A program made the position numbers and the translations under genes. The notes beneath the pieces were generated by a model. The model worked only from the letters and a program-made list of their open reading frames with translations. It was not told the origin of the DNA and made no database searches. This document shows positions 1 to 64,000 of a stretch of 64,000 nt of DNA, one piece after another. The DNA is from Nitrososphaerota archaeon. GTDB lineage: Archaea > Thermoproteota > Nitrososphaeria_A > Caldarchaeales > Calditenuaceae. How positions within the stretch are numbered: the first letter of the stretch is position 1; each line of letters opens with the position of its first letter. The stretch is taken from NCBI GenBank assembly GCA_038845265.1, contig JAWBQR010000006.1, positions 56,637 through 120,636 on the forward strand. Reading direction: 5' to 3'.

Positions 1-2
1 CT

Positions 3-350
3 TTGAGACACTTGATGGGCATTATCAAGGAATTCTACATGAGGCTTGGGATCAGAAATGTTAGGTTTAGGCCAAGTTACTTCCCGTATACTGAGCCCTC
101 TGCTGAAGTTGAAGTAATGCTAGGAGAGAGCGGTCGATGGACAGAGCTAGGTGGAATGGGAATTTTTAGGCCAGAAGTGACTAGGCCTTTTGGTGTTAAA
201 TATCCAGTACTAGCATGGGGTCTGGGACTTGAAAGGCTAGCGATGGCTGTTTTCAACCTCAACGACATTAGAGAACTCTATCGGAACGACCTATCATGGA
301 TAAGGTCTGTTCCTATTACATTTTCAATCCTTAAAAAGGAGAGGGGCTAA
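3..350 (+). CDS. pheS: Phenylalanyl-tRNA synthetase alpha subunit, C-terminal part (truncated at window edge)
   Basis: FRPSYFPYTEPS and LAWGLGLERLAM class II aaRS motifs; directly followed by pheT. Confidence 0.95.
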   Translation: MRHLMGIIKEFYMRLGIRNVRFRPSYFPYTEPSAEVEVMLGESGRWTELGGMGIFRPEVTRPFGVKYPVLAWGLGLERLAMAVFNLNDIRELYRNDLSWIRSVPITFSILKKERG

Positions 351-352
351 GG

Positions 353-2008
353 ATGCCGGCAATTAATCTCAAAATTAATAGGTTGTCAAGGTTTCTAGGA
401 AAAGAGGTAAATGTAGGTGAGCTCATCGAGGCCATTCGAGATCTCGGCCTCGCGGTAGAAGAGGTGAGCGAGGGCTACATCAAAGCGGAATATAACCCCA
501 ACCGACCTGACTACTCAAGCATAGTTGGCGTAGCGAGAGCACTACAGGGCATGTTGGGTATAAAGACGGGTATGCCGCGATATAAAGTACATGACTCTGG
601 CGTAAAGATGATTATTGATCCTAAAGTTAGCGAGGTCAGACCATTTGTTGTTTCGGCAATTGTGAAGAATCTTGAGTTAAACGAAGACGTAATAGAAGAA
701 ATAATAGCGATGCAGGAAGATCTTCACTGGATCATAGGCAGGGACAGAAGAAAGGTTGCAATAGGTCTGCATGACTACTCGAAGATCAAGCCGCCTATAT
801 ACTACAGGGCCCTTCCACCAGACTCTATTAGCTTTGTCCCGCTTGGGGGGACACAGAAAATTACGCCGATAGAGATCCTCAGAAATACAAGTACAGGAAT
901 TAAGTATGGACACATACTTGAGGGAAAGAAGTACTTCCCATTTATAATGGATTCGAACAATGAGGTCCTCTCGTTTCCACCAATCATCAACTCAAGTTTA
1001 ACTGAGCTTACTTATAGGACAAGAGACATATTCATCGATGTCACTGGAACGGACTTTAAAGCCATATCGGACGCTCTAAACATACTCGTAACTGCTCTCC
1101 ACGACATGGGTGGAACTATTTACAGCGTTGACCTCATATATGACAATCGGCGAATAACCACTCCCGACCTTTCACCATCAAGATGGAGAATTAATCTGAA
1201 AGAGCAGGCAGCCCTAATTGGTGTCGATATTAGGCCTATTCATGCGTTAAGAGCTTTGAGAAGAATGAGACTCGACGCGAGGCTCGTCGATGATGAGATT
1301 GAGATATATGTCCCAGCATATAGAGTAGATATTCTACATCCTGTAGATTTTGCAGAAGAGATCGCGATAGGAATAGGATACTCACAATTGACACCGATTG
1401 TTCCTTATACTGCCAATTTTGGTCGCCTTACGGCTCTTTCGGAATTCTCGAAGATCTTAAGAATACTTATGGTTGGATTAGGCTTCACCGAGGCTATTAA
1501 CACTACCCTTTCAAATGGGCAAAAAGATTATGAATTTTTGGGAATATCTCAGTCCAATCAACCTAGAATACTTAATCCCGCATCAATTGAGTATAATACA
1601 TTGAGGCATTTATTACTGCCGGGGCTTCTTGAAACCTTAGCGTTAAACAAGCATAATCCAATGCCTCAGAAATTCTTTGAGCTGGGCGATGTGCTCCAAA
1701 TTGATGAAAATGTAGCTGAAAAATTTGTCCGACGACTACATTTATGCCTAGTAATATCTCACTCCTCCGCCTCTTATTCAGAGATAAAATCAACTGAGGA
1801 GGAAATCGCCAGGGCACTGCAAGTAGAGATTAGTATGACTGCAAAGGACTATCCGTTCATGATTCCCGGAAGGTCTGTAGCGTTAATGAAAGATAACGTT
1901 GAGGTAGGCTTTATGGGTGAGATTCATCCAGAGGTACTTGAAAAATTCAAGATAGAGATGCCTACTGTTTCTATGGAGATTGACATATCCTTACTCGGAC
2001 TTATATAG
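353..2008 (+). CDS. pheT: Phenylalanyl-tRNA synthetase beta subunit (archaeal type)
   Basis: NRPD, RVDILHPVDFAEEIAI and GEIHPEVL motifs; 551 aa; adjacent to pheS. Confidence 0.95.
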   Translation: MPAINLKINRLSRFLGKEVNVGELIEAIRDLGLAVEEVSEGYIKAEYNPNRPDYSSIVGVARALQGMLGIKTGMPRYKVHDSGVKMIIDPKVSEVRPFVVSAIVKNLELNEDVIEEIIAMQEDLHWIIGRDRRKVAIGLHDYSKIKPPIYYRALPPDSISFVPLGGTQKITPIEILRNTSTGIKYGHILEGKKYFPFIMDSNNEVLSFPPIINSSLTELTYRTRDIFIDVTGTDFKAISDALNILVTALHDMGGTIYSVDLIYDNRRITTPDLSPSRWRINLKEQAALIGVDIRPIHALRALRRMRLDARLVDDEIEIYVPAYRVDILHPVDFAEEIAIGIGYSQLTPIVPYTANFGRLTALSEFSKILRILMVGLGFTEAINTTLSNGQKDYEFLGISQSNQPRILNPASIEYNTLRHLLLPGLLETLALNKHNPMPQKFFELGDVLQIDENVAEKFVRRLHLCLVISHSSASYSEIKSTEEEIARALQVEISMTAKDYPFMIPGRSVALMKDNVEVGFMGEIHPEVLEKFKIEMPTVSMEIDISLLGLI

Positions 2009-2020
2009 AATATTGAGGTA

Positions 2021-2473
2021 TCATATTTTTCCAATCGAAACGAATGGCTTTGTCCCAAACAATCTATTATGTTCTTGCATCATGCATCTATTCCAAACTA
2101 CCTTAATCATTTTTTGACGTGCAAGCCTTACAGCCTCCTCGTTGTATATTCCCAGCTGCATCCAGACTACCTTTGGATTCTTTATTACTGCTTCTTGAAC
2201 TACTTGATACACCTGGTCGGATGGTCTAAAAATGTTGACTATGTCTAACTCAACAGGGATATCAGTTAATGACTTATATGACTTTAACCCCAGTATTTCA
2301 TCAGCGAAAGGATTTACTGGAATTACATTATAACCATGTCTTAAGAGAAATTTTGGAACATAGTGTGAAGGTTTTGAGGGATCTCTAGACATACCAACTA
2401 CTGCTACATTTTTTAGCGAAAGTATCTCGCGTATCTCTTCGTCGGACAGTCCATCACTAGGAATTTCCGTCAT
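2021..2473 (-). CDS. CoA-binding protein (YccU-like)
   Basis: VAVVGMSRDPSKPS, VIPVNP, DIVNIFRPS, VWMQLG and NRCMM motifs. Confidence 0.88.
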   Translation of the reverse strand: MTEIPSDGLSDEEIREILSLKNVAVVGMSRDPSKPSHYVPKFLLRHGYNVIPVNPFADEILGLKSYKSLTDIPVELDIVNIFRPSDQVYQVVQEAVIKNPKVVWMQLGIYNEEAVRLARQKMIKVVWNRCMMQEHNRLFGTKPFVSIGKI

Positions 2474-2510
2474 CTCGATTATTTTTCTATAATGTTTTTC
2501 TTCCTTAAAT

Positions 2511-3347
2511 TTATTCGTATTCTACAACTGCCATTGGATATGAGCCTAAGACCTTAAGGAACAATGTCTTGGAGGAGAGTTCAGCTAATGCTTCCTTAAC
2601 ATGCTTCTCTTCAATGCTGCCCTCAAAATCAATATAGAAGTTATATTGCCATGGCCTGCTTCTCGTAGGTCTAGATTCTATTTTTGTGAGGTTTATCCCG
2701 CGTAGGGCAAATGCGCCGAGAGCTTGATACAGCGCTCCAGGAATGTGGCTGAGCGTGAAGATCACTGTTGTCTTGCATCTCTCGCCGGGGGGTGGATTGT
2801 TTTTTCCAATGATTAGAAACCTAGTATAGTTTCTTCCATAGTCCTCGATGCTACGGGCAAGTATCTGCATTCCATAGATCTCGGCTGCCCTTTCACTAGC
2901 TATGGCTGCCGCCGTCTTATCTCCTGTTTCCTTAATGAGTTTTACAGCTCCGGCTGTGTCATATATGCTGATATATTCAAAACCCATAGATGCGATGTAG
3001 CCTCTACACTGAGATATGGCCTGTGGATGAGAGTAGACCCGCTTAATTGACTTTATGTCGGTTCCCGGAAGTCCTATCAAGCAGTGCACAATTTTTAGGT
3101 ATATCTCGCCGATTACCTTTAGGCTGGTCGTAAGTAGCAGGTCGTAGGTCTCCGTTACGCTCCCCTCTATGCTGTTCTCAATTGGGACTACCCCAGCATC
3201 CACCTCACCTACCTCTACGGCCGAAAAGACTGCAGATATCGTACGTTTAGGAATAGGCTCCGCCCCTGCTCCAAAATGCTTAATCACCGCCTCTTCGCTA
3301 TAAGATCCTTTTTCACCTTGAAATGCTACCTTCATCGCAATATTCAT
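2511..3347 (-). CDS. pheA: Prephenate dehydratase with ACT domain
   Basis: VAFQGEKGSYS, PIENSIEG, SHPQA, NYTRF and LTKIESRP motifs. Confidence 0.95.
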   Translation of the reverse strand: MNIAMKVAFQGEKGSYSEEAVIKHFGAGAEPIPKRTISAVFSAVEVGEVDAGVVPIENSIEGSVTETYDLLLTTSLKVIGEIYLKIVHCLIGLPGTDIKSIKRVYSHPQAISQCRGYIASMGFEYISIYDTAGAVKLIKETGDKTAAAIASERAAEIYGMQILARSIEDYGRNYTRFLIIGKNNPPPGERCKTTVIFTLSHIPGALYQALGAFALRGINLTKIESRPTRSRPWQYNFYIDFEGSIEEKHVKEALAELSSKTLFLKVLGSYPMAVVEYE

Positions 3348-4330
3348 TAATCTTCTCCATATTTAGAGTTGTGATTATTATTCTCCACTTGGTATTGCTG
3401 TTCCTTTAGCTTCTTGATTAATACCGGAAGAAATTCATATAGATCAGCGATTACTGAATAGTCTGCTTCTTTATGAATGGGAGCGTTTGGATCATTATTT
3501 ATAGCTATTATTGTTTTAGCATTTTTTATGCCTATTGTGTGTTGTATTTGGCCAGAGATGCCGATGGCTATGTAGATGCTTGCCCGTATCCAATTCCCGG
3601 ATAGTCCGATATGTCTATCATCAGGTAGCCAGTTTAGGTCGCCTGATATGGGCCGGCTGCATCCCATCTCTGCCCCAATCAACCTACTTAATTCTTCAGC
3701 AAGATTGAGATCTTCCTTCTTTCGAAATCCCTTACCGACTGCGACAACCCTATCTGCAGATGAGAGATCAGCCCCACTCTTAACTCCTAGTCTTTTCTCA
3801 ATTATTTCAATATCTCCTTGTATGTGAATGTTTTTTGAGTTAACTGACGTTATTACTGGGTTTTTACTCGTCATGAAGGTTGTGGATTTAAATGCATCAG
3901 GCTGTAAAGTAACAAAAACTGGACACGTAATTAAGTCCTGCGTCGCGATATACCCTCCACCCAGAACAGGTCTACATATTCTGAAATTTTCTCCAATTTT
4001 TTCAATGTTGATGCAATTGTTTGCGCAAGCAGCGCCTATTCGCTGGGCTGCCCTTCCAAAAATTTCTCTCACGTTCTTTTTTGCCTCACCCACGACAAGC
4101 CTTGGCTTCTTCTCTGCTACGACATGTGTCAATATCTTAGAGATATATGTAGGAATGGGCGGTGATCGGTAAGTTATTATTTCTGAGACACCATACCTCG
4201 AGGCCCCCTCAACATTAACTAAGTCCTCGTGGCTCATTATCAATAGTGGATTTAATCCCAAAGATGCAGATGTAGATAGGAGTTCAGGAACATGCCTCCA
4301 GTCATCTGCAAATATCAATGCTCCGTTCAT
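3347..4330 (-). CDS. etfA: Electron transfer flavoprotein alpha subunit
   Basis: C-terminal FAD domain: CSRP, IGLSG, GISGQIQH, AINNDPNAPI. Confidence 0.92.
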   Translation of the reverse strand: MNGALIFADDWRHVPELLSTSASLGLNPLLIMSHEDLVNVEGASRYGVSEIITYRSPPIPTYISKILTHVVAEKKPRLVVGEAKKNVREIFGRAAQRIGAACANNCINIEKIGENFRICRPVLGGGYIATQDLITCPVFVTLQPDAFKSTTFMTSKNPVITSVNSKNIHIQGDIEIIEKRLGVKSGADLSSADRVVAVGKGFRKKEDLNLAEELSRLIGAEMGCSRPISGDLNWLPDDRHIGLSGNWIRASIYIAIGISGQIQHTIGIKNAKTIIAINNDPNAPIHKEADYSVIADLYEFLPVLIKKLKEQQYQVENNNHNSKYGED

Positions 4331-4334
4331 CTGT

Positions 4335-5117
4335 TCACTCCCATCCTTCAGATTGAATGATGGTTATTACTTTACGAGCAATTTCTTCTAGACTGCCAGA
4401 TAGAACTACATTCTTTCGTTTAGTCTTTATTACCTTTACTTCCTGTAGTTTGACGAGACTTCTGAACCTTTCTCTCGGTAAATTGATAGAGTCAAGCGGT
4501 ATAAAATTTATTGGTTTTTTTGATGCCGCCCTAATCATTAACACACTCGGTAGTCTAGGTGTATTGATTTCAAGACATACAGATACTACTGCTGGTAATT
4601 TTGCTTTTAAGGTTTCTATACCGTCTTCTACGATGCGCTCAGCGATAATGTAGTCACCCATAATCTCTAACTTTACGGCATGCGTAACGCTGGGCAGATC
4701 TAGTTCTTCAGCAATCCTGGGCCCTACTTGATATGCCCCTTCATCCAGTGATGATTCTCCGCAGAGAATGAGATCGGGAATACCGGCCACCCTCGAGAGA
4801 TACGCTAGAATGTTTGCATAAACCCACTGATCAGCATTCCTCAATCGGGAATCGCTGACCACATATGCTTCGTCAGCACCCATAGCAAGCGCTTCCCTCA
4901 GTACTGCGGGTCTTACATCATGACCAACACATAGTAGACTGACTTTTCCATCCATCTTCTCTTTGATCCTGACAGCCTCCTCAATAGCATTTAATTCAGC
5001 ATCTCCGATCCTGAATTCAGCCTTTTCAATCATTGGACTAAGCGTTGTTGGGTCAAACTCGAGTGAATTTACATCTACTGACTGTTTAATACAGACATGT
5101 ATGTTCAGCATATCCAC
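4335..5117 (-). CDS. etfB: Electron transfer flavoprotein beta subunit
   Basis: VCIKQSVD, ALAMGAD, DLILCG and INTPRLPS motifs; adjacent to etfA. Confidence 0.92.
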   Translation of the reverse strand: MDMLNIHVCIKQSVDVNSLEFDPTTLSPMIEKAEFRIGDAELNAIEEAVRIKEKMDGKVSLLCVGHDVRPAVLREALAMGADEAYVVSDSRLRNADQWVYANILAYLSRVAGIPDLILCGESSLDEGAYQVGPRIAEELDLPSVTHAVKLEIMGDYIIAERIVEDGIETLKAKLPAVVSVCLEINTPRLPSVLMIRAASKKPINFIPLDSINLPRERFRSLVKLQEVKVIKTKRKNVVLSGSLEEIARKVITIIQSEGWE

Positions 5118-5162
5118 TATACTCTAAATCATAGTTACTTAATGATTATTTCTATATCTTCC

Positions 5163-5880
5163 CTATTTTATGTAACCTTTCCTGAGTCTTTCAAGGAGCG
5201 GTATTTCTCCTAGTTTTCTAGGAGAGAGAAGGCTCCAGATAATTCCTGATGGACGAGGCCTGCGCGGCAAGACCTCTATTACTCTATTATTTGTAAAGAT
5301 ATAGTCAACTGGCACGTCATATCTCTCATAAGGAATGTATTCAACAATTTGCAGCTCATGGACAGTAGTAGTAATAGGTGTGTCTTCACTGATCTTGTTA
5401 AGCATCCTAAACATAGCGTACTCGATCTCAGAGTATCCTTCACCTTTACCAAGTCGCCAACCATCCTTTGTGACTGCAACCGACCCAACGACAATTAGAT
5501 CTATTTTCGGAAGATATTCTAGTTCTGTTTTTTTTACCAAAGACGTAACTTCCCCTAATTGTTGAGGCGAAGTCAATTTTGTCTTTTGGCACATTTTCGG
5601 GATCAATCATTAAAAATCCATTCCTAATCCTGGGCGTCGGCATTATCAATCGCTTTCCATCCATTAGGCACTTCATCCTTACGAACTTTTGAGGAGAATC
5701 TGGACTTACTTTTACGACCGTGGCGCTTCGATAAATATCGTGACTACATAACAAAGCAGCCGCCCTTGAGGCACCAATAAAGTTAGGAATTCTTCCGAAT
5801 ATAGGCTTAGGAAACGTGGCTACTCCACTTTCCTCAAGCTTATTCCAAACAAGCATCCTGATTCTCTGCTTTTCCGACAT
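5163..5880 (-). pseudogene. 5-formyltetrahydrofolate cyclo-ligase-like (MTHFSD family) gene split by a +1 frameshift at an A8 run (5528-5535)
   Basis: N-half (KQRIRMLVW, GRIPNFIGA, SPDSPQ, PTPRIRNGF) is in ORF 5446-5904; C-half (IDLIVVGSVAV, RLGKGEGYSEIEY, TTVHELQ, DVPVD) is in ORF 5163-5606. Removing one A gives a continuous ~238-aa protein. Could be a sequencing error rather than a true pseudogene. Confidence 0.8.
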
Positions 5881-5890
5881 TATTTGCTCA

Positions 5891-7903
5891 TTACTCAAGA
5901 TCAAATACCTCGGCGATATCTAGGACCTGCATTTTATTTAATCCAACCATCTTGGCAGCATCCTCAAGCATTAGGAGGCAGAAGGGGCACTCCACTACTA
6001 AAACCTCGGCACCCGTCGTAGCAGCCTCTTCAATCCTAAATATGCTTTCCTTCTTTATTCTTTTGATCTCGAACCAGAAGTTACCACCGCCGCCCCCACA
6101 GCAAAAAGTTTCTCTGCCATGTCTTTTCATATCTATTAATTTTGCATCTCTAAGAGCCATCCTCGGCTCTTTGATTATGCTGTTAAATCGTGAAAGATAG
6201 CAAGAATCATGTAATGTCAACTTAACAAAGTTCCTTAATCTTAATTTTCCACTATTCACTAGCATATTTAGAAGTTCAGTGTGATGAATAACTTTCAGAC
6301 TCAAACCTAGATCTTTATATTCATTTTTAAAAATATTATAACAATGCGGACAATGAGTCAGTATTTTTCTATCAGAGAATTTATTCAATAGACCAATGTT
6401 TTGATATGCAAGTTCTTGAAATCTACCTTCTTCACCAATTCTGCGGGCAGGATCTCCTGTGCAGTTTTCTCCAGGACCAATAATGGCAAAACTCACACCA
6501 CATTTAATCATAACTTTTATAAGAGACTTAGCTACCTTACGTATTCTCTCATCACAAAGAGCCATGCATCCAAGCCAATATATGTATTCAGCTTCGGGAT
6601 ACTCATCAATAGTTTTTGCTCCGATTGCCTTTAGCTCCTTAATTGCTGCTTCTTTGTATGATCGTGGAAGACCGTATGGATTCTGAGTGCGAGCCAGGTT
6701 TGAAAGTATTCTTGTAACATGTCTATCTAGTTTTCCCTCGGATGCTATTGCTCTCCGTGCTTCTAATATATATTCAAGTGGATTAATCATGACTGGGCAG
6801 GAATCAAAACATGCACCACAAGTCGTGCATGCATAAATCTCTTCGAGATTAAGTATTCCAACATTAAATAAATCCTCACTAATCGAGGATAAATGCTGTT
6901 GCACGGAGCGAAGCTTCTGAACTAGATTCCTTGGCGAGAGAAGAGTTCCGGAAGCAGTAGCTGGACATGCCTCCTCACACCTTCCGCAATCAGTACATGC
7001 ATCAATGGCAAGTCTTTGTAGAGGCGCAAGATCGACTACTTTTTTAAATCCAACTTTTATTTCAATATCTATTTTGTCGAGGATTTCTGTCAATCTAAAA
7101 GGAGTAGCAGGTATGTAAAGTACTGGTTCTCTAATACTCATATATGATGCATTAAGCGCTCCTAAAACGGTATGAAGTATATTTGTAAATGGAGCAACTG
7201 CAAGCAATGAAAAAGCAGCTAATGCATGAATCCACCAAATTGACTGATATGCAACAATGATTATCGTTTTCTCAACTATAGTTGTCTTTACAACTTCAGA
7301 TATTAAATATCCAATAAAAGAATATCTTGACCAGTGTACACTGGTTAGGTAGAGTCTGAACCCTTCAATTATAAAACCTGTTAAGCATATGAAAATCAAG
7401 ATATAAAGTATCGCAAGGTGTTCTTTTTTCATTCTTAATCTTTTTAACCTTGATCGTCCTACTCTTCTCTTAATTGCAATAATCAAACCAACTATAAGTA
7501 GTACTCCGAAAAAATCGAGTAAGAATTCATATAACAAATAATAATTACCTATTAATAATTTGATTTTAAATAAACTTAATATATTATCATCAATAAAAAT
7601 CAATATAGTTCCTAGAAAAAGCACGAATATACCATACATTATCATTATGTGCATTATGCCGCTCTTCCTATCCCACAGCAGCTTCACTTGCAACAATACA
7701 TTTTTTATGAGAGAAGAAAAATTAATTAATCTTGGATTAAAAAGTGATCTAATTGCATTCATACCTCCATACGTCTTTAACCTAAGATAGATGCCATAGA
7801 GAAAGACTGAGAAAAATGGTGCTAAGACTAGGTAAATAACAAGTCCCGTCCCGCTAGGCATTAATCCAAAGCTTTCCCTAAATGGCGTATATAGATCCTC
7901 CAT
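5891..7903 (-). CDS. Membrane-bound Fe-S oxidoreductase, FadF/DUF224 type (NarI-like membrane domain, 2x[4Fe-4S], two CCG domains)
   Basis: Hydrophobic N-half with His residues; CTDCGRCEEACP and CTTCGACFDSCP; ENCTGD, HCPHC, HDSCY, CCGGGGG, ECPFC; co-oriented with etfBA. Confidence 0.88.
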   Translation of the reverse strand: MEDLYTPFRESFGLMPSGTGLVIYLVLAPFFSVFLYGIYLRLKTYGGMNAIRSLFNPRLINFSSLIKNVLLQVKLLWDRKSGIMHIMIMYGIFVLFLGTILIFIDDNILSLFKIKLLIGNYYLLYEFLLDFFGVLLIVGLIIAIKRRVGRSRLKRLRMKKEHLAILYILIFICLTGFIIEGFRLYLTSVHWSRYSFIGYLISEVVKTTIVEKTIIIVAYQSIWWIHALAAFSLLAVAPFTNILHTVLGALNASYMSIREPVLYIPATPFRLTEILDKIDIEIKVGFKKVVDLAPLQRLAIDACTDCGRCEEACPATASGTLLSPRNLVQKLRSVQQHLSSISEDLFNVGILNLEEIYACTTCGACFDSCPVMINPLEYILEARRAIASEGKLDRHVTRILSNLARTQNPYGLPRSYKEAAIKELKAIGAKTIDEYPEAEYIYWLGCMALCDERIRKVAKSLIKVMIKCGVSFAIIGPGENCTGDPARRIGEEGRFQELAYQNIGLLNKFSDRKILTHCPHCYNIFKNEYKDLGLSLKVIHHTELLNMLVNSGKLRLRNFVKLTLHDSCYLSRFNSIIKEPRMALRDAKLIDMKRHGRETFCCGGGGGNFWFEIKRIKKESIFRIEEAATTGAEVLVVECPFCLLMLEDAAKMVGLNKMQVLDIAEVFDLE

Positions 7904-7990
7904 TTTTTCGAATATGTATTAATAATCTACATATTTCAACATTCTTCACTACTACATATAAATATTGAAACTGAGTAGATAAGAATCTAG

Positions 7991-8185
7991 ATGAAGAATT
8001 ACCTGATAGTGAAGTGCTCAAATTGTGGTGAGGTTAGAGTTACTACTGCGTCAAAGACATTTAGATGTTATAAATGCGGAAAAATAAATAGATTAGAGAA
8101 GGAGAACATTCTTGCTTATGCATCAGATGCGGAAGAAGCAAGGATGACTATCCTCAAATTAAAACAATACCCACTAGATAAGTAA
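7991..8185 (+). CDS. Small zinc-ribbon protein (DUF1922-like)
   Basis: CSNCG...FRCYKCG; TATA-like ATATAAAT upstream. Confidence 0.7.
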   Translation: MKNYLIVKCSNCGEVRVTTASKTFRCYKCGKINRLEKENILAYASDAEEARMTILKLKQYPLDK

Positions 8186-8188
8186 AAA

Positions 8189-9337
8189 TTAAGAGTGAAG
8201 TTCTATCACTCTTGGTTCATAGTTCCTAAGTCCATTAAATCTACTGGGGTCAAAGGTAGTAGGCAGCTCTTTCCATGCGTCTCTTACTAATGCGTGTACT
8301 AGCAGTTCTGCCATTGCTGGTGCCCGCATTATTCCATAACCATTTAATCCGTCGAAGATGTATGCGTTATCAAATCCTGGAATTCTACCTAGTACTGGAT
8401 ATCCATCAGGAGTTGTGCTGCATGGACCTGACCATCCACTAATGACTTTTATCTCGGATGGATCTACGAATCGATCGCATATTTTTTCTGCCAAATCTTC
8501 TATGTATTCTGGCTCAGCTCTGTTTGGATAGCTATCTGGGTCTTCGATAATCTTGGCGTAACCGTTTCCGATAACTAAACGAGTGGCTCCTTCCGGCCTC
8601 ATATAAATGTGTGAGTCTTGGAAATAGAGTGGAATAATCTTCATATTCGCTGGTTTTGAAAAAGTTAATGCTTGACATACATAGATTGTAGTTGGTAATT
8701 GCCATATTCCCAAGCGATTAATTAGGGTCTTGTTCCATGCCCCTGCTGCAAAGACATAATGTTCACCGTTAAACTCAGTTGAGCCGTCGCTCTTGATTGA
8801 TTTAATTACCCTATCATCTTTCTCTACGCTTTTGACCGTCGTATATTCATAAATATCTACATTTAAGTTCTTTAGCACTTTTCTGATTGCTTGGTACAAT
8901 AATGAAATATCAATTATGATATCATGAGGCGTATAGACCCCTAACTCGCTATCCCTAATTATAATGCCCGGCACAAATTCTCTCAACTCATCGCTACTTA
9001 ACAATGAATGAGTAACTCCCAAGTTACTTAGCATTTTGCTGCTCTCTTTTGCCATCCAGCTCTCTTCTATTGATAAGAATCCACATTTATTACGAATCTC
9101 CTCGAAGTCATACTTGTCTGCAAATTCGTCATATAACTCTAAACTTCTTTTAGAAAGCTTCACATCAATCTCTAATGCCAGTTGAGTAGTGTGGATTCCT
9201 GCACATCTTCCTGTCCCTCCAGACCCTAATAATCCCGATTCTACAAGTACTACTTTTTTCCCAATCGATGCTGCAATGTATGCGGTCCAGATGCCACTTA
9301 TTCCACCGCCTATGATTACCAAGTCATAGCTATTCAT
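8189..9337 (-). CDS. FAD-dependent oxidoreductase, DAO/sarcosine oxidase beta family
   Basis: IIGGGISG Rossmann motif; TPDGYPVLG; GLNGYGIMRAPA. Confidence 0.85.
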   Translation of the reverse strand: MNSYDLVIIGGGISGIWTAYIAASIGKKVVLVESGLLGSGGTGRCAGIHTTQLALEIDVKLSKRSLELYDEFADKYDFEEIRNKCGFLSIEESWMAKESSKMLSNLGVTHSLLSSDELREFVPGIIIRDSELGVYTPHDIIIDISLLYQAIRKVLKNLNVDIYEYTTVKSVEKDDRVIKSIKSDGSTEFNGEHYVFAAGAWNKTLINRLGIWQLPTTIYVCQALTFSKPANMKIIPLYFQDSHIYMRPEGATRLVIGNGYAKIIEDPDSYPNRAEPEYIEDLAEKICDRFVDPSEIKVISGWSGPCSTTPDGYPVLGRIPGFDNAYIFDGLNGYGIMRAPAMAELLVHALVRDAWKELPTTFDPSRFNGLRNYEPRVIELHS

Positions 9338-9600
9338 GCTGAGAATTATCTAACTCGTAGCTGAGCTTTAAACCTCTGCTTGTATATTAGGCATATTTTC
9401 AAAATTATATTATAACTTGTAAATTATCTAAATAAATATCTGAAAAAATATTATAGGAGTTATCAATAATGAGCCTTTATAACTAAAACTGACAGTATAT
9501 TTACCCAGTTAACATTAGAGCTTTTTATAAATGATGACTTAATATATTATTTAAAAAACTTAAAATTAGTGCTACTAATGCTTTTTTATAAATCTTAATT

Positions 9601-10959
9601 TTACTGTGTAATACGCATATATTCTTTAAGTATTCTGACGAATTTTTCAACAACTTCGACTGCATTTTTTCCGGTTATCAATATCATTGGTTCCTTGCCC
9701 CAATCGCCTGTGTGGTAGATGAGGTCGGTGATTTCTCCAGTATTTTCATATGCCTTTTTTACTCCCCACTTGATGGTCATTCCTTCTCTTTTCTTAATTT
9801 CCTCAGGCTCCTCAGCTCTGGTATAACTACTAATCTTCATTCCTAAACTTTTTGCTAATTCGATTATCTTTTCCGAATATGCAATATTCATTGCTGCTCG
9901 TATTGAGGGATTTATGGATGAAATGGTCAAGACTGCGTTTGCCACATGTTTAGATCCTCCAGGCCGAGGGCATGATGATGCTTTAAGTTTGTTTCCTATC
10001 CTGACGATCCTTCCAGGAATACCGATTACGTCTTGTATCCCTTGAGCATATGGTATGGCTTCTGCTATATTAATCATCGATTCTGGTGATAGTTTACCTG
10101 CTCCGTCTAGTTTTTCAATCAGCTCTACGGCTTTTTCTACATTCTCAATTGCTGTCAAGAGAGAGGAATTTCGGTAAACGACCCAGCTGGGATTAACTGG
10201 GCCTACTCCTCTGCCAAGTTCTAATCCATGCTTAATTGCATTGAACACAAAATTTTTAGCAGTCTTAACAGCCTCCGTAATTGTGCTTCCTTTTGCGAGT
10301 TCTGCAGCAATTGCCGAGGCGAAAACGCACCCCGTTCCATGTGTAGTCCTATCAGGCAATCTTTCACTTCTATATTCTTTATATTCACCATCAATGTAAA
10401 GGACGTCGATAACTTCCGTATTGGTTATGTGTCCACCTTTAACCACCACCGCCTTCGCTCCTAGGTCTGCTATTAATCTAGCTGCTCTCCGCTGAGATTC
10501 AAGATCCGTTATTGGCTTACCAGTAAGAGCCTCAGCCTCTCTTGCGTTAGGTGTCACGACAGTCGATATAGATATTAGATACTTCTTAAGCGCATCTATT
10601 GCTTCATCTTCAAGAAGTTTTGCTCCACTCTTTGCGACCATCACTGGATCTACAACTATCGGGACATTCAGTTTAGAAAGCTCTTGGCTTACGGCTATTA
10701 TTATGTCTTTTGTGTGAAGCATGCCAGTCTTTATAGCATCGACCCCAATATCCTCAACACATAATCTTATCTGCTCCAATACTATCTCTGGCTCCATGTC
10801 TACTATCTTGGTTACTAGATAAGTGTTTTGTGCAGTTATTGAAGTGATGGCTGACATGCCATGGACGCCCAGCGCGGCGAATGTCTTTAAGTCAGCCTGG
10901 ATTCCTGCTCCGCCTCCTGAATCTGAGCCAGCGATTGTCAAAGCTCTGGGAAGTTTAAT
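9601..10959 (-). CDS. thiDN: Bifunctional hydroxymethylpyrimidine(-P) kinase / archaeal thiamine-phosphate synthase (ThiD-ThiN)
   Basis: [33 protein letters not shown]; C-terminal ThiN domain (GGSKHVA, GDWGKEP). Track start is TTG 10941; the frame is open to an ATT at 10959 behind a GAGGTGA SD. Confidence 0.92.
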
Positions 10960-10979
10960 ACATCATCACCTCATCATCA

Positions 10980-11540
10980 TTAAAGTTTGACAATGCAATC
11001 AACAATGTTTGATAAATCTTCAATATATTGCTTTTCTCTAATAGTTATTCCCGACCCCTTATCATCAGAGAGTTTTCTTCCGTAATATGCAGTTCCTACG
11101 AAAGTTGCTGCATTCTTAATGACGATATTTAGTTTAGAAACATCTCCGGCATGAGCATATATTGTCAAGTCATTAATCAAAAGTATATCAGTCGGATTGA
11201 GAATGTATCTATCAATTAATTTATCAGTGATTTCATAGTTTTTAGCAGCGATCTTCAGTACTTCGTCTGGTGTTTTTCCAGTGAGTCTGGGCGGCCTTAT
11301 ATCATCAGAATAGAGATATCGTATTTTAGTGCATAGTGATGCGTCATAGTCCAATACTCTTCCACCTATATTAAATATTTTTGGAGGAGCCATATCGATG
11401 ACTGTAACCTTGGTTGATAACTCGTTAGAAATAAGTTGTCTGACAAGATGGATAAGAAGTCTTGTTTTCCCCGTCCCGACTTCTCCGATTATCAATGTTT
11501 TTTTATTTAAAATTTTAGATAAATCTATTTTGTTATTCAT
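10980..11540 (-). CDS. Small P-loop NTPase of unknown function
   Basis: Walker A GEVGTGKT; hydrophobic strand ending in D ([12 protein letters not shown]); 186 aa. Confidence 0.75.
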
Positions 11541-11550
11541 AAATTATCAC

Positions 11551-12120
11551 TTATTTGAAGTATTGTGGTAGTGCTTTACTAAGCATAATTAATGTTAAAT
11601 ATGCGATTACGCTTCCAGGCACTGAGCTTACGGCCCAGCCAGCCCAGAATATAACTAGGCCAGCTAGTAATCCATGCTGTCTCAGAATGGCTAATTGTGG
11701 CTCTATATTCATTAATGGCGCAATTATTAATAATGATAGAGTGCCGCCTATTAGGACAGTTCCAACTGGCTCCGCAAATGCGCAGGAATATTTAATGAGT
11801 GGATTATTACTTTTCTTTGTGAGTTTGTATGCTAATCCCACCGTTATAACTCCTGGAATTCCGCCCGGATATGCAAATATTGTTCCAAGGCCCAGCATAA
11901 TCCTTAGCGTGCCAACTATTAGAGGTACTAAAACTCCGTATAGAGGGCCTATTAATACTCCAGCTAAAGAATTGACAAAATGTTGTCCGGGAAATGCCTT
12001 TGTGCCGAGAAAGCTGAACCATACAAATGGCGCTAAGACTAATCCGAGGATCGAGAGGACGATTGTCATGCTTATTGTCCTGGAGTTCATTTTTCTTATG
12101 GATGAGGACTTTTTGGTCAC
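11551..12120 (-). CDS. thiW: ECF transporter S-component, ThiW (hydroxyethylthiazole) family
   Basis: FPGQHFVNSLAGVLIGP, GTIFAYPGG and EPVGT motifs; multi-TM; next to thiDN. Confidence 0.85.
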   Translation of the reverse strand: MTKKSSSIRKMNSRTISMTIVLSILGLVLAPFVWFSFLGTKAFPGQHFVNSLAGVLIGPLYGVLVPLIVGTLRIMLGLGTIFAYPGGIPGVITVGLAYKLTKKSNNPLIKYSCAFAEPVGTVLIGGTLSLLIIAPLMNIEPQLAILRQHGLLAGLVIFWAGWAVSSVPGSVIAYLTLIMLSKALPQYFK

Positions 12121-12159
12121 TAATAAATCGATGAATAAGTAGGTTATAATTATTTAATA

Positions 12160-12558
12160 TTATTTTAATCCCCAAAAGATCTTTCTGTAAGGTGTTACTT
12201 TAATTATCGCGGCCTCTCCTTCATCCCAACGGTCTACTCTTGCCCAGTAAAACTTTTTGAAGAATAGCTTTGAGACCTCCTTGAATTCTTCGCCTTCTGT
12301 TAAAATAGATGCTCTGCCCCACATGAGTATTGCCTTATTCGGTTTATATGTATCGATTAATATTGCAACTTCTGGGTTATTTTTAATATTTCTCAGCTTA
12401 GCTGTGCCAAGATCGGTAACCATATAAAAATTATTATTATAGAATATATAACAAATAGGCACTATATGCGGCTTACCATCGGGCATCAGTGTAGCGAGTC
12501 TACATAGTTCATTATTATGAATAAATTCAATCTCTGCTTTAGAGAATTTTATACCCAT
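12160..12558 (-). CDS. Pyridoxamine 5'-phosphate oxidase-like split-barrel flavin/F420-binding protein
   Basis: RLATLMPDGKPHIVP and KLRNIKNNPEVAILID motifs. Confidence 0.82.
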   Translation of the reverse strand: MGIKFSKAEIEFIHNNELCRLATLMPDGKPHIVPICYIFYNNNFYMVTDLGTAKLRNIKNNPEVAILIDTYKPNKAILMWGRASILTEGEEFKEVSKLFFKKFYWARVDRWDEGEAAIIKVTPYRKIFWGLK

Positions 12559-12617
12559 CCCACTTCATCTTAATAATAAAATTTATCAGGTACATTATAG
12601 AGTTTTAGCATCAAAAA

Positions 12618-13019
12618 ATGAAGAGCTGGCGTGGATGGAGAGTGATTCTAGCAATATGCTATACATTAATCGTTGTCTATTTTTCACTTATCGATCTTAA
12701 ACCATTAGAAACAAATCCATTAGGAGAATATTTTATCGAGATTCATATTGTGGGTGAAGGATTCATTATTCATTTAATTGCATACTTTTTTATGGGATAT
12801 TTATGGAGAAGCTCAGGTTTAAGCTTCGTAAGAAGTTTTTTAACGTGCTTTTTAACAGGCTTTATGATTGAACTAGCTCAGAGCTTTACGAGTACGAGAA
12901 TATTTTCGCTGTTTGACAATTTGGCAAATGGCTTAGGAAGCCTGCTCGGAATTATTTTACATCTCTACATAAATTATTACAGAACAGGATTTGGTAAGAT
13001 ACGTAGGCTTATTATATAG
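12618..13019 (+). CDS. VanZ-family membrane protein
   Basis: HLIAYFFMG, IELAQSF...R...DNLANGLG; 4 hydrophobic segments. Confidence 0.75.
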   Translation: MKSWRGWRVILAICYTLIVVYFSLIDLKPLETNPLGEYFIEIHIVGEGFIIHLIAYFFMGYLWRSSGLSFVRSFLTCFLTGFMIELAQSFTSTRIFSLFDNLANGLGSLLGIILHLYINYYRTGFGKIRRLII

Positions 13020-13037
13020 TATGGTTATTAACAAATA

Positions 13038-14282
13038 TTGGAATCATCAGTCATGCTCGATCCAAGAATCATTAAGAATGATTTTCCTATTTTACAAAGA
13101 GTTATAGATGGAAAGCGCTTAATATATCTAGATAATGCGGCAACTACTCAGAAGCCAATGCAAGTTATTAACGCGATAAAACAATATTATGAAAATTTCA
13201 ATGCAAATGTTCATCGTGGCGTTTATGAGTTATCTATTGAATCAACGGAAATTTACGAGAATGCAAGAAAGACCGTGGCTAATTTTATAGGAGCCAAAAA
13301 CTGGAGAGAAATTATATTCACAAGAAACACTACGGAGGGAATAAATTTAGTGGCGTATGCATACGGTCTTCACAATTTAAAGGACGGAGACAAGATAGTA
13401 CTTACAGAGATGGAACATCATAGCAACATAGTGCCCTGGCAGATAATTTCCAGTGTTAAGAAGGCAAAAATACTACACTTACCAGTCACGAACGATGGAT
13501 ACTTAATGACTGATATTTTAGATAAATATCTCAAGGACGCCAAAATTTTTGCTTTAACTCATGCTTCAAACGTTTTAGGAACGATTAATCCGGTGAAGGA
13601 ATTGATAAAAGTTGCAAAAGAATATGGAGCGACGACGATCATTGACGGTGCTCAGAGCGTTCCACATTTTCCTGTAAACGTGAGTGATATCGGTGCGGAT
13701 TTTTATGCATTCTCGGGACACAAGATGCTGGGCCCGTTGGGAGTAGGGGTCCTATACGCCAACCGAAAGATGTTGGAGGAGATGAATCCATTTTTAGGAG
13801 GTGGAGAAATGATAAAAGAAGTATCATTGGAAAGATCTGTGTGGAATGAGGTTCCATGGAAGTTTGAGGCTGGCACTCCTTCAGTTGCGGATGCCATAGG
13901 GCTGGCAGAGGCTGTAAAATACTTGAATAAGATAGGGATGGATAATGTTAGGAAACACGAATTGGAGCTCACATCATATGCTTATCAATCATTGGTCAAG
14001 TTGCCAAAAATAAGACTGTTGGGCCCTATAAACAAAAACGATAGAACAGGATTGATTTCATTTACGCTGGCCGATATTCACCCCCACGACTTAGCCGAGT
14101 TTCTAGACAAAAAATACGGCATAGCTATTAGGGCAGGGCACCATTGCGCAATGCCAATTCATACAAAATTTGGACTAATTGCGTCTGCAAGGATTAGCTT
14201 CTACATATACAACACAATTGAAGAAATAGATGTATTAGTTAACGGTCTGCGAGATGCCTTAAGAGTATTTAAAACTATATAA
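13038..14282 (+). CDS. sufS: Cysteine desulfurase, SufS type
   Basis: YLDNAATTQKP, EHHSN, SGHKM (PLP Lys), RAGHHCA (catalytic Cys). Confidence 0.93.
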   Translation: MESSVMLDPRIIKNDFPILQRVIDGKRLIYLDNAATTQKPMQVINAIKQYYENFNANVHRGVYELSIESTEIYENARKTVANFIGAKNWREIIFTRNTTEGINLVAYAYGLHNLKDGDKIVLTEMEHHSNIVPWQIISSVKKAKILHLPVTNDGYLMTDILDKYLKDAKIFALTHASNVLGTINPVKELIKVAKEYGATTIIDGAQSVPHFPVNVSDIGADFYAFSGHKMLGPLGVGVLYANRKMLEEMNPFLGGGEMIKEVSLERSVWNEVPWKFEAGTPSVADAIGLAEAVKYLNKIGMDNVRKHELELTSYAYQSLVKLPKIRLLGPINKNDRTGLISFTLADIHPHDLAEFLDKKYGIAIRAGHHCAMPIHTKFGLIASARISFYIYNTIEEIDVLVNGLRDALRVFKTI

Positions 14283-14314
14283 ATTAGGCATCACCTAAAT
14301 TAGGTGATGCCTAA
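14276..14314 (+). promoter_or_regulatory. TATA box (TATATAAA, 14276-14283) followed by a perfect 31-bp palindrome made of two inverted TTAGG-N5-CCTAA boxes; probable DtxR/MntR operator
   Basis: TTAGGCATCACCTAA-A-TTAGGTGATGCCTAA (14284-14314) overlaps the start codon of a DtxR-family gene; TTAGG/CCTAA arms resemble DtxR/SirR boxes. Confidence 0.75.
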
Positions 14315-14717
14315 CGTTACAGAATCAAGATACTTAATGATGCTAATGAGAAATATAGAGATAGGCACGCCTATTAGGACATCATTATTATCGCAGAAAG
14401 TAGGAGTAAAGCCGCCATCTGTTGTAGAAATTCTTAACCGATTAGAGAGTCATAGATTTGTAAGAAGGGTGAGGTGGGGAGAGACCGTTCTGACTCGTAA
14501 AGGAGAAAGGATCGCTAAGAATCTCCTACATAATCATAGAGTACTAGAGATTTATTTTGTGACCTTTTTAGGCATGAGTAAAGAGGTAGCCTGCAGAGAG
14601 GCATCAAGGATAGATCTTTACATAGGACAAAAAACAATTAATGCAATGTGTAAAACACTAAATCATCCATGCAAATGTTTTCACGGAAAAGAGGTGTATC
14701 ATGAAAATTGTATATGA
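14304..14717 (+). CDS. DtxR/MntR-family metal-dependent transcriptional repressor
   Basis: VKPPSVVEILNRL HTH; LTRKG; HRVLE; NHPCKCFHGK tail. Confidence 0.85.
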   Translation: MMPNVTESRYLMMLMRNIEIGTPIRTSLLSQKVGVKPPSVVEILNRLESHRFVRRVRWGETVLTRKGERIAKNLLHNHRVLEIYFVTFLGMSKEVACREASRIDLYIGQKTINAMCKTLNHPCKCFHGKEVYHENCI

Positions 14718-15619
14718 AGAAGTATGTATTAATAGCTGTCTTAATCTTAATCGTTGCATTATTTTTCATCTTTATTCCTCCTAACATTAGACCTAGTTTG
14801 AGTCAACAAAACCTTGAGGGTAAGAAAGTAGTCGTTGTGACAACTGGCATACTTGCTGATGTAGTGTACAACATAGCAGGAGATCGAGTAATAATAAAGC
14901 AACTTATGACTGGAGGTGATATTCATGACTGGGAGCCTAGTGCTAAAGACATAGCTGAGGCGTCAAAGGCATCGATAGTAATTTACCTGTCGAGAAATGT
15001 GGAGAAATGGATCGATAAGTTTGAAACAGCAATCCCCGATAATGTCGAATTAATAGAGGCTGCAGAAAACGTCGAGTTCTTGACCATGGATGGTATAGTC
15101 GATCCTCATATCTGGTTTGACATAAGAAATATGATTAAAGTGACTGAGAGGGTATGCGGTGCCTTAATCAAAAATGATCCGGATAATGCTAAGTATTACT
15201 CGGAAAATGCAGAACGATTTAAGGGAAAATTAAATGAGCTTCATGAAAGATATCTTAGCGAACTGAGCAAATTTAAAGGGAGGATAATAATTACTAGGCA
15301 TGATGCATATAGATATCTGGGAAATACTTATGGTCTAGTCACCATTGCTATATTAGGTGTATATGAGGAAGAAATATCTCCGACAAAGATGCAATACCTA
15401 ATTGAACTGATAAAAAAAGAAGATATTAAGGTAATTTTTAGTGAATATGAGAAGACTGAAGATTTTATAAACAATTTTGCGGCTGAGCATGGATTAAAAA
15501 TAATAAAGCTATACTCATTGGAGAATATCAGTCTTGAAGATGTGGTAAAAAATGAGGGTTACATTTTTAGGATGAGTAAAAACCTAGATGCGTTGGTAGG
15601 AGGGTTAAGCCTTGAGTGA
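14708..15619 (+). CDS. znuA: Zn/Mn ABC transporter substrate-binding protein (ZnuA/cluster A-I)
   Basis: N-terminal TM anchor; DIHDWEPS, DPHIW and HDAY metal ligands. Confidence 0.85.
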   Translation: MYMKKYVLIAVLILIVALFFIFIPPNIRPSLSQQNLEGKKVVVVTTGILADVVYNIAGDRVIIKQLMTGGDIHDWEPSAKDIAEASKASIVIYLSRNVEKWIDKFETAIPDNVELIEAAENVEFLTMDGIVDPHIWFDIRNMIKVTERVCGALIKNDPDNAKYYSENAERFKGKLNELHERYLSELSKFKGRIIITRHDAYRYLGNTYGLVTIAILGVYEEEISPTKMQYLIELIKKEDIKVIFSEYEKTEDFINNFAAEHGLKIIKLYSLENISLEDVVKNEGYIFRMSKNLDALVGGLSLE

Positions 15620-16340
15620 TGAAGTAGTGGCACTTAATCGGGTATGGATAAGCTACGAACCAGGCATATATGTAGTTGAAGATGCTTCATTTACTGTAAA
15701 CCAGAGAGAATTCGTGGCTTTGGTAGGTCCTAATGGGGGAGGAAAAACTACTGTTTTGAAGGCCATTCTAGGACTAATTAAGCCAGAGAAAGGTAGCATT
15801 AAGCTTTTTGGCAGGGAGATCAGAAACTTCAAGGAATGGGCATGGATAGGTTATGTACCACAACATGCAGAGAAAATGTATACAAATTTTCCACTGAGTG
15901 TGGAAGAGTTCCTATATTTAAAATCTCCCACCCATAAAGTGCCTCGAGAAGATGTATATAAAATGTTGGAATTGGTAGGATTAAAGGATGTAAAATACAA
16001 AAGAGTTTCTGAACTTTCAGGCGGTCAGTTCCAGAGGTTATACATCGCGAGAGAGATTATGGCATCTCCGAAATTATTAATTTTGGATGAACCCACGAGC
16101 TCAATTGATGCATCATTTAAGTCAGACCTTTATGATATTCTTAAAGAAATAAACGAGAACTTGAGGGCAACTATAATCATGAGTACACATGACATAGCAG
16201 CAATAAGCACATACGTGAATAGAGTTGTTTGTATAAACAAGAGAGTTATTCACATGGATAACATAGAGGAGTTAATGAGCGGCAAGGGTTTATGTGAGCT
16301 TTACGGATATCATGTCCATGGGCTCAGACATGTTCATTGA
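15612..16340 (+). CDS. znuC: Zn/Mn ABC transporter ATPase
   Basis: GPNGGGKT, LSGGQFQR, LILDEP; C-terminal His-rich tail. Confidence 0.88.
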   Translation: MSDEVVALNRVWISYEPGIYVVEDASFTVNQREFVALVGPNGGGKTTVLKAILGLIKPEKGSIKLFGREIRNFKEWAWIGYVPQHAEKMYTNFPLSVEEFLYLKSPTHKVPREDVYKMLELVGLKDVKYKRVSELSGGQFQRLYIAREIMASPKLLILDEPTSSIDASFKSDLYDILKEINENLRATIIMSTHDIAAISTYVNRVVCINKRVIHMDNIEELMSGKGLCELYGYHVHGLRHVH

Positions 16341-17152
16341 TGCCTATGATTGAGCCGCTCCTTCATCCATTCATGCAACGTGCAATAATAGCAGGAATAC
16401 TAATCGCCATAATTTGTCCACTTTTAGGGGTATTTCTAGTTATTAAGCGCTTGACAATGATTGGCGATACCGTGGCACATATTGCATTGACTGGACTAGC
16501 CTTTGCTTCCTTATTGGGACTTCTCAAAAATATCTACCTAACATATTTGATAACTCTGCCTGGAACAATTCTCATCTTTAAACTTACTAAAAGTGTTAGA
16601 CTAAGTGGTGAGCAATCCTTAGCCATTATTTTATCTGCTTTCGCGGCACTAACTTCTATCATAGTTTCACTCGGTGGTAAATTAAATTTTGAGGCCGTTC
16701 TTTTCGGAAGCATTCTCTTTCTCAGCTGGGACGATGTTTACTTACTAGCAATCATGACGGTGGGGATATCCTTGATACTCATGATTAGGCTCAAGAGTTT
16801 TCTTCTCTTTGTGTTTGACGAAGAGTCTTTCCGTCTCACGGGACAAAAAAATGAGATTTATGAACTGACTTTAAGCATTTGTTCATCGCTCATAATTGTC
16901 GCTTCTCTTACTTTAATGGGAGTATTGTTAGTCGCGGCAATGATATCAATACCAGTCCTTTCATCGATGCAGATAGCTAGAAGCTTTAGTAAGACACTTC
17001 TCACTTCAATAATAATATCTGAGCTTGCAGTACTAATCGGGATATTTGGTTCTTATTATACGGGATTGGCTCCAGGAGGATTAATTGTAATTCTATTAAT
17101 ACTTGCATTCACTTCCTCGATAATCCTTGGAAAGGCCGGATTAAAGATCTAA
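16337..17152 (+). CDS. znuB: Zn/Mn ABC transporter permease (ABC-3)
   Basis: FMQRA, GDTVAHIAL and LFGSI motifs; multi-TM. Confidence 0.88.
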   Translation: MMPMIEPLLHPFMQRAIIAGILIAIICPLLGVFLVIKRLTMIGDTVAHIALTGLAFASLLGLLKNIYLTYLITLPGTILIFKLTKSVRLSGEQSLAIILSAFAALTSIIVSLGGKLNFEAVLFGSILFLSWDDVYLLAIMTVGISLILMIRLKSFLLFVFDEESFRLTGQKNEIYELTLSICSSLIIVASLTLMGVLLVAAMISIPVLSSMQIARSFSKTLLTSIIISELAVLIGIFGSYYTGLAPGGLIVILLILAFTSSIILGKAGLKI

Positions 17153-17673
17153 ATATCGACAGTAAAAGTAGTAGTCGTAGAGTTTAGATTGATGTCTGTA
17201 AGAAGCCATAGTTTTTTGAAGTAATTATTGAAAAAGTCAGCTCTCGCATCCTCACTTACTCCCACTACTACATCATAAAATCCATAGACCTCATATGCTT
17301 CTAAGACAGCATCTATGTTACTTAGGAATTTATCCCAGAGTTTAGGCGCCGCAGGACGTCTAATCTTGATAAATGTATATGCGCACTTTCTCTTTTTATG
17401 AGTCTCAGGTTTCTCGAGATTTAATCCCGAATTATTAACTATCAAGGTATTTGAATCTACTATGCCGTTTTGAAATAGATTATCTAAAACTACATTAATC
17501 TGTTCAAGTTTCTCGACTTCTACTTTACAAATCAAGTCATATGCTCCATAAATTAGATAGGCTTCCCTGACAAATTGGATTTTTCTACTAGCCTCTAGGC
17601 AGCTGACGAGTTCGCTTCTACTGCCAACAATTCCTAGAACATATGCCTTAATCACGATTTTAGCATTAGTCAC
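17149..17673 (-). CDS. Tandem Lrp/AsnC ligand-binding (RAM) domain protein without HTH
   Basis: Two repeats: AYVL...EAYLIYGAYDLICKV and AYTF...EAYEVYGFYDVVVGV. Confidence 0.7.
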   Translation of the reverse strand: MTNAKIVIKAYVLGIVGSRSELVSCLEASRKIQFVREAYLIYGAYDLICKVEVEKLEQINVVLDNLFQNGIVDSNTLIVNNSGLNLEKPETHKKRKCAYTFIKIRRPAAPKLWDKFLSNIDAVLEAYEVYGFYDVVVGVSEDARADFFNNYFKKLWLLTDINLNSTTTTFTVDI

Positions 17674-17689
17674 TTTGATATAAAGCTAT

Positions 17690-18061
17690 TTACTCTTTAC
17701 AAATATCGCACTCTTCATCTAAGTCAGGTTCAAGGCATTTATGGGCCGTACATAATAGCCCCTCTTTTCTCATTCTTGCCAATGTTTCATAAAGCTTCTT
17801 TCTAACTACTTTGGGGCTTTCGTTATTAATGATTAGCTTAACTATTTCTTCAACAGCGTAATCTAGAAATTCACTATTCTCAAGAATTTTAGTCCTTGCT
17901 CTCATGTGGCGCAAATAGTTACTTACTGCAGCCTGAGTTATGCCGAGCGCCTTTGCTGTTTTCTCCTGGGTAAAGCCATATTTCTTTACGAGTCTCTGTA
18001 CAATTAGTGCCCTTATTAATGGTAAGGCTATTCTCGCCTCGATTTCTTGTGGAAGCAGCAT
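17690..18061 (-). CDS. Archaeal HTH transcriptional regulator (COG2522-like) with C-terminal Cys/His motif
   Basis: LPQEIEAR..LPLIR; TQEKTAKALGITQAAVSNYL HTH; CTAHK...CDIC. Confidence 0.8.
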   Translation of the reverse strand: MLLPQEIEARIALPLIRALIVQRLVKKYGFTQEKTAKALGITQAAVSNYLRHMRARTKILENSEFLDYAVEEIVKLIINNESPKVVRKKLYETLARMRKEGLLCTAHKCLEPDLDEECDICKE

Positions 18062-18112
18062 GAATCCAGTTTTAATAATGTTTAAGATATATTTAAGCTA
18101 TATATCGCTACA

Positions 18113-18967
18113 CTATTTCTTCACTACAATATCCTTCCCTAGTTTCTTCAACTGGTTAATTATCTCTGATCGATACGTGCCTGGAACTCCCTTCCAATCA
18201 ATGACTGCAATATTTGTCTTCTCTAATGTTTTGTCAAATGCCTCTGATAAAATGTTTATTCCGTGTGGGAATGCATATTTTGGCATCATGTGTCCAAAAT
18301 CGAATTGATTGTCAAGCGTAAGTTTAGTAAAGAGGGGTGCGTAATGATTTCCACCTATGCCGACAGCTGGTCTATTCGACGGGACTGCATTTACAGCCGA
18401 AATGCAGGCCTCTGCCACGGCTATCGACGCTTCTCTGCAGGTCAATGCAGAGGGAGGTCCGCCGAACTCTACGAATATCAATGGAACTGGAGAGTAGGGA
18501 CCATGGTGCGTGACTTCGAGACTGACTAGCCAGTCTCTTAGTACCACCATCTCGGTCGCTTTTTCGTAAAGTTTTCTGAAAGCAGAACCTACAGCTCCTG
18601 CCATTGTGTATGATAGTTTGTATGGTTCTCCGCCAAGCTTAGCATCTGGGCCCCAATTACCGGTTGAGTGTACGTGAAGACTTTTAATTCCCATCTCTGA
18701 CCTATGACTTGAGGCGATTATTATTAATGATGTTTTGAGATTTTCTATTTCATCTATATGCATGTAGACATGTTGTGTAGATGTAGTGATTCCTAGGGTT
18801 GTTCCGTTGGTTATAATTGGTTCTCTATTCTTTTCTCCACATGTTTCTCTCCAATTAAAATTTTCTAGCAGCGTTTGTCTGACTAGCATTGACGCGACGT
18901 CCTGCTTAGAGAAGAGTATGATTGGACTTAGCTCCTGAGCTGCATGCTCTGTATTTCTTGAATTCAT
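18113..18967 (-). CDS. dtdA: D-aminoacyl-tRNA deacylase, archaeal DTD2/DtdA
   Basis: SSHRS, HSTGNWG, EVTHHGP, FVEFG, GGNHYAP and GHMMPKY motifs. Confidence 0.9.
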   Translation of the reverse strand: MNSRNTEHAAQELSPIILFSKQDVASMLVRQTLLENFNWRETCGEKNREPIITNGTTLGITTSTQHVYMHIDEIENLKTSLIIIASSHRSEMGIKSLHVHSTGNWGPDAKLGGEPYKLSYTMAGAVGSAFRKLYEKATEMVVLRDWLVSLEVTHHGPYSPVPLIFVEFGGPPSALTCREASIAVAEACISAVNAVPSNRPAVGIGGNHYAPLFTKLTLDNQFDFGHMMPKYAFPHGINILSEAFDKTLEKTNIAVIDWKGVPGTYRSEIINQLKKLGKDIVVKK

Positions 18968-19037
18968 CCCTAAGTCAATTATTCCATTTTGTTACCTTAT
19001 AATAAGTGTGAAAAATGATATATAGGGAGGCTGTCAA

Positions 19038-20636
19038 TTGAATCGGATAGTAGATATGACTATAACAGCTGAGCTTGTGGAAAAGAAGACGGCAAAGAAG
19101 TTAATTACGAAGACTAGGAGTATCTGTCCAGAATGCAATGCTATCCTGCCTGCAGAAATTTTTGAAGACAATAATAAGATCTACATAAGGAAAAATTGTC
19201 CAAAGCACGGTGAGTTTGAGGAGCTTTACTTCGGAGACGCTTCGATTTATCATAAGTTTGCTAAGTGGCTTCGGGATGGAAAAGGCACCGGGAATCCTAA
19301 TGTAGAGGTGCCGCGAGTGGCTTGCCCCGCGAACTGCGGACTTTGCAGCGAGCATCTAAGCCACACCGCGCTGGCCAACATAGTCGTGACGAACCGTTGT
19401 GATCTTCACTGCTGGTACTGCTTCTTCTACGCAGATAAGTCAGGATATGTCTACGAGCCGACCCTTGAGCAGATAAAAGAGATGGTTCTAAACTTAAGGG
19501 CTGAGAGACCTATTCCCGGCAACTCGGTACAAATAACAGGCGGAGAGCCGACACTGAGAGACGATCTACCAGAAATCATCAAAATAATCAAGAGTGTAGG
19601 AATAGACCACATACAGCTAAACACAAATGGTATAAGGCTATCCAGAGATTTTGAATATTTCAAGAAATTGAAAGAAGCTGGTGTCAGCAATCTCTACATG
19701 AGTTTTGACGGAATCACCCCTAGGACAAATCCGAAAAATCACTGGGAGGTTCCAGCAGTTCTCGAGAATGCTCGTAGATTAGGTGTAGGTATCGTACTTG
19801 TTCCTACAATAATCAAGGGAATTAATGACCACGAGTTGGGCGATATAATTAGGTTTGGCTTTTCTAACATAGATATAATTCGAGCAGTAAACTTTCAGCC
19901 AGTATCTCTTACAGGGAGAATGCCGAAGAAAGAACGGGAAAAGTACAGAATTACTATTCCAGATTGTATAGTAAAGATTGAAGAGCAGACTGATGGTATG
20001 ATTCCGAGAGATGCCTGGTTTCCAGTTCCTGCTTGCATCCCGTTAACAGACTTTATCGAGATGCTGACCGGAAAACCGACATACATGCTCAGCACCCATT
20101 TCGCTTGCGGTGCAGGGACATATGTATTCAAGGACGGGGATAAGATTAAGCCATTAACCGAATTTGTTGATGTTGAAGGATTAATAAAATATCTCCAAGA
20201 CAAGGCAGAAGAAATAGAGATGGGTAGGAATAAGTATTGGGTTGGATTGAAAGTTTTAGCAAACATCGGAAAATTCATTAATAGCAAAAAGGAGCCCCAA
20301 GGCCTAAATTTAAAGAGAATGATCTTTGACATAATAGTGAAGCATGACTACAAGAGCGTGGGTGATTGGCATAGACGCAGCCTATTCCTCGGTATGATGC
20401 ATTTCCAAGACAAATACAATTACGATATTGAAAGAGTATGGAGATGCGAAATACACTACTTAACGCCTGACAAAAGAATTATTCCGTTCTGCGCATTTAA
20501 TGTTCTTCCTGAATGGTATCGGGATCGGCTCCAAGCACAGTATGGCATACCGATAGAAGAATGGGAGAAAAAGACCGGCAGAAAATTATCAGATGATTTC
20601 TATAAAAGAAGACTATTAATAAGTACTACTGGCTAA
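19038..20636 (+). CDS. tes: Radical SAM tetraether lipid synthase (Tes / GDGT-MAS family)
   Basis: N-terminal CPEC...CPKHG; CPANCGLCSEH; CDLHCWYC radical SAM motif; NFQPVS; HFACG; IIPFCAFN. Confidence 0.85.
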   Translation: MNRIVDMTITAELVEKKTAKKLITKTRSICPECNAILPAEIFEDNNKIYIRKNCPKHGEFEELYFGDASIYHKFAKWLRDGKGTGNPNVEVPRVACPANCGLCSEHLSHTALANIVVTNRCDLHCWYCFFYADKSGYVYEPTLEQIKEMVLNLRAERPIPGNSVQITGGEPTLRDDLPEIIKIIKSVGIDHIQLNTNGIRLSRDFEYFKKLKEAGVSNLYMSFDGITPRTNPKNHWEVPAVLENARRLGVGIVLVPTIIKGINDHELGDIIRFGFSNIDIIRAVNFQPVSLTGRMPKKEREKYRITIPDCIVKIEEQTDGMIPRDAWFPVPACIPLTDFIEMLTGKPTYMLSTHFACGAGTYVFKDGDKIKPLTEFVDVEGLIKYLQDKAEEIEMGRNKYWVGLKVLANIGKFINSKKEPQGLNLKRMIFDIIVKHDYKSVGDWHRRSLFLGMMHFQDKYNYDIERVWRCEIHYLTPDKRIIPFCAFNVLPEWYRDRLQAQYGIPIEEWEKKTGRKLSDDFYKRRLLISTTG

Positions 20637-20667
20637 ATTCATAATGGTTTTCTAGGAAAAAGTTGTA

Positions 20668-21992
20668 TTATGATCTATTCAGGATTTTCTTAATTTTTTC
20701 ATGAATAATCGGTGCGATCTCTGCCACTTCTTTTAGAATGGTTTCCTCTTCCAGCGTCATGACTACTTTGTTCTTCATAAGTAATTTTCCATCAACAATT
20801 AAGTCGGAGACATCCTCTCCAGACGCAAATAAAGGTAGGGTAAATGGGTCATGAAGAGGTGTTAAATGTGGTTTGCGAATGTCAATGATTGTTAAGTCAG
20901 CTAGATACCCCTCCTTTATGGTACCTGCATTTTGAATCATGAGTGCCATGGCGCCATTTCTCGTGGCCATCAGTAAAGCATCTCTAGGCGAGATTACACT
21001 ATGATCTAAAAATGGCGATCCATAGTATCCCGACATACCAGCAATCATTACATTCATCTCCGTGAATAGATCCAATCCCCGGTAGCTTCCTCCATCACTT
21101 CCAAGAGCAACCTTCACTCCCTTAGCTAATAGTTCTGGTACTCTTGGGAAATTCATGTACATCATATTTATTGTTGGACAGTGAACGATTTTGGCATCGG
21201 CTCTACTCATCATATCTAATTCTCCGCGGCTTAGGAAGGCGCAATGGGCGGCAAGGACACGATTACTCAGGTATCCTTGATTATATAAAAATTCTACTGG
21301 TCTTTTTCCCCATCTAGACAATGAGTGCTGAATCTCTGCTGCTTCTTCACTCAAGTGCATATGAATCCCAACTGAATCCTCCTCAGCATACCTGAATGTT
21401 TTCTCAATTAATTCCTCTGTAGAAGTCATTAATTGTCTAATGGAATACCATCCTCTCACCCTTCCATCCCTGTACTTTAAGACTAATTCTCTGTTTAACT
21501 CAGCGGTCCTAATATAAGACGATACCCCTGTATCCATCGTTGAATGAGTAATCGTGGCTCTAAGTCCAGCTTCATTTACAGTCTCAGCTAATATCTCTGG
21601 AAATGGTCCCCCAGCGTCAGAAAAAGCAGTGATTCCTTTTTTTATCATGTTGAGACAGGCTAGTCTCGCGCTGATTTTTGCTTCTTCCTTGCTCATCTCT
21701 GCTTCAAATGGTATTAATACTTTTAGCCATATTGGGTGTCGCTGTAGTTCGCTCATCGTTAGCGCTCCTCTCAAGAGGATTTGAAATACATGTGTATGTG
21801 CATCTACGAGTCCTGGTAAAGCAATTTTTCCTTTTCCATCAACTATTTCTCCAGAATCAATCTTTAGATCTTTTCCAATTTTAGATATAACTCCATCTTT
21901 TATTGCAATGTCTATGTTTTTAAGTATTCCTAATTCTTCATCTGGTACGAGGGCGGTAATGTTCTTAATTAGAATATCTGCTTCTTGCCTCA
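20668..21992 (-). CDS. Metal-dependent amidohydrolase, SsnA/MtaD (nucleoside deaminase-like) family
   Basis: PGLVDAHTH, HMHLSE, AAHC and LGSDG motifs; likely start ATG at 21992 overlapping the upstream stop (track start 22020). Confidence 0.85.
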
Positions 21993-23273
21993 TGTTTGTC
22001 CGATGTATTCGACTATCCAATCCATGTTCATAAGCATGTTTCTATCGGCTCTTCCTCCTTTTGGTATTCTTATCTCGCCGTTCTGATCCCTTATTGGCTC
22101 GTCTAGATTTCCCTCACTGCTAAATGGTTCGAATATCCCTTCCTTCATTTCTTCGTATCTCTTCTTGATTAGATATTGCCACTCGTCTGGTACAGCTGGA
22201 TTAATAGGGGCCATATATACTGGCCCCTCTGGTTTTCCTAACGTGCTTTGCTCCGGAGCCTTTGCCCACCTAGAGGGTAGATAATCCCCTAATCTTGCCC
22301 ATATATCGACTGATTCCCACGTATTAGTGGCTATTGCCTTGTAAAACTCTAAGTATATCACTCCCCAATTAACTATGTGTCCAGACAGATGTGAATTCGG
22401 CCCGTATTCGTACATGTTTGTATAGTGGCTAAAGCCCCACGTCCTTCTTCCTCTCTTGGTTGTGTATTCTTCAGCTACTTGCAATACTGTTGGCGAATCC
22501 TCCGTAGAACTAATTACGTCTGCATCAATAAGATCTATTAATGATATTGCTGCGTCCCTAGCTTTAGTTGGGTCAAACCATGTAAGAAGCCAGACTACCT
22601 GTATCTTGATGTCTTTCCCTGTTCTTTTCTTATAGGCATAGTGTGCTCCTAATGCAAAGGCATTCACAAGCCTTGTTATCACTGGTACGGGATAAGTAGC
22701 TACTATTCCTACTGCACCGGTCTTAGTTACGCTACCTGCGGCAAGCCCCTCAAGGTAATATATTTGGTATGTGTTTATGTCTGCCACAGACATATTGTCT
22801 GGAGCGTTTCCAAGTACCCCGGCCCTGAAGCCATTAATATGCAGGAAGTATTTATCAGGATACTGTGAAGCGAGTTCAGCCATTGAATCCATATAGCCAA
22901 AACTTGTACCGATAACTAAATCTACTCCTTCGCCCTCGATTAGTCCCCTCATTGCGCTTTTAACGTCTGCATCACTGACCCCCTCTATGTATGTGCTTTT
23001 TACGGATGGCATTCTACTATCGGCCCATTGCCTTCCCTGGTCGTGAGAGTATGACCATCCATAATCTTTGGCAGGACCAATGTAGACGTATCCTGCTTTA
23101 ACCACTTTCTGCTTCTCAACAGTTACTGTTTTTTCAATAGTAGTCGTCTTTTCTCCCCCTGTAGCTAGATAAGTCCCTGCCACTCCTACTAATGCTCCTC
23201 CAAGCACACCTGCAATAGCGGCATTCCTAACTGATCCAAGAAACTTTCTCCTAGTAGGATTTCGAATAGCCAT
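21990..23273 (-). CDS. BMP/PnrA-family ABC substrate-binding protein with twin-arginine signal
   Basis: TRRKFL Tat motif and hydrophobic stretch; DYGWSYSHDQGR, GTSFGY, WFDP. Confidence 0.85.
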   Translation of the reverse strand: MAIRNPTRRKFLGSVRNAAIAGVLGGALVGVAGTYLATGGEKTTTIEKTVTVEKQKVVKAGYVYIGPAKDYGWSYSHDQGRQWADSRMPSVKSTYIEGVSDADVKSAMRGLIEGEGVDLVIGTSFGYMDSMAELASQYPDKYFLHINGFRAGVLGNAPDNMSVADINTYQIYYLEGLAAGSVTKTGAVGIVATYPVPVITRLVNAFALGAHYAYKKRTGKDIKIQVVWLLTWFDPTKARDAAISLIDLIDADVISSTEDSPTVLQVAEEYTTKRGRRTWGFSHYTNMYEYGPNSHLSGHIVNWGVIYLEFYKAIATNTWESVDIWARLGDYLPSRWAKAPEQSTLGKPEGPVYMAPINPAVPDEWQYLIKKRYEEMKEGIFEPFSSEGNLDEPIRDQNGEIRIPKGGRADRNMLMNMDWIVEYIGQT

Positions 23274-23374
23274 ATAAATATTCCAGAAGCGCCGCTATAA
23301 AATTTGAGCTTTCAAAAATATGTAAATTTTCATTGAAAGGGCCAGATATAATTATAAATCGAATTATGCCTTAC

Positions 23375-25687
23375 TTAAACTATTTCCAATAATTTAAGAA
23401 TGAATGCCTGACCAGCTGATATGCATCCGTCATTCGGGGGGAGTCTTTTACTCATTTTGAGGATTAAACCGGAGTTTTTTAAGGACGATTCAATTCCTTG
23501 AATAATGTACTCATTTACGGCTGCACCACCACTAACATAAACAACATTACTTCCATAATTAAGTGCTTCTTCTAGTGCTGCATTGCCAAGTAGTTTCCCA
23601 ATAATTAATTGTGCAGTGTACGCAATATCTTGACTTTTCGTATTATCTATCAGATCGACTAATTGACGAATTATCTCCGTCGAAGGAATGATTCCATCCT
23701 TGTAGTTAATTAGGTCTGAAGTTAATAGTTTAATTTCTCGCCCATTACTAGCATGTTCTTCAAGCAAAATTGCTGGTTCACCCTCATATGTACGCTCTTT
23801 ACATAATTGCAAAAGGACAGAAACGCTATCAAGTACTCGGCCGGTGCTAGACGTTAATTGTCCCCTTCCAGATTTAGCCAAAGATATACATTGTTGGAAC
23901 TCTTCGAAGCCGTGGGGAAAATAATGAATTAATCCTCTTCTCTCGAATAATCTTACGATTTCTTCTTCACTCAATATTTTGCTTAGAATTGATACAAGCA
24001 TTCTAGCCGGATATTTAGTAGCTAGGTCTCCTCCAGGCATAATTTGATACTCGAGATGAGCTTTTCTTTCAATTTTTTCAGAATCCCATGTAAGTATCTC
24101 GCCTCCCCAGATTGCTCCATCCTCGCCATATCCTGCACCATCAATCGTTATTGCTACAGCTGGTTCATCAATGTCGTGTAGATTATCAAGCATGGCTGAT
24201 GCCATATGCGCTTTATGATGCTGAACTTTGATTAGCTCCGATCCATATTTATTACTCCAATTTTCAGCAAGAAGAGAAGAACTATAAAGAGGATGTAAAT
24301 CAGAAACTATGATTGCGTCTTTTGGATTGATTTTGTAATAATTACATAACCTATAGAGATATTTCTCAAGGTCCTTATAACACTCGTATTCATCAACATC
24401 GCCGATATATTGTGTAGGAATTATTTTGTTGTCTATCGCTATCGCGCCCGTGCTCTGTAGATCTGAGCCGAATGCGATGACAGGTCTACTGAATCTTAGA
24501 TTAGTTTCTATCCATCTAGGCGCATACCCTCTCCCTCTTCTTAAGAATACTGCCTCGCCCCTAGTAAACCTAATGACTGAGTCATCAACTCTGTTTATTA
24601 TACGTCTATTATGTACTAGGAAATAGTCTGCCACACTTGTCAACTTCTTTAAATCCTCTTCACCAATTATCATGGGATGACCAGTAGGGTTTCCGCTTGT
24701 CATTATTGCAAATTTATCCTTAATATTCATCAATAAGAGATAATGAAGCCCCGTATATGGTATGAAAACTCCCAAGGTGTTTAGTCCTGGTGCTACTAAA
24801 GGAGAAACATTAGCATCAGCAGTCCTAGGCAGAATTAATATCGGTCTCTCATAACTCAGCAGTAATTTCTCAGCCTTATCATTTACCAAAACAAGTTTTT
24901 TTAAAATCTCAAGATTTAATGCCATTATAGCGAAAGGCTGTCTTGGACGATGCTTTCGGAGGCGTAGCTTTAAGACAACCTCGTCATCAGATGCTAGGCA
25001 TGCTAAATGGTAGCCTCCAATGCCTTTGACAGCCACGATGCATCCTTCATTTATCAGTTTGGCGGTTTCAAGAATAGGGTCTCTGACATTTAGCAATTTT
25101 AAATCGTTGTCAAGTAGATTTAGTCTCGGCCCACAATATGAACAGCTGATTCCCTCTCCGTGGAATCGTCTTATATCTGATACATTATTATATTCTTCAA
25201 TGCAGCTGGGACATAGCGGGAATTCTTTCCAACTAGTGTTATCTCTATCGTAGGGTATACTTTCAATGATAGAATACCTTGGACCGCACCATGCACATGA
25301 ATTAAACGCATATGCATATCTCCTATTTTCTTTGTCGAGGATCTCTTTTAGACACCACTCACAGATACTTATGTCTGGAGGAACTTCAGAAATGAGGAGG
25401 GAGTCTGAAGAACTTTTATGAATAGTAAATTCATTGAAGTTGTTTGGTTTCGCGTCATTAATTATTATTTTTTCTATCTTTGCTGTCGGAGTTATACCTT
25501 TTTCTATGGATTTGATGAAAAGTTCAACTTTTCTGTCTTCACCCTCTACCCAGATCTCGACTTCTCCTCCACCCAGGTTTTTTACATATCCATTTACTCC
25601 TACACTTAATGCGAGACGAGTGATGGCGGGTCTGAATCCTACACCCTGAACAACGCCAGTGACAGTTATTCTAACAGCCCTTAGCAT
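23375..25687 (-). CDS. hypF: Carbamoyltransferase HypF
   Basis: VQGVGFRP acylphosphatase domain; CxxC zinc fingers; KGIGGYHL, DLHP, QHHKAH, DGAGYGEDG, PPNDG. Confidence 0.95.
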   Translation of the reverse strand: MLRAVRITVTGVVQGVGFRPAITRLALSVGVNGYVKNLGGGEVEIWVEGEDRKVELFIKSIEKGITPTAKIEKIIINDAKPNNFNEFTIHKSSSDSLLISEVPPDISICEWCLKEILDKENRRYAYAFNSCAWCGPRYSIIESIPYDRDNTSWKEFPLCPSCIEEYNNVSDIRRFHGEGISCSYCGPRLNLLDNDLKLLNVRDPILETAKLINEGCIVAVKGIGGYHLACLASDDEVVLKLRLRKHRPRQPFAIMALNLEILKKLVLVNDKAEKLLLSYERPILILPRTADANVSPLVAPGLNTLGVFIPYTGLHYLLLMNIKDKFAIMTSGNPTGHPMIIGEEDLKKLTSVADYFLVHNRRIINRVDDSVIRFTRGEAVFLRRGRGYAPRWIETNLRFSRPVIAFGSDLQSTGAIAIDNKIIPTQYIGDVDEYECYKDLEKYLYRLCNYYKINPKDAIIVSDLHPLYSSSLLAENWSNKYGSELIKVQHHKAHMASAMLDNLHDIDEPAVAITIDGAGYGEDGAIWGGEILTWDSEKIERKAHLEYQIMPGGDLATKYPARMLVSILSKILSEEEIVRLFERRGLIHYFPHGFEEFQQCISLAKSGRGQLTSSTGRVLDSVSVLLQLCKERTYEGEPAILLEEHASNGREIKLLTSDLINYKDGIIPSTEIIRQLVDLIDNTKSQDIAYTAQLIIGKLLGNAALEEALNYGSNVVYVSGGAAVNEYIIQGIESSLKNSGLILKMSKRLPPNDGCISAGQAFILKLLEIV

Positions 25688-26736
25688 ATCCTTGGAACCG
25701 GATCACCAATAGGCGGAGGAATGATTCTTTTACCACCAATAGTTGTCTCTAAAATTACACCTTTAAATGAATCGGTAACGTATCCGATTATACTTGCTTG
25801 GCTCCAACCTGAATTCTTAATTGATTCAAGAATTTCTTCGGCCTTATCGTTTATGACACTCATTACAACCTTTCCTTCGTTTCCAACCTCAAGTATGTCG
25901 ATGCCTAACAATTCAGACGCTGCCTTAGCTGCTGAACTTATTGGTAATGCGTCTTCTCTAATGACGAATCCGAGCCCTGTATTTTCTGCCCACTCATTTA
26001 ACAATCCAGCAAGTCCTCCCCTTGTCGGGTCTTTTGCGCAAGTAACGCCGCCGACCTTCAATGCCTCTCTCATCAATTTATTTAGAGGGGCTACGTCTGA
26101 TTTTACGTCTGATTTAAAGCCCAATTCTCCACGCGCAGCAAGAATTGCTACTGCATGGTCGCCGAGGGGGCCATTCAAAATTATCTTATCTCCAGCCCTA
26201 ATGTTTTTAGTTATAAGCCACATCGAGGAATGGTCATCCCTACTTCTCTTAATTATTTCGTAGTTTTGCATTAATTCTTGGCCGGGTACCCCTATGCCGG
26301 AACAGTTAATCAAGAGTTTATCGACTCGGCCCTTCTCAACTACTTTTGTATCACCAGTAATTATTGAGGTTTCTGCCTCAAGAGCTGCCTCCCTCATGCT
26401 GTTTAAGATCTTTTCAATATTGGAAATCTCAAACCCCTCTTCGATTATTAAGCCGCAAGATACTCCAAGAATTTTTGTTGCTCCTTTAACTGCTAAGTCA
26501 TTAATTGTTCCGCACACAGCCATCCTACCGATATCGCCTCCTGGAAAGAATAGTGGATATACAGTGTACGAATCAGTTGTAAATGCTATACCGTTAACAA
26601 TTGCTGAATCTTCAAGGAGATAGAGAGGTACATCAATATTCCTGGATAAATCACCAAAATATTTTAAAACATACTTATGAATAAATTGCAGCATATATTT
26701 TCCGCCCGCGCCGTGAAGCATTGTAACATTATTCAT
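25681..26736 (-). CDS. hypE: Hydrogenase maturation protein HypE
   Basis: HGAGG, TTDSY, GDTKVV, DPTRGG; C-terminal PRIC. Confidence 0.95.
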   Translation of the reverse strand: MNNVTMLHGAGGKYMLQFIHKYVLKYFGDLSRNIDVPLYLLEDSAIVNGIAFTTDSYTVYPLFFPGGDIGRMAVCGTINDLAVKGATKILGVSCGLIIEEGFEISNIEKILNSMREAALEAETSIITGDTKVVEKGRVDKLLINCSGIGVPGQELMQNYEIIKRSRDDHSSMWLITKNIRAGDKIILNGPLGDHAVAILAARGELGFKSDVKSDVAPLNKLMREALKVGGVTCAKDPTRGGLAGLLNEWAENTGLGFVIREDALPISSAAKAASELLGIDILEVGNEGKVVMSVINDKAEEILESIKNSGWSQASIIGYVTDSFKGVILETTIGGKRIIPPPIGDPVPRIC

Positions 26737-26742
26737 TGTTGA

Positions 26743-27555
26743 TCACTTATTCTTGGGTTTAGAAATAAACTGTTCAAGCGCCTTAGCAAAACCTTCTGGA
26801 AGCTCGATGGACTCCGTTAAAGAGGTATCGGTACATACTCCGACAGTGTAAATATCAGCTGCTAGCTTATTAGAAGTTTTATTCCAGACAAAATTGCGGA
26901 ACTTCACATGTTTTCTACCTATTTCTTCAACCCAGACAATTACTTCGATCTCATTGTCCAACCGGACTGGAGAGAGTATTTTTCCCCCCGTCTCGACTGT
27001 CGGTATGAAACGGCCGAATTTATGTATCAGTGTTGAGTATCCAAACCCAACGCTTGCTAATAGCTCTTGTTGACACCGCTCACAGAACTTGAAATAATTA
27101 GTATAATGCATAACCTGTAAATAATCCGTGTCTGAAAGAGATATTTTATATGTCCTTTTGAAAGCATTGCTAGGAATTTCTAACTTATCTTTTGTATCAA
27201 CTTCATCATCTTCGTTTATATCTTTACCTACCCCCTCAATGTTTTGGGCATCGAGGCCAAGACTTGATAATAATTTTTTAAAATCCGCCATAGCTTTAGA
27301 ACTCGCTTCCTCAGGGCTAAGCCCCATTTCTCTATAGTTTATTTCTGCTAACTCGGAATACAGCGCCAAATTTGTCGCTACATCTTTAGGGTCCATTTTT
27401 CCAATTATAACTCCTGCGTGAACCATTACAAAATCATTTATATTTACATCGTCTATCGCCAATAGAGCTTCCCTGACTACGCCTCCAAAATCTATCTTGG
27501 CTATTTTATTTTCATTATCAATTTCTAAAACTTTACCAGGTGCTCCCCAACACAT
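26743..27555 (-). CDS. hypC: HypC chaperone fused via an acidic linker to a hot-dog acyl-CoA thioesterase (4HBT/YbgC-like) domain
   Basis: N-term MCWGAPGKV...DFGGV...VMVHAG (HypC Cys2 and His); C-term SDTDYLQVMHYTNYFKFCE, SPVRLDNEIEV, EIGRKHVKF; single 270-aa ORF. Confidence 0.85.
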   Translation of the reverse strand: MCWGAPGKVLEIDNENKIAKIDFGGVVREALLAIDDVNINDFVMVHAGVIIGKMDPKDVATNLALYSELAEINYREMGLSPEEASSKAMADFKKLLSSLGLDAQNIEGVGKDINEDDEVDTKDKLEIPSNAFKRTYKISLSDTDYLQVMHYTNYFKFCERCQQELLASVGFGYSTLIHKFGRFIPTVETGGKILSPVRLDNEIEVIVWVEEIGRKHVKFRNFVWNKTSNKLAADIYTVGVCTDTSLTESIELPEGFAKALEQFISKPKNK

Positions 27556-27558
27556 ATC

Positions 27559-28785
27559 TTATTCCCCTTTATTGATTAGTGAATTTTTAATGTCTCCATG
27601 TTTTGCCCATACATTACATGTCCCCTCAATCGATACCATGCATGGTCCCCACGGTGTCTCGGGCGTGCATGATTTCATAAATAGTGGACAATCTGTTGGT
27701 TTGGATATTCCGAGCACTACTTCCCCGCATCTACAGTTAGGAGGCAAATCGTACTTCCCGGGCTCTCCGAAATGCGCATGAGTCATAACATACTCAGAAG
27801 GTGAAGCGTCAGGTATACCAAAATACTCAAAGGCATCATAGATCTTCCTGAAATCTTCTCGAAACATTAATCCACTTCTCGCTATCATGCCAATCCCCCT
27901 CCAGGCGGCGTATGTGGGCTGAAAAACCTCATTCACCATTTTTTTTACATAAGAGTTACCATTAGGTTTAACTAACCTTTTGTACTCGATTTCTAGTCTT
28001 GGTTTTTGGTTATCAATCATTTTAAGAATTGTTGCGATCGCCATTAGTATATCTATTGGCTCAAATCCCGTAACAACGGTTGGGAGACCGAAGTTTTCAG
28101 GAAGAAATCGCCACTCATAACCGCCAATGACGGCCGAGACATGTCCAGGCGCTATGACCCCCATTATAGGGAGTAATCCTCTTTCCTTGTACAGCTTTAC
28201 AGTAAACTTCATCGCTGGCGGAGTGAGACGTACAAGACTCATGAACTTAAGGTTGGTTGGTACCTCTCCCTTATAAAAGAAGAAGCCGTAAATAGGTAAA
28301 ATTGTCTCAAAGCCTATTCCGAGAAATATGCTTTCCTTTTTATGTGTTTTTGCGTCTTTTATGGCGTCAAAAAATGAATAGACAACTTTGACTTCAGCGC
28401 CCAGGGACTTTGCTTCATAAAGAGATCTTGCTGGTGTTTTAGGCCTACTTGAAGGAAGCCTAAGTGCATCGCCATATGTATAAATAGTATATCCTTCAAG
28501 TGCAAGCTTAATAGACATATCTATGTAGTTTGACGGCACTACGCATACTGGGCAGCCTGGACCGGCTACAAGCTCTATGCTTCGTGGCAATAAGCTCCTC
28601 AATCCATAATGCGTTATAGCCCATTCATGCGTACCGCAGAAATGCATTATCTTAATTAATGAATTATTTTCGAATTGTTTTTTCATGATTTTCTCTGCAT
28701 ATTTTTTGATTATTCCAATTAATGATGAAGCAAGTTCACGGTTGCTTCGAAATATATCCTGAACAGTTCTCAGCTCTGGTTGCAA
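27559..28785 (-). CDS. hypD: Hydrogenase maturation protein HypD
   Basis: CGTHE, GPGCPVC, GFET, PGHVS, CRCGEV...CPLF...GPCMVSIEGTC. Confidence 0.95.
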   Translation of the reverse strand: MQPELRTVQDIFRSNRELASSLIGIIKKYAEKIMKKQFENNSLIKIMHFCGTHEWAITHYGLRSLLPRSIELVAGPGCPVCVVPSNYIDMSIKLALEGYTIYTYGDALRLPSSRPKTPARSLYEAKSLGAEVKVVYSFFDAIKDAKTHKKESIFLGIGFETILPIYGFFFYKGEVPTNLKFMSLVRLTPPAMKFTVKLYKERGLLPIMGVIAPGHVSAVIGGYEWRFLPENFGLPTVVTGFEPIDILMAIATILKMIDNQKPRLEIEYKRLVKPNGNSYVKKMVNEVFQPTYAAWRGIGMIARSGLMFREDFRKIYDAFEYFGIPDASPSEYVMTHAHFGEPGKYDLPPNCRCGEVVLGISKPTDCPLFMKSCTPETPWGPCMVSIEGTCNVWAKHGDIKNSLINKGE

Positions 28786-29261
28786 TTAATATGGTCACCT
28801 CTTCTAGTAATTTTCATAATGATGTCAAAAACATTCTTTGTAATTGAATCCAATTTTTCGGAAATTTCTAGTGAAATATTATCTCCAATTGTATATGGAT
28901 CTTTTGTTTCAATTGCAATTATATGTATAAAGTTAGGACGAAGTAATTCTAGTGCATGGATAGCCATCAAGGCTTCAGGAAGTCCTGCATAATGAGGTGA
29001 AAACACAGACATGGATTTCATTAAATCCCCATCCAGTTCGTATACGTGTCCTACTGGATGTTTGTTGCTTCTTATACCATCAACTATTATGACCATGTCG
29101 TAGCCGTGAATGTAATCTAGTAATGAGAGTCCTGTTTTTTCTAAGATATGCGTATCAATACCCATTTTTTCTAGTTCTCCCATCAGACGTTTCCCTACTT
29201 CTATTCCTACGGCATCATCCCTGTAAATAGGATTACCGAGGAATAGAACGACTACTTTCAC
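28770..29261 (-). CDS. Hydrogenase maturation endopeptidase (HycI/HybD family)
   Basis: GNPIYRDDAVG, IIVDG and SPH motifs; directly downstream of the large subunit. Confidence 0.9.
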   Translation of the reverse strand: MKVVVLFLGNPIYRDDAVGIEVGKRLMGELEKMGIDTHILEKTGLSLLDYIHGYDMVIIVDGIRSNKHPVGHVYELDGDLMKSMSVFSPHYAGLPEALMAIHALELLRPNFIHIIAIETKDPYTIGDNISLEISEKLDSITKNVFDIIMKITRRGDHINCNQS

Positions 29262-29267
29262 AGCCGA

Positions 29268-30728
29268 TTATAAATTATGCCGAACTACATTAAGTAGTTT
29301 GCCATTCATGTCATAAATGTATACAGCTAGTGGCATATTCCCCGGCAGTGAATGAGTTCCACACGCATGGCATGGGTCATAGGCCCTAAACGCCATCTCT
29401 ATCATGTTTAATATACCTTCATTTATCTGGCCTTGTCTGATCAATTGTTTTGCTGCCTTATCAATTGATAAGGCAATTCTTGCAGCATTGTTTTGTGTAG
29501 CGACTATGAGATTAGCCTGTTTAACTACTCCACGTTCATCAGTTATGTAGTGATGTATTAATGTGCCTCGAGGCGCCTCAACGACTCCCATACCTTCACT
29601 TGGTTGATCTTTAGGAATATTTCTTATATTTTGATCAGTTATATCAGGATCATTTGCTAATTCCTGAATTCTTTCTGCTGCATAAATCATCTCTATCACC
29701 CTTGCCCAGTGGTTTGCGAGAGTGTGATGAACAGGTCTACCAATCATCGAAATCATTTCCTCAAATGCTGATTGTGCCTCATGTGTAGGTAATGATTGAG
29801 AAACATTAAGTCTCGCAAGGGGTGCTACACTATATATCCCGCTATCTTCTCCATCAATGAATCCTTTCCAACCTATTTTCTTTAGGAAAGTGAATTTAAT
29901 ATATGTCCATGGCTCAACATGTTCTCCAACATATTCTAAGTACTGATGTACATCAAATTTAGCAAATTCATTACCCTTTGGGTCGACTACTCTTATTTTT
30001 CCATCATAGAAGTTGAGCTGGTTCTTCTCATCAACTAAACCCATATAATAGGTTCTATGTGTATATGCATCGCTAGTTATAAGATTGAAGTATTGGTCAT
30101 TACTTAATACTAGAGTTTTAAACAGCTTCATGGTAAATTTTGCAAATTCTACAGACTCTTCTGCTACTTGTTTTATTTTTTCTAACTCATTATTTTTTAT
30201 TGGTCTTGAGACTCCGCCAGGCACTCCTGATACTGGATGGATTGTTTTACCACCCAGCATTAGATTTATTTCTCTAAGTTTTTTACGAATTGATATAACT
30301 CTTAGCACATTTTCTTTACCAACCTTGTTAATTACTCCCAGTATGTTTCTTTCTTCTTTAGGTGAAGTCGGTCCAACTATGAAATCTGGTCCTCCTAATA
30401 TATAGACGTGGAGAGCGTGGTCTTCAAGCATGAATATGTTATACATAAGTTCTCTAATCTTTCTGGCAGTCAGTGTTGGAGGGCAATTATAGAGGTCATC
30501 AAGCGTTTTCGTAGAAGCCATGTGATGCGCCATAGGGCAGACACCGCATATCCTAGCAGTGATTTGCGGCATGTCCTCGACTGCCCTTCCCTCGGCAAAT
30601 TTTTCAAATCCCCTGAGTTCTGGTATTTGGATGTATGCTCGGTCCACGTTTCCAACATCATTTATAAATATGATTATCTTCCCATGTCCTTCAAGCCTAG
30701 TTATTGGGTCAATTACTATTTCTCTCAC
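29268..30728 (-). CDS. mvhA: [NiFe]-hydrogenase large subunit, group 3c (MvhA-like)
   Basis: TRLEGHG; RGFEKF; L1 RICGVC; L2 EMAFRAYDPCHACGTH followed by a cleavable C-terminal tail. Confidence 0.92.
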   Translation of the reverse strand: MREIVIDPITRLEGHGKIIIFINDVGNVDRAYIQIPELRGFEKFAEGRAVEDMPQITARICGVCPMAHHMASTKTLDDLYNCPPTLTARKIRELMYNIFMLEDHALHVYILGGPDFIVGPTSPKEERNILGVINKVGKENVLRVISIRKKLREINLMLGGKTIHPVSGVPGGVSRPIKNNELEKIKQVAEESVEFAKFTMKLFKTLVLSNDQYFNLITSDAYTHRTYYMGLVDEKNQLNFYDGKIRVVDPKGNEFAKFDVHQYLEYVGEHVEPWTYIKFTFLKKIGWKGFIDGEDSGIYSVAPLARLNVSQSLPTHEAQSAFEEMISMIGRPVHHTLANHWARVIEMIYAAERIQELANDPDITDQNIRNIPKDQPSEGMGVVEAPRGTLIHHYITDERGVVKQANLIVATQNNAARIALSIDKAAKQLIRQGQINEGILNMIEMAFRAYDPCHACGTHSLPGNMPLAVYIYDMNGKLLNVVRHNL

Positions 30729-31711
30729 TTTCTCACACTCCTGAGAATATTTCTTAAGCCTGATTTTGGAAGCGAGTATTTGTAAATTAAACCTAAAATG
30801 TCCGGGAGCTTTGAGATTTCTTTTCTTATTTGTTCTTCATCTTCGAGATCTAGTATACTGCCAAGGAAGGATATCGCCTTTCCTCCATAATCATGAATAT
30901 TGTCAAGTGGTCCGAAGCAGCCTGTGCAGGGCATGTTAGCTTTAATGCAGAGCGCACTGCATCCTCCTCTCGTCACAGGACCTAAGCAGGGCAATCCTTG
31001 AACTAGGAGACACTGATTTGGGTCAGGCACGAAGTGGACTACTCGTTTAAATTCTTTAATTAATACATTCTCTGGCTTTGTATCATTAAGCGGACATTCA
31101 TTGCATAACGATTTGTTGCTGGCTCCTATCACTGAGCCCTTGCTGGGAAGCTTTCCTGATAATAATATATTGATCGCTTCCCAAGTAACTTCAGGTGTTG
31201 GTGGACATCCAGGCACGTAATAATCTACGGTAATAACCTCGTCAAGAGGCTTGAGGCTAGGTAAAAATTCTGGTAAATCAATTTTAGCACCATTGATTTC
31301 TACAGGGCGAGTCTGGGAAGGTATTATTTTCTCAGGATTAACAGTAGTGGGCGTAGTTATATAGGCCCTTTCAAGTATCTCCTCTCGTCTATAATTGTTT
31401 GCTAGTCCAGGAATTCCTCCCCAACATGCACATGCTCCATATGCCACGACGAACATAGATTTTCTCCTCAGCAATTTTACTATCTTCTCATGTTCGGATA
31501 AACGAACACCGCCATTAATGAAGCTCACAGTTATTGAATCATCTGGCATAGCCTCTATGTCCGGGATCTTGAAGTCCATGGCGACAGGCCAAAACACGAT
31601 ATCGACAAGATTAACCACATCTAAAATTTTCTCACCTAAGTCTACTACTGCTTCTTCGCATCCACCACAGCTTGCGCACCAATAAAATGCAACTTTTGGA
31701 CGTATACTCAT
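30725..31711 (-). CDS. mvhG: [NiFe]-hydrogenase small subunit (MvhG-like)
   Basis: [45 protein letters not shown]. Confidence 0.92.
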
Positions 31712-32145
31712 ACGGCTTCGACCTCTAATTTGACTGGGCCTAATCTTTTCAGATCTCTAACCATTTCATTTACTACTTGTACCCACTTATTTGCTTCCGA
31801 TGCTGATATCCATTCAAGTCTGAATCGCTCCTTTTCGATTCCTAATTCCTCTAACAATCTTCGGAATAAGCTATAACGTCTAAGTGCCTTTATGTTTCCA
31901 CTAATGTAGTGACAATCAGAAGGTGGATGGCAACCGGCTACGATTACACCATCAGCACCCTGCTCAAATGCCGCGAGGACGAATTGTGGATCAATACGTC
32001 CAGAACACATGACTCTGATAACTCTCACATTTGGCGGATACTGCATCCTACTAGTTCCGGCTAGGTCAACAGCAGCATAGGTACACCAATTACAGGCGAA
32101 TACAACAATTTTAGGCTCGTAGTCATTAGAGCTCATTTTAGTCAC
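31708..32145 (-). CDS. mvhD: [2Fe-2S] adaptor subunit MvhD
   Basis: [27 protein letters not shown] and WISASE motifs. Confidence 0.95.
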
Positions 32146-34078
32146 CTTTTATTAATGCCAAAACTTGAGCTAGTACCTGTCTGTCCTTAAAGCTATACTG
32201 CTGCATCGCTCCTGATGGACATGCTGCAGAACAAGTACCGCAACCCATGCATAATGCTCTCTCGACGTAGGCAATCATTCTTCCATTAATTTCTTTGAGT
32301 GAAATAGCCTTATATGGACATAAGCCCACGCAGATCCTACAACCACTACACAATTCATCATTTACGGTGGCTACAAATGGTTCAGTCTTGACTTTTCCTT
32401 TTGATAAGAGAGCAGCCGCCTTAGAAGCAGCGGCACTTCCAGTTCTAATACTCTCAATAATGTTTTTTGGCCCAGTAACTGACCCTGCTAGAAAGATGCC
32501 TTGGGTAGGAGCTTCTACTGGATTAAGCTTGAGATGCGCTTCTCTGAGAAATCCATCTGTGCCACAACTAGCTCTGGTAACTGCAAGTAGGTCTATAAGA
32601 TCCCTTCTCGGAATCATACCTACCGATAAAACGATTAAATCTACCGGTATGCTTATTTCTTCCTGAATAGTGACTTCATATACGTCAATTAAAATTCCTT
32701 CAGGGCCAATGTCCACTACTGGGGGTTCCTCAAATTTGATGAACTTAATGAGATGCTCTCCGGCCCTCTCATAAAGACTTTCATCATTTCCATAAGTATT
32801 GATGTCTTGGTAAAGAATAAACACATCTGTTTCAGGATACTTTTCTTTTATTTTGATCGCATTTATCAATGTAGATGTGCAGCACATCCTTGAACAATAA
32901 CTCTTAGAATTGGGCGTTGTATTACGCGAGCCTACGCATAATATAAAAGCGATTCTTTTAGGTATCGTTCCTCCTATTATTAATTTTCCCTGAGTTGGGC
33001 CGTCTTTATCTAAAAGTCTCTCTAGCTGGAATAGCGTAATTACATTATTATGAAGACCATATGCATATTCGCCCTTTGGTGGAATGTATGGATCATATCC
33101 AGTAGCTATGATGAGTGCTCCAACATTTAAATCCAACAATTTAGGTTGCTCAGATAAATCGATTGCATTAAACCTACATGCTTTTACGCACTCGCCACAC
33201 TTGATGCAGACTCTTTGATCTATAACATACATGAGTGGATAGGCTGTCTTAAATGGATAATAGATGGCTTTTCTTCTTGATAATCCATATTGATACTCAT
33301 CTGACAATTCGATTGGGCACTCAACTTCACATTCTCCGCACAAAATGCATTTTTCATTTATATACCGCGGATTTATTCTGATTTTTGCTTTAAAGTTGCC
33401 TGGAAAACCACCAAACTCGATTAGTTCAGAATTTGTGAATACGTGGATCTTTCTATTCTCTGCAATTTTGTTAATTAAATTATTTACTACATCGGCACCT
33501 CTTCTATCACTTTCAAGCCATCCGGTTAGGGCGGCTCTCCCCCCAAGCGTGGGGCTTTTCTCAACTAAATAAACTTCAAATCCATATTCCGCAAGGTCAA
33601 TTGCAGCCCTCATTCCAGCGACGCCACCGCCAAGCACCAAAACGGCGGGATATGTCTGAAACTCTGTCTCTTCCAATGGTTCTAGGAGAGCGGCCTTGGC
33701 AACAGCCATCCTAATTAAGTCCATAGCCTTCTTAGTGGCTGCTTCTCTATCAGAATGAGCCCATGAGCAATGCTCCCTGATATTTGCCATTTCTAATAAG
33801 TACTTATTCAGTCCTGCACTTTCTATGGCGGACCGGAATGTAGGTTCATGCATTGAGGGTGAGCAAGCAGCAACTACAACTCTATTCAAATTATGCTTCT
33901 TTATCTCTTCCTTTATCAATTCTTGGCCTACAGTTGAGCACATAAACACATAGTCGTGACTCACTATAACATTCGGAAGTTTCTTTGCATATTCACTGAC
34001 TGTTTTAACATCTACTTTTGAGGCTATGTTATGTCCACAATGACAGATAAATACTCCAACCCTAGGCTCAATACTCAT
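32138..34078 (-). CDS. hdrA: HdrA-family flavoprotein, 646 aa (N-terminal Cys domain, FAD domain, inserted and C-terminal ferredoxins)
   Basis: [31 protein letters not shown]...YCSRMCC, four CxxCxxCxxxC motifs. Confidence 0.9.
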
Positions 34079-35436
34079 GATTTATCACCTTTTATGGTAA
34101 TTATCTTTTCAATCATATGCCTCTTTGCAATTGTAGAGGCCTTTATCGCGGCTGAACTAGCCATCGTTACAGAGTCTGGAATGTCCCTTGCTTCAGCTGC
34201 GCCCCCAATGACAAAAATTCCCTCCATAGAAGTTGAGACAGTGTCAAGATAGGGATCCATAAGCTGTATAAATCCTCCTTTATCTGTCTTCAGTGGTATG
34301 GAAGAAATTTTATTAGGCCTAACTGCAACTGATAGAACCACCATATCAAATTCTTCTTTCTTCATGTAGCTATGCAGGGTATCCTCATAGAATAATATTA
34401 AATTCTTATTGTGCGGGTTCTCAATGATCTTGACTACTTTACCTCTGACATATTTTACTCCATACTCCGTCATGGCTCTTTTGAAGAATTCATAGAATCC
34501 CTTACCAAATGCCCTCATATCCATAAAATAAATCGTAGTATCCACGTCTGGAATGTGTTCTTTTGCTAGAATCGCTTGCTTCGTAGCGGCCATGCAGCAA
34601 AACGCAGAACAGTAATGATTGAATCTTATATCTCTTGAACCAACGCATTGAATCCAAGCTATCTTTTTTGGATGCTTTCCATCTGACCTTCTAATTAACT
34701 CTCCATTTGTTGGTCCTGTTGATGATACTAATCTCTCAAACTCTAGATGAGTGTAAACATTCTGATATTTACCGTAACCATACTCAGGAATGTTACGTGC
34801 ATCATATAGGTCTAGACCAGTAGCGACTATTATCGCTGCGACATTAATCTCAATGATTTCTGACTGTTGATTATAGTCAATAGCCTTTGTTGGGCAAACC
34901 TTCTCACATGCACCACATAACGGCTTTCCTTTTGCTTTTTCTTTAAGGTCAGGAGGTGGGTTTAGTCTCAGACATTGTGTAGGATCAATCAGTGCTTTTC
35001 GCGGGACTGCCTGAGGATATTCAATGTATATTGCCTTTCTTTGGCTGAGATTTGCGTTATACAGATCTGAGACTTTAACCGGGCATCGCTCGATACATGT
35101 CCCGCATCCTGTACATTTATTCCAATCAACATATCTTGGCTTCTTTAAAATCCTAACTGTAAAATCCCCTATCTTTCCTTTTACTTCCTGCACCTCTGAA
35201 TACGTCAGAAGCTTTACATTACTATATCTCAGAAGCGCTGCCATCTTTGGAGTCAATATGCATGACGCACAGTCAAGTGTTGGAAACGTCTTGTCAAGTT
35301 GTGCCATCTTTCCACCAATACTCGGATTCTTTTCTACTAGATAGACTTCAACTCCGTGTTCGGCGAGGTCAAGACTGGCCTGAATTCCCGCAATACCGCC
35401 ACCTATTACGAGTACTGGTTTACTCAAGTATCTCAC
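34075..35436 (-). CDS. hdrA: Short HdrA-family flavoprotein, 453 aa (QmoA-like size; lacks N-terminal and C-terminal ferredoxin domains)
   Basis: Starts at VIGGGIAG; LDKTFPTLDCASC; inserted ferredoxin; CVGSR...YCSAFCCMAATK. Confidence 0.88.
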   Translation of the reverse strand: MRYLSKPVLVIGGGIAGIQASLDLAEHGVEVYLVEKNPSIGGKMAQLDKTFPTLDCASCILTPKMAALLRYSNVKLLTYSEVQEVKGKIGDFTVRILKKPRYVDWNKCTGCGTCIERCPVKVSDLYNANLSQRKAIYIEYPQAVPRKALIDPTQCLRLNPPPDLKEKAKGKPLCGACEKVCPTKAIDYNQQSEIIEINVAAIIVATGLDLYDARNIPEYGYGKYQNVYTHLEFERLVSSTGPTNGELIRRSDGKHPKKIAWIQCVGSRDIRFNHYCSAFCCMAATKQAILAKEHIPDVDTTIYFMDMRAFGKGFYEFFKRAMTEYGVKYVRGKVVKIIENPHNKNLILFYEDTLHSYMKKEEFDMVVLSVAVRPNKISSIPLKTDKGGFIQLMDPYLDTVSTSMEGIFVIGGAAEARDIPDSVTMASSAAIKASTIAKRHMIEKIITIKGDKS

Positions 35437-36550
35437 CTCTTATGAACCCTTTTCTCGCGCTTACGTAATTAGCGATTGACTTGTATAACCAGTGGTTATG
35501 TTTGCCGAACGGTACCTCGAGTAAAAGGAAGGGAAAGACGACACCAATATGTAAGACATAAATTACATAAGACATGAAATAAACATTTAGATCGTTAAAG
35601 ATATTCATGAGTAGGCCTGTTAAGCCTATTACGAAGACATACCCTAAACTAATCCAATCAGTGGAGTGTCTAAACATCTTATAATACCAATGAATCTTTG
35701 GAGAATTACTAAGACGCTTAACAAATGGTAAGCCTGCACCGACTACGAGTAGCAGAGCAGCTACGTATCTACTCGCCATAATCACGTATGCGAATGGATA
35801 GATAGAGTAAATTGCGGGATAGATCAAGTAGATAAGGACTAGCAATATGTATAGAATTATCCCTGCTAGTATGAACATATGTTCAAGAATCCTTATTCTT
35901 TTATCGGAAATTTTTAATGCGTCATTCTCACTCTTTATCCAAAATCTTAATACTCTCTTAAATGATTCGAAGAAACTGATGACATAATCTTTGCCGCCAC
36001 CCACAAATTTGTACATTCTATATCCATTGCTTGCTAATAATCCAAGGCTAAGCACTGTTAAAAGTATTCCTATTGGTAGTATTTCAGGCAAGTTTACAAA
36101 AACGTTTTTTGATAAATAATTCATTATTGAGGAATAGAATATCGATAATAATCCAACGATAGAGATCATTGATAGAATAAAAGTGACCAAGAGTTTTTTC
36201 TTTAATGAGGAGAAGTACCACCACTTTGATATTCCTGTCCAGTCGTAAAGCGTGCTTTGGTATCTTCTTAATGATGCTAGTATCTCACATGGATTAGCAT
36301 CTCGTGGACATGCTTCAATACAGTCTCCGTGAACATTACACAGCCAAGGCACTAGGTCTTTCTGAAGCTTATCCACAAATCCCAGTTGCGCATACTTAAT
36401 TACTCTTCTAAAACTAATAAACATGCCTTCAGCTATAGCACAGGTTGCAGTGCAGGAACCACATTGATAGCATTTGAAGATGCCTTTGCCTCCTAGTTCT
36501 ATTATTTCCTTGTTGATATCTTTAAAAGATATATAAGGAGTTGCCTTCAT
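35420..36550 (-). CDS. QmoC-like protein (HdrC-type ferredoxin fused to NarI/HdrE-like membrane domain), paralogue 2
   Basis: CYQCGSCTATC, CNVHGDCIEACP, LRRY..YDWTGIS; ~6 TM segments with His; PFGKHNH. Confidence 0.8.
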   Translation of the reverse strand: MKATPYISFKDINKEIIELGGKGIFKCYQCGSCTATCAIAEGMFISFRRVIKYAQLGFVDKLQKDLVPWLCNVHGDCIEACPRDANPCEILASLRRYQSTLYDWTGISKWWYFSSLKKKLLVTFILSMISIVGLLSIFYSSIMNYLSKNVFVNLPEILPIGILLTVLSLGLLASNGYRMYKFVGGGKDYVISFFESFKRVLRFWIKSENDALKISDKRIRILEHMFILAGIILYILLVLIYLIYPAIYSIYPFAYVIMASRYVAALLLVVGAGLPFVKRLSNSPKIHWYYKMFRHSTDWISLGYVFVIGLTGLLMNIFNDLNVYFMSYVIYVLHIGVVFPFLLLEVPFGKHNHWLYKSIANYVSARKGFIRGEILE

Positions 36551-37713
36551 ATTTTTGTCACTTCAGTTATTTTGGATTGACGAATTTCGTTAATTTTAGA
36601 GAAATATAAAGCGATGGGGCGGTAGGCAATATGTGCCCACTTCGTGAACGGTACACCTAATATGAGAAATGGCACAACGACCATTAGATGGAGTGAGAAA
36701 ACTACGTATGTACCTATTGGCCATCCAATACTTCTAAATATGCCTGTTAACAATCCTGTAATGGATATCAGTACTAATAGAATGATGAACATCCAATCAG
36801 TTGGATGTGAATATTTCCAGAGTGGTTTATTCTTTTTAATGCGCCCGCTAATTACTGTAAGTCCTCCATAGGCAATTGTAAAGACCGAAAATAGTCCAAT
36901 TATGCTAAGGGGTGAAACGAATAAAAATGGATCATTTGTATGCGTAAACACCAAAAGCAGTTCGAACAGTACTAGAGAGGCTACATAGCCATAAAATATT
37001 AATAAATGAACTAACCAGTATTTTCTATCATTGCAATAGCTGAATAGCTTCTGTGTAAGGAAATTAGGAATAAGCGTCTTAAAGAATTCTCTAACATAAA
37101 TCAACAAAGGCAGTTTTACTTTAAGGTTTGAAGTTAGTCGATACATCCGGTAAATATTTATGAGAAGTATTGATGCGAGAACCGCAAAAATGAGCCGTCC
37201 AGCATTTTCCACGATTTCTATTGGAGCAAAGACAGCTAAAGCCACCTGATCTAGTATTATCGGTCCATGAAACAGGTAAATAATAATGCCTGTTAAAATT
37301 GATAATGATAAGATTGCAAAGAGCAATATCTTATTGTTAAGATATAGTAGTTTTGAGATTCCGGTCCAGTCATAAACCATGGTTAGATATCTTCTAAGCG
37401 TCATCATAAGCTCGCTTGGATTTGCATCACGTGGACAAGAATTACTGCACTCTCCGCAGGCATAACATAACCATGGTGTCAGGTCGCTTGATATTTTTTT
37501 ATCTAGTCCAAGCTGAGCATATTTAATCGATCTTCTAAAACTAATTAAGTAATCCTCAGATATTGGACAAATCGCAGTACATGACCCGCATTGATAGCAC
37601 TTCATAATTCCATCGCCGCCTAATCTAATTATTACGTCGGTAATCTTTTCTTCTTTTTGAATCGGCATTAATAGTGTTGCCACAGGCTGCCTTATTCCCA
37701 TGCTACTATTCAA
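36547..37713 (-). CDS. QmoC-like protein (HdrC-type ferredoxin fused to NarI/HdrE-like membrane domain), paralogue 1
   Basis: CYQCGSCTAICP, CYACGECSNSCP, LRRY..YDWTGIS; TM His (LVHLLIFYG, LHLMVV, PFTKWAH). Confidence 0.85.
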   Translation of the reverse strand: MNSSMGIRQPVATLLMPIQKEEKITDVIIRLGGDGIMKCYQCGSCTAICPISEDYLISFRRSIKYAQLGLDKKISSDLTPWLCYACGECSNSCPRDANPSELMMTLRRYLTMVYDWTGISKLLYLNNKILLFAILSLSILTGIIIYLFHGPIILDQVALAVFAPIEIVENAGRLIFAVLASILLINIYRMYRLTSNLKVKLPLLIYVREFFKTLIPNFLTQKLFSYCNDRKYWLVHLLIFYGYVASLVLFELLLVFTHTNDPFLFVSPLSIIGLFSVFTIAYGGLTVISGRIKKNKPLWKYSHPTDWMFIILLVLISITGLLTGIFRSIGWPIGTYVVFSLHLMVVVPFLILGVPFTKWAHIAYRPIALYFSKINEIRQSKITEVTKI

Positions 37714-37841
37714 TATTTAAATTATGACTATATATAGATGTGTTTAATTGGACTTACTGCATTAAGTTAAATATATCTGTATCTATTTGAAATTAATTGT
37801 AGGTAAGACATACATTTTAGTTAGAATTGTGACGTAAATTT

Positions 37842-38252
37842 TTGATGCATGAATTCACCGTAGCAATGGGGATTGTAGATTCATTAAAAGAATTATATTT
37901 AAACAAGGGTTTCAAGATTAATAGTTTCAAGATAGTTATCGGTGAATTATCGATGTTTAATCCAAGCATAATTAATGATCTTGTTAGAGAATTAATTAAG
38001 GAAACAGAATTAGAAAACACTAAATTTAAAGTAATTATTGAGGAAGCAAAAATCAAATGTGAATCATGCAATGAAACTCACAGCTTTAATGAACTCTCAA
38101 AACAGTTAAGTGAGGAAGAAAAAGAGATGATTCATTTTATTCCTGAATTAATTTCATCATATATGAAGTGTCCATCATGTAGTAGTAGAGATCTAAAGAT
38201 TATGAGTGGGAGGGGAGTAAAGGTGATTGACATTGCGTTGCAAAAACGATAA
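37842..38252 (+). CDS. hypA: Nickel metallochaperone HypA (long, Thermococcales-like insertion)
   Basis: MHE N-terminus; CESC and CPSC separated by EKEMIHFIPEL; SGRGV. Confidence 0.92.
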   Translation: MMHEFTVAMGIVDSLKELYLNKGFKINSFKIVIGELSMFNPSIINDLVRELIKETELENTKFKVIIEEAKIKCESCNETHSFNELSKQLSEEEKEMIHFIPELISSYMKCPSCSSRDLKIMSGRGVKVIDIALQKR

Positions 38253-39012
38253 GGAAATAATAGATTATAGAGAATCCCTAATAAGAAAAAGGCTTAGCAA
38301 GATATCGTCTTCAATTTTTATCGGTAGTGGTAAGGGTGGAGTCGGTAAAAGCCTAATAGCAGCGACGATGGGATTAATACTAAGCTCTGAGGGTTTCAAA
38401 ACTGGACTTTTAGACCTAGATATGCACGGCCCTTCATCATCTGCAATTCTTAATATTAATGAGCTACCACGCGAAGAAAAAGAAGGGTTAAAGCCACCAA
38501 CAATATGTGGATTAAAGGTCATGTCTGTAGGCTTGTTTGTAAAGGATTCGCCATTACCATTAGGCGGCCAAGCAAAAAGAGAAATCTTAAAAGAATTACT
38601 AGCGATTACAGACTTCGCCACTCTTGACTATTTAATAGTAGATCTTCCCCCTGGAACAGGTGATGAGTCATTGGCAGCAATCAATTTTATTACTAATAAT
38701 AGAGGAGTAATTCTAGTCTCTACACCCTCACTATTGTCACTCGAGGTCGTGAGACGAACTGCTTACTTCTTTATCGATATGAAGATCAAAATACTGGGAT
38801 TAATAGAGAATATGGTTAGAGAGGATAAGTTTGGTTACACTTATAAACTTGCACAAGAATTAGGAGCGCCCTTTTTGGGATACGTCCCATTCGACGAAAA
38901 GGTAATGTTTATCTATGAAAAATTAGAACCTAAATCATTGATAAATACGAAATTTTCCGAGGCACTAAAAAACGTATTAATAAACGCAAAAATTCTCAGA
39001 CATTATCACTAA
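38227..39012 (+). CDS. Mrp/MinD-family ATPase, probable ATPase-type HypB
   Basis: SGKGGVGKS, DLDMHGPS, VDLPPGTGD; ENM not followed by CxxC; overlaps hypA. Confidence 0.8.
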   Translation: MTLRCKNDKEIIDYRESLIRKRLSKISSSIFIGSGKGGVGKSLIAATMGLILSSEGFKTGLLDLDMHGPSSSAILNINELPREEKEGLKPPTICGLKVMSVGLFVKDSPLPLGGQAKREILKELLAITDFATLDYLIVDLPPGTGDESLAAINFITNNRGVILVSTPSLLSLEVVRRTAYFFIDMKIKILGLIENMVREDKFGYTYKLAQELGAPFLGYVPFDEKVMFIYEKLEPKSLINTKFSEALKNVLINAKILRHYH

Positions 39013-39150
39013 GAAGCTAGATTTTGGTCCGATTAAATTTGATTTATAATAATTTTAAACCATTAAATTATGTTTAATTAGCCGATGTAAAAAATTATTA
39101 AAAAGAATAAGATGCATTATTTTTAATTTAAAAAATGTAGAGTTTCAAGT

Positions 39151-40110
39151 TTAAGCAAATTCTATTGTTGTACCTATGTTTTTCTCTTTTGCTAATCTAT
39201 ATGCCACGAGAGCCGCTGCCACATCTTGTATTCCTAGGCCAGATGAATCCATGATAGTTATCTCTGATTCAGAGGTCCGCCCCGGTTTTTTTCCTGCTAT
39301 AATTTCTCCCAGCTCAGCGTAAATTAATTCAGGCTTAAGATAATCCTTCTCAAGGGCGACTTCTCTTTTATCTACTACTACTTTTGCTTTATAATATATT
39401 TGTGAATCTAATTCTTGTTTACCTTTGTGGTCCGACCCTACTGTTGTTATGTGTATCCCTGCAGGTATCCATTCAGACTTTATGTAGGGTGTTTTTGATG
39501 GTGTTGCGGTCGATACTACGTCAACTCCCTTAAGTGCTTCTTCAACTGATCTAGACGGCTTTACCTCAATGCCTAGTTTCTTTCTCATCTCTTCTGCATA
39601 TTTCAAGCTTGCTTCAGGGAAGATATCGTAGACCCGAACTTCGTTTAGTTTTAGTACCTCAGACAAAGCAAGTAGTTGAGTTCTACCCTGTACACCTGCT
39701 CCAAAGATAGCAGCAACCTCTGAATCTTTTCTCGCTAAGTATCTTGCTGCTACGCCAGCTATGGCTCCTGTCCTGTAAGCAGTTATTGTTAATGCATCCA
39801 TGACTGCTAATGGAATTCCCTTTTTTGCGTCTGCCAGAATTACTACGCCTGTGATGCTTGGTAGATTATACTTTATTGGGTTTTCGAAATATCCGCTACT
39901 AAGTTTCACCCCAACAACGTCTAGGTTATTTATAAGAGCTGACTTTACTCCCCATACGCCATTGTGTTTACGGACATCGATGATGTATGGCATGGGCATC
40001 TCAACCTCGCCAAGCGCAAGCCCTTTAAATGCTTCTTGAACCGCATCGATAGTGTCTTTCATCGTCAATACCTTCTCGAGATCTTTTTTAGATAAAACTA
40101 GGAGCTCCAT
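39151..40110 (-). CDS. Ornithine cyclodeaminase / mu-crystallin / archaeal alanine dehydrogenase family
   Basis: ITAYRTGA, GAGVQG, GSDHKGKQEL and DSSGLGIQD motifs. Confidence 0.88.
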   Translation of the reverse strand: MELLVLSKKDLEKVLTMKDTIDAVQEAFKGLALGEVEMPMPYIIDVRKHNGVWGVKSALINNLDVVGVKLSSGYFENPIKYNLPSITGVVILADAKKGIPLAVMDALTITAYRTGAIAGVAARYLARKDSEVAAIFGAGVQGRTQLLALSEVLKLNEVRVYDIFPEASLKYAEEMRKKLGIEVKPSRSVEEALKGVDVVSTATPSKTPYIKSEWIPAGIHITTVGSDHKGKQELDSQIYYKAKVVVDKREVALEKDYLKPELIYAELGEIIAGKKPGRTSESEITIMDSSGLGIQDVAAALVAYRLAKEKNIGTTIEFA

Positions 40111-40200
40111 TTCAAGAAATCAATCAGATGCGAAGATATAAAGTTTACAAATAAGAAATTTTGAAAGAGATTAAAGTTAAGTTTGTGGCATTGCTGTGTA

Positions 40201-41535
40201 TTAATTCTTTTTAGAAATGATTTCCGTTCTGAGATAGTTTAGGACGCTCTCAAAGTCAGATGGTAGTTTAACGAACTTTCCCCTGATCTTCGATATGCTG
40301 CGTAAGTCCTTAAAGCCTGTACCAGTTATCATGCATAGAACTGTCTCGTCTCTATCTATTAGTCTGTCTTCTCTTAGCTTTCTTACTGCGGCTATCGTAG
40401 TCGAGCTTGAGGGCTCAGCAAATACGCCCTCCATTGATGATAGTTTGTATTCCGCTAATAATGTTTCTTCATCACTAACATCGATTGCGGTTCCCCCACT
40501 CTCCCTAATAGCAGGCAGAGCAAAACGAGCATCAAGTGGAATCGTATCAGCAATCGCATTACAAATTGTATCGATTTTTCCCCATGGATTAGAAAATACC
40601 TTCTCCAAGTCCCAGTTTTCTTTTATCGCTTTTACAAACGGAGCACATCCGGTTGCTTGTACACCCACCATTCTAGGCAGCTCGTCGCGATTTATGAGTC
40701 CTAGTATTTCTAGTTCTTTGAATCCTTTCCATATTGAACCTATGAGTCCTCCTCCACCAACCGGCGCTACTACGACATCAGGTAAACTGCCTAATTGTTC
40801 ATAGATCTCGTAAGAAATTGTCCTTCCACCTTCTACTGTATAGGGATTGTGAATACCGGCAGTTACGACATCATATATCTTTAATTTCTCAACCAATTTT
40901 TCTACTAGTGAGGCTACTTCAATATTGCTTGGAGTGTCTATCATGATGATTACTCCTCCATACATAGTTATTTGTACAAGCTTTTCTTCAGGGGCAATGT
41001 TTGGCACCATGATAAGTGGCAAGATTGATGCCTTAGAAGAATATGCAGCAACAGAGGCTCCAACATTACCTGAGGACGACGTAATCGAAACTTTATAGCC
41101 AAGCTCAAGTCCTCTCGAGATTGAAAGAGATAATTGTCTATCCTTCTGGGAGCCGGTAGGGTTCCAAGCCTCTATCTTTAGGAAAAGTCTACCAACATCA
41201 AGATAAGACTCTAGTCTATTAGCCCTTAAGATTTTTGTCCCACCTTCACCTATGCTAACGATGTTTTTGTCATCTATTAATGGAAGCAGCGGTCTATATT
41301 TCCAAATAGTTGATACAGTGCCATTAAATATCTCTCTAACCTTCTCCTTAATCTCTTCGTAGTCATAATCAACTATAAGTTGAGATTTACATTTTGGGCA
41401 CCTCAAGCTAGGGTCATTTGGTTCAAGTTCTACGCGACAAGACACACATCTCACACGGAAGTTTATCTTCAATTTCGCATAACCGTGATTATATTTCTTA
41501 TTTATGGATTGCGGTAAGTCTTTCTTTTCCAACAC
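40201..41535 (-). CDS. Threonine synthase-like PLP enzyme with N-terminal zinc ribbon (true start probably downstream of the track start)
   Basis: CVSC...CPKC; NPTGSQKDR; SSGN; PVGGGG; EPSS; ITGTGFKD. Confidence 0.85.
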   Translation of the reverse strand: MLEKKDLPQSINKKYNHGYAKLKINFRVRCVSCRVELEPNDPSLRCPKCKSQLIVDYDYEEIKEKVREIFNGTVSTIWKYRPLLPLIDDKNIVSIGEGGTKILRANRLESYLDVGRLFLKIEAWNPTGSQKDRQLSLSISRGLELGYKVSITSSSGNVGASVAAYSSKASILPLIMVPNIAPEEKLVQITMYGGVIIMIDTPSNIEVASLVEKLVEKLKIYDVVTAGIHNPYTVEGGRTISYEIYEQLGSLPDVVVAPVGGGGLIGSIWKGFKELEILGLINRDELPRMVGVQATGCAPFVKAIKENWDLEKVFSNPWGKIDTICNAIADTIPLDARFALPAIRESGGTAIDVSDEETLLAEYKLSSMEGVFAEPSSSTTIAAVRKLREDRLIDRDETVLCMITGTGFKDLRSISKIRGKFVKLPSDFESVLNYLRTEIISKKN

Positions 41536-41589
41536 CTTATAACTCAGATAATGGATTAATTCCAGTCAGTAATTTTAATTAGTAGGATT

Positions 41590-42711
41590 GTGAAGAGGAT
41601 AGGAGGAGCTAAGCTCCGATTAGTGGATGGTAATGTCCCCCATTTCGAAGAGATGGTAATCCTAGGAAGAGAGATTGCCAAATGCATAATCGATGAATAT
41701 GGAAATGATGTGTTCATTAATAGATTAGCTGATACTCATTGGTTTAGTTGTTTAGCCTGCGTCCTTGGCTTTGAATGGAATACTAGTGGACAGACAACTG
41801 TCACTTTGTTGGCGCTAAAGAAGGCTCTTAATGACGCGGGGCTAGGGTTAGTAGTTCTTGGAGGAAAGGGAAACGATATGAGAAAAATTGTTGAAGAAAT
41901 CAACCAGTATAGAAATAAAATTGACTTGGGGAGTGACCAAATAAATATACTCAGTAGAGCTTCAAAGTTTACTTGCAGAGTAGATAATAACGCATTGCAA
42001 GACTCTTATAACATATATTTCCACTCAATAATTTTGTCTGAGACTAATAGATGGACTATAATTAATCAGGGAATGAATCTGACAGACTTCACTGCTAGAA
42101 GATATCACTGGGTATCTGATAACATTTCTATAGAGGAGCCCCATGTAAGCATAAAGTCAGATAGCTCATCCGAAATTGCATTAGACATGGTCAGCAGGGC
42201 ATCAACGGAATGTAGGAAAATATGTATTGATATTCTTCACGATCACTCTCCAAGAAAATTACAGAACGATCTAGATATGATTTGGAGAAATATCAGTGGA
42301 CAGACATCATTGGAGAAATTAGATGTAGAAATGATTGATTTGTGTAGGGAAATTCCAAAGCATCTAATTCCTCCCAAGAAGTTTGACCAGGGAGTTTTGA
42401 TGAGGTTAAAAGATGCGGTGAGTGATTTTGGAGATCTACTTATGGCTGAGCGTGTTGGTCCAGCCACTATTAGGGGATTGGCTTTCATAGCAAGCCTAAT
42501 TTATGGTGCTCATGCTTCTTGGAAAGACCCAGTCAAGTATACTTACGCACATGGAACTAAATCTGGCTGGCCATATATGGTTGACAGAAAAGCAATGAGG
42601 CGAGAGGCAGAAATCTTGAAAGAAGCAGTAGAAAATTCAAAGATAGGCAATAAACAAAAAATATTAGCAATCGCGAGACTTAGTAAATACATAGACATTC
42701 TATATCAATAA
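41590..42711 (+). CDS. DUF763-family protein
   Basis: LGFEWNTSGQTT, GGKG, VDNNALQD, QGMN...ARRYHW, DPVKYTYAHGTK. Confidence 0.8.
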   Translation: MKRIGGAKLRLVDGNVPHFEEMVILGREIAKCIIDEYGNDVFINRLADTHWFSCLACVLGFEWNTSGQTTVTLLALKKALNDAGLGLVVLGGKGNDMRKIVEEINQYRNKIDLGSDQINILSRASKFTCRVDNNALQDSYNIYFHSIILSETNRWTIINQGMNLTDFTARRYHWVSDNISIEEPHVSIKSDSSSEIALDMVSRASTECRKICIDILHDHSPRKLQNDLDMIWRNISGQTSLEKLDVEMIDLCREIPKHLIPPKKFDQGVLMRLKDAVSDFGDLLMAERVGPATIRGLAFIASLIYGAHASWKDPVKYTYAHGTKSGWPYMVDRKAMRREAEILKEAVENSKIGNKQKILAIARLSKYIDILYQ

Positions 42712-42742
42712 CATTAAACATTCTCAAAAGAATTAATCTATG

Positions 42743-42855
42743 CGCCGGGGGTGGGATTTGAACCCACACGCCCCTTGCGGGGCAGCGGCTCCCACGTCTG
42801 ACCAGACTCAAATTGATCTCGAGGCCGCCCCACTACCTGGTTATGGGACCCCGGC
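42743..42855 (-). tRNA. tRNA-Ser(CGA) with 27-nt intron at 37/38 (intron 42791-42817)
   Basis: GCCGGGG/CCCCGGC acceptor stem; GCGGC/GCCGC anticodon stem; loop CT-CGA-GA after splicing; long variable arm GCCCCGCAAGGGGC; GTTCAAATC T-loop; discriminator G. Confidence 0.92.
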
Positions 42856-42877
42856 ATTACCTCTCCATATATACACA

Positions 42878-44413
42878 TCAAATGTGGGTTAATTTATTTT
42901 TAATGGTTCTCTTCAACTTTATCAACTTTAGGATATAGTGTGAAAACAAAGCAGTTTGAAATGCTGATATAATAATTAGTGCCATAGTTGTTGATGTCAA
43001 TGTTTTAATTATCAACTGAACATTATCCTTCTTAGATATGTCAATGATTGAGGAGGCGTAACCGATACTAGTGACTGCGCTGAAATTATAGATGGCGATG
43101 GGCATCCTTATTCTCGCGCTACCGTTGATAATCGAATGTTTTGAAGAGTTTACAAGTATTAATGCATTTTTTATTAGTGTCCCGTCAACATGTTTCACGG
43201 TTATCTCAATTTCTTTACTTTCAATAATTATCGTATTCAAGTCTTCTTTCTTAAGTGTAATGTTTTTTATCATGTTAGAGATGTCAACTGAATATACCTC
43301 GATTTTTGAATTTATAATAGCGTAGTTATTGTGAGTGTCGTTTAATAATTGTAGTCTGGTTGGAACTATATAAGTTATGTGATCGGATTTAAGTGATAGC
43401 ATTTCTAATACGTCAAAACTATAATCATCAATATTTTTTGAAAGGGCTTTATCATATACAATTAGCCTATAAACCGGTACCTTAACGTTTATCACGTCAA
43501 TTCTACCCGTTGATACATTATAATAGGCTATCTTAATGTTGTCATTAATCAATTCAGTTAATTCTACATCAATAGTCCTAGTGATTGACTGTAAATTAAC
43601 TTCTTCTGGAATGATTAATAATTCATCTACGTAATTGAGAATTGTCGACCCTGTGCCCGTACAAACAACTTTCAGCCTAATTGGTCCTACCCTAAGTGGA
43701 ATTATGCCGCCACTTCCAACCTTTCCTACTTCGGGAATTTCGAAATTTATGACTATCGGTTCAGCTATGGGCTTGCTAAATCTGTTGGTATATTCTGAAA
43801 CAACTGCATCAGTCTTATAATGGTATTGGACATCCCCTATTAATCCAGAGAGCTCTATTGGTTCATTGTATTCGAGAGTTATTCTTACGTGGGTAGTTCC
43901 TGATGGAATTGTTATATGCAAGTTTTTTGATGGATTCATTATTTTAGTGACGTTTTTACTCTTGGCTAGGAATCCTATGAAAGCTGAACCTTCTAGTGAC
44001 AATCTTAGCACATCATCACTAATTTTCTGAATCGATATATAATGGTCCTTAGGAGAGTAATTGTCGATTACTTTAAGAGACATTGTTCCTAGTTTAGAGT
44101 GTCTAAGTAGCCATGTACCAACATCGCTTGCATTAAATGTCAGTACTTTCATTTTCTTTCCCTCCTCTAAGAAGTATTCATATCTTCTGTATATTGGGTC
44201 TATAATTGTGATGTTAGCAGAGCTACCGATAGTTTTTAATTCTAGTTCTTCACCAACAAAGAATGTTAATTCAGCTCCGTCTATAAACGGAAGCATTCTA
44301 TCCCCACCATATCCTATTAGAAGAGCATCAACTCTCAGAGAATCTATAGGGTAAAGTCCATTCGTTAAAAATAGTGAAAGCAATAGTATCGAGGCGAGTA
44401 ATCCTTTTTTCAT
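42878..44413 (-). CDS. Hypothetical exported, membrane-anchored beta-rich protein
   Basis: Signal-like MKKGLLASILLLSLFL; C-terminal TM helix and basic tail; last gene of the MoxR operon. Confidence 0.65.
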   Translation of the reverse strand: MKKGLLASILLLSLFLTNGLYPIDSLRVDALLIGYGGDRMLPFIDGAELTFFVGEELELKTIGSSANITIIDPIYRRYEYFLEEGKKMKVLTFNASDVGTWLLRHSKLGTMSLKVIDNYSPKDHYISIQKISDDVLRLSLEGSAFIGFLAKSKNVTKIMNPSKNLHITIPSGTTHVRITLEYNEPIELSGLIGDVQYHYKTDAVVSEYTNRFSKPIAEPIVINFEIPEVGKVGSGGIIPLRVGPIRLKVVCTGTGSTILNYVDELLIIPEEVNLQSITRTIDVELTELINDNIKIAYYNVSTGRIDVINVKVPVYRLIVYDKALSKNIDDYSFDVLEMLSLKSDHITYIVPTRLQLLNDTHNNYAIINSKIEVYSVDISNMIKNITLKKEDLNTIIIESKEIEITVKHVDGTLIKNALILVNSSKHSIINGSARIRMPIAIYNFSAVTSIGYASSIIDISKKDNVQLIIKTLTSTTMALIIISAFQTALFSHYILKLIKLKRTIKNKLTHI

Positions 44414-45138
44414 TTCAAGACCCGGGTATAAATGGATATGCCTATTAGGCTAGCTGCCGTGAAGATTAGACTCAATACCACGGAGTCTACAAATAATAAC
44501 GAATAGAAAACAATCACTCCGATTATAGAAATGCTCAAAATTAATGATACTGATAATACATTATCACTTGGTTTCACCTGCTTTGTGCTACCTTTTAGAC
44601 TAAGATAGTAAACAAACGCAAGAGCTGAAATGGCGGCTAGGGGTGAAGATAGTGATAGAGAAATTTCTCTTATTACTTCTGAGCTCAACATAACCGTCTT
44701 GATGACTCGGAATATGTAATTGTAAAATATTGAAAAGGCTGTTTTATCTGAGTTAAGGACAGCATCTACTGACAAGAGAGTCGTGATGTATGTTGCAAAG
44801 TAGTTTGTATATATGGATGTCGGAGTGTTTGATTTGAAATAACCATACATAAATAAGAATGAAAGACTAAGTATATATCCAGTTGTTAGTTCAATTAGCA
44901 TTATAAAATTTTCATTCATTATTAACTCATATAACGAGTAAACAGCCGGTGCATATATTAGGAAAATTACAAAATTTTGATACTTATCAGGTAAAGTCAT
45001 AGTAAGAAGCGAGAATAGTCCGAGAACTATAAACAGTGTAATTTTCACATTGACTAAGACGATGATTATTAGGTAAAATATCAATGATAAGGAAAGTAGA
45101 AAGCTCAAAGCGTATCTATACTTTTGTGAGTGGCTCAA
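44410..45138 (-). CDS. Hypothetical polytopic membrane protein
   Basis: ~7 hydrophobic segments; 4-bp overlaps with both neighbours. Confidence 0.65.
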   Translation of the reverse strand: MSHSQKYRYALSFLLSLSLIFYLIIIVLVNVKITLFIVLGLFSLLTMTLPDKYQNFVIFLIYAPAVYSLYELIMNENFIMLIELTTGYILSLSFLFMYGYFKSNTPTSIYTNYFATYITTLLSVDAVLNSDKTAFSIFYNYIFRVIKTVMLSSEVIREISLSLSSPLAAISALAFVYYLSLKGSTKQVKPSDNVLSVSLILSISIIGVIVFYSLLFVDSVVLSLIFTAASLIGISIYTRVLK

Positions 45139-46442
45139 TGAGTTTTCCTCCCCATAAATATTCTCTTCGTGTCAAATATATAAGACGTAGGTGAAACATA
45201 ATATAATGTTACTTTATCGCCAAATATTGAAGACCATTTTGATTTTAATAATTCATCGAATTCTATTAATTGTGTAAAATCGAAATTATTAATTACACTA
45301 GGATAATACTCTTTGATGGATGGCATGAAAATTATTATTTTACAGTCTTTATTAATTGCTAAATCAATCATATCTTTAATTATTTTATTATTTGTCGTAG
45401 GTGGATTTGTAAATACAATTATATAGGAATTTTTTTGAAGTTCTTTAGAAAACTGTAAAAAAATATCAGGCGATGCAATTAAAGATGTCGGGAAGATAAA
45501 TTCTGTTACTAGTAATGCTTCATGAATATTCCGAATCTCGGTTTTTTTGAGTTGTTGATTTGGTAAAGTTGAGTTAAGTAAATAAATTCTTACCTCATTT
45601 CCTGATTCGAGTGCTGTTCTCATAATTGTTATTATTGCGGATTTTACTGTCTCGATGTATGGATATAATATTCCTGCATTAATTGCGCTTGAACAGTCTA
45701 CAATTATTGATATTTTAGTTTTGGCGAGTTTTTCAAACTTCTTGACCAACAGATCTTCTGATTGTAAGCTCGCCGATTTTTTCCAGTGGATATAACGTAT
45801 GCTGTCTCCTTCTTCATATGTTTTAACACTAATGAATTCTTCGTCATGACCAGTAAAGGGATTTACGCCTATTCCAATTGGTGGTTTAGCTTGCTGATTC
45901 CTTAAATTCAATAATATACGTGTTGTCTCAAATAATGTTTCTGAGGAATATATCTCTCCGGGTGCCTCAAGAGTTATTTTTCGACCGATAATCATTAGTG
46001 GGTCATAAAGAATTAAATTGACATGTCTGAAAATTACTATCTTAAATTGCTCTTTAAGTCTAGCTTTATATTTTATTTTAATTTTGCCGTCAGGACCTAA
46101 CGTATCCAGTTTGAATGTTGTCCCATCTATGGGGGTTATTTCTTCATGGAATTCATCTTTCAGCTCAGCTACTAGAGGTTCATTAATTTTAGGAGAAGCC
46201 GAAACAGTTACTTCAATTACATTAGCTAAGGATGAGACATCATAGTATATGTTTCTTTCAGCATTAAAGGCATTTGTTAAATATTTTTTCAACTTTTGAA
46301 AATTGATAAACATGTAGAATATTATAAAGAAGTGGATGAAAATGGCCGCTAAAAATAATTGCGGATTGTATAGGAATGTTGAAACTAATAATATTGTAAT
46401 TGTGCTTTCAATTAGCAGTAAGAATCCTCTTGAAGTGAGCAT
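45135..46442 (-). CDS. DUF58 family protein (vWA-like MoxR partner)
   Basis: EFISVKTYEEGDSIRYIHWKKSA, LLVKKFE, IIVDCSSA; two N-terminal TMs. Confidence 0.85.
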   Translation of the reverse strand: MLTSRGFLLLIESTITILLVSTFLYNPQLFLAAIFIHFFIIFYMFINFQKLKKYLTNAFNAERNIYYDVSSLANVIEVTVSASPKINEPLVAELKDEFHEEITPIDGTTFKLDTLGPDGKIKIKYKARLKEQFKIVIFRHVNLILYDPLMIIGRKITLEAPGEIYSSETLFETTRILLNLRNQQAKPPIGIGVNPFTGHDEEFISVKTYEEGDSIRYIHWKKSASLQSEDLLVKKFEKLAKTKISIIVDCSSAINAGILYPYIETVKSAIITIMRTALESGNEVRIYLLNSTLPNQQLKKTEIRNIHEALLVTEFIFPTSLIASPDIFLQFSKELQKNSYIIVFTNPPTTNNKIIKDMIDLAINKDCKIIIFMPSIKEYYPSVINNFDFTQLIEFDELLKSKWSSIFGDKVTLYYVSPTSYIFDTKRIFMGRKTH

Positions 46443-47404
46443 TAACGTGGCGGGGTCACCGTTTCAATTATTTCTTTAACAATTTCGACTTGAGGATTCA
46501 TTTTGTAATTAGTTTTCGGTGAAGTTTTAGGCAAAATTCTATGGTTAAGTACTAATGGAGCTATGTACTTGACATGGTCGGGAGTGACGAATTCATAACC
46601 AAAAACAGCTGCTGTTGCCTTAGATGCATAAAGTAGCGCTACTTCTCCCCTAGTGCTGGCGCCGAAAAATATTCGTGGGTCTTCTCTTGTTTTTCTTACT
46701 ATGTCGACGATGTATAGCATTATATCTTCATCTACATGTACATCACGTACTTGTCTTATCGCTTCTGCAATTTTATCTCGTTCTGTAACGGGTTTTATAT
46801 CTACTTCCTCTCCTGATATGTTTTTTAATTTGAGTATTTCTACTTCCTCGTCTCTGGATGGATGACTTACAGGGATTCTTAGAAGGAACCTATCAAGCTC
46901 TGCCTCAGGCAAGGGGTATGTGCCTTCTAACTCAATGGGGTTTTGAGTTGCAATTACAATAAATGGTCGGGGCAATGGATATGTTACACCCTCTATAGTA
47001 ACTTGCCGTTCTTGCATAGCTTCTAATAATGCTGATTGAGTCCTAGGAGCACCTCTATTAATCTCATCGGCAAGAACAACATTCGCAAATATTGGGCCTC
47101 TTCTATAAATAAACTCGTTCGTTCTTTTATCGTATACCATTGTCCCTAAAATATCTGAGGGAAGAAGATCACTAGTAAATTGGATTCTTTTAAAATCCAT
47201 GTTTAGTGTTTTGGCGAAGTATTTTGCTAAGTATGTCTTTGCGAGTCCAGGAACTCCCTCAATTAATACATGTCCCTCAGCTAACGTCGCTATAAGTAAC
47301 GCATTTATTGCAGCTTCAAGTCCGACAATTACTTTCCGTAACTCCTTATTCACGTCTTCAGCAAGTCTTTTTATCCATTCTAGTTTACCCAATTTATAAT
47401 TCAC
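46442..47404 (-). CDS. moxR: MoxR-family AAA+ ATPase
   Basis: [44 protein letters not shown]. Confidence 0.93.
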
Positions 47405-47804
47405 CCCTAATCCAATTGAATAATTTAATAATAATTAATCGCTTAAATTTGAGAGGAATAGGAAATATTGAAGATAAAGAAATTATTAATTTCACTAATA
47501 GTGCTGTCTTCATCTTGATTAGTTTTGCCTCTATTAAGCTATCAACTAAAGAAAGTAAGGAATTCTTAGGAAATTTTTCTGTTTGACCAGAAATATAAGA
47601 TATGGCTTCAGAGAGATAATACTTTGGGTAGGGCAAGGTTTTTTGCACACTTATTTTTAATCTATTTGTCGTCAATAGAAAGATAGTAAATGCAGTGATA
47701 AATACGAATAGAATTGTTAATCCGCCAGTAAGACTTATGATAGGTGCTTCCACTTCAACATTATAATTACTGATGATCGATATAGCTGTTTTTCCTAATC
47801 CCAT
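47394..47804 (-). CDS. Hypothetical membrane protein, first gene of the MoxR operon
   Basis: One TM segment; overlaps the moxR start; co-oriented. Confidence 0.5.
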
Positions 47805-47836
47805 ATTTAGCTAAACTTGACGCAACCTTTCATTAT

Positions 47837-48721
47837 CTACCTGTTTAAGAGATAGTTTAATATGGAAAGTGAGGCATATACCGCTTCTTCTGTCCTGACG
47901 GTTCTCACACCTTGCTCGGGTATAAAATTTATTACTACGCTGAAAAGATCATCAAGGCTATATCCCTGTCCTTCTGCTATTTCATAGAGACCCTTCTTGT
48001 AAGATCCAAAAGCAATACAAATAGGTGATTTAATGCTACTTGTTTCAAATTTGATTCTTTCTGCGACTTCTGTTATTGGTAAACCTTTCCTGCTTGTTGC
48101 TATTGAATACTCATATTGCCCTAATGCTTCTTTCAGATCGCCTGAATGTATCTGAGTAGCAGTTCCAATATAATAGCCGAAACTTGATTTTGTCAATAGT
48201 TTGATTTTTAGTTTTCCCTTGATCTTTCCGCTCATTAATAATACTTTGCTTCTAGGTCTTCTTGGATTTTTTAGTTTAATTAATTTGGAAAAACCTGCAT
48301 CAACAAAGTAATTTGCGCCTTTCTTAATAACAAGCCCCTCCCTAAGCTCAAAATTATTTAGTGGCGGGCCGTTTGTTGTAGGGTGCGTCGGAATGTTTAA
48401 AGGAGGCAAAAGTCCGGCGTATTTAAGTTCTGGCATGACTGGGTAGAGGCTTTTCCTGAGATATGGCGCAGTATTCATATAGTCAGATATGATTTTAATC
48501 AGTTTGGCAGCTGGATCTGGATGTTTTGGGTCTTCATGATAGATTATTAATTTCTCAACTCGAAATGTTGCTAAGGCTCTGCATAACTGTCCGATTCTTA
48601 GAGTCTTTTCTCTCAGATGCTGCGCATCTCCTGCAAAGCTGCTTGGAAGCAAGACGTGTATTGGTGGTGATGTTTTCTTGGGTGCCCAAATAATTTTATA
48701 TATCGAGGACAAACCTGACAT
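47837..48721 (-). CDS. SPOUT-family RNA methyltransferase (DUF171/SPOUT1-like)
   Basis: LREKT..IGQLCRA, TAPYLRK, GLLPPLNIPTH, NFIPEQGVRTVRTEEA. Confidence 0.88.
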   Translation of the reverse strand: MSGLSSIYKIIWAPKKTSPPIHVLLPSSFAGDAQHLREKTLRIGQLCRALATFRVEKLIIYHEDPKHPDPAAKLIKIISDYMNTAPYLRKSLYPVMPELKYAGLLPPLNIPTHPTTNGPPLNNFELREGLVIKKGANYFVDAGFSKLIKLKNPRRPRSKVLLMSGKIKGKLKIKLLTKSSFGYYIGTATQIHSGDLKEALGQYEYSIATSRKGLPITEVAERIKFETSSIKSPICIAFGSYKKGLYEIAEGQGYSLDDLFSVVINFIPEQGVRTVRTEEAVYASLSILNYLLNR

Positions 48722-49142
48722 ATGCTATATCATCTTTTTCTCCAAATTCCATAAGCCAGTACGTAGGAGACTTTACGTCTATCCCAGCTTTGTGCCTAGC
48801 TGGGTCATATCTTTCACCGAATACTTCAGCCTTTATGTAAATTGGCTCTGAATCAATCGACAGGTCCTTCACATTAATTTCAGATACTATAATGCCCTCT
48901 ACATCAAATAAGATGAGTAATTTTTCAAGCCAGTTATAAAGCAGAGAAAACTTATCTATGCCATCTGCTTCAATTACTTTCTTAATATCCTTTTTTACAT
49001 GTTCTATATTTCTGATGATGACGGCGAAAAGAGCTTTTCCCGCCTCCTCGAATGCTTCTTTGAAGTCTTTACCATAAGCCTCAATATATGCATCACTCGT
49101 ATGTTCGAGCATTAGATATCCACGCGTCAATTCTGCCCACAT
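48696..49142 (-). CDS. Archease
   Basis: EHTSD, LYNWLE, DVKSPTY; C-terminal FVLDI. Confidence 0.9.
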   Translation of the reverse strand: MWAELTRGYLMLEHTSDAYIEAYGKDFKEAFEEAGKALFAVIIRNIEHVKKDIKKVIEADGIDKFSLLYNWLEKLLILFDVEGIIVSEINVKDLSIDSEPIYIKAEVFGERYDPARHKAGIDVKSPTYWLMEFGEKDDIAYVRFVLDI

Positions 49143-49213
49143 TAAAGAGATGCATTACTGATTATTAAAAGTCAAATAAGGTTTAACTCCGAGTATAGTC
49201 ATTAGATTTAGGC

Positions 49214-50200
49214 GTGTCAGAAGTCTGGTGTAAAGTACCATCCAGCAGTGCTAATCTAGGACCGGGCTTCGACGTTTTTTCCATGGCTCTTAGTGAACCT
49301 ACATTATTTATAGGTGCCAAGTTTACAGACAGTCCGGCACCTGTTGAGATTGATGTGGTGGCGGGTAAGTACGCGAATGAGATCTCCCTTAGTCCGGAAA
49401 AGAATGCCGCGGGAATTGCGGCCAATCTTTTGCTACGTAAGTTGCAATTGAACAAACATGTTAAGATCATGATTAAAGCAAACATACCTGTGCGAAAGGG
49501 CCTAGGCGCCTCTGGGGCTGAGGCAGTGGGTGCTATTGTTGCACTTTCTGCTCTGTTTGAACTTGATATAAAGCCGATGGAGGTCGTCGAACTGGCATCA
49601 AGTGTTGAGCCTGAGGGACATGCAGATAATGTTGCAGCATCTATGCTTGGTGGAATAAACATTATCAGTAGATTGAATGGTAAATTGGATTTATTGACAT
49701 TGCAGCCTCCCACCAATCTGGGACTTGTTGTAATTGTGCCCAATATTGCTAAGGTATCAACAGAGTCAGCGAGAAGAGTGATTCCATCAATGGTTAAGAT
49801 GAGAGACTGCGTCAGGAATGTTTCACAAGCCTCTATGATAGTTGCAGGTCTACTTTACGGTGATTTGGGGAGAGTCTTTAGATATGTCTCGTTTGACTAT
49901 GTAGTTGAGGCATCTAGAGCGGATGCGGGAGTATATGGCGAGGGCTATAGCTGGAAAACACTCCTTGAGGAAAAACAGACACTTCTCGATGAATACAATG
50001 TTGCACTTACGATCAGCGGAGCCGGTCCATCTAGGCTTCTTTGGTATGACCTTTACGAGAATCCTGAAAATACCCCTGGGCGACCAATTGACAAGGCCGT
50101 AAAATTAGTCACAGATAATCTAGAGAAACATGGATACAAGGTCGAAGAGATAATTTATACTAGGCCAGCGAGGCAGGGCGCAACTTTAGTCACTTTTTAG
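49214..50200 (+). CDS. thrB: Homoserine kinase
   Basis: PSSSANLGPGFD, PVRKGLGASGA, HADNVA, ISGAGPS. Confidence 0.9.
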   Translation: MSEVWCKVPSSSANLGPGFDVFSMALSEPTLFIGAKFTDSPAPVEIDVVAGKYANEISLSPEKNAAGIAANLLLRKLQLNKHVKIMIKANIPVRKGLGASGAEAVGAIVALSALFELDIKPMEVVELASSVEPEGHADNVAASMLGGINIISRLNGKLDLLTLQPPTNLGLVVIVPNIAKVSTESARRVIPSMVKMRDCVRNVSQASMIVAGLLYGDLGRVFRYVSFDYVVEASRADAGVYGEGYSWKTLLEEKQTLLDEYNVALTISGAGPSRLLWYDLYENPENTPGRPIDKAVKLVTDNLEKHGYKVEEIIYTRPARQGATLVTF

Positions 50201-50354
50201 CTTTGTCCTTGATCACATATACATGTTTTCCTCTTGGAGTAACAATCAATACGGCATGGCAAAATTTGCAGCGATAATAAAGGTTCTCTCCACCCTCCGT
50301 TCTCTGAGAGCCCAAATATTCAAGATCACTATGGGCACATTCTTTTTCTTCCAA
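50190..50354 (-). CDS. 54-aa Cys/His microprotein, putative zinc finger (not in ORF track)
   Basis: Manual translation: MEEKECAHSDLEYLGSQRTEGGENLYYRCKFCHAVLIVTPRGKHVYVIKDKAKK; TTG start; TTTATAA box 26-32 nt upstream (50380-50386). Confidence 0.65.
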   Translation of the reverse strand: MEEKECAHSDLEYLGSQRTEGGENLYYRCKFCHAVLIVTPRGKHVYVIKDKAKK

Positions 50355-50466
50355 CTGTTAGGTTCATATACAATTGGCCTTATAAAATTTTAGCATCTAT
50401 GACGATTCTTAAGAGTACTGGAAAAATAAGATAAATTAGGACGAATTGCCTAATGCTGTTCTTGGT

Positions 50467-50563
50467 GGGGCCGTAGTCTAGCATGGCTATGACGCCAGCC
50501 TGGGGAAGAATAATTCGGCCTCCAGAGCGCTGGAGGTCCTGGGTTCAAATCCCAGCGGCCCCA
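50467..50563 (+). tRNA. tRNA-Pro(GGG) with 22-nt intron at 37/38 (intron 50506-50527)
   Basis: GGGGCCG/CGGCCCC acceptor stem; CCAGC/GCTGG anticodon stem; perfect BHB helix CTGG:CCAG; GTTCAAATC T-loop. Confidence 0.95.
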
Positions 50564-50578
50564 CTTCCCCCAGACCAC

Positions 50579-51496
50579 TTATTGGTTGCTGCTCATCACT
50601 CTATGCTTGGATAGTTGTTCAAGAACTGTTATGAGGGATTGTGTCCCGCATTTTCCCATGCCATTCTCTACCAATGACTTAACAAGTTGGTATGTGATTG
50701 TCGTTCCGAAAAGAGGTAATCCTAGCTGCTCAGAAACCTCGGAAATAATTTTCAAGTCCTTTCTAAGATGCTCAGCTTTAAATCCAGGTGTGAAGTCCTT
50801 AGCCACGATCTTTGGTCCCAGATTTAGCAATTGCCATGATGATCCTGCTCCTGATCCGATAACCTCTATTACCTTTAGGAGGTCTAGGCCGGCTTTGGAG
50901 GCAAGCAAGATAGCTTCACAAGTACCTAGGAGATTCAAAGATACCGCTATTTGATTACATAGTTTTGTGAATTGTCCTGCTCCATTATTTCCCATGTAAT
51001 GAATATTCTTGCCCATACATCGGAGTATTGGAAGGCTTCTCTCAAAGGCTTCTCGTGGCCCACCTACCATTATTGTTAATGTTCCTGCCTCAGCTGCAGG
51101 GGTGCTTCCACTCACAGGCGCGTCAAGATAATATATTCCTTTTTGCCTTAGTACTTCAGCTATTTTTATCTCGGTAAAAGGTGATATTGTTGACATGTTA
51201 ATAACGATTAAGTCTTTATTTGCGCCTTCATATATTCCGTCTGGGCCTAAAACCACCTTTTCAACGTCAGGTGAGTCCGGCAGCATCAGTATTACAAATT
51301 CAGATTTGCAAGCTACATCTTTCGGTGAATCTGCAGCTTTTGCTCCGAGGGCTACGAGCTCCTCAACTGGTCCCCTGCTTCTGTTAAAAACTAATAGTTC
51401 ATGACCGTTTTGAAGTATTCTCTTAGACATTGGTTTACCCATGAGGCCAAGGCCAATAAATCCTACCCTACTCACGTAGTTATTCTGCAAATGCAA
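50579..51496 (-). CDS. NAD-dependent beta-hydroxyacid dehydrogenase (2-hydroxy-3-oxopropionate reductase / 3-hydroxyisobutyrate DH family)
   Basis: GFIGLGLMG, DAPVSG, GAGQFTKLCNQ and KDL motifs. Confidence 0.9.
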   Translation of the reverse strand: MHLQNNYVSRVGFIGLGLMGKPMSKRILQNGHELLVFNRSRGPVEELVALGAKAADSPKDVACKSEFVILMLPDSPDVEKVVLGPDGIYEGANKDLIVINMSTISPFTEIKIAEVLRQKGIYYLDAPVSGSTPAAEAGTLTIMVGGPREAFERSLPILRCMGKNIHYMGNNGAGQFTKLCNQIAVSLNLLGTCEAILLASKAGLDLLKVIEVIGSGAGSSWQLLNLGPKIVAKDFTPGFKAEHLRKDLKIISEVSEQLGLPLFGTTITYQLVKSLVENGMGKCGTQSLITVLEQLSKHRVMSSNQ

Positions 51497-51538
51497 TGCT
51501 TTAACTTTTTATATCGTGATGTACAAATTGGAATAGTT

Positions 51539-52060
51539 TTGAAGGAACGTAAAGTCTACTTAGACGTATTGAAAAGTTGGCTATCTAGATTAACGATTGT
51601 ATGCAATAACGAGGGAATTATCGTCGTGAGTTTTAAAAGTACAGAACAAGTCTCAAAAGAACTTTTATCGAAAGGATTTACGATCATTAAATCTACTGAT
51701 AACGAACTTTTACTGGAAGCAAAGATGCAATTAACTGAATACTTATCAGGTTGGAGAAGAGGTTTTAACCTTCCGCTTAATATTAAAGGAACTGATTTTC
51801 AACTAAATGTCTGGAAAGAGGCGATGAAGATCCCTTACGGAGAGACGATTAGTTACTCAGAGTTAGCGTCGCGTATTGGATCCCCGCGGGCGAGTAGGGC
51901 TGCCGGGGCAGCACTTGCATCTAACCCGACGGTAATAATAGTGCCTTGCCACAGAGTTATTAGAAAGTCAGGGGATCTTGGCGGTTTTAGTGGAAAATTA
52001 GGAATTAAGAGAAAGCTATTAGTCCTCGAGAGGCATGGTAGACACTCGGTAATCAATTGA
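51539..52060 (+). CDS. ogt: Methylated-DNA--protein-cysteine methyltransferase
   Basis: GTDFQ..VW, IPYGETISY, PCHRV active site. Start moved to TTG 51539 because the track start 51401 overlaps the divergent gene and a TATA lies at ~51506-51514. Confidence 0.9.
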   Translation: MKERKVYLDVLKSWLSRLTIVCNNEGIIVVSFKSTEQVSKELLSKGFTIIKSTDNELLLEAKMQLTEYLSGWRRGFNLPLNIKGTDFQLNVWKEAMKIPYGETISYSELASRIGSPRASRAAGAALASNPTVIIVPCHRVIRKSGDLGGFSGKLGIKRKLLVLERHGRHSVIN

Positions 52061-52138
52061 TAAGACTCTAAGCAATGGATAATTATGGGAACGATACCTC
52101 TATATCTCATATTGCATGTTTATTTTTCAGTATAAAGA

Positions 52139-53716
52139 ATGGCGGCAAAGAGGGTTAGTCTGCCATCGTCAGAGGAGAGACACATAGAGTTCAAAGAGAA
52201 GTTATTATCATCTGTGCACTTAAGGAGTGAGAGGAGGCAGCATCTAGCCACTCAGATGAAGTCAAAATTGAATGAAGGTAATGGATTGGCAGTCTATTTA
52301 TTAGGTGTTACAGATGATGGAGATCCTCTTGGGCTCTCGGATATAGAGCTCGAAGAAAGCCTCGCCGTCCTGAGATCTATAGCGACTGAGGTAGGAGCTG
52401 TAATTGATAGAATAGAGAGATATGAAGGTGAGCGAGGTGCAATTGCTAAGGTAATAATAAAGAGCTATACGCCCATAACTAAAAGACACATAGTTGTTGC
52501 AGTTGCAGGACATGTGAACCACGGGAAATCCACCTTGATAGCCTGCTTGATGACTGGCCAGCCTGATGACGGACGTAAATGGTTGTACTTGGATACCCTT
52601 CCACATGAAATTGAGAGAAACCTTTCTGCAGACTTGCATTTTGCATTGCTTGGATTTAAGGATGGGCGTCCAATATTGATGAAAAATCCGCTTGATAAGT
52701 CGGAGAAAATTAAGGTAGCCTCGATGGCTGATAAATTGTTAAGCTTTGTGGACACCGTTGGACATGAACCGTGGTTAAGAACTACTATTAGAGGACTTGT
52801 TGGACAAGAAGTCGATTATGGATTATTGATAGTTGCTGCTGATGATGGACCCACCCACATAACAAAGGAGCACCTCGGAATAATGCTTGCGTTAGGGCTG
52901 CCTATAATTGTGTGTATTTCTAAAATTGATAAGGTATCAATGGAAAGACGGGTAGAGGTTAGAGACGAGGTTTCACGACTGCTTAAGAGAGTAGGCAGAG
53001 TCCCTCTATTAATCAAGGATAGAAATGATATAGAGCTGGTCATTGATAAAATGAATATAGTGGTGCCAATCATTGAGACATCTTCGGTCACACTATCAGG
53101 CTATGAACACTTGTATGATTTGCTTTCAATGCTCCCTGCCCGGTCGAAATCAATAGACCAGCCATTCCTATTATACATCGACCGTGTGTACAATATTGAG
53201 GGTGTTGGGAGTGTTGTCTCAGGAAGCATCATGCAGGGTAAGTTGAAGGCGGGGAGCGACCTCTTAATTGGTCCTGACCCTAAAGGAGTATTCAGGCCAG
53301 TCAAGGCAAGAAGTATAGAGATGCATTATACAAGAGTTGCTGAGGCAGAAGCTGGCTATATCGTTGGGATAGCAATCCGAGGTATAAATCATGAAGAGAT
53401 TAGGAGAGGGATGGTTCTCTGCGACGCTTCGCTAATGCCTCGAGCTGTGTGGAGCTTTAAGGCTGACCTATTAATACTTACTCATCCGACAAGAGTTGCA
53501 AATGGATATGAGCCTGTATTGCATTGCCACACGATTTCTCAAACAGTTAAATTAAAGCTGATAGATAGAGAATACCTAAAGCCTGGCGAACAAGGAGAAG
53601 TCATAATGGAGTTTAAATATTCACCATGTCTAATCAGAGAAGGAGACAAGTTCGTTATAAGGGAAGGCAGAACAAAAGGCATAGGACAAGTTACAAAGAT
53701 ATTGAGATATGCATAA
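52139..53716 (+). CDS. Archaeal GTPBP1-like translational GTPase with N-terminal AlbA/Schlafen-like domain
   Basis: IEFKE...LGVTDDG; GHVNHGKST, DTVGHE, SKID; EF-Tu-like domains II-III. Confidence 0.85.
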   Translation: MAAKRVSLPSSEERHIEFKEKLLSSVHLRSERRQHLATQMKSKLNEGNGLAVYLLGVTDDGDPLGLSDIELEESLAVLRSIATEVGAVIDRIERYEGERGAIAKVIIKSYTPITKRHIVVAVAGHVNHGKSTLIACLMTGQPDDGRKWLYLDTLPHEIERNLSADLHFALLGFKDGRPILMKNPLDKSEKIKVASMADKLLSFVDTVGHEPWLRTTIRGLVGQEVDYGLLIVAADDGPTHITKEHLGIMLALGLPIIVCISKIDKVSMERRVEVRDEVSRLLKRVGRVPLLIKDRNDIELVIDKMNIVVPIIETSSVTLSGYEHLYDLLSMLPARSKSIDQPFLLYIDRVYNIEGVGSVVSGSIMQGKLKAGSDLLIGPDPKGVFRPVKARSIEMHYTRVAEAEAGYIVGIAIRGINHEEIRRGMVLCDASLMPRAVWSFKADLLILTHPTRVANGYEPVLHCHTISQTVKLKLIDREYLKPGEQGEVIMEFKYSPCLIREGDKFVIREGRTKGIGQVTKILRYA

Positions 53717-54782
53717 GAGTAATTTAGGACAAGCCAATAGATCATCTTATGGATTAGAGGTAGATAAGTCAGATGCAGAAAAAATTAGAAAGATACTCGT
53801 GAATGAGAATCTTTTAGATGAATCATTACGCATTCTTAAGCTTGGACAGTCTATAGTTTTTCCAGTAAAAAACATTGATCGAGTAAAGTCCCTAACGACT
53901 AATCTTAAATTTTTTAGGATTGAGATATTTAATTTTCCAATCAAGCAAAGACGTCCAAGAACTCTTAAGGAGGCGTTAGCAGAAATATTGGAAAATAGTA
54001 AGTTATCACTATTACCATCCTCTTATGATGTTGTTGGGGATATAGCGATCATCCAGCTTAGGCCAGAAATCGAGTCAATATCCAAGGATATAGCAGTAGG
54101 CATCATGAGGATTAATCCATCAATTAAAGTTGTGCTCGGCGAAAAGGGCAAAATAAGCGGTACATATAGGCTACCACAACTCGTACACTTGGCTGGTGAG
54201 GAAAGAACGAGGACAATCCATAAAGAAAATTCCTGCATCTTTGAGTTAGACGTCTCGAGGGTATACTTTTCTCCAAGGCTGTCCAATGAGCGGAGAAGAA
54301 TCTATGAACAAGTAGATAGCGATGAAGTGGTCATCGACATGTTTGCCGGCGTAGGTCCATTCAGCATTGAGATTGCCCATCATAGAGGCGCCAAAGTGAA
54401 GGCAATAGAGATAAATCCAGTTGCATATGAATTTCTTAAACACAATATCCAGCTAAATAGAGTTGATAGACTCGTAGAGCCGATTCTTGGAGACGCTGCT
54501 TCAGTTGTTCTGAAATTCAAAAGTTATGCTGACCGAATAATAATGAATTATCCAGTCGGGTCCCTTGACTACCTAGAACATGCCGTTGAAGCATTAAAAC
54601 CCTGCGGAACAATTCATATCTACGGCTTCTCGGAATCGGTAAACCAGTGGCTTAGAGCTGTAAGCACGAGATTGAATCAATTGGGAGTTGATGACTATAG
54701 GATCACTGGAAAATTGGTCAGAGAAGTAGCTCCGAGGAGATACAACGTAGTGGCAGACGTAAAATTAGCCTTTGACCCCTAG
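53709..54782 (+). CDS. trm5: tRNA (guanine-37) methyltransferase, Trm5/TYW2 family
   Basis: YDVVGDIAI, VYFSPRL, DMFAGVGPF and IIMNYP motifs. Confidence 0.85.
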   Translation: MHKSNLGQANRSSYGLEVDKSDAEKIRKILVNENLLDESLRILKLGQSIVFPVKNIDRVKSLTTNLKFFRIEIFNFPIKQRRPRTLKEALAEILENSKLSLLPSSYDVVGDIAIIQLRPEIESISKDIAVGIMRINPSIKVVLGEKGKISGTYRLPQLVHLAGEERTRTIHKENSCIFELDVSRVYFSPRLSNERRRIYEQVDSDEVVIDMFAGVGPFSIEIAHHRGAKVKAIEINPVAYEFLKHNIQLNRVDRLVEPILGDAASVVLKFKSYADRIIMNYPVGSLDYLEHAVEALKPCGTIHIYGFSESVNQWLRAVSTRLNQLGVDDYRITGKLVREVAPRRYNVVADVKLAFDP

Positions 54783-54829
54783 GCAAAAGACTTATTGGGA
54801 TAATATGTCTATATGTTTTTGAAAGATCC

Positions 54830-55870
54830 TTGGGCGTAAAGCTGGGCGATATAATTCCTTCACAAGCAGTTGAGAAGGTTGAACTTAAATTCTTTAAAAA
54901 TAAACCGATAGCAATAGACGGATACAACATCCTCTATCAATTTATCTCTACCATCAGGGGTCCTGATGGAAGACCACTAATGGACTCAAGGGGTAGAATA
55001 ACTAGTCATTTAAGTGGGCTGTTCTTTAGGACAGTAAACTTCCTAGAAGTAGGTATGAAGCCTGTATATGTATTTGATGGTCAACCACCGCAGCTAAAAA
55101 GAGAAACGATTCAGAAAAGAATTGCGCTTAGAAAGGCGGCTGAGGAAAAATATGTAATGGCAATAGCGGCTGGAGATGTCGAGTCTGCCAGAAAATATGC
55201 CGCGCAGGCAGCTTCCTTAGAGAAATATATGGTCGAGTCATCTATCGAGTTGCTGGATGCACTTGGCATTCCCTATATAATTGCTCCTTCAGAAGGCGAA
55301 GCCCAGGCAGCATATATGGCTCGCATGGGGCATGTCTGGGGATCGGCAAGCCAAGACTATGACTCGATCCTGTTTGGGTCACCGAGACTTGTAAGGAATT
55401 TGTCTATTGTCGGTAGGCGTAAACTTCCCGGTAAGAAAACATATGTCGAGGTAGAAATTGAGGTTATTTATGCTGATAAACTTTTTTCTGAATTGGGTAT
55501 AGGGAGGGATGAATTAATAGAAATGGCTATCTTAATAGGGACAGACTACTTCGAGGGCATCAAAGGCATTGGTCCTAAAAAGGCCTACAATTACATAAAG
55601 CAATATGGCAAAGTAGAGAGGGTTTTAATCTCGATAAATGAAACTTTACAGTTTGATTTAGAAGCAGTAAGGGAGCTCTTTAGAAATCCAGAAGTTACAA
55701 ATAACTACAAGTTAGAATGGAAGGAGATTGATAAAGAGAGGGTAAAGAGAATTCTATGTGACGAGCATGATTTTTCTGAAGAAAGAATAGACAAGGCCCT
55801 GGCGTCGGTTATTGAAACGACGAAAGAAACAAAGGCAGAGACGAGGCTTGATGAATGGTTTTCGGGTTAA
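54830..55870 (+). CDS. fen: Flap endonuclease 1
   Basis: MGVKLGD, AIDGYN, VFDG, EGEAQA, SQDYD, GTDY; C-terminal PIP-like ETRLDEWF. Confidence 0.95.
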   Translation: MGVKLGDIIPSQAVEKVELKFFKNKPIAIDGYNILYQFISTIRGPDGRPLMDSRGRITSHLSGLFFRTVNFLEVGMKPVYVFDGQPPQLKRETIQKRIALRKAAEEKYVMAIAAGDVESARKYAAQAASLEKYMVESSIELLDALGIPYIIAPSEGEAQAAYMARMGHVWGSASQDYDSILFGSPRLVRNLSIVGRRKLPGKKTYVEVEIEVIYADKLFSELGIGRDELIEMAILIGTDYFEGIKGIGPKKAYNYIKQYGKVERVLISINETLQFDLEAVRELFRNPEVTNNYKLEWKEIDKERVKRILCDEHDFSEERIDKALASVIETTKETKAETRLDEWFSG

Positions 55871-56109
55871 GACTCTTCTTTATTAGCTATCTCGATTAAT
55901 TTTCTCTCCTCGTCTAGGCTTGTTACTCGAATATATCCAGTAATTTCAAGTTTAAGCAATGCATTTCTCAGTTCCCTTTGAGTTGCGTTGATCCCACGTT
56001 TTCTCAATGTCTCTAAAAGAGCCGACTCCAGCATCTTCCCATTATTTCTCTTAATTGTATCTAATACTTGTAAACAGAAATCAGATCCCATGGTCATCAT
56101 AACGTCCAC
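55867..56109 (-). CDS. Small winged-helix-like protein downstream of cdc48
   Basis: 80 aa; helix pattern then LLKLEITGYIRV wing; co-oriented, 18 bp after cdc48. Confidence 0.6.
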   Translation of the reverse strand: MDVMMTMGSDFCLQVLDTIKRNNGKMLESALLETLRKRGINATQRELRNALLKLEITGYIRVTSLDEERKLIEIANKEES

Positions 56110-56127
56110 ATTAACGATACACGATAC

Positions 56128-58320
56128 CTAACCTATCATTGAGAGGGGCTTCTCCGTTGTCCTCAATGTTTCAGATAACTTCTCGTATTCCTTTAACATG
56201 CTTGGTGAAATGCTTGGTTTAACGATCTTAAGGGCCTCTTGGAAGTCAGCCCATGCAACGTAGGCAGCATCGCGGTCTCTTCTCAGGACTGCCATTCCTG
56301 CTTCTCTGCACAATGATTCTAGGTCTGCTCCGGAATACCCCTCAGTCATCGACGCTAACTTTTCCAAGGAGACATCTTCAGCGAGAGGCATTTTCTGGGT
56401 ATAGATCTTAAGTATTTGGAGTCTAGACTTTTCATCAGGTGGCGGTACATAGATTAATCTATCAAACCTTCCAGGTCTAAGTATTGCTGGATCCATTAGA
56501 TCGGGTCTGTTTGTAGCGCCTATTACAATTACGTCTCTTAGTTCCTCTATCCCATCCATCTCCGCTAATAGTTGGCTCGCCACTCTGTGGGTTACGCCTG
56601 AACTATCATCAAGGATATCCTTCCTAGGCACGATTGTCTCTATCTCGTCGAGAAATATCACACATGGAGCAGCTTGTCTTGCTTTTCTGAAGACTTCTCT
56701 TATCGCTTTTTCAGACTCCCCTACCCACTTAGAGTATATTTCAGGCCCCTTGATTGTGATGAAGTTTGCCTCTGCTTCTGTTGCTACTGCTTTAGCTAGC
56801 AGTGTCTTTCCACATCCGGGAGGGCCATAGAGAAGAATGCCCTTCGGTGGCTTTATTCCTAGTCTCTCAAACTTTTCAGGATATTCGAGGGGCCATTGAA
56901 TAGCCTCGATTAATCTCTGCTTTACTTCATGAAGTCCTCCAATATCTTCCCAATGCACCGTGGGTGTCTCTATCTCGACTTCTCGAAGCGCAGTGGGTGT
57001 TATTTCCTTATATGCCTCAATAAAGTCCTTCATTGTAACCTCCAGCGTGTTTAGGAGTTCTGGAGATATCCTATCTTCATTAAAGTCAATGCTTGGAAGT
57101 ATTCTTCTAATGCATTTCATGGCCGCCTCTCGGCAGAGCGCTGCTAAGTCTGCGCCGGTATATCCCTTAGTGATCTCGGCTAGTTTATCTAGAGAGACGT
57201 CAGAAGATAATGGCATTCCCCGTGTATGTATCTGTAGGATTTCTTTCCTTCCCCTCTTGTCCGGAATGCCGATCTCGATCTCGCGGTCAAACCTACCTGG
57301 TCTCCGAAGTGCGGGGTCAAGTGCATTTGGTCTATTTGTTGCGCCTATCACGATTACCTGTCCCCTACTTTCGAGACCGTCCATCAATGCTAATAGCTGA
57401 GCGACTACGCGTTTCTCGACTTCTCCTGTAACTTCACTTCTCTTAGGTGCTATTGCATCTATTTCATCGATAAATATGATACTTGGAGCTTCTTCCTCGG
57501 CTTTCCTAAATATCTCTCGTAGTTTTGCCTCAGTCTCTCCATAATACTTATTCATTATCTCCGGACCGTTTATCAGGATGAAGTTTGCTTCTGCTTCTGT
57601 TGCTACTGCTTTAGCTAGCAGTGTCTTTCCACATCCAGGAGGACCGTAGAGCAATACTCCCTTCGGCGGATCTATACCAAGTCTCTGGAAGAGTTCTGGG
57701 TATCTTAATGGCAATTCAATCATTTCTCTTATTCGCTGTATCTGTTCTTGAAGTCCGCCAATATCCTCATATGTAACATTTGTGCTAAGTGCCTTTTCTT
57801 GGATTGCTCTGCTATGAATAACGACCTTAGTCTTAGGAGTTATCTTTACAACGCCCGTAGGCCTAGTTTGAAGGACCGCGAAGTTAAATAAATTTCCAAA
57901 GAACAGGACGGGTACAACATTTTTCTGGACAATCGGATATTCTATCAGTCTACTCTTAACAAGCTTAGTGAAATTCTCGTCGGGTTTAATTGAGTTATTA
58001 ACAGGCGCAAGGACAACCATCTGCGCCTCCTTAACATTAGCTTTTCTTACTATCACATAATCATTAAGTGACACTCCTGCATTGCTTCTTATGTATCCAT
58101 CAATCCTGATAATGTCTTTCTCATCCTCTAAATATCCAAGCCAGAGAGTTGCGGCGGCTAGCTTCTTGCCCTTAATCTCTATTATGTCGCCGGTTGATAA
58201 TCCGGCTGATGCACCAACGTCACGATCAATTCTTGCAATTCCATAACCAACATCTCGTTGTCGCGCCTCCGCAACTCTTAATCTTAACTCCTTGACCTGT
58301 GACGATGCTTGATTGCTCAT
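56128..58320 (-). CDS. cdc48: CDC48/VCP/VAT AAA+ ATPase
   Basis: N domain plus two AAA modules (GPPGCGKT twice; IDEID/LDEIE; RPGRFDR twice). Confidence 0.96.
56758..56817. repeat. 60-nt repeat, copy 1 (cdc48 D2 Walker A region)
   Basis: Matches 57577-57636 at 59/60 nt. Confidence 0.9.
57577..57636. repeat. 60-nt repeat, copy 2 (cdc48 D1 Walker A region)
   Basis: Matches 56758-56817 at 59/60 nt. Confidence 0.9.
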
Positions 58321-58468
58321 CTTCTTACACTAATACGTCGAGTCTCTTATTTAAGTTGTATTTCAGCAATCAATGAATGTTCTTAAAATATTTTGATTAA
58401 ATGACGTTAATCATTAAAGATTTTTTAAATACTTATTTAAGACTCAATAATCAGACTCGTTACGAATT

Positions 58469-59746
58469 CTAGAAGACTAGAACTTCAGGCTCTACTCTTC
58501 TTCCTTTTATGCCGAGTGAACTTACATTTATTCTTTCTCCACCGTAAAGTTCAGCGACAGGTTCATTTAGAAGTAAAGCTGTAACTATTCGGCCAATTGC
58601 GTCTGACTTCATAACTCCACTTCCGCTCCCGCCTGTAGCGACTATGAGGTTCAGCTCTTTAAAAATTATTGGGTTCTCATCTATAGTATTTATTGAGTAG
58701 CATCCTGCCCACATCGATTTTGGCCGTGCTCCTCTTAGTGACGGAAATATTTTTGACAAAATAGGAAGGATATTGTCATAGTAAAAATGCTCCTCAGGCT
58801 TATCATCTATCTTCCAAGGCCGGCCGATCTCATCGCTCATTCCCACCCAGAATTTTTTCTCTCTAACTCTTGGCACAATGAATGGTCCGCGTGGGATAAA
58901 TGTCATCGGTAAAGTATTGAAAGAATTAAATCCCTCAACATTGAAAAATTGATTTAACTCGCCAGTTGTATCGATGGAATATATCTGTCTCTTTTTTGGC
59001 TTTACATGTGCATCTATCCCGATAGGGTCAAGTAGTTCATTAATCCAGGCGCCGCTAGCTAATACCATCTTATCACCTTCAATTAGTCCTTTATTAGTCT
59101 CAGCTCCTACGAATTTCTTTTTCTGCCACGCGAGAGGCTCTCTAGGATGTCCAATACTGTTTAGTGGTTTTAATGCAAGTTTTTCAACCTTTGTATTGAA
59201 GAGGAACTCGACACCCATATCGACGAGTTGTTCATAGTAGTAATTGACTAGTTTCTCAACGTCTATATAGCCACTGAGAGGAGAATATAATGCAGTCGCT
59301 ATGTCTTTAAGTCCAAGTATCTCGGCTTCTTCATCGTCAGAAAATTTTAAATTGATAAAAGGTATCTTACGTGCCAGTTCTTCAGGGCTTAATAGCGTTG
59401 CGTAGCCCTTATACTGAATCGGCCTGACCATTTCGATAAACTTCTCGTAGTGATCTTTATCTAATAATATTAGGTAGCCTACTTGGCTAAGTCCTAAGTC
59501 GTAACCTGAGTTATGGAGATCAATAAGAAATGATGTGGTGGACTCAGACAGGACTCTGTTAAGATTGGACGTGAATAATCCCTTTCTAAAGCCTCCAACA
59601 CTCTTTGCTGTATTTCCCTGCCCAGGCCCGCTCTGAGAATCTATGACGATTATTTTATTATTTGCCCGCTTTGCATAATGATAAGCTGATGATAGTCCAA
59701 ATATACCTGCACCAATCACCAATAAATCATATACATCCTTTGTCAA
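58469..59746 (-). CDS. FAD-dependent oxidoreductase, DAO / proline dehydrogenase beta-like
   Basis: IGAGIFG, GNTAKSVGG, WAGCY and GSGSGVMK motifs. Confidence 0.82.
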   Translation of the reverse strand: MTKDVYDLLVIGAGIFGLSSAYHYAKRANNKIIVIDSQSGPGQGNTAKSVGGFRKGLFTSNLNRVLSESTTSFLIDLHNSGYDLGLSQVGYLILLDKDHYEKFIEMVRPIQYKGYATLLSPEELARKIPFINLKFSDDEEAEILGLKDIATALYSPLSGYIDVEKLVNYYYEQLVDMGVEFLFNTKVEKLALKPLNSIGHPREPLAWQKKKFVGAETNKGLIEGDKMVLASGAWINELLDPIGIDAHVKPKKRQIYSIDTTGELNQFFNVEGFNSFNTLPMTFIPRGPFIVPRVREKKFWVGMSDEIGRPWKIDDKPEEHFYYDNILPILSKIFPSLRGARPKSMWAGCYSINTIDENPIIFKELNLIVATGGSGSGVMKSDAIGRIVTALLLNEPVAELYGGERINVSSLGIKGRRVEPEVLVF

Positions 59747-59843
59747 ACTTAACTACTAATCATCAGTCTTAACACATATATAATTATATCCATTGGCACC
59801 TCACTCGTTTCATTTTTTCTGAAGAGACACCCTACATAGATTT

Positions 59844-60059
59844 ATGGTTGGTTTACTATTGAATAACGAAATGAAGAGGCGCGTAAGTCTCTACGATACA
59901 AATATGTGGAGATATTGTAGGAAATGCAATGAGTGGTATCATGTATGTGAGCTTAAGAAAGACAGGAGGGGCTCTTTAAGATGTAGTGTGTGCGGATTCC
60001 GGGTGAGGTTGAGAAGTAAGCATCCAAAAAAGACCATGGACGACCATAAAATCTCTTAA
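59844..60059 (+). CDS. Small CxxC...CxxC zinc-finger protein
   Basis: YCRKCNEW...CSVCGFRVR; basic; true start may be the internal ATG (MWRYC). Confidence 0.6.
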   Translation: MVGLLLNNEMKRRVSLYDTNMWRYCRKCNEWYHVCELKKDRRGSLRCSVCGFRVRLRSKHPKKTMDDHKIS

Positions 60060-60130
60060 GAGGATCTTGCAGAGATTCTACAGATATGCGAAACTTAAAA
60101 GACTAGTTAAGAATGTAATTTAATAAGGTA

Positions 60131-61336
60131 ATGGAGTTAGCAGGCATCGTTGGCAAGGCGAATGTCGGTAAAAGTACCTTATTCACCGCATTAACAATGG
60201 TTGATGTTCCTGCAGCTAACTTTCCATTCACTACGGTAAAGCCGAATAGAGGGATTACGTATCTGAGATATGAATGTGTATGTAAAGAGCTGGGAGTTAA
60301 GGATGAACCAGCTAACTCGTACTGCATTAATGGTGTTAGGCTAATCCCTATACAGATAATCGATTGTCCAGGGATAGTTAAAGGTGCGCATTCTGGACGA
60401 GGACTTGGGCTTCAGTTCCTAGACGAGATAAGGCAGGCCAATGCCTTAATAATAGTTGCGGACGCATCCGGGGGAACTGATAGTGATGGAAACCCCGTCG
60501 AGCCGGGTATGCATGACCCCGTTGAAGATGTTCTAATTGTTGAGGAAGAGATGGATAGATGGATGTTCAGTATTCTTCAGAGAGAATGGCCGAGGATAGC
60601 TAGAGCCTCAGAAGCCAAGCAAGTAGTCCTACATGAAGAGGTAGCTAGGCGATTCTCAGGCCTCGGAATAGATCCAGAGGCTGTACTAACTGCTGAGAGG
60701 CTTGCAGGACTTGATGGGTCGAGGCCAGTCAGCTGGAGAGAATCAGATATTCTTCTATTCATACATCATCTTAGAAGAGTCTCAAAGCCATTCATTGTGG
60801 CCGCGAACAAGGCAGACACTCCGACTGCAAAAAAGGGAATAGAAAAGCTTAGGTCAGCGGGATACGACGTCATTCCCTGCAGTGCTGAGGCTGAAAAGAC
60901 GCTCAGAAAAGCTGCTGAAAAAGGATACATCAAGTATAGGCCAGGCGACAGTAGTTTCGAGATTATTGCTCAGGATAAACTAACACCCGCACAGAAGACT
61001 GCCCTTGACAGAATAGCTGCATTCATGGAGAAATATGGAGGCACGGGTGTGCAGCAACTGATCGACAAGGCTTATTTAGAACTACTGGGTTACATCCCGG
61101 TCTATCCTGTCGAGGATCCTTATTCCTTAACTGATAGTAAAGGAAGAGTTCTACCAGATGTCTACCTAGTTAAGAAAGGCTCAACTCCTAGAGACTTGGC
61201 CTATAAGATCCACTCGGATCTCGGAGAAGCGTTCCTATATGCAATAGATGCCAAAACAAAAATGAGGCTTAGCACGGAATACCAGCTAAGGCCGAAGGAT
61301 ATAGTATCTATCATTTCAGCCAAGAAAAAGGCATAG
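60131..61336 (+). CDS. ychF: Obg-family YchF/OLA1-like ATPase (archaeal type) with TGS domain
   Basis: GKANVGKST, NFPFTT, DCPG, ANKAD, IHSDL. Confidence 0.9.
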   Translation: MELAGIVGKANVGKSTLFTALTMVDVPAANFPFTTVKPNRGITYLRYECVCKELGVKDEPANSYCINGVRLIPIQIIDCPGIVKGAHSGRGLGLQFLDEIRQANALIIVADASGGTDSDGNPVEPGMHDPVEDVLIVEEEMDRWMFSILQREWPRIARASEAKQVVLHEEVARRFSGLGIDPEAVLTAERLAGLDGSRPVSWRESDILLFIHHLRRVSKPFIVAANKADTPTAKKGIEKLRSAGYDVIPCSAEAEKTLRKAAEKGYIKYRPGDSSFEIIAQDKLTPAQKTALDRIAAFMEKYGGTGVQQLIDKAYLELLGYIPVYPVEDPYSLTDSKGRVLPDVYLVKKGSTPRDLAYKIHSDLGEAFLYAIDAKTKMRLSTEYQLRPKDIVSIISAKKKA

Positions 61337-61374
61337 TGATTTTGTCTTTTTATTATCGTTAGCTATATTATTAA

Positions 61375-62469
61375 TTGGTGTCCCGATTGGTTGGCAGTGA
61401 TGAATTAATCATAGATGGCTCGATCGGCGAGGGCGGGGGCCAGATTCTCAGAAATGTAATAGCGACTGCAGCACTTTTGGGAAGACCAGTTAGAGTCATT
61501 AATATTAGGGCTAAGAGAGATCCGCCTGGATTAAGGCCTCAACACTTGTCTGCCGTTAAAGGAATAGTTGAGATAACGAGAGGAGAAGTCAATGGGCTTA
61601 ACATCGGTTCAATGGAGATTTATTATAGTCCTGGAAAAGCAATGCCGGGAAAATATGTAATAGATGTTGGCACCGCTGGAAGCACTACTCTGATGCTCCA
61701 GTCATTATTACCCGTTATCTCCTTCGCTCCAGGAGAGGTTGAGCTATTATTAAAGGGAGGAACAAATAATCCGTGGGCACCGCCAATTGACTATATCCAG
61801 CATATCTTATTGCCGACCCTGAAAATGATGGGCGTAAACGCAGAGATAGAATTGATAAAAAGAGGATTTTATCCTAGAGGGATGGGTATAATCAAGGTAA
61901 AGTCAAGACCATTAACAACTCTAAATCCCATAAACATAACTAGTGGAAAACTATCCAGTGTAGAAATTTTAGCCTATACGTGTAATCTGCCAGAACATAT
62001 CTCAGAAAGGATGGGCGGAAGAGCTGCTGATCTCTTAAAGAAGAAAGGAATTAAGGACGTTGTTGTAAGAACGGAGGCTCTTCAAAGAGACAATCCCAAA
62101 TGCTCAATTGACCCAGGAGCAGGAATATTGATCGTTGTGCATCTTGATAGTGGCGTAAATATGGGTTTTGACGCACTTGGAGAAAGAGGTGTCCCAGCAG
62201 AGAAAGTAGCAGAAACTGCTGTGGAAGATATGATGAGGCAACTCTCTACTGGCGCCCCCATTGATAAGCATTTAGGAGACCAGCTAGTTATTTGGGTGGC
62301 ACTTGCTGACGGTGAATCCGTCTATAAAGTGACGGAACTCACAAGTCATACAATAACAGCAATCGAGATCTCTAAAAGGGTGTTGGGCGCATCATTTGAA
62401 TTAAACGGGACATTAGGAAGCTCTGCAACAATAAAATGCAGAGGTATAGGGTTAAAAGGAATGCATTAA
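61375..62469 (+). CDS. rtcA: RNA 3'-terminal phosphate cyclase
   Basis: GEGGGQILR, GLRPQH, TAGS, GGTN, RGFYPRG, DKHLGDQL. Confidence 0.93.
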   Translation: MVSRLVGSDELIIDGSIGEGGGQILRNVIATAALLGRPVRVINIRAKRDPPGLRPQHLSAVKGIVEITRGEVNGLNIGSMEIYYSPGKAMPGKYVIDVGTAGSTTLMLQSLLPVISFAPGEVELLLKGGTNNPWAPPIDYIQHILLPTLKMMGVNAEIELIKRGFYPRGMGIIKVKSRPLTTLNPINITSGKLSSVEILAYTCNLPEHISERMGGRAADLLKKKGIKDVVVRTEALQRDNPKCSIDPGAGILIVVHLDSGVNMGFDALGERGVPAEKVAETAVEDMMRQLSTGAPIDKHLGDQLVIWVALADGESVYKVTELTSHTITAIEISKRVLGASFELNGTLGSSATIKCRGIGLKGMH

Positions 62470-62480
62470 GTCTTACTAAA

Positions 62481-63200
62481 TTACTTTAAGGATATGTATG
62501 CCCTCTTATTTGTCTTCCCCTTATTCTCAAGTTTAACCAAGACTATCTCGCCGATTTCGCAAGTATTGCGGACATGCGGTCCTCCGTCTGCCTGAATGTC
62601 TAACCCAACGATTTCAACAACTCTTAGTACTGGAATATTCGGAGGTAGTCTTTCTGCAAGTTTTACTAAGCCTGGAGATGATAGAACTTTTTCTCGTTCC
62701 ATATAACTAATTCTCACTTCTCTACCTTTCTTTATTTCCTCATTAGCCTCACTTACACATTCCTCGAATATCTTTCTATCAAAATTCGCCAGACCAAAGT
62801 CTACTCTAGCTATTTCAGGAGTAACGTTATTACCAGTTACTAAAGCATTAGTTTTGCTGATAACTACTGATGCTAATACATGGAGGGCAGTGTGCATTCT
62901 CATTATTTTGTATCTCTTCTCCCAATTAATTTGCCCACGGACGTACTCATCTACGCTTGGCAAGCTTCCTTCAAGTATGTGTATAACACCCTTTTCATCC
63001 ATTAATGCCTCTTTAACTTGTGATTGTCCACTTGAATGGATTATCACACCGCTGTCAGATACTAATCCTCCACCCCTGGGATGAAAAGCAGTTCTGTCAA
63101 GTATCACACCACCATCAATGATCTCCAATACCCTAGCATCAAAATTCACTAGGTATGAATCGTCAAGATACAGAAGCTCCGTAGCTCCCTGTTTTAGCAT
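62481..63200 (-). CDS. alaX: Alanyl-tRNA editing protein AlaX-M
   Basis: LYLDDSY, TAFHPRGGG, MRMHTALH, QADGGPHV. Confidence 0.9.
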   Translation of the reverse strand: MLKQGATELLYLDDSYLVNFDARVLEIIDGGVILDRTAFHPRGGGLVSDSGVIIHSSGQSQVKEALMDEKGVIHILEGSLPSVDEYVRGQINWEKRYKIMRMHTALHVLASVVISKTNALVTGNNVTPEIARVDFGLANFDRKIFEECVSEANEEIKKGREVRISYMEREKVLSSPGLVKLAERLPPNIPVLRVVEIVGLDIQADGGPHVRNTCEIGEIVLVKLENKGKTNKRAYISLK

Positions 63201-63289
63201 GATAACTACTTGTTTAATCCTACTAAAAAATTTACTTTAAGTAATCTTGCTGTAAAGCATTATAAACTAGTATTTTCTAAATCTTACAG

Positions 63290-64000
63290 ATGTCTCTCAA
63301 TAGTTTTGATAGAATAATCATCTTTGTTATTTTAAGTTTCATTATTCTGCTTTCGCTAAATTTGAATGATGTCTATGGGCAGCCAGCTCCTTGGCCTCTT
63401 AAGATAATAATTGAGCCGAAGGAGTATTATCTCGGCGAAGAAGGAGTAATAGTTCTAAACATTACTAACAATGCGTGTTCTGGCCGAGTCGATAAGAAGG
63501 ATATTATGTCTTGGACGAATCAAGAGAAATCAGTTACAGATCCATTCGTTAAGAGAGCCGAAGAGATGATTTCTGAGGGTCGGCTACTAGCCTATACACT
63601 TATAAGCGAAGAGCAGTACGTCGTAGGAGACAAGGAATATGGCAACTATAAACTGAGCCTTTATGGCGTATGTGTAGGAGAGCCGATTGAGATACGGTCA
63701 GTCGCTATCTGGTTTTCTTGGAAGGGATTTGGAAGAGCATTAATCTCTTCCATCGAAAGAGAGGCAAAGCTGAAAGCCTTTGACGCAGCATACTACATAA
63801 TTAACGGTCAAGATACGGGATCATCAATCGTCGTAGAAATTGTCTTTCCATTCCCCTCTACTCTTCCTCCAGAACTTGTGCCAACGGATCCAGTAGTGCC
63901 CAATATTGAGGTTACAATGCGCCTCCCCTCTGGCACCATTTGGACATTTGACAGGGGATTTAAGGTCAATGGAGGCCTGACGATAATTCCTAGCAGAACA
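63290..64000 (+). CDS. Hypothetical exported protein (partial, runs off window; not in ORF track)
   Basis: ATG 63290 opens 237 stop-free codons to the window end: MSLNSFDRIIIFVILSFIILLSLNLNDVYG (signal-like) QPAPWPLKIIIEPKEYYLGEEG...; TTATAAA upstream. Confidence 0.75.
   Translation, partial: MSLNSFDRIIIFVILSFIILLSLNLNDVYGQPAPWPLKIIIEPKEYYLGEEGVIVLNITNNACSGRVDKKDIMSWTNQEKSVTDPFVKRAEEMISEGRLLAYTLISEEQYVVGDKEYGNYKLSLYGVCVGEPIEIRSVAIWFSWKGFGRALISSIEREAKLKAFDAAYYIINGQDTGSSIVVEIVFPFPSTLPPELVPTDPVVPNIEVTMRLPSGTIWTFDRGFKVNGGLTIIPSRT

Follow-up and report, generated by a model that had tools for sequence, protein, structure and literature searches.

Where the carbon monoxide (CO) ligand of [NiFe]-hydrogenase comes from in anaerobes was called "the most pressing" open question in a 2025 review by Sawers and colleagues (PMC12134894). 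A gene from a hot-spring archaeon, in which the maturation chaperone HypC is joined to a thioesterase domain, raises the question of whether thioester chemistry at HypC might have a part in the answer. The initial annotation of the locus had presented the CO source in organisms without HypX as an open matter, in agreement with the review. According to the same review, HypX makes CO by decarbonylation of formyl-CoA, HypD might act similarly if formyl-CoA is available, and formyl-CoA is a proposed anaerobic route; AccB co-purifies with HypCD, and two HypCD heterodimers bind one HypE homodimer (PMC12134894). Haase et al. (2024) described Cys2-dependent HypC adducts of +26 Da and +28 Da, which were read as possibly acetyl-derived and formyl, respectively (PMC10847431). 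In their account all HypC adducts depend on Cys2, acyl-type adducts are abundant on this residue of E. coli HypC, and the CO precursor is proposed to arrive bound to it (PMC10847431).

Architecture and genomic setting of the fused HypC

The gene lies at 26743..27555 on the minus strand of the window, the 64,000-nucleotide stretch of DNA analysed here, as a single unbroken open reading frame (ORF) of 270 amino acids plus stop. Its identification as a hypC::thioesterase fusion draws on the ORF list, Pfam, the fused homologues and indel-free independent contigs. Pfam placed HupF_HypC (PF01455) on residues 1–65 (E 1.4e-17, 64 bits against a cut-off of 28.5), 4HBT (PF03061) on residues 147–230 (33.5 bits against 20.6) and 4HBT_2 (PF13279) on residues 140–260 (31.7 bits against 25.5). 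The protein stayed below the cut-offs of three NCBIfam models, namely hypC_hupF (TIGR00074; 42.8 against 48 bits), YbgC/FadM (TIGR00051; 50 against 68.7 bits) and the tol-pal YbgC equivalog (46.6 against 141.35).

The AF2 model of the fusion, with a mean pLDDT of 80.3, arranges the chain as a beta-barrel (strands 5–54), two helices (56–76 and 81–98), a disordered acidic stretch and a hot-dog domain composed of a central helix (154–168) and four long strands. We accordingly distinguish four parts, all on the minus strand. The HypC beta-barrel (residues 1–55; 27391..27555), which lies within the Pfam match, carries Cys2 and the VHAG histidine, His46. A two-helix extension follows (residues 56–106; 27238..27390), for which the model also gives a helix at 103–106 and which is common to the "extended" HypCs without thioesterase described below. 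The acidic linker (residues 107–127; 27175..27237) is variable and predicted to be disordered, with pLDDT below 50 at 110–120 and alignment columns that vary in both length and sequence. The remainder is a 4HBT-type hot-dog thioesterase domain (residues 128–270; 26746..27174), assigned from Pfam, the PDB entry 5v10, Foldseek and its invariant columns. The N-terminus reads MCWG, which agrees with the Met-Cys start required of HypC, and DFGGV, VMVHAG, the acidic stretch KDINEDDEVDTKD and DTDYLQVMHYTNY are all found in the protein. We aligned the window protein with 29 of its 44 database matches (30 sequences); Cys2 and His46 of the VMVHAG motif are near-invariant in the HypC half. We take His46 to correspond to His51 of E. 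coli HypC, the conserved histidine of the VHxG strand. The ORF list, Pfam and the alignment thus bear out the earlier reading of one 270-residue frame with canonical HypC motifs, an acidic linker and a thioesterase domain; what that reading had left out is the extension of about 50 residues between the barrel and the linker.

The genes around the fusion are those of hydrogenase maturation, as the initial annotation had proposed by placing it in a hypD-hypC-hypE-hypF block, and Pfam confirmed this placement. The hypD gene (27559..28785, minus strand; Pfam HypD, 392 bits) is a 408-aa ORF that ends 3 nt before the start codon of the fusion. The hypE gene (25681..26736, minus strand; Pfam AIRS/AIRS_C) starts 6 nt past the fusion stop and encodes 351 aa ending in PRIC. 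It is followed by hypF (23375..25687, minus strand), with acylphosphatase, zf-HYPF, Sua5/YrdC and HypF_C matches, and a HycI-type hydrogenase maturation protease (Pfam HycI) is encoded at 28770..29261 on the minus strand. The order on this strand is HdrA-like protein, MvhD, small subunit, [NiFe] large subunit, HycI-type protease, HypD, fusion, HypE and HypF, and MvhA/G/D and HdrA were confirmed among the neighbours by Pfam. The genome codes for two large subunits, one Mvh-type and one group-4-like, and HypA is encoded about 10 kb from the fusion.

The fusion had been regarded as the only hypC in the cluster, and this extends to the whole genome (1.37 Mb, 93% complete), in which it is the single match to PF01455 and also the single match to PF03061. 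Nine of ten other genomes with the fusion likewise have no further PF01455 match; the tenth (G041) has an extra short hypC, which is broken by a frameshift. The fusion is therefore the only HypC available in its own genome and in nine of the ten other carriers, and it should be the working chaperone. It resembles the HypC/HybG/HupF chaperones (PF01455) in its barrel with Cys2 and the VHAG histidine, in the proximity of hypD, hypE and hypF and in being the sole copy. Those chaperones stand alone, with canonical frames of 72–108 aa in our searches, whereas the fusion adds the two-helix extension, the acidic tether and an enzyme domain of 143 residues.

Distribution of the fusion and its thioesterase-less sisters

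In Logan contigs from two other studies, the stretch from hypE through the fusion to hypD is free of indels and differs by substitutions only, with 6 in a contig of 14.9 kb (X5) and 10 in one of 4.7 kb (X11), and a contig from a third study (X7) crosses the linker. The independent contigs contain no stop or frameshift in the linker. In a collection of 5.8 billion proteins, 44 matches were obtained at E ≤ 0.001 among 932 candidates, and 43 of them carry both domains, so that the architecture is not a singleton. The 43 fused homologues and the indel-free contigs practically rule out an assembly or gene-calling artefact that joined two genes. In one RNA-library run (X20), short contigs cover portions of the thioesterase half and hypE, which is not proof of transcription.

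The fused homologues are 42–99% identical and 216–282 aa long. The source names of those derived from metagenome-assembled genomes (MAGs) include Hadarchaeota, Hadarchaeales and "Hodarchaeaceae", and some matches are annotated simply as acyl-CoA thioester hydrolase or HypC. A scan with one genome per species recovered 12 fusion loci, one of them in a "Nitrososphaeria" MAG (76% identity) and one in an "uncultured archaeon" (70%); the others belong to eight Hadarchaeota/Hadesarchaea/"Hodarchaeaceae" MAGs, one Geoarchaeota MAG and one Desulfurococcales MAG. In all 12 loci, across several archaeal lineages, hypD lies immediately upstream of the fusion. The whole Mvh-hyp synteny is common only to two of them (L002 and L003), and at three other loci that we examined, the genes further out are different and have no relation to hydrogenase. 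With hypD adjacent everywhere and the other neighbours varying, the conserved unit is therefore hypD together with hypC::thioesterase.

The fusion is rare, and at 50% identity it accounts for about five clusters in a set of 1.84 billion proteins. When the thioesterase domain was searched against these 1.84 billion cluster representatives, the four matches at E ≤ 1e-30 were all fused proteins, below which came a stand-alone protein of 153 aa (P0047; 1.4e-30, 40% identity) and then ordinary YbgC-like proteins at 1e-20 and weaker. Close stand-alone forms are confined to two clusters of 152–153 aa, represented by P0047 and by P0044 (152 aa, 63% identity), the sole thioesterase-only member of the 44 matches. 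All family motifs are present in P0044, which may be a genuine split form or the product of a truncated gene call. The only locus recovered in the search for P0047 was an unrelated Hyphomicrobiales match. The metagenome scan also returned seven stand-alone thioesterases at 28–32% identity. We inspected one of them (L020) as a candidate hyp-linked thioesterase and rejected it, since none of its neighbours is a hyp gene and it resembles the usual YbgC-like genes. The one stand-alone match inspected of these seven thus gave no unfused homologue in a hyp operon, for which the initial annotation had suggested looking. The search for shorter architectures gave a 60-aa fragment alone, and the search for longer ones gave no larger fusions, which is weak evidence. 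We found no paper describing a HypC-thioesterase fusion in the full-text literature, a body of text that leaves out most subscription journals.

Relatives that lack the thioesterase were found close to the carriers. In the window's own order, HypC is present in 27 of 41 genomes, and a long open frame at HypC (271–293 aa) is limited to the three genomes of the window's genus; in a sister genus, a 98-aa hypC lies between hypD and hypE, again in this order, with no thioesterase. We also sampled 61 genomes from the phylum of another carrier (G044), of which 31 have a canonical short HypC only, 8 the fusion (frames of 270–351), 11 an intermediate, "extended" HypC (frames of 111–152) and 1 fragments only, and 10 gave no match. 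Six of the eleven extended loci were fetched. The thioesterase-less sister archaea (L031 and L034–L038) share with the fusion loci the hypD-hypC order, the barrel and the helical extension, but their HypCs end in the linker and their HypDs lack a THAH loop, which is described below. In both L034 and L035, the gene after hypD encodes a HypC of roughly 95–112 aa that stops in the linker, and no thioesterase gene comes after it. With the thioesterase domain of the window as query, no thioesterase was found anywhere in the genome in five of five extended-HypC genomes, and the family profile matched only positions 1–105 to 1–117 in four of these genomes, as against 1–262 in a carrier used as positive control.

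Over the HypC part, identity between an extended HypC and a fused member reaches 60%, and one pair of extended HypCs share 81% identity. The thioesterase-less HypC of L035 is 60% identical to the fused P0032 and 36% identical to the window protein, and the HypCs of L036 and L037 are similar to another fused subgroup (P0006/P0012). From these percent identities, the simplest reading would be that the fusion is ancestral and was cut short at the linker on two or more independent occasions. Sister lineages mature hydrogenase without the thioesterase domain, and the domain is therefore accessory.

The active site and a co-varying HypD loop

The best solved relatives of the thioesterase domain are YbgC-like acyl-CoA thioesterases and DHNA-CoA thioesterases. 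Sequence matches to the PDB range from 3e-12 to 3e-3, with 5v10 first (E 3.3e-12), followed by 1z54, 2egi and 1s5u, and Foldseek aligned the model with YbgC-like structures at E values of about 1e-10 to 1e-11 and TM scores of 0.81–0.89 normalised to the target. In the alignment of 30 sequences, 30 columns of the thioesterase half are invariant, among them Ser141, Asp142, Asp144, Tyr145, Leu146, Gln147, Val148, His150, Tyr151, Asn153, Cys158, Glu159, Arg160, His178, Arg198, Asp200 and Asp243. No column of the HypC half is invariant, which is due in part to three rows without the N-terminus, and no more than nine positions are near-invariant. By this alignment, conservation is higher in the thioesterase half than in the HypC half.

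This degree of conservation bears on one of the roles that might be assigned to the domain. It might be only loosely coupled to maturation, either a common metabolic acyl-CoA thioesterase or a sensor of CoA or acyl-CoA, joined to hypC but taking no direct part in the chemistry of cofactor assembly. The public annotations as acyl-CoA thioester hydrolase or HypC, the general YbgC-type enzymes among its nearest solved relatives and its repeated loss without replacement would all agree with such a role. We nevertheless consider it quite unlikely, as the fusion has been kept across lineages at 42–76% identity and always beside hypD, close stand-alone forms are so few, and conservation of the domain exceeds that of HypC.

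The active-site segment SDTDYLQVMHYTNY (residues 141–154; 27094..27135, minus strand) was located by alignment to YbgC-like thioesterases. Asp144, the equivalent of the catalytic Asp, aligns with the DTD/ETD aspartate of 5v10, 1z54 and 2egi and is invariant in 30 of 30 sequences, confirming that the putative catalytic Asp is retained. Asp17 of the Pseudomonas 4HBT enzyme is described as the catalytic nucleophile, and the second feature noted as conserved is the Tyr24 backbone NH, at +7 (PMC516016); in the fusion, Tyr151 is likewise at +7 from Asp144 and is invariant. The PROSITE pattern PS01328, quoted in the same source as [QR]-[IV]-x(4)-[TC]-D-x(2)-G-[IV]-V-x-[HF]-x(2)-[FY], was compared by eye with KISLSDTDYLQVMHYTNY, which departs from it with Lys for Q/R, Gln147 for Gly, Met149 for Val and Tyr151 for H/F (PMC516016). 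The 4HBT/YbgC signature that had been assigned to the domain therefore holds for the active-site Thr-Asp and fails for the strict pattern and for the NCBIfam YbgC/FadM cut-off. The invariant Tyr145-Leu146-Gln147 stands where PS01328 calls for x-x-Gly, AF2 confidence is low at the same loop (pLDDT below 50 at 145–150), and Cys158, His178 and Cys241-Thr-Asp are further family-specific residues. Judged from the aligned sequences, the family keeps the catalytic Asp and has remodelled the thioester-positioning loop in a manner of its own. In comparison with the YbgC/4HBT class I enzymes (5v10, 1s5u/5t06, 1z54), the domain has the same fold, the same catalytic Thr-Asp position and the Tyr at +7, whereas it lacks a tol-pal context, has the remodelled loop and is joined to HypC. 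The hot-dog domain is apparently a working enzyme, as predicted from these features.

The same residues weigh on a structural role, in which the hot-dog domain would serve as a module joining two or four HypC-HypD units. The 4HBT enzymes are reported to be oligomeric, as dimers and tetramers (PMC516016), the arrangement would match the two HypCD units on one HypE dimer described in the review (PMC12134894), and the long flexible tether of the model would be compatible with it. Oligomerisation has no need, on the other hand, of invariant Asp144, Ser141, Asp142, Tyr145, Gln147 and His150. The alternative in the initial annotation, that the domain just oligomerises HypC, is still live and leaves the invariant catalytic residues unexplained; we regard it as unlikely.

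A feature of the partner protein varies together with the fusion. We aligned the C-terminal 120 residues of 20 HypDs and found a loop with the motif THAH just before the C-terminal CxC, which corresponds to residues 329–345 of the window HypD (27751..27801, minus strand), with THAH at 335–338. THAH is present in 11 of the 13 HypDs encoded beside a fused hypC, the two exceptions (L012 and L013) having a degenerate version, and it is present in none of the seven encoded beside an extended hypC without thioesterase, six of which have a deletion or an unrelated segment, the seventh (L036) having a degenerate loop of the same length. In the fused protein of L013, which we identify with P0036 by source name and percent identity, Ser-Ala-Asp replaces Cys-Thr-Asp. 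The window HypD is 56–62% identical to the HypDs of carriers in other lineages and 51–53% identical to those within its own family; being nearer to the former, it suggests that the hypD-hypC::thioesterase pair moves as a unit. On percent identities from small and phylogenetically confounded samples, the hypD-hypC::thioesterase module seems to evolve, and probably to move, together. A complex prediction of HypD, HypC (residues 1–108) and the thioesterase domain, in which the thioesterase only was scored, gave 0.00, a result that counts neither for nor against docking.

A possible role of thioester chemistry in making the carbon monoxide ligand

[quoted passage not shown] The N-terminal 106 residues would act as an "extended" HypC that carries Fe(CN)2CO together with the HypD encoded just upstream, and the flexible acidic tether would keep a catalytically competent, remodelled hot-dog thioesterase beside the HypCD scaffold. 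The hot-dog domain might bind a short acyl thioester, such as formyl-CoA, acetyl-CoA or the same acyl group on Cys2 of HypC. This acyl thioester would then be processed at the HypCD site, and its carbonyl carbon would become the CO ligand on the iron. We infer the substrate of the domain, its contact with HypD and its link to CO. The reading fits because a thioester enzyme is tethered, through about 20 disordered residues, to the HypC on whose E. coli counterpart Cys2 adducts have been described (PMC10847431).

In such a scheme, the domain would be an accessory anaerobic counterpart of HypX. The proposed analogy is functional only: HypX is likewise an accessory and patchily distributed CoA-thioester enzyme of hydrogenase maturation (PMC12134894), whereas the two share no homology, HypX being a separate protein of aerobes with a formyltransferase and a crotonase-like domain. 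The fusion itself has no HypX-type domains, as Pfam shows only HupF_HypC and 4HBT-type matches, and the genome has one ECH_1 match, in a 266-aa frame, obtained with a probe that is not specific for HypX.

The invariance of Asp144, the family-specific loop, the co-occurrence with THAH and the linkage to hypD in 12 of 12 loci all count for a role in CO supply. Against it stands the usual chemistry of the fold, hydrolysis, which would destroy the precursor and not deliver it. Most anaerobes lack the domain, and 31 of the 61 sampled genomes of the carrier phylum have a short HypC only; the THAH correlation, drawn from 20 sequences, is confounded by relatedness. The supply or regulation of the CO ligand, as proposed in the initial annotation, is weakened as a necessity because close sister HypCs occur in genomes without the thioesterase. 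The strongest form of the idea, in which the hot-dog domain together with the THAH loop of HypD would be an anaerobic CO-ligand synthase or donor that turns the carbonyl of formyl- or acetyl-CoA into iron-bound CO, seems improbable to us.

Hydrolysis would be exactly the required activity if the tethered thioesterase had an editing function, removing stray S-acyl groups from Cys2 of HypC or from nearby cysteines of HypD or HypE, or depleting acyl-CoA locally, and in this way keeping the N-terminal cysteine free. Hydrolysis is what enzymes of this fold natively carry out, the catalytic Asp is invariant, and the loss of the domain in sister lineages suits a helpful, non-essential function. Acyl-type adducts are reported to be abundant on Cys2 of E. 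coli HypC (PMC10847431). The N-terminal cysteine is presumably prone to thioester exchange followed by an irreversible S-to-N acyl shift, which should be worse in heat, and all carrier records or runs examined come from hot or deep habitats, including "hot springs metagenome" runs. A clean-up hydrolase has no obvious need, though, of 30 invariant residues, a remodelled loop and a co-varying HypD loop, and the editing function, a live rival all the same, appears doubtful.

The impact of these findings is limited by the rarity of the fusion and by the dispensability of its domain in close relatives. Even so, a thioester enzyme is tethered here to the very protein that bears Cys2, and the ideas on the CO precursor include formyl-CoA (PMC12134894) and an acetyl or formyl group on this cysteine (PMC10847431). 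HypD and HypC::thioesterase make up a small two-protein system for a direct test of thioester chemistry, with the thioesterase-less sisters as natural controls. [quoted passage not shown] If the domain is an editing enzyme, acylation of Cys2 would matter in vivo. If it is instead part of a CO synthase, Rosetta-stone logic would suggest that thioester chemistry at Cys2 is a general anaerobic route, carried out elsewhere by enzymes that are not linked to HypC.

Conserved residues of the fusion and a HypD loop

Two cysteines and two histidines distinguish the hypC::thioesterase family, in which HypC is joined through an acidic linker to a hot-dog thioesterase domain. Cys158 (window about 27082-27084, minus strand), located in an FCER motif, is invariant across the family, and Cys241 (window about 26833-26835, minus strand), found in VCTD, is near-invariant. 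The family alignment also revealed that both His150 and His178 are invariant. In the alignments examined, these four residues are features of the fusion family, whereas they are absent as features of ordinary YbgC proteins. The partner HypD carries a loop (residues 329-345; window 27751-27801, minus strand) that contains the sequence T-H-A-H immediately N-terminal to the C-terminal CxC motif. T-H-A-H was present in 11 of the 13 HypD proteins adjoined by hypC::thioesterase, but in none of the seven adjoined by the thioesterase-less extended hypC. This loop could serve in docking or metal binding.

Gene neighborhoods in other genomes

Two Hadarchaeota loci, L011 (8783-9094) and L005 (9815-10831), carry a ThiS-family gene no more than about 1 kb downstream of hypC::thioesterase; in L005, this gene is fused to ThiF. 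Genes for XdhC and a class-V aminotransferase, which is cysteine-desulfurase-like, are also located in the vicinity in L011. The proximity of these genes to the fusion may be a coincidence. Another fusion-bearing genome, G041, has a second, short hypC in addition to the fusion (G041:C18:12436-12626), split into two frames of 43 and 36 aa; the split probably reflects either decay of a canonical copy or an error in sequencing.

Hydrogenases and further maturation genes

Directly upstream of the hyp block and transcribed in the same direction are the genes for an Mvh-type hydrogenase (MvhA/G/D) and an HdrA-like flavoprotein (window 29268-34078, minus strand). We identified hypA by its match to PF01155 (70 bits); it is encoded on the other (plus) strand, at a distance of about 10 kb from the hyp genes (window about 37845-38234; G000:C6:94481-94870). 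The same genome encodes a second [NiFe]-type large subunit (G000:C8:57380-58336; 417-aa frame), which likely belongs to a group-4 membrane-bound hydrogenase, because the sequence matches both NiFeSe_Hases and Complex1_49kDa. This hydrogenase, like the Mvh-type one, would depend on the single fused HypC.

Follow-up and report, generated by a model that had tools for sequence, protein, structure and literature searches.

One of the closest described relatives of the locus analysed here is the Mvh-Qmo-Hdr cluster of Ca. Methanoglobus nevadensis/hypatiae, which, in the available text of the two reports, comprises MvhAGD, two HdrA proteins and an HdrC-QmoC fusion, and has no HdrB (10.1101/2022.12.01.518715; PMC10945360). 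Electron transfer from H2 to menaquinone and ferredoxin was put forward for it, as a hypothesis there too (Buessecker 2022 preprint, 10.1101/2022.12.01.518715; Lynes 2024, PMC10945360), and the cluster is described as highly expressed in culture (995–2431 RPKM; Lynes 2024, PMC10945360). For this type of cluster, the literature searched offers genome-based proposals only.

Other systems share parts of the locus. MvhAGD-HdrABC of hydrogenotrophic methanogens (PDB 5ODC, 8RVU, 9SW2) has in common with it MvhA, MvhG, MvhD and a full HdrA, all with end-to-end matches, and an HdrC-like domain. It differs in that the locus contains no HdrB or CCG domain, the HdrC-like domain forms a fusion with a membrane cytochrome b, an additional truncated HdrA is present, and the predicted acceptor is a quinone rather than the heterodisulfide. 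QmoABC of sulfate reducers, as characterized in the accessible text (Ramos et al. 2012, PMC3333476), shares a short QmoA-like protein, a long QmoB-like protein and a QmoC-type fusion of HdrC and cytochrome b; on the other hand, aprBA was not found in the present genome, a hydrogenase is attached, and MvhD is a separate gene rather than the C terminus of QmoB. EtfABCX is a bifurcating flavoenzyme that, in the available portions of two papers, uses menaquinone as the high-potential acceptor and reduces ferredoxin (PMC10734219, PMC13083937). Its logic is common to the system proposed below, whereas the donor is NADH or ETF instead of H2, and the flavoprotein family and subunits differ; the relationship is one of analogy, not membership.

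Organization of the gene cluster

The window, namely the whole 64,000-nucleotide stretch of DNA analysed, comes from a Nitrososphaerota genome with a completeness of 93.27%. The host is a hot-spring archaeon, Caldarchaeales-like and non-methanogenic. Genes were assigned by Pfam and NCBIfam profile searches, and the following features were obtained.

37842..39012, plus strand: hypA and an Mrp/NUBPL-type P-loop ATPase gene, divergent from the operon
37714..37841, no strand: AT-rich divergent intergenic region of 128 bp, read from the sequence
36547..37713, minus strand: QmoC1-type anchor, 388 aa (NF038018 match)
35420..36550, minus strand: QmoC2-type anchor, 376 aa (NF038018 match)
34075..35436, minus strand: short HdrA (QmoA-like), 453 aa (HdrA2 model match)
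32138..34078, minus strand: full-length HdrA, 646 aa (HdrA2 model match)
31708..32145, minus strand: MvhD, [2Fe-2S] connector subunit, 145 aa (PF02662 and VhuD model)
30725..31711, minus strand: MvhG, [NiFe]-hydrogenase small subunit, 328 aa (VhuG model)
29268..30728, minus strand: MvhA, [NiFe]-hydrogenase large subunit, 486 aa (VhuA model)
28770..29261, minus strand: hydrogenase maturation endopeptidase (TIGR00072, 75.7 bits, above the cut-off)
23375..28785, minus strand: hypD, hypC-thioesterase fusion, hypE and hypF, in direct continuation of the operon (Pfam/NCBIfam profiles)

The sequence-only reading had described seven co-oriented genes with overlapping ends, and the ORF listing of the window bore this out: seven minus-strand ORFs were found from 37713 to 29268 at exactly the coordinates claimed, in the order QmoC-like 1, QmoC-like 2, short HdrA, full-length HdrA, MvhD, MvhG and MvhA. 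The six junctions of this core overlap by 4, 17, 4, 8, 4 and 4 nt. Since all three genomes of the genus, as well as L004, an unrelated MAG, show the same seven-gene order, the arrangement is not due to chance. The cluster extends past MvhA to position 23375 through the protease gene, hypD (350 bits), the hypC fusion, hypE (345 bits) and hypF (761 bits), giving 12 genes in total. Neither a ferredoxin nor a polyferredoxin gene is among the members of the operon. Upstream, hypA (NF003008, 118 bits) adjoins the gene of the Mrp/NUBPL-type ATPase (PF10609, 182 bits), which we take to be a candidate substitute for HypB. The start codon of qmoC1 is more likely to be the ATG at 37701, giving a product of 384 aa, the same as that of the database copy P0003. 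A TATA-like sequence (tatatata) lies on the minus strand approximately 27 nt upstream of this ATG, and the intergenic region containing it is a putative promoter.

Hydrogenase and HdrA subunits

MvhA harbors both NiFe-binding motifs, RICGVCPMAH (residue 59) and DPCHACGTH (residue 451), the latter followed by a 27-residue tail, and its active site contains Cys and not Sec. The features of a group 3c large subunit (RxCGxCxxxH, DPCxxCxxH and a cleavable tail) are thus present, and the protease gene starts 6 nt downstream. The best NCBIfam match of MvhA was the VhuA model, at 377 bits, below the 800-bit cut-off of that model. In the PDB, a bifurcating NiFe-HydL (7t2r_D, 367.5 bits) and MvhA (5odc_F, 362.9 bits) were tied. 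The Mvh-type small subunit and adjoining MvhD typical of group 3c were also found: MvhG, with 14 Cys residues, matched the VhuG model (212 bits) and the MvhG chain 5odc_E over its full length (225 bits), the next type being 7t2r_E (110 bits), and MvhD matched PF02662 (187.5 bits) and the VhuD model (145 bits).

The long HdrA contains every HdrA domain, as does the flavoprotein of HdrABC, together with 26 Cys residues and no fused MvhD domain. It matched the HdrA2 model with 711 bits and PDB 5odc_A with 642.8 bits (residues 4–642 on 3–649). The short HdrA, 35% identical to the long one, consists of an FAD/thioredoxin-reductase-like core with an inserted ferredoxin domain, and is devoid of the N- and C-terminal HdrA domains. 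It matched positions 139–566 of the HdrA2 model (526 bits) and PDB 8rvu_a (427 bits, residues 7–446 on 153–583).

Two types of QmoC anchor

In QmoC1, an HdrC-like domain bearing two 4Cys [4Fe-4S] motifs forms the N-terminal part and is followed by a predicted NarI-type multi-helix cytochrome b domain. QmoC2 has the same architecture (36% identity over 373 aa by blastp). Against the qmoC equivalog model NF038018, for which the cut-off is 300 bits, QmoC1 scored 183 bits (model positions 8–360 of 360) and QmoC2 scored 143 bits over the full length, both below the cut-off, and both belong to clades separate from that of classical QmoC. Residues 22–102 of QmoC1 match HdrC chains of the PDB. When AF2 models of QmoC1 (pLDDT 82.8) and QmoC2 (pLDDT 76.4) were aligned by VIA-align, QmoC1 matched HdrC (Z 11.3), EtfD (Z 10.6) and NarI (Z 10.2), and QmoC2 matched EtfD (Z 9.7) and NarI (Z 9.4), with the next unrelated match at 6.8; the NarI and EtfD values (Z 9.4–10.6) are within the range in which helical bundles can match by arrangement alone. 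For the membrane domains of both proteins, that of EtfD (PDB 9OJN) was the best structural match.

Across 26 sequences, three His residues of the QmoC1-type (H236, H303, H342) never vary and a fourth, H361, is almost as constant, and binding of haem b by the QmoC proteins is predicted. In the second cluster motif of QmoC2, the second Cys is replaced by His (C-N-V-H-G-D-C). This residue, H74, is conserved without exception in the 13 aligned QmoC2-type proteins, and His was also read directly in six Archaeoglobi loci. The change should alter the properties of one cluster. The two anchors represent two distinct conserved types, a 4Cys QmoC1-type and a His QmoC2-type.

Redox proteins encoded in the genome

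The sequence-only reading had noted no CCG-domain HdrB in the window and had proposed a search of the whole genome for hdrB, aprAB, mcr and quinone biosynthesis genes. Profile searches of the 93.27% complete genome detected no stand-alone HdrB or HdrC, no aprA, no NIR_SIR sulfite reductase and no mcrA, in agreement with the expected lack of these partners; the link to APS reductase seen for QmoABC is therefore absent. The statement on the window held for HdrB but not for CCG domains as such. PF02754 (CCG) matched only two long fusion proteins in the genome, neither of them in the operon: an EtfD-like NarI-cytochrome-b/FeS/CCG fusion with two CCG domains, located inside the window at 5891–7903 and adjoining etfBA, and a LutB-like LUD-domain protein adjoining a LUD-domain gene.

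The search did not demonstrate quinone biosynthesis. A MenA-like prenyltransferase is present, with a score below its model cut-offs. MqnA/D of the futalosine pathway are absent from the genome, and the classical menaquinone head-group pathway was not recognised in it (MenB, 125 bits, cut-off 342.7; MenD, 67 bits, cut-off 244). The genome also encodes a group 4 hydrogenase, an SQR-like protein and one divergent haem-copper oxidase, and no molybdopterin oxidoreductase was found in it. With its haem-copper oxidase and group 4 hydrogenase, the Caldarchaeales-like host differs from methanogenic Ca. Methanoglobus. Contigs of RNA libraries with 0–1 mismatches cover parts of the QmoC1, short HdrA and MvhG genes, a weak indication because DNA carry-over is possible; no contig covers QmoC2, and a gap in such data proves nothing.

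Predicted electron flow

From its gene content, the operon probably encodes one membrane-bound complex that transfers electrons from H2 to a membrane quinone and ferredoxin by flavin-based bifurcation. In the mechanism that we infer, which extends to assembly, haem binding, quinone acceptor, bifurcation, direction and stoichiometry, MvhA would oxidise H2 in the cytoplasm, and electrons would pass through the clusters of MvhG and the [2Fe-2S] centre of MvhD before reaching the flavin in the full-length HdrA. There, flavin-based bifurcation would send the low-potential electron to ferredoxin and the high-potential one to the membrane quinone, by way of the HdrC-like FeS domain and then the haems b of a QmoC protein. 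The quinone would stand where CoM-S-S-CoB otherwise does, a QmoC-type cytochrome b would replace HdrBC as the high-potential outlet, and the short HdrA would occupy the position of the other HdrA protomer. As for the QmoC paralogues, the simplest view is that they would be two specialised outlets, one per flavoprotein.

The overlapping genes with their protease and hyp genes, the end-to-end match of the long HdrA to the structurally characterised bifurcating HdrA, the flavin core of the short HdrA, the Mvh-type MvhG and MvhD and the intact MvhA motifs favour this reading, as do the combination in QmoC of an HdrC-like domain and a NarI/EtfD-like helical domain with conserved His, the constant company of the core with a QmoC-type gene, and the failure to find HdrB, HdrC, aprA, NIR_SIR or mcrA in the 93.27% complete genome. 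The quinone-linked EtfD-like, SQR-like and MenA-like proteins and the haem-copper oxidase point in the same direction. Counting against it are the lack of a recognised menaquinone head-group pathway in the genome, the QmoC scores below the cut-off and the lack of a ferredoxin gene in the operon. The potential of H2 is approximately −414 mV. Those of ferredoxin and menaquinone are given as approximately −450 mV and −74 mV, respectively, in the accessible text of PMC10734219, and the overall energetics of H2 oxidation with these acceptors are favourable. The bifurcating membrane complex suggested by the sequence-only reading is thus the interpretation that the gene content supports best, but it is not new, because the same cluster and hypothesis have been published for Ca. 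Methanoglobus, as the available text of those reports makes clear.

Distribution of the core and the anchors

A core of short HdrA, long HdrA, MvhD, MvhG and MvhA lies beside a QmoC-type gene in every locus compared, comprising the three genomes of the genus, six related genomes of the class, all six fetched Archaeoglobi, L004 and a further locus, L005. In eight Bacteroidota loci, QmoC is placed between the two HdrA genes, and the linkage of QmoC to the core is kept across phyla. The Archaeoglobi loci, which may not be the published Methanoglobus MAGs, share the gene order with the window and show identities of 43–48% for QmoC2, 68–71% for the short HdrA, 66–68% for the long HdrA, 76–78% for MvhD, 60–63% for MvhG and 65–69% for MvhA. 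They contain the His-type anchor only, whereas the window has an extra upstream 4Cys QmoC1-type gene. The QmoC1-type is the lone anchor in six loci of the same class (Caldarchaeales-like genomes) and in L005. Among the loci compared, the tandem is confined to this genus and to two MAGs that carry the label Thermoprotei. Because each type is the sole anchor of the same core elsewhere, the heterodimeric anchor suggested by the sequence-only reading may exist here but would not be obligatory for this kind of complex. The content reported for the Ca. Methanoglobus cluster, as far as given in the available text, is found here as well, with one additional QmoC. What the present analysis adds is the two anchor types, the conserved His of the QmoC2-type, the use of single types elsewhere and the restricted tandem.

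The same distribution lends some weight to another view of the pair, in which QmoC1 and QmoC2 are not co-subunits but alternative anchors, two isoforms suited to different quinones, potentials or directions. We regard this as a possible, though less probable, arrangement. Solitary use of each type fits it, as does the expected effect of the Cys-to-His change on one cluster. However, qmoC1 and qmoC2 overlap by 4 nt in one operon, and retention of the pair in 3/3 genus genomes and L004 fits co-assembly. In addition, two different HdrA proteins would offer two HdrC-docking sites, by analogy with the HdrA dimer of 5ODC.

Direction of electron transfer and the acceptors

Group 3c hydrogenases and HdrA modules can in principle run in either direction, and the same complex could operate by confurcation, forming H2 from quinol and reduced ferredoxin. 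It would then dispose of quinone-pool electrons derived from ETF/EtfD or SQR when a terminal acceptor is lacking. The quinone-reducing inputs in the genome (EtfD-like protein beside etfBA, SQR-like protein) and the few terminal reductases (one divergent haem-copper oxidase and no molybdopterin oxidoreductase found) are consistent with this. Nevertheless, such a reaction would be uphill unless the H2 partial pressure were very low, the group 4 hydrogenase is already suited to forming H2 from ferredoxin, and the homologous cluster is read as an H2 uptake system in the available text of the published reports. H2 formation is therefore unlikely to be the main role.

A non-bifurcating H2:quinone oxidoreductase that does not reduce ferredoxin is similarly doubtful. 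The HdrA proteins would then serve as wires or would pass electrons to a different soluble acceptor, for example NAD(P)+ or some thiol carrier. The closest relative among membrane systems, QmoABC, is not known to bifurcate, and the operon carries no ferredoxin or polyferredoxin gene, but in the long HdrA the architecture of the bifurcating enzyme is complete, with both ferredoxin-like domains, and seven subunits with two flavoproteins would be costly compared with the three subunits of group 1 hydrogenases.

That one of the two CCG-domain proteins elsewhere in the genome is the real high-potential partner, with the QmoC proteins serving another pathway, is very improbable, since the EtfD-like fusion is encoded in a separate cluster with etfBA at a distance of 21 kb, the other is LutB-like and beside a LUD-domain gene, neither is HdrB, and QmoC is linked to the core across phyla.

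Organization and possible transcription of the operon

The seven co-oriented genes that the sequence-only reading had described were all recovered on the minus strand, with exactly matching coordinates, by an ORF listing together with Pfam and NCBIfam searches.

Genes of the operon, in order from 37713 to 29268
QmoC1, minus strand: QmoC-like membrane anchor, 4Cys type
QmoC2, minus strand: QmoC-like membrane anchor, His type
HdrAs, minus strand: short HdrA, 453 aa, matched to the HdrA2 model (NCBIfam) at positions 139-566 only
HdrAl, minus strand: full-length HdrA, 646 aa, HdrA model at 711 bits (NCBIfam)
MvhD, minus strand: PF02662 at 187.5 bits
MvhG, minus strand: small subunit, VhuG-like, 212 bits (NCBIfam)
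MvhA, minus strand: large subunit, VhuA-like, 377 bits (NCBIfam)

Successive genes overlap by 4, 17, 4, 8, 4, and 4 nt. The series continues unbroken downstream of MvhA to position 23375 with genes for a maturation endopeptidase, hypD, a hypC-thioesterase fusion, hypE, and hypF. In the fusion (26743-27555, minus strand; Pfam/NCBIfam), HypC is joined to a hot-dog thioesterase domain. A 128-bp AT-rich spacer separates the operon from a divergent hypA and a gene for a Mrp/NUBPL-type ATPase. The TTG start of QmoC1 is probably placed four codons too early, and the ATG at 37701 is favored; the database copy of this protein (P0003, 384 aa) starts at this ATG, and a TATA-like sequence (tatatata) is located approximately 27 nt upstream of it.

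Short contigs that match QmoC1, HdrAs, and MvhG in part, with 0-1 mismatches, were present in two RNA-Seq libraries from one study (for example, a 506-nt contig at 34899-35401 with a depth of 20.9). No contig was found for QmoC2 in the same two libraries, a gap that by itself proves nothing. These contigs hint at transcription of the operon, with DNA carry-over as an alternative source, and lend no support to co-transcription. In the roughly 3% of raw-read run X5 that was scanned, no read mapped to the window. The word shares of RNA runs (0.09-0.19) are uninformative about habitat.

HdrA and hydrogenase subunits

In a PDB search, HdrAl aligned end-to-end with the HdrA of an MvhAGD-HdrABC complex (5odc_A, 642.8 bits; residues 4-642 against 3-649). 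HdrAs matched 8rvu_a, from another structure of this complex, at 427 bits (residues 7-446 against 153-583), comprising only the flavin core and the inserted ferredoxin domain. HdrAs and HdrAl share 35% identity and are therefore old paralogues. MvhG matched 5odc_E over its full length at 225 bits, with the next type at 110 bits, and by this comparison is clearly of the Mvh type. MvhA has both NiFe-binding motifs, with Cys and not Sec at the active site, and a 27-residue tail beyond the C-terminal motif. Its best solved relatives were tied (the bifurcating NiFe-HydL 7t2r_D at 367.5 bits and the MvhA 5odc_F at 362.9 bits), so it is from the small subunit, MvhD, and gene context that group 3c is assigned.

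Two types of membrane anchor

QmoC1 and QmoC2 both span the whole qmoC model NF038018, with scores of 183 and 143 bits, respectively, against an equivalog cut-off of 300. Each has an HdrC-like N-terminus, as seen from matches of QmoC1 residues 22-110 to HdrC chains in the PDB (49-53 bits) and of QmoC2 to the NCBIfam HdrC models, followed by a multi-helix membrane domain. Their AF2 models had pLDDT values of 82.8 and 76.4, respectively. In a wide search with VIA-align, the QmoC1 model was matched to HdrC (Z 11.3, rmsd 2.0, 90 aligned), Mycobacterium smegmatis EtfD (Z 10.6, rmsd 4.3, 221 aligned), and Escherichia coli NarI (Z 10.2, rmsd 5.3, 179 aligned), and the QmoC2 model to EtfD (Z 9.7) and NarI (Z 9.4), the best unrelated match scoring 6.8. 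A Foldseek search of the PDB with QmoC1 returned nothing at E ≤ 0.001; its hits to HdrC chains and EtfD were weak. The fold evidence from these models is supportive and not decisive, the Z values lying in a range where helical bundles can match by arrangement alone.

The two anchors share 36% identity and differ in their predicted cluster ligands. QmoC1 carries two standard CxxCxxCxxxCP motifs. The second motif of QmoC2 reads C-N-V-H-G-D-C, with His at the position of the second Cys. This change was present in all four QmoC2 proteins from tandem operons (those with both anchors), in all 13 aligned proteins of the QmoC2 type, and in six of six loci from Archaeoglobi; the Cys was kept in each of the 20 Mvh-linked QmoC1-type proteins examined. 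On these alignments, the Cys-to-His substitution is fixed in the QmoC2 type. Among 26 QmoC1-type sequences, H236, H303, and H342 were invariant and H361 was nearly so, and these residues are candidate ligands of two haems b. The counterpart of H342 is lost in three of the 13 QmoC2-type proteins, which have additional invariant His residues at H287 and H351.

A quick ML tree built from 34 sequences grouped all 13 rows of the QmoC2 type in a single clade (SH-aLRT 100), attached via a long branch to archaeal Mvh-linked sequences of the QmoC1 type, and the placement was identical in a quick tree of 89 rows. The QmoC2 type may be read as the product of a duplication of the archaeal Mvh-linked anchor followed by divergence; this is a reading and not a result, because the roots of both trees are arbitrary and the QmoC2 branch is long. 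The QmoC2 type is rare. A search of 1.84 billion cluster representatives with a QmoC2-type profile yielded a single full-length match (673 bits), namely the cluster to which the window's protein belongs; one fragment scored 291 bits, and all further matches 244 bits or less.

Distribution of operon types

QmoC-like genes as such are very common: at least 600 pattern matches were obtained, and 584 were confirmed among the matches listed. The best 80 loci were examined; several of them end at contig edges, and the following counts are minima. Among these 80, the same seven-gene order with both anchors was found in L004, a locus of a MAG labelled Thermoprotei archaeon, and a lone QmoC1-type anchor followed by HdrAs-HdrAl-MvhDGA in L005. 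Eight Bacteroidota loci (L026, L030, L034, L037, L043, L047, L051, and L057) had the order HdrAs-QmoC-HdrAl-MvhD-MvhG-MvhA, and their QmoC proteins formed a clade separate from the archaeal ones. In a locus from Eubacteriales (L059), mvhAGD was divergent from qmoC. The majority of the remaining loci resemble QmoABC without a hydrogenase. A Candidatus Methanoperedens MAG (L072) has the order QmoC-HdrAs-HdrAl-MvhD-HdrAl-MvhD, and no genes for hydrogenase subunits lie within 10 kb; it is a Qmo-like module in which HdrA-MvhD is duplicated.

In a survey of 76 genomes of the host's own GTDB class, the tandem QmoC pair was present in three of the three genomes of the host genus and in none of the 16 other genomes of the host family; seven genomes of another family had one full-length QmoC. 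Eight loci of the class were fetched, namely two tandem operons of the host genus and six with a QmoC1-type anchor alone and HdrAs-HdrAl-MvhD-MvhG. MvhA followed in four of these six and was lost at the contig end in L116, and no MvhA match was obtained in L111 at a 30%-coverage filter. In L111 (G053:C1:39000-58999), MvhG is present and approximately 4.8 kb is available upstream of position 4797 without an MvhA match that passes the filter; the gene for the large subunit may be split, broken, or interrupted by a selenocysteine codon.

A QmoC2-type gene was detected in 8 of 96 Archaeoglobi genomes (562-605 bits). All six loci fetched had the order QmoC2-type-HdrAs-HdrAl-MvhD-MvhG-MvhA-protease, with no second anchor. 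Since the class loci with QmoC1 alone and the Archaeoglobi loci with QmoC2 alone share the HdrAs-HdrAl-MvhD-MvhG-MvhA core, this core appears to work with either anchor type alone. Both anchors were seen only in the host genus and in two MAGs labelled Thermoprotei, that of L004 and one encoding P0026 and P0129, each on a 601,286-bp contig. The qmoC-hdrA-mvh arrangement first noticed in a single window is real and conserved.

Partner and respiratory genes in the host genome

The absence of HdrB, AprAB, and Mcr from the window, on which the sequence-only reading had relied, extends to the host genome (1.37 Mb, 93.27% complete), in which neither aprA nor mcrA was found and the CCG domains typical of HdrB are confined to two long fusion proteins. 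One of these, encoded at 5891-7903 on the minus strand, is a 670-aa EtfD-like protein consisting of a NarI-type cytochrome b, a 4Fe-4S dicluster, and two CCG domains. It is a predicted membrane ETF:quinone oxidoreductase of the mycobacterial EtfD type, and its gene lies in a minus-strand group (3347-7903) with etfA, etfB, and a small MTHFS-like ORF. The second fusion is LutB-like and carries a LUD domain. Both were rejected as the missing HdrB, the former because it is EtfD-like and adjoins etfBA and the latter because it is LutB-like. At E ≤ 1e-10 the host genome gave no match to a stand-alone HdrC-like protein, and neither a NIR_SIR nor a molybdopterin oxidoreductase was found in it at this completeness.

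A second PF00374 match in the host genome belongs to L084 (G000:C8, 6413-14750), in which a gene for a HycI-like protease is followed by NuoB-, C-, D-, H-, I-, K-, L-, and M-like genes. NCBIfam calls its large subunit NuoD with a score below the cut-off. A mere NuoD was rejected, because both NiFe Cys motifs are kept and the locus has its own HycI-like protease; by these features the match is a group 4 hydrogenase.

The host encodes a single haem-copper oxidase subunit I, at G000:C2:155965-157425, with a CoxB-like neighbor. It is divergent (216 bits with PF00115; approximately 205-221 bits in the host genus), and this type is common to the host genus and most operon-bearing genomes of g13, a genus of the same class. 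In most other genera of the class, the oxidase types score 430-526 bits. For quinone biosynthesis, a MenA-like prenyltransferase scored below the cut-off (224 bits against 239; TIGR00751, 91 against 102), MqnA/D were not found in the host genome, and MenB and MenD gave matches far below the cut-off in all three genomes of the host genus. An SQR-like protein scored 372 bits, also below the cut-off. The SQR-like, MenA-like, and EtfD-like proteins are indirect pointers to a quinone pool in the host.

Proposed electron flow

Electrons from H2 would most likely pass through MvhA, MvhG, and MvhD to the flavin of HdrAl, from which the high-potential electron would reach quinone via the QmoC FeS domain and haems b, and the low-potential electron would reduce ferredoxin. 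The potential of H2 is approximately −414 mV. The values for ferredoxin and menaquinone are approximately −450 mV and −74 mV, respectively (PMC10734219). The energetics allow the proposed path from H2 to quinone and ferredoxin. In this scheme the direction (H2 uptake as opposed to H2 evolution by confurcation), the ferredoxin coupling, and which quinone takes part are all inferences.

The HdrA dimer of 5ODC carries one HdrC per protomer. By analogy, an HdrAs-HdrAl heterodimer would offer two docking sites, which would account for two anchors here and two copies of the single anchor elsewhere. Alternatively, QmoC1 and QmoC2 could give two isoforms of the complex. A single complex with QmoC1 and QmoC2 each on one of the unlike HdrA proteins, in which the QmoC2 cluster with its invariant, predicted His ligand would tune one of the outlets and so create two differently poised quinone routes, is a tentative proposal that we consider rather unlikely. 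Under this same proposal, respiration by the haem-copper oxidase would make the complex part of a 'Knallgas' route yielding reduced ferredoxin straight from H2; together with a ferredoxin-driven group 4 hydrogenase, an internal H2 cycle would amount to an energy-conserving ferredoxin:quinone oxidoreductase.

If the complex works as proposed, quinone would join heterodisulfide as a high-potential acceptor in hydrogen-driven electron bifurcation. This would explain how H2 can supply low-potential ferredoxin and at the same time feed a respiratory chain in non-methanogenic archaea and, judging by synteny, in many Bacteroidota.

Relation to previous descriptions

The H2:quinone/ferredoxin reading is reasonable and is already in print as a hypothesis. 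Buessecker et al. described the cluster in Ca. Methanoglobus nevadensis and speculated that it lets electrons pass between H2, ferredoxin, and menaquinone (10.1101/2022.12.01.518715). Lynes et al. (2024) reported that the cluster is highly expressed in Ca. M. hypatiae, named it the Mvh-Qmo-Hdr complex, and hypothesized bifurcation from H2 to menaquinone plus ferredoxin (PMC10945360). A copy of hdr clustered with mvh in an Aigarchaeota bin was interpreted by Hua et al. (2018) as an HdrABC reducing DsrC, and their supplementary figure may already depict a QmoC-type gene under the HdrC label. In the literature searched, which included few subscription journals, we found neither biochemical work on such clusters nor any mention of the two anchor types or the His substitution, and the Bacteroidota version was likewise not described. 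A paper on Culexarchaeia does not mention Qmo, and papers on the comparative genomics of ANME and on a 'third way' in Sporomusa had no bearing on the system. What is particular here, as judged from the genes, is the tandem of distinct anchors, one with an invariant, predicted His-ligated cluster, in a non-methanogenic, oxidase-bearing archaeon. The occurrence of one core with the 4Cys anchor, the His anchor, or both is a natural experiment, through which the roles of the anchor and of the unusual cluster are testable.

Other genes in the window

The gene at 52139-53716 on the plus strand encodes a 525-aa translational GTPase, extended at its N-terminus by approximately 110 residues; it scored 182 bits with EF-1alpha and 153 bits with SelB, in each case under the cut-off. 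At 42878-47404 on the minus strand, genes for a MoxR-type AAA ATPase (PF07726) and a DUF58-like protein lie with ORFs of 242 and 511 aa that gave no family match, and the group looks like a MoxR/DUF58 (vWA-type) chaperone cluster.
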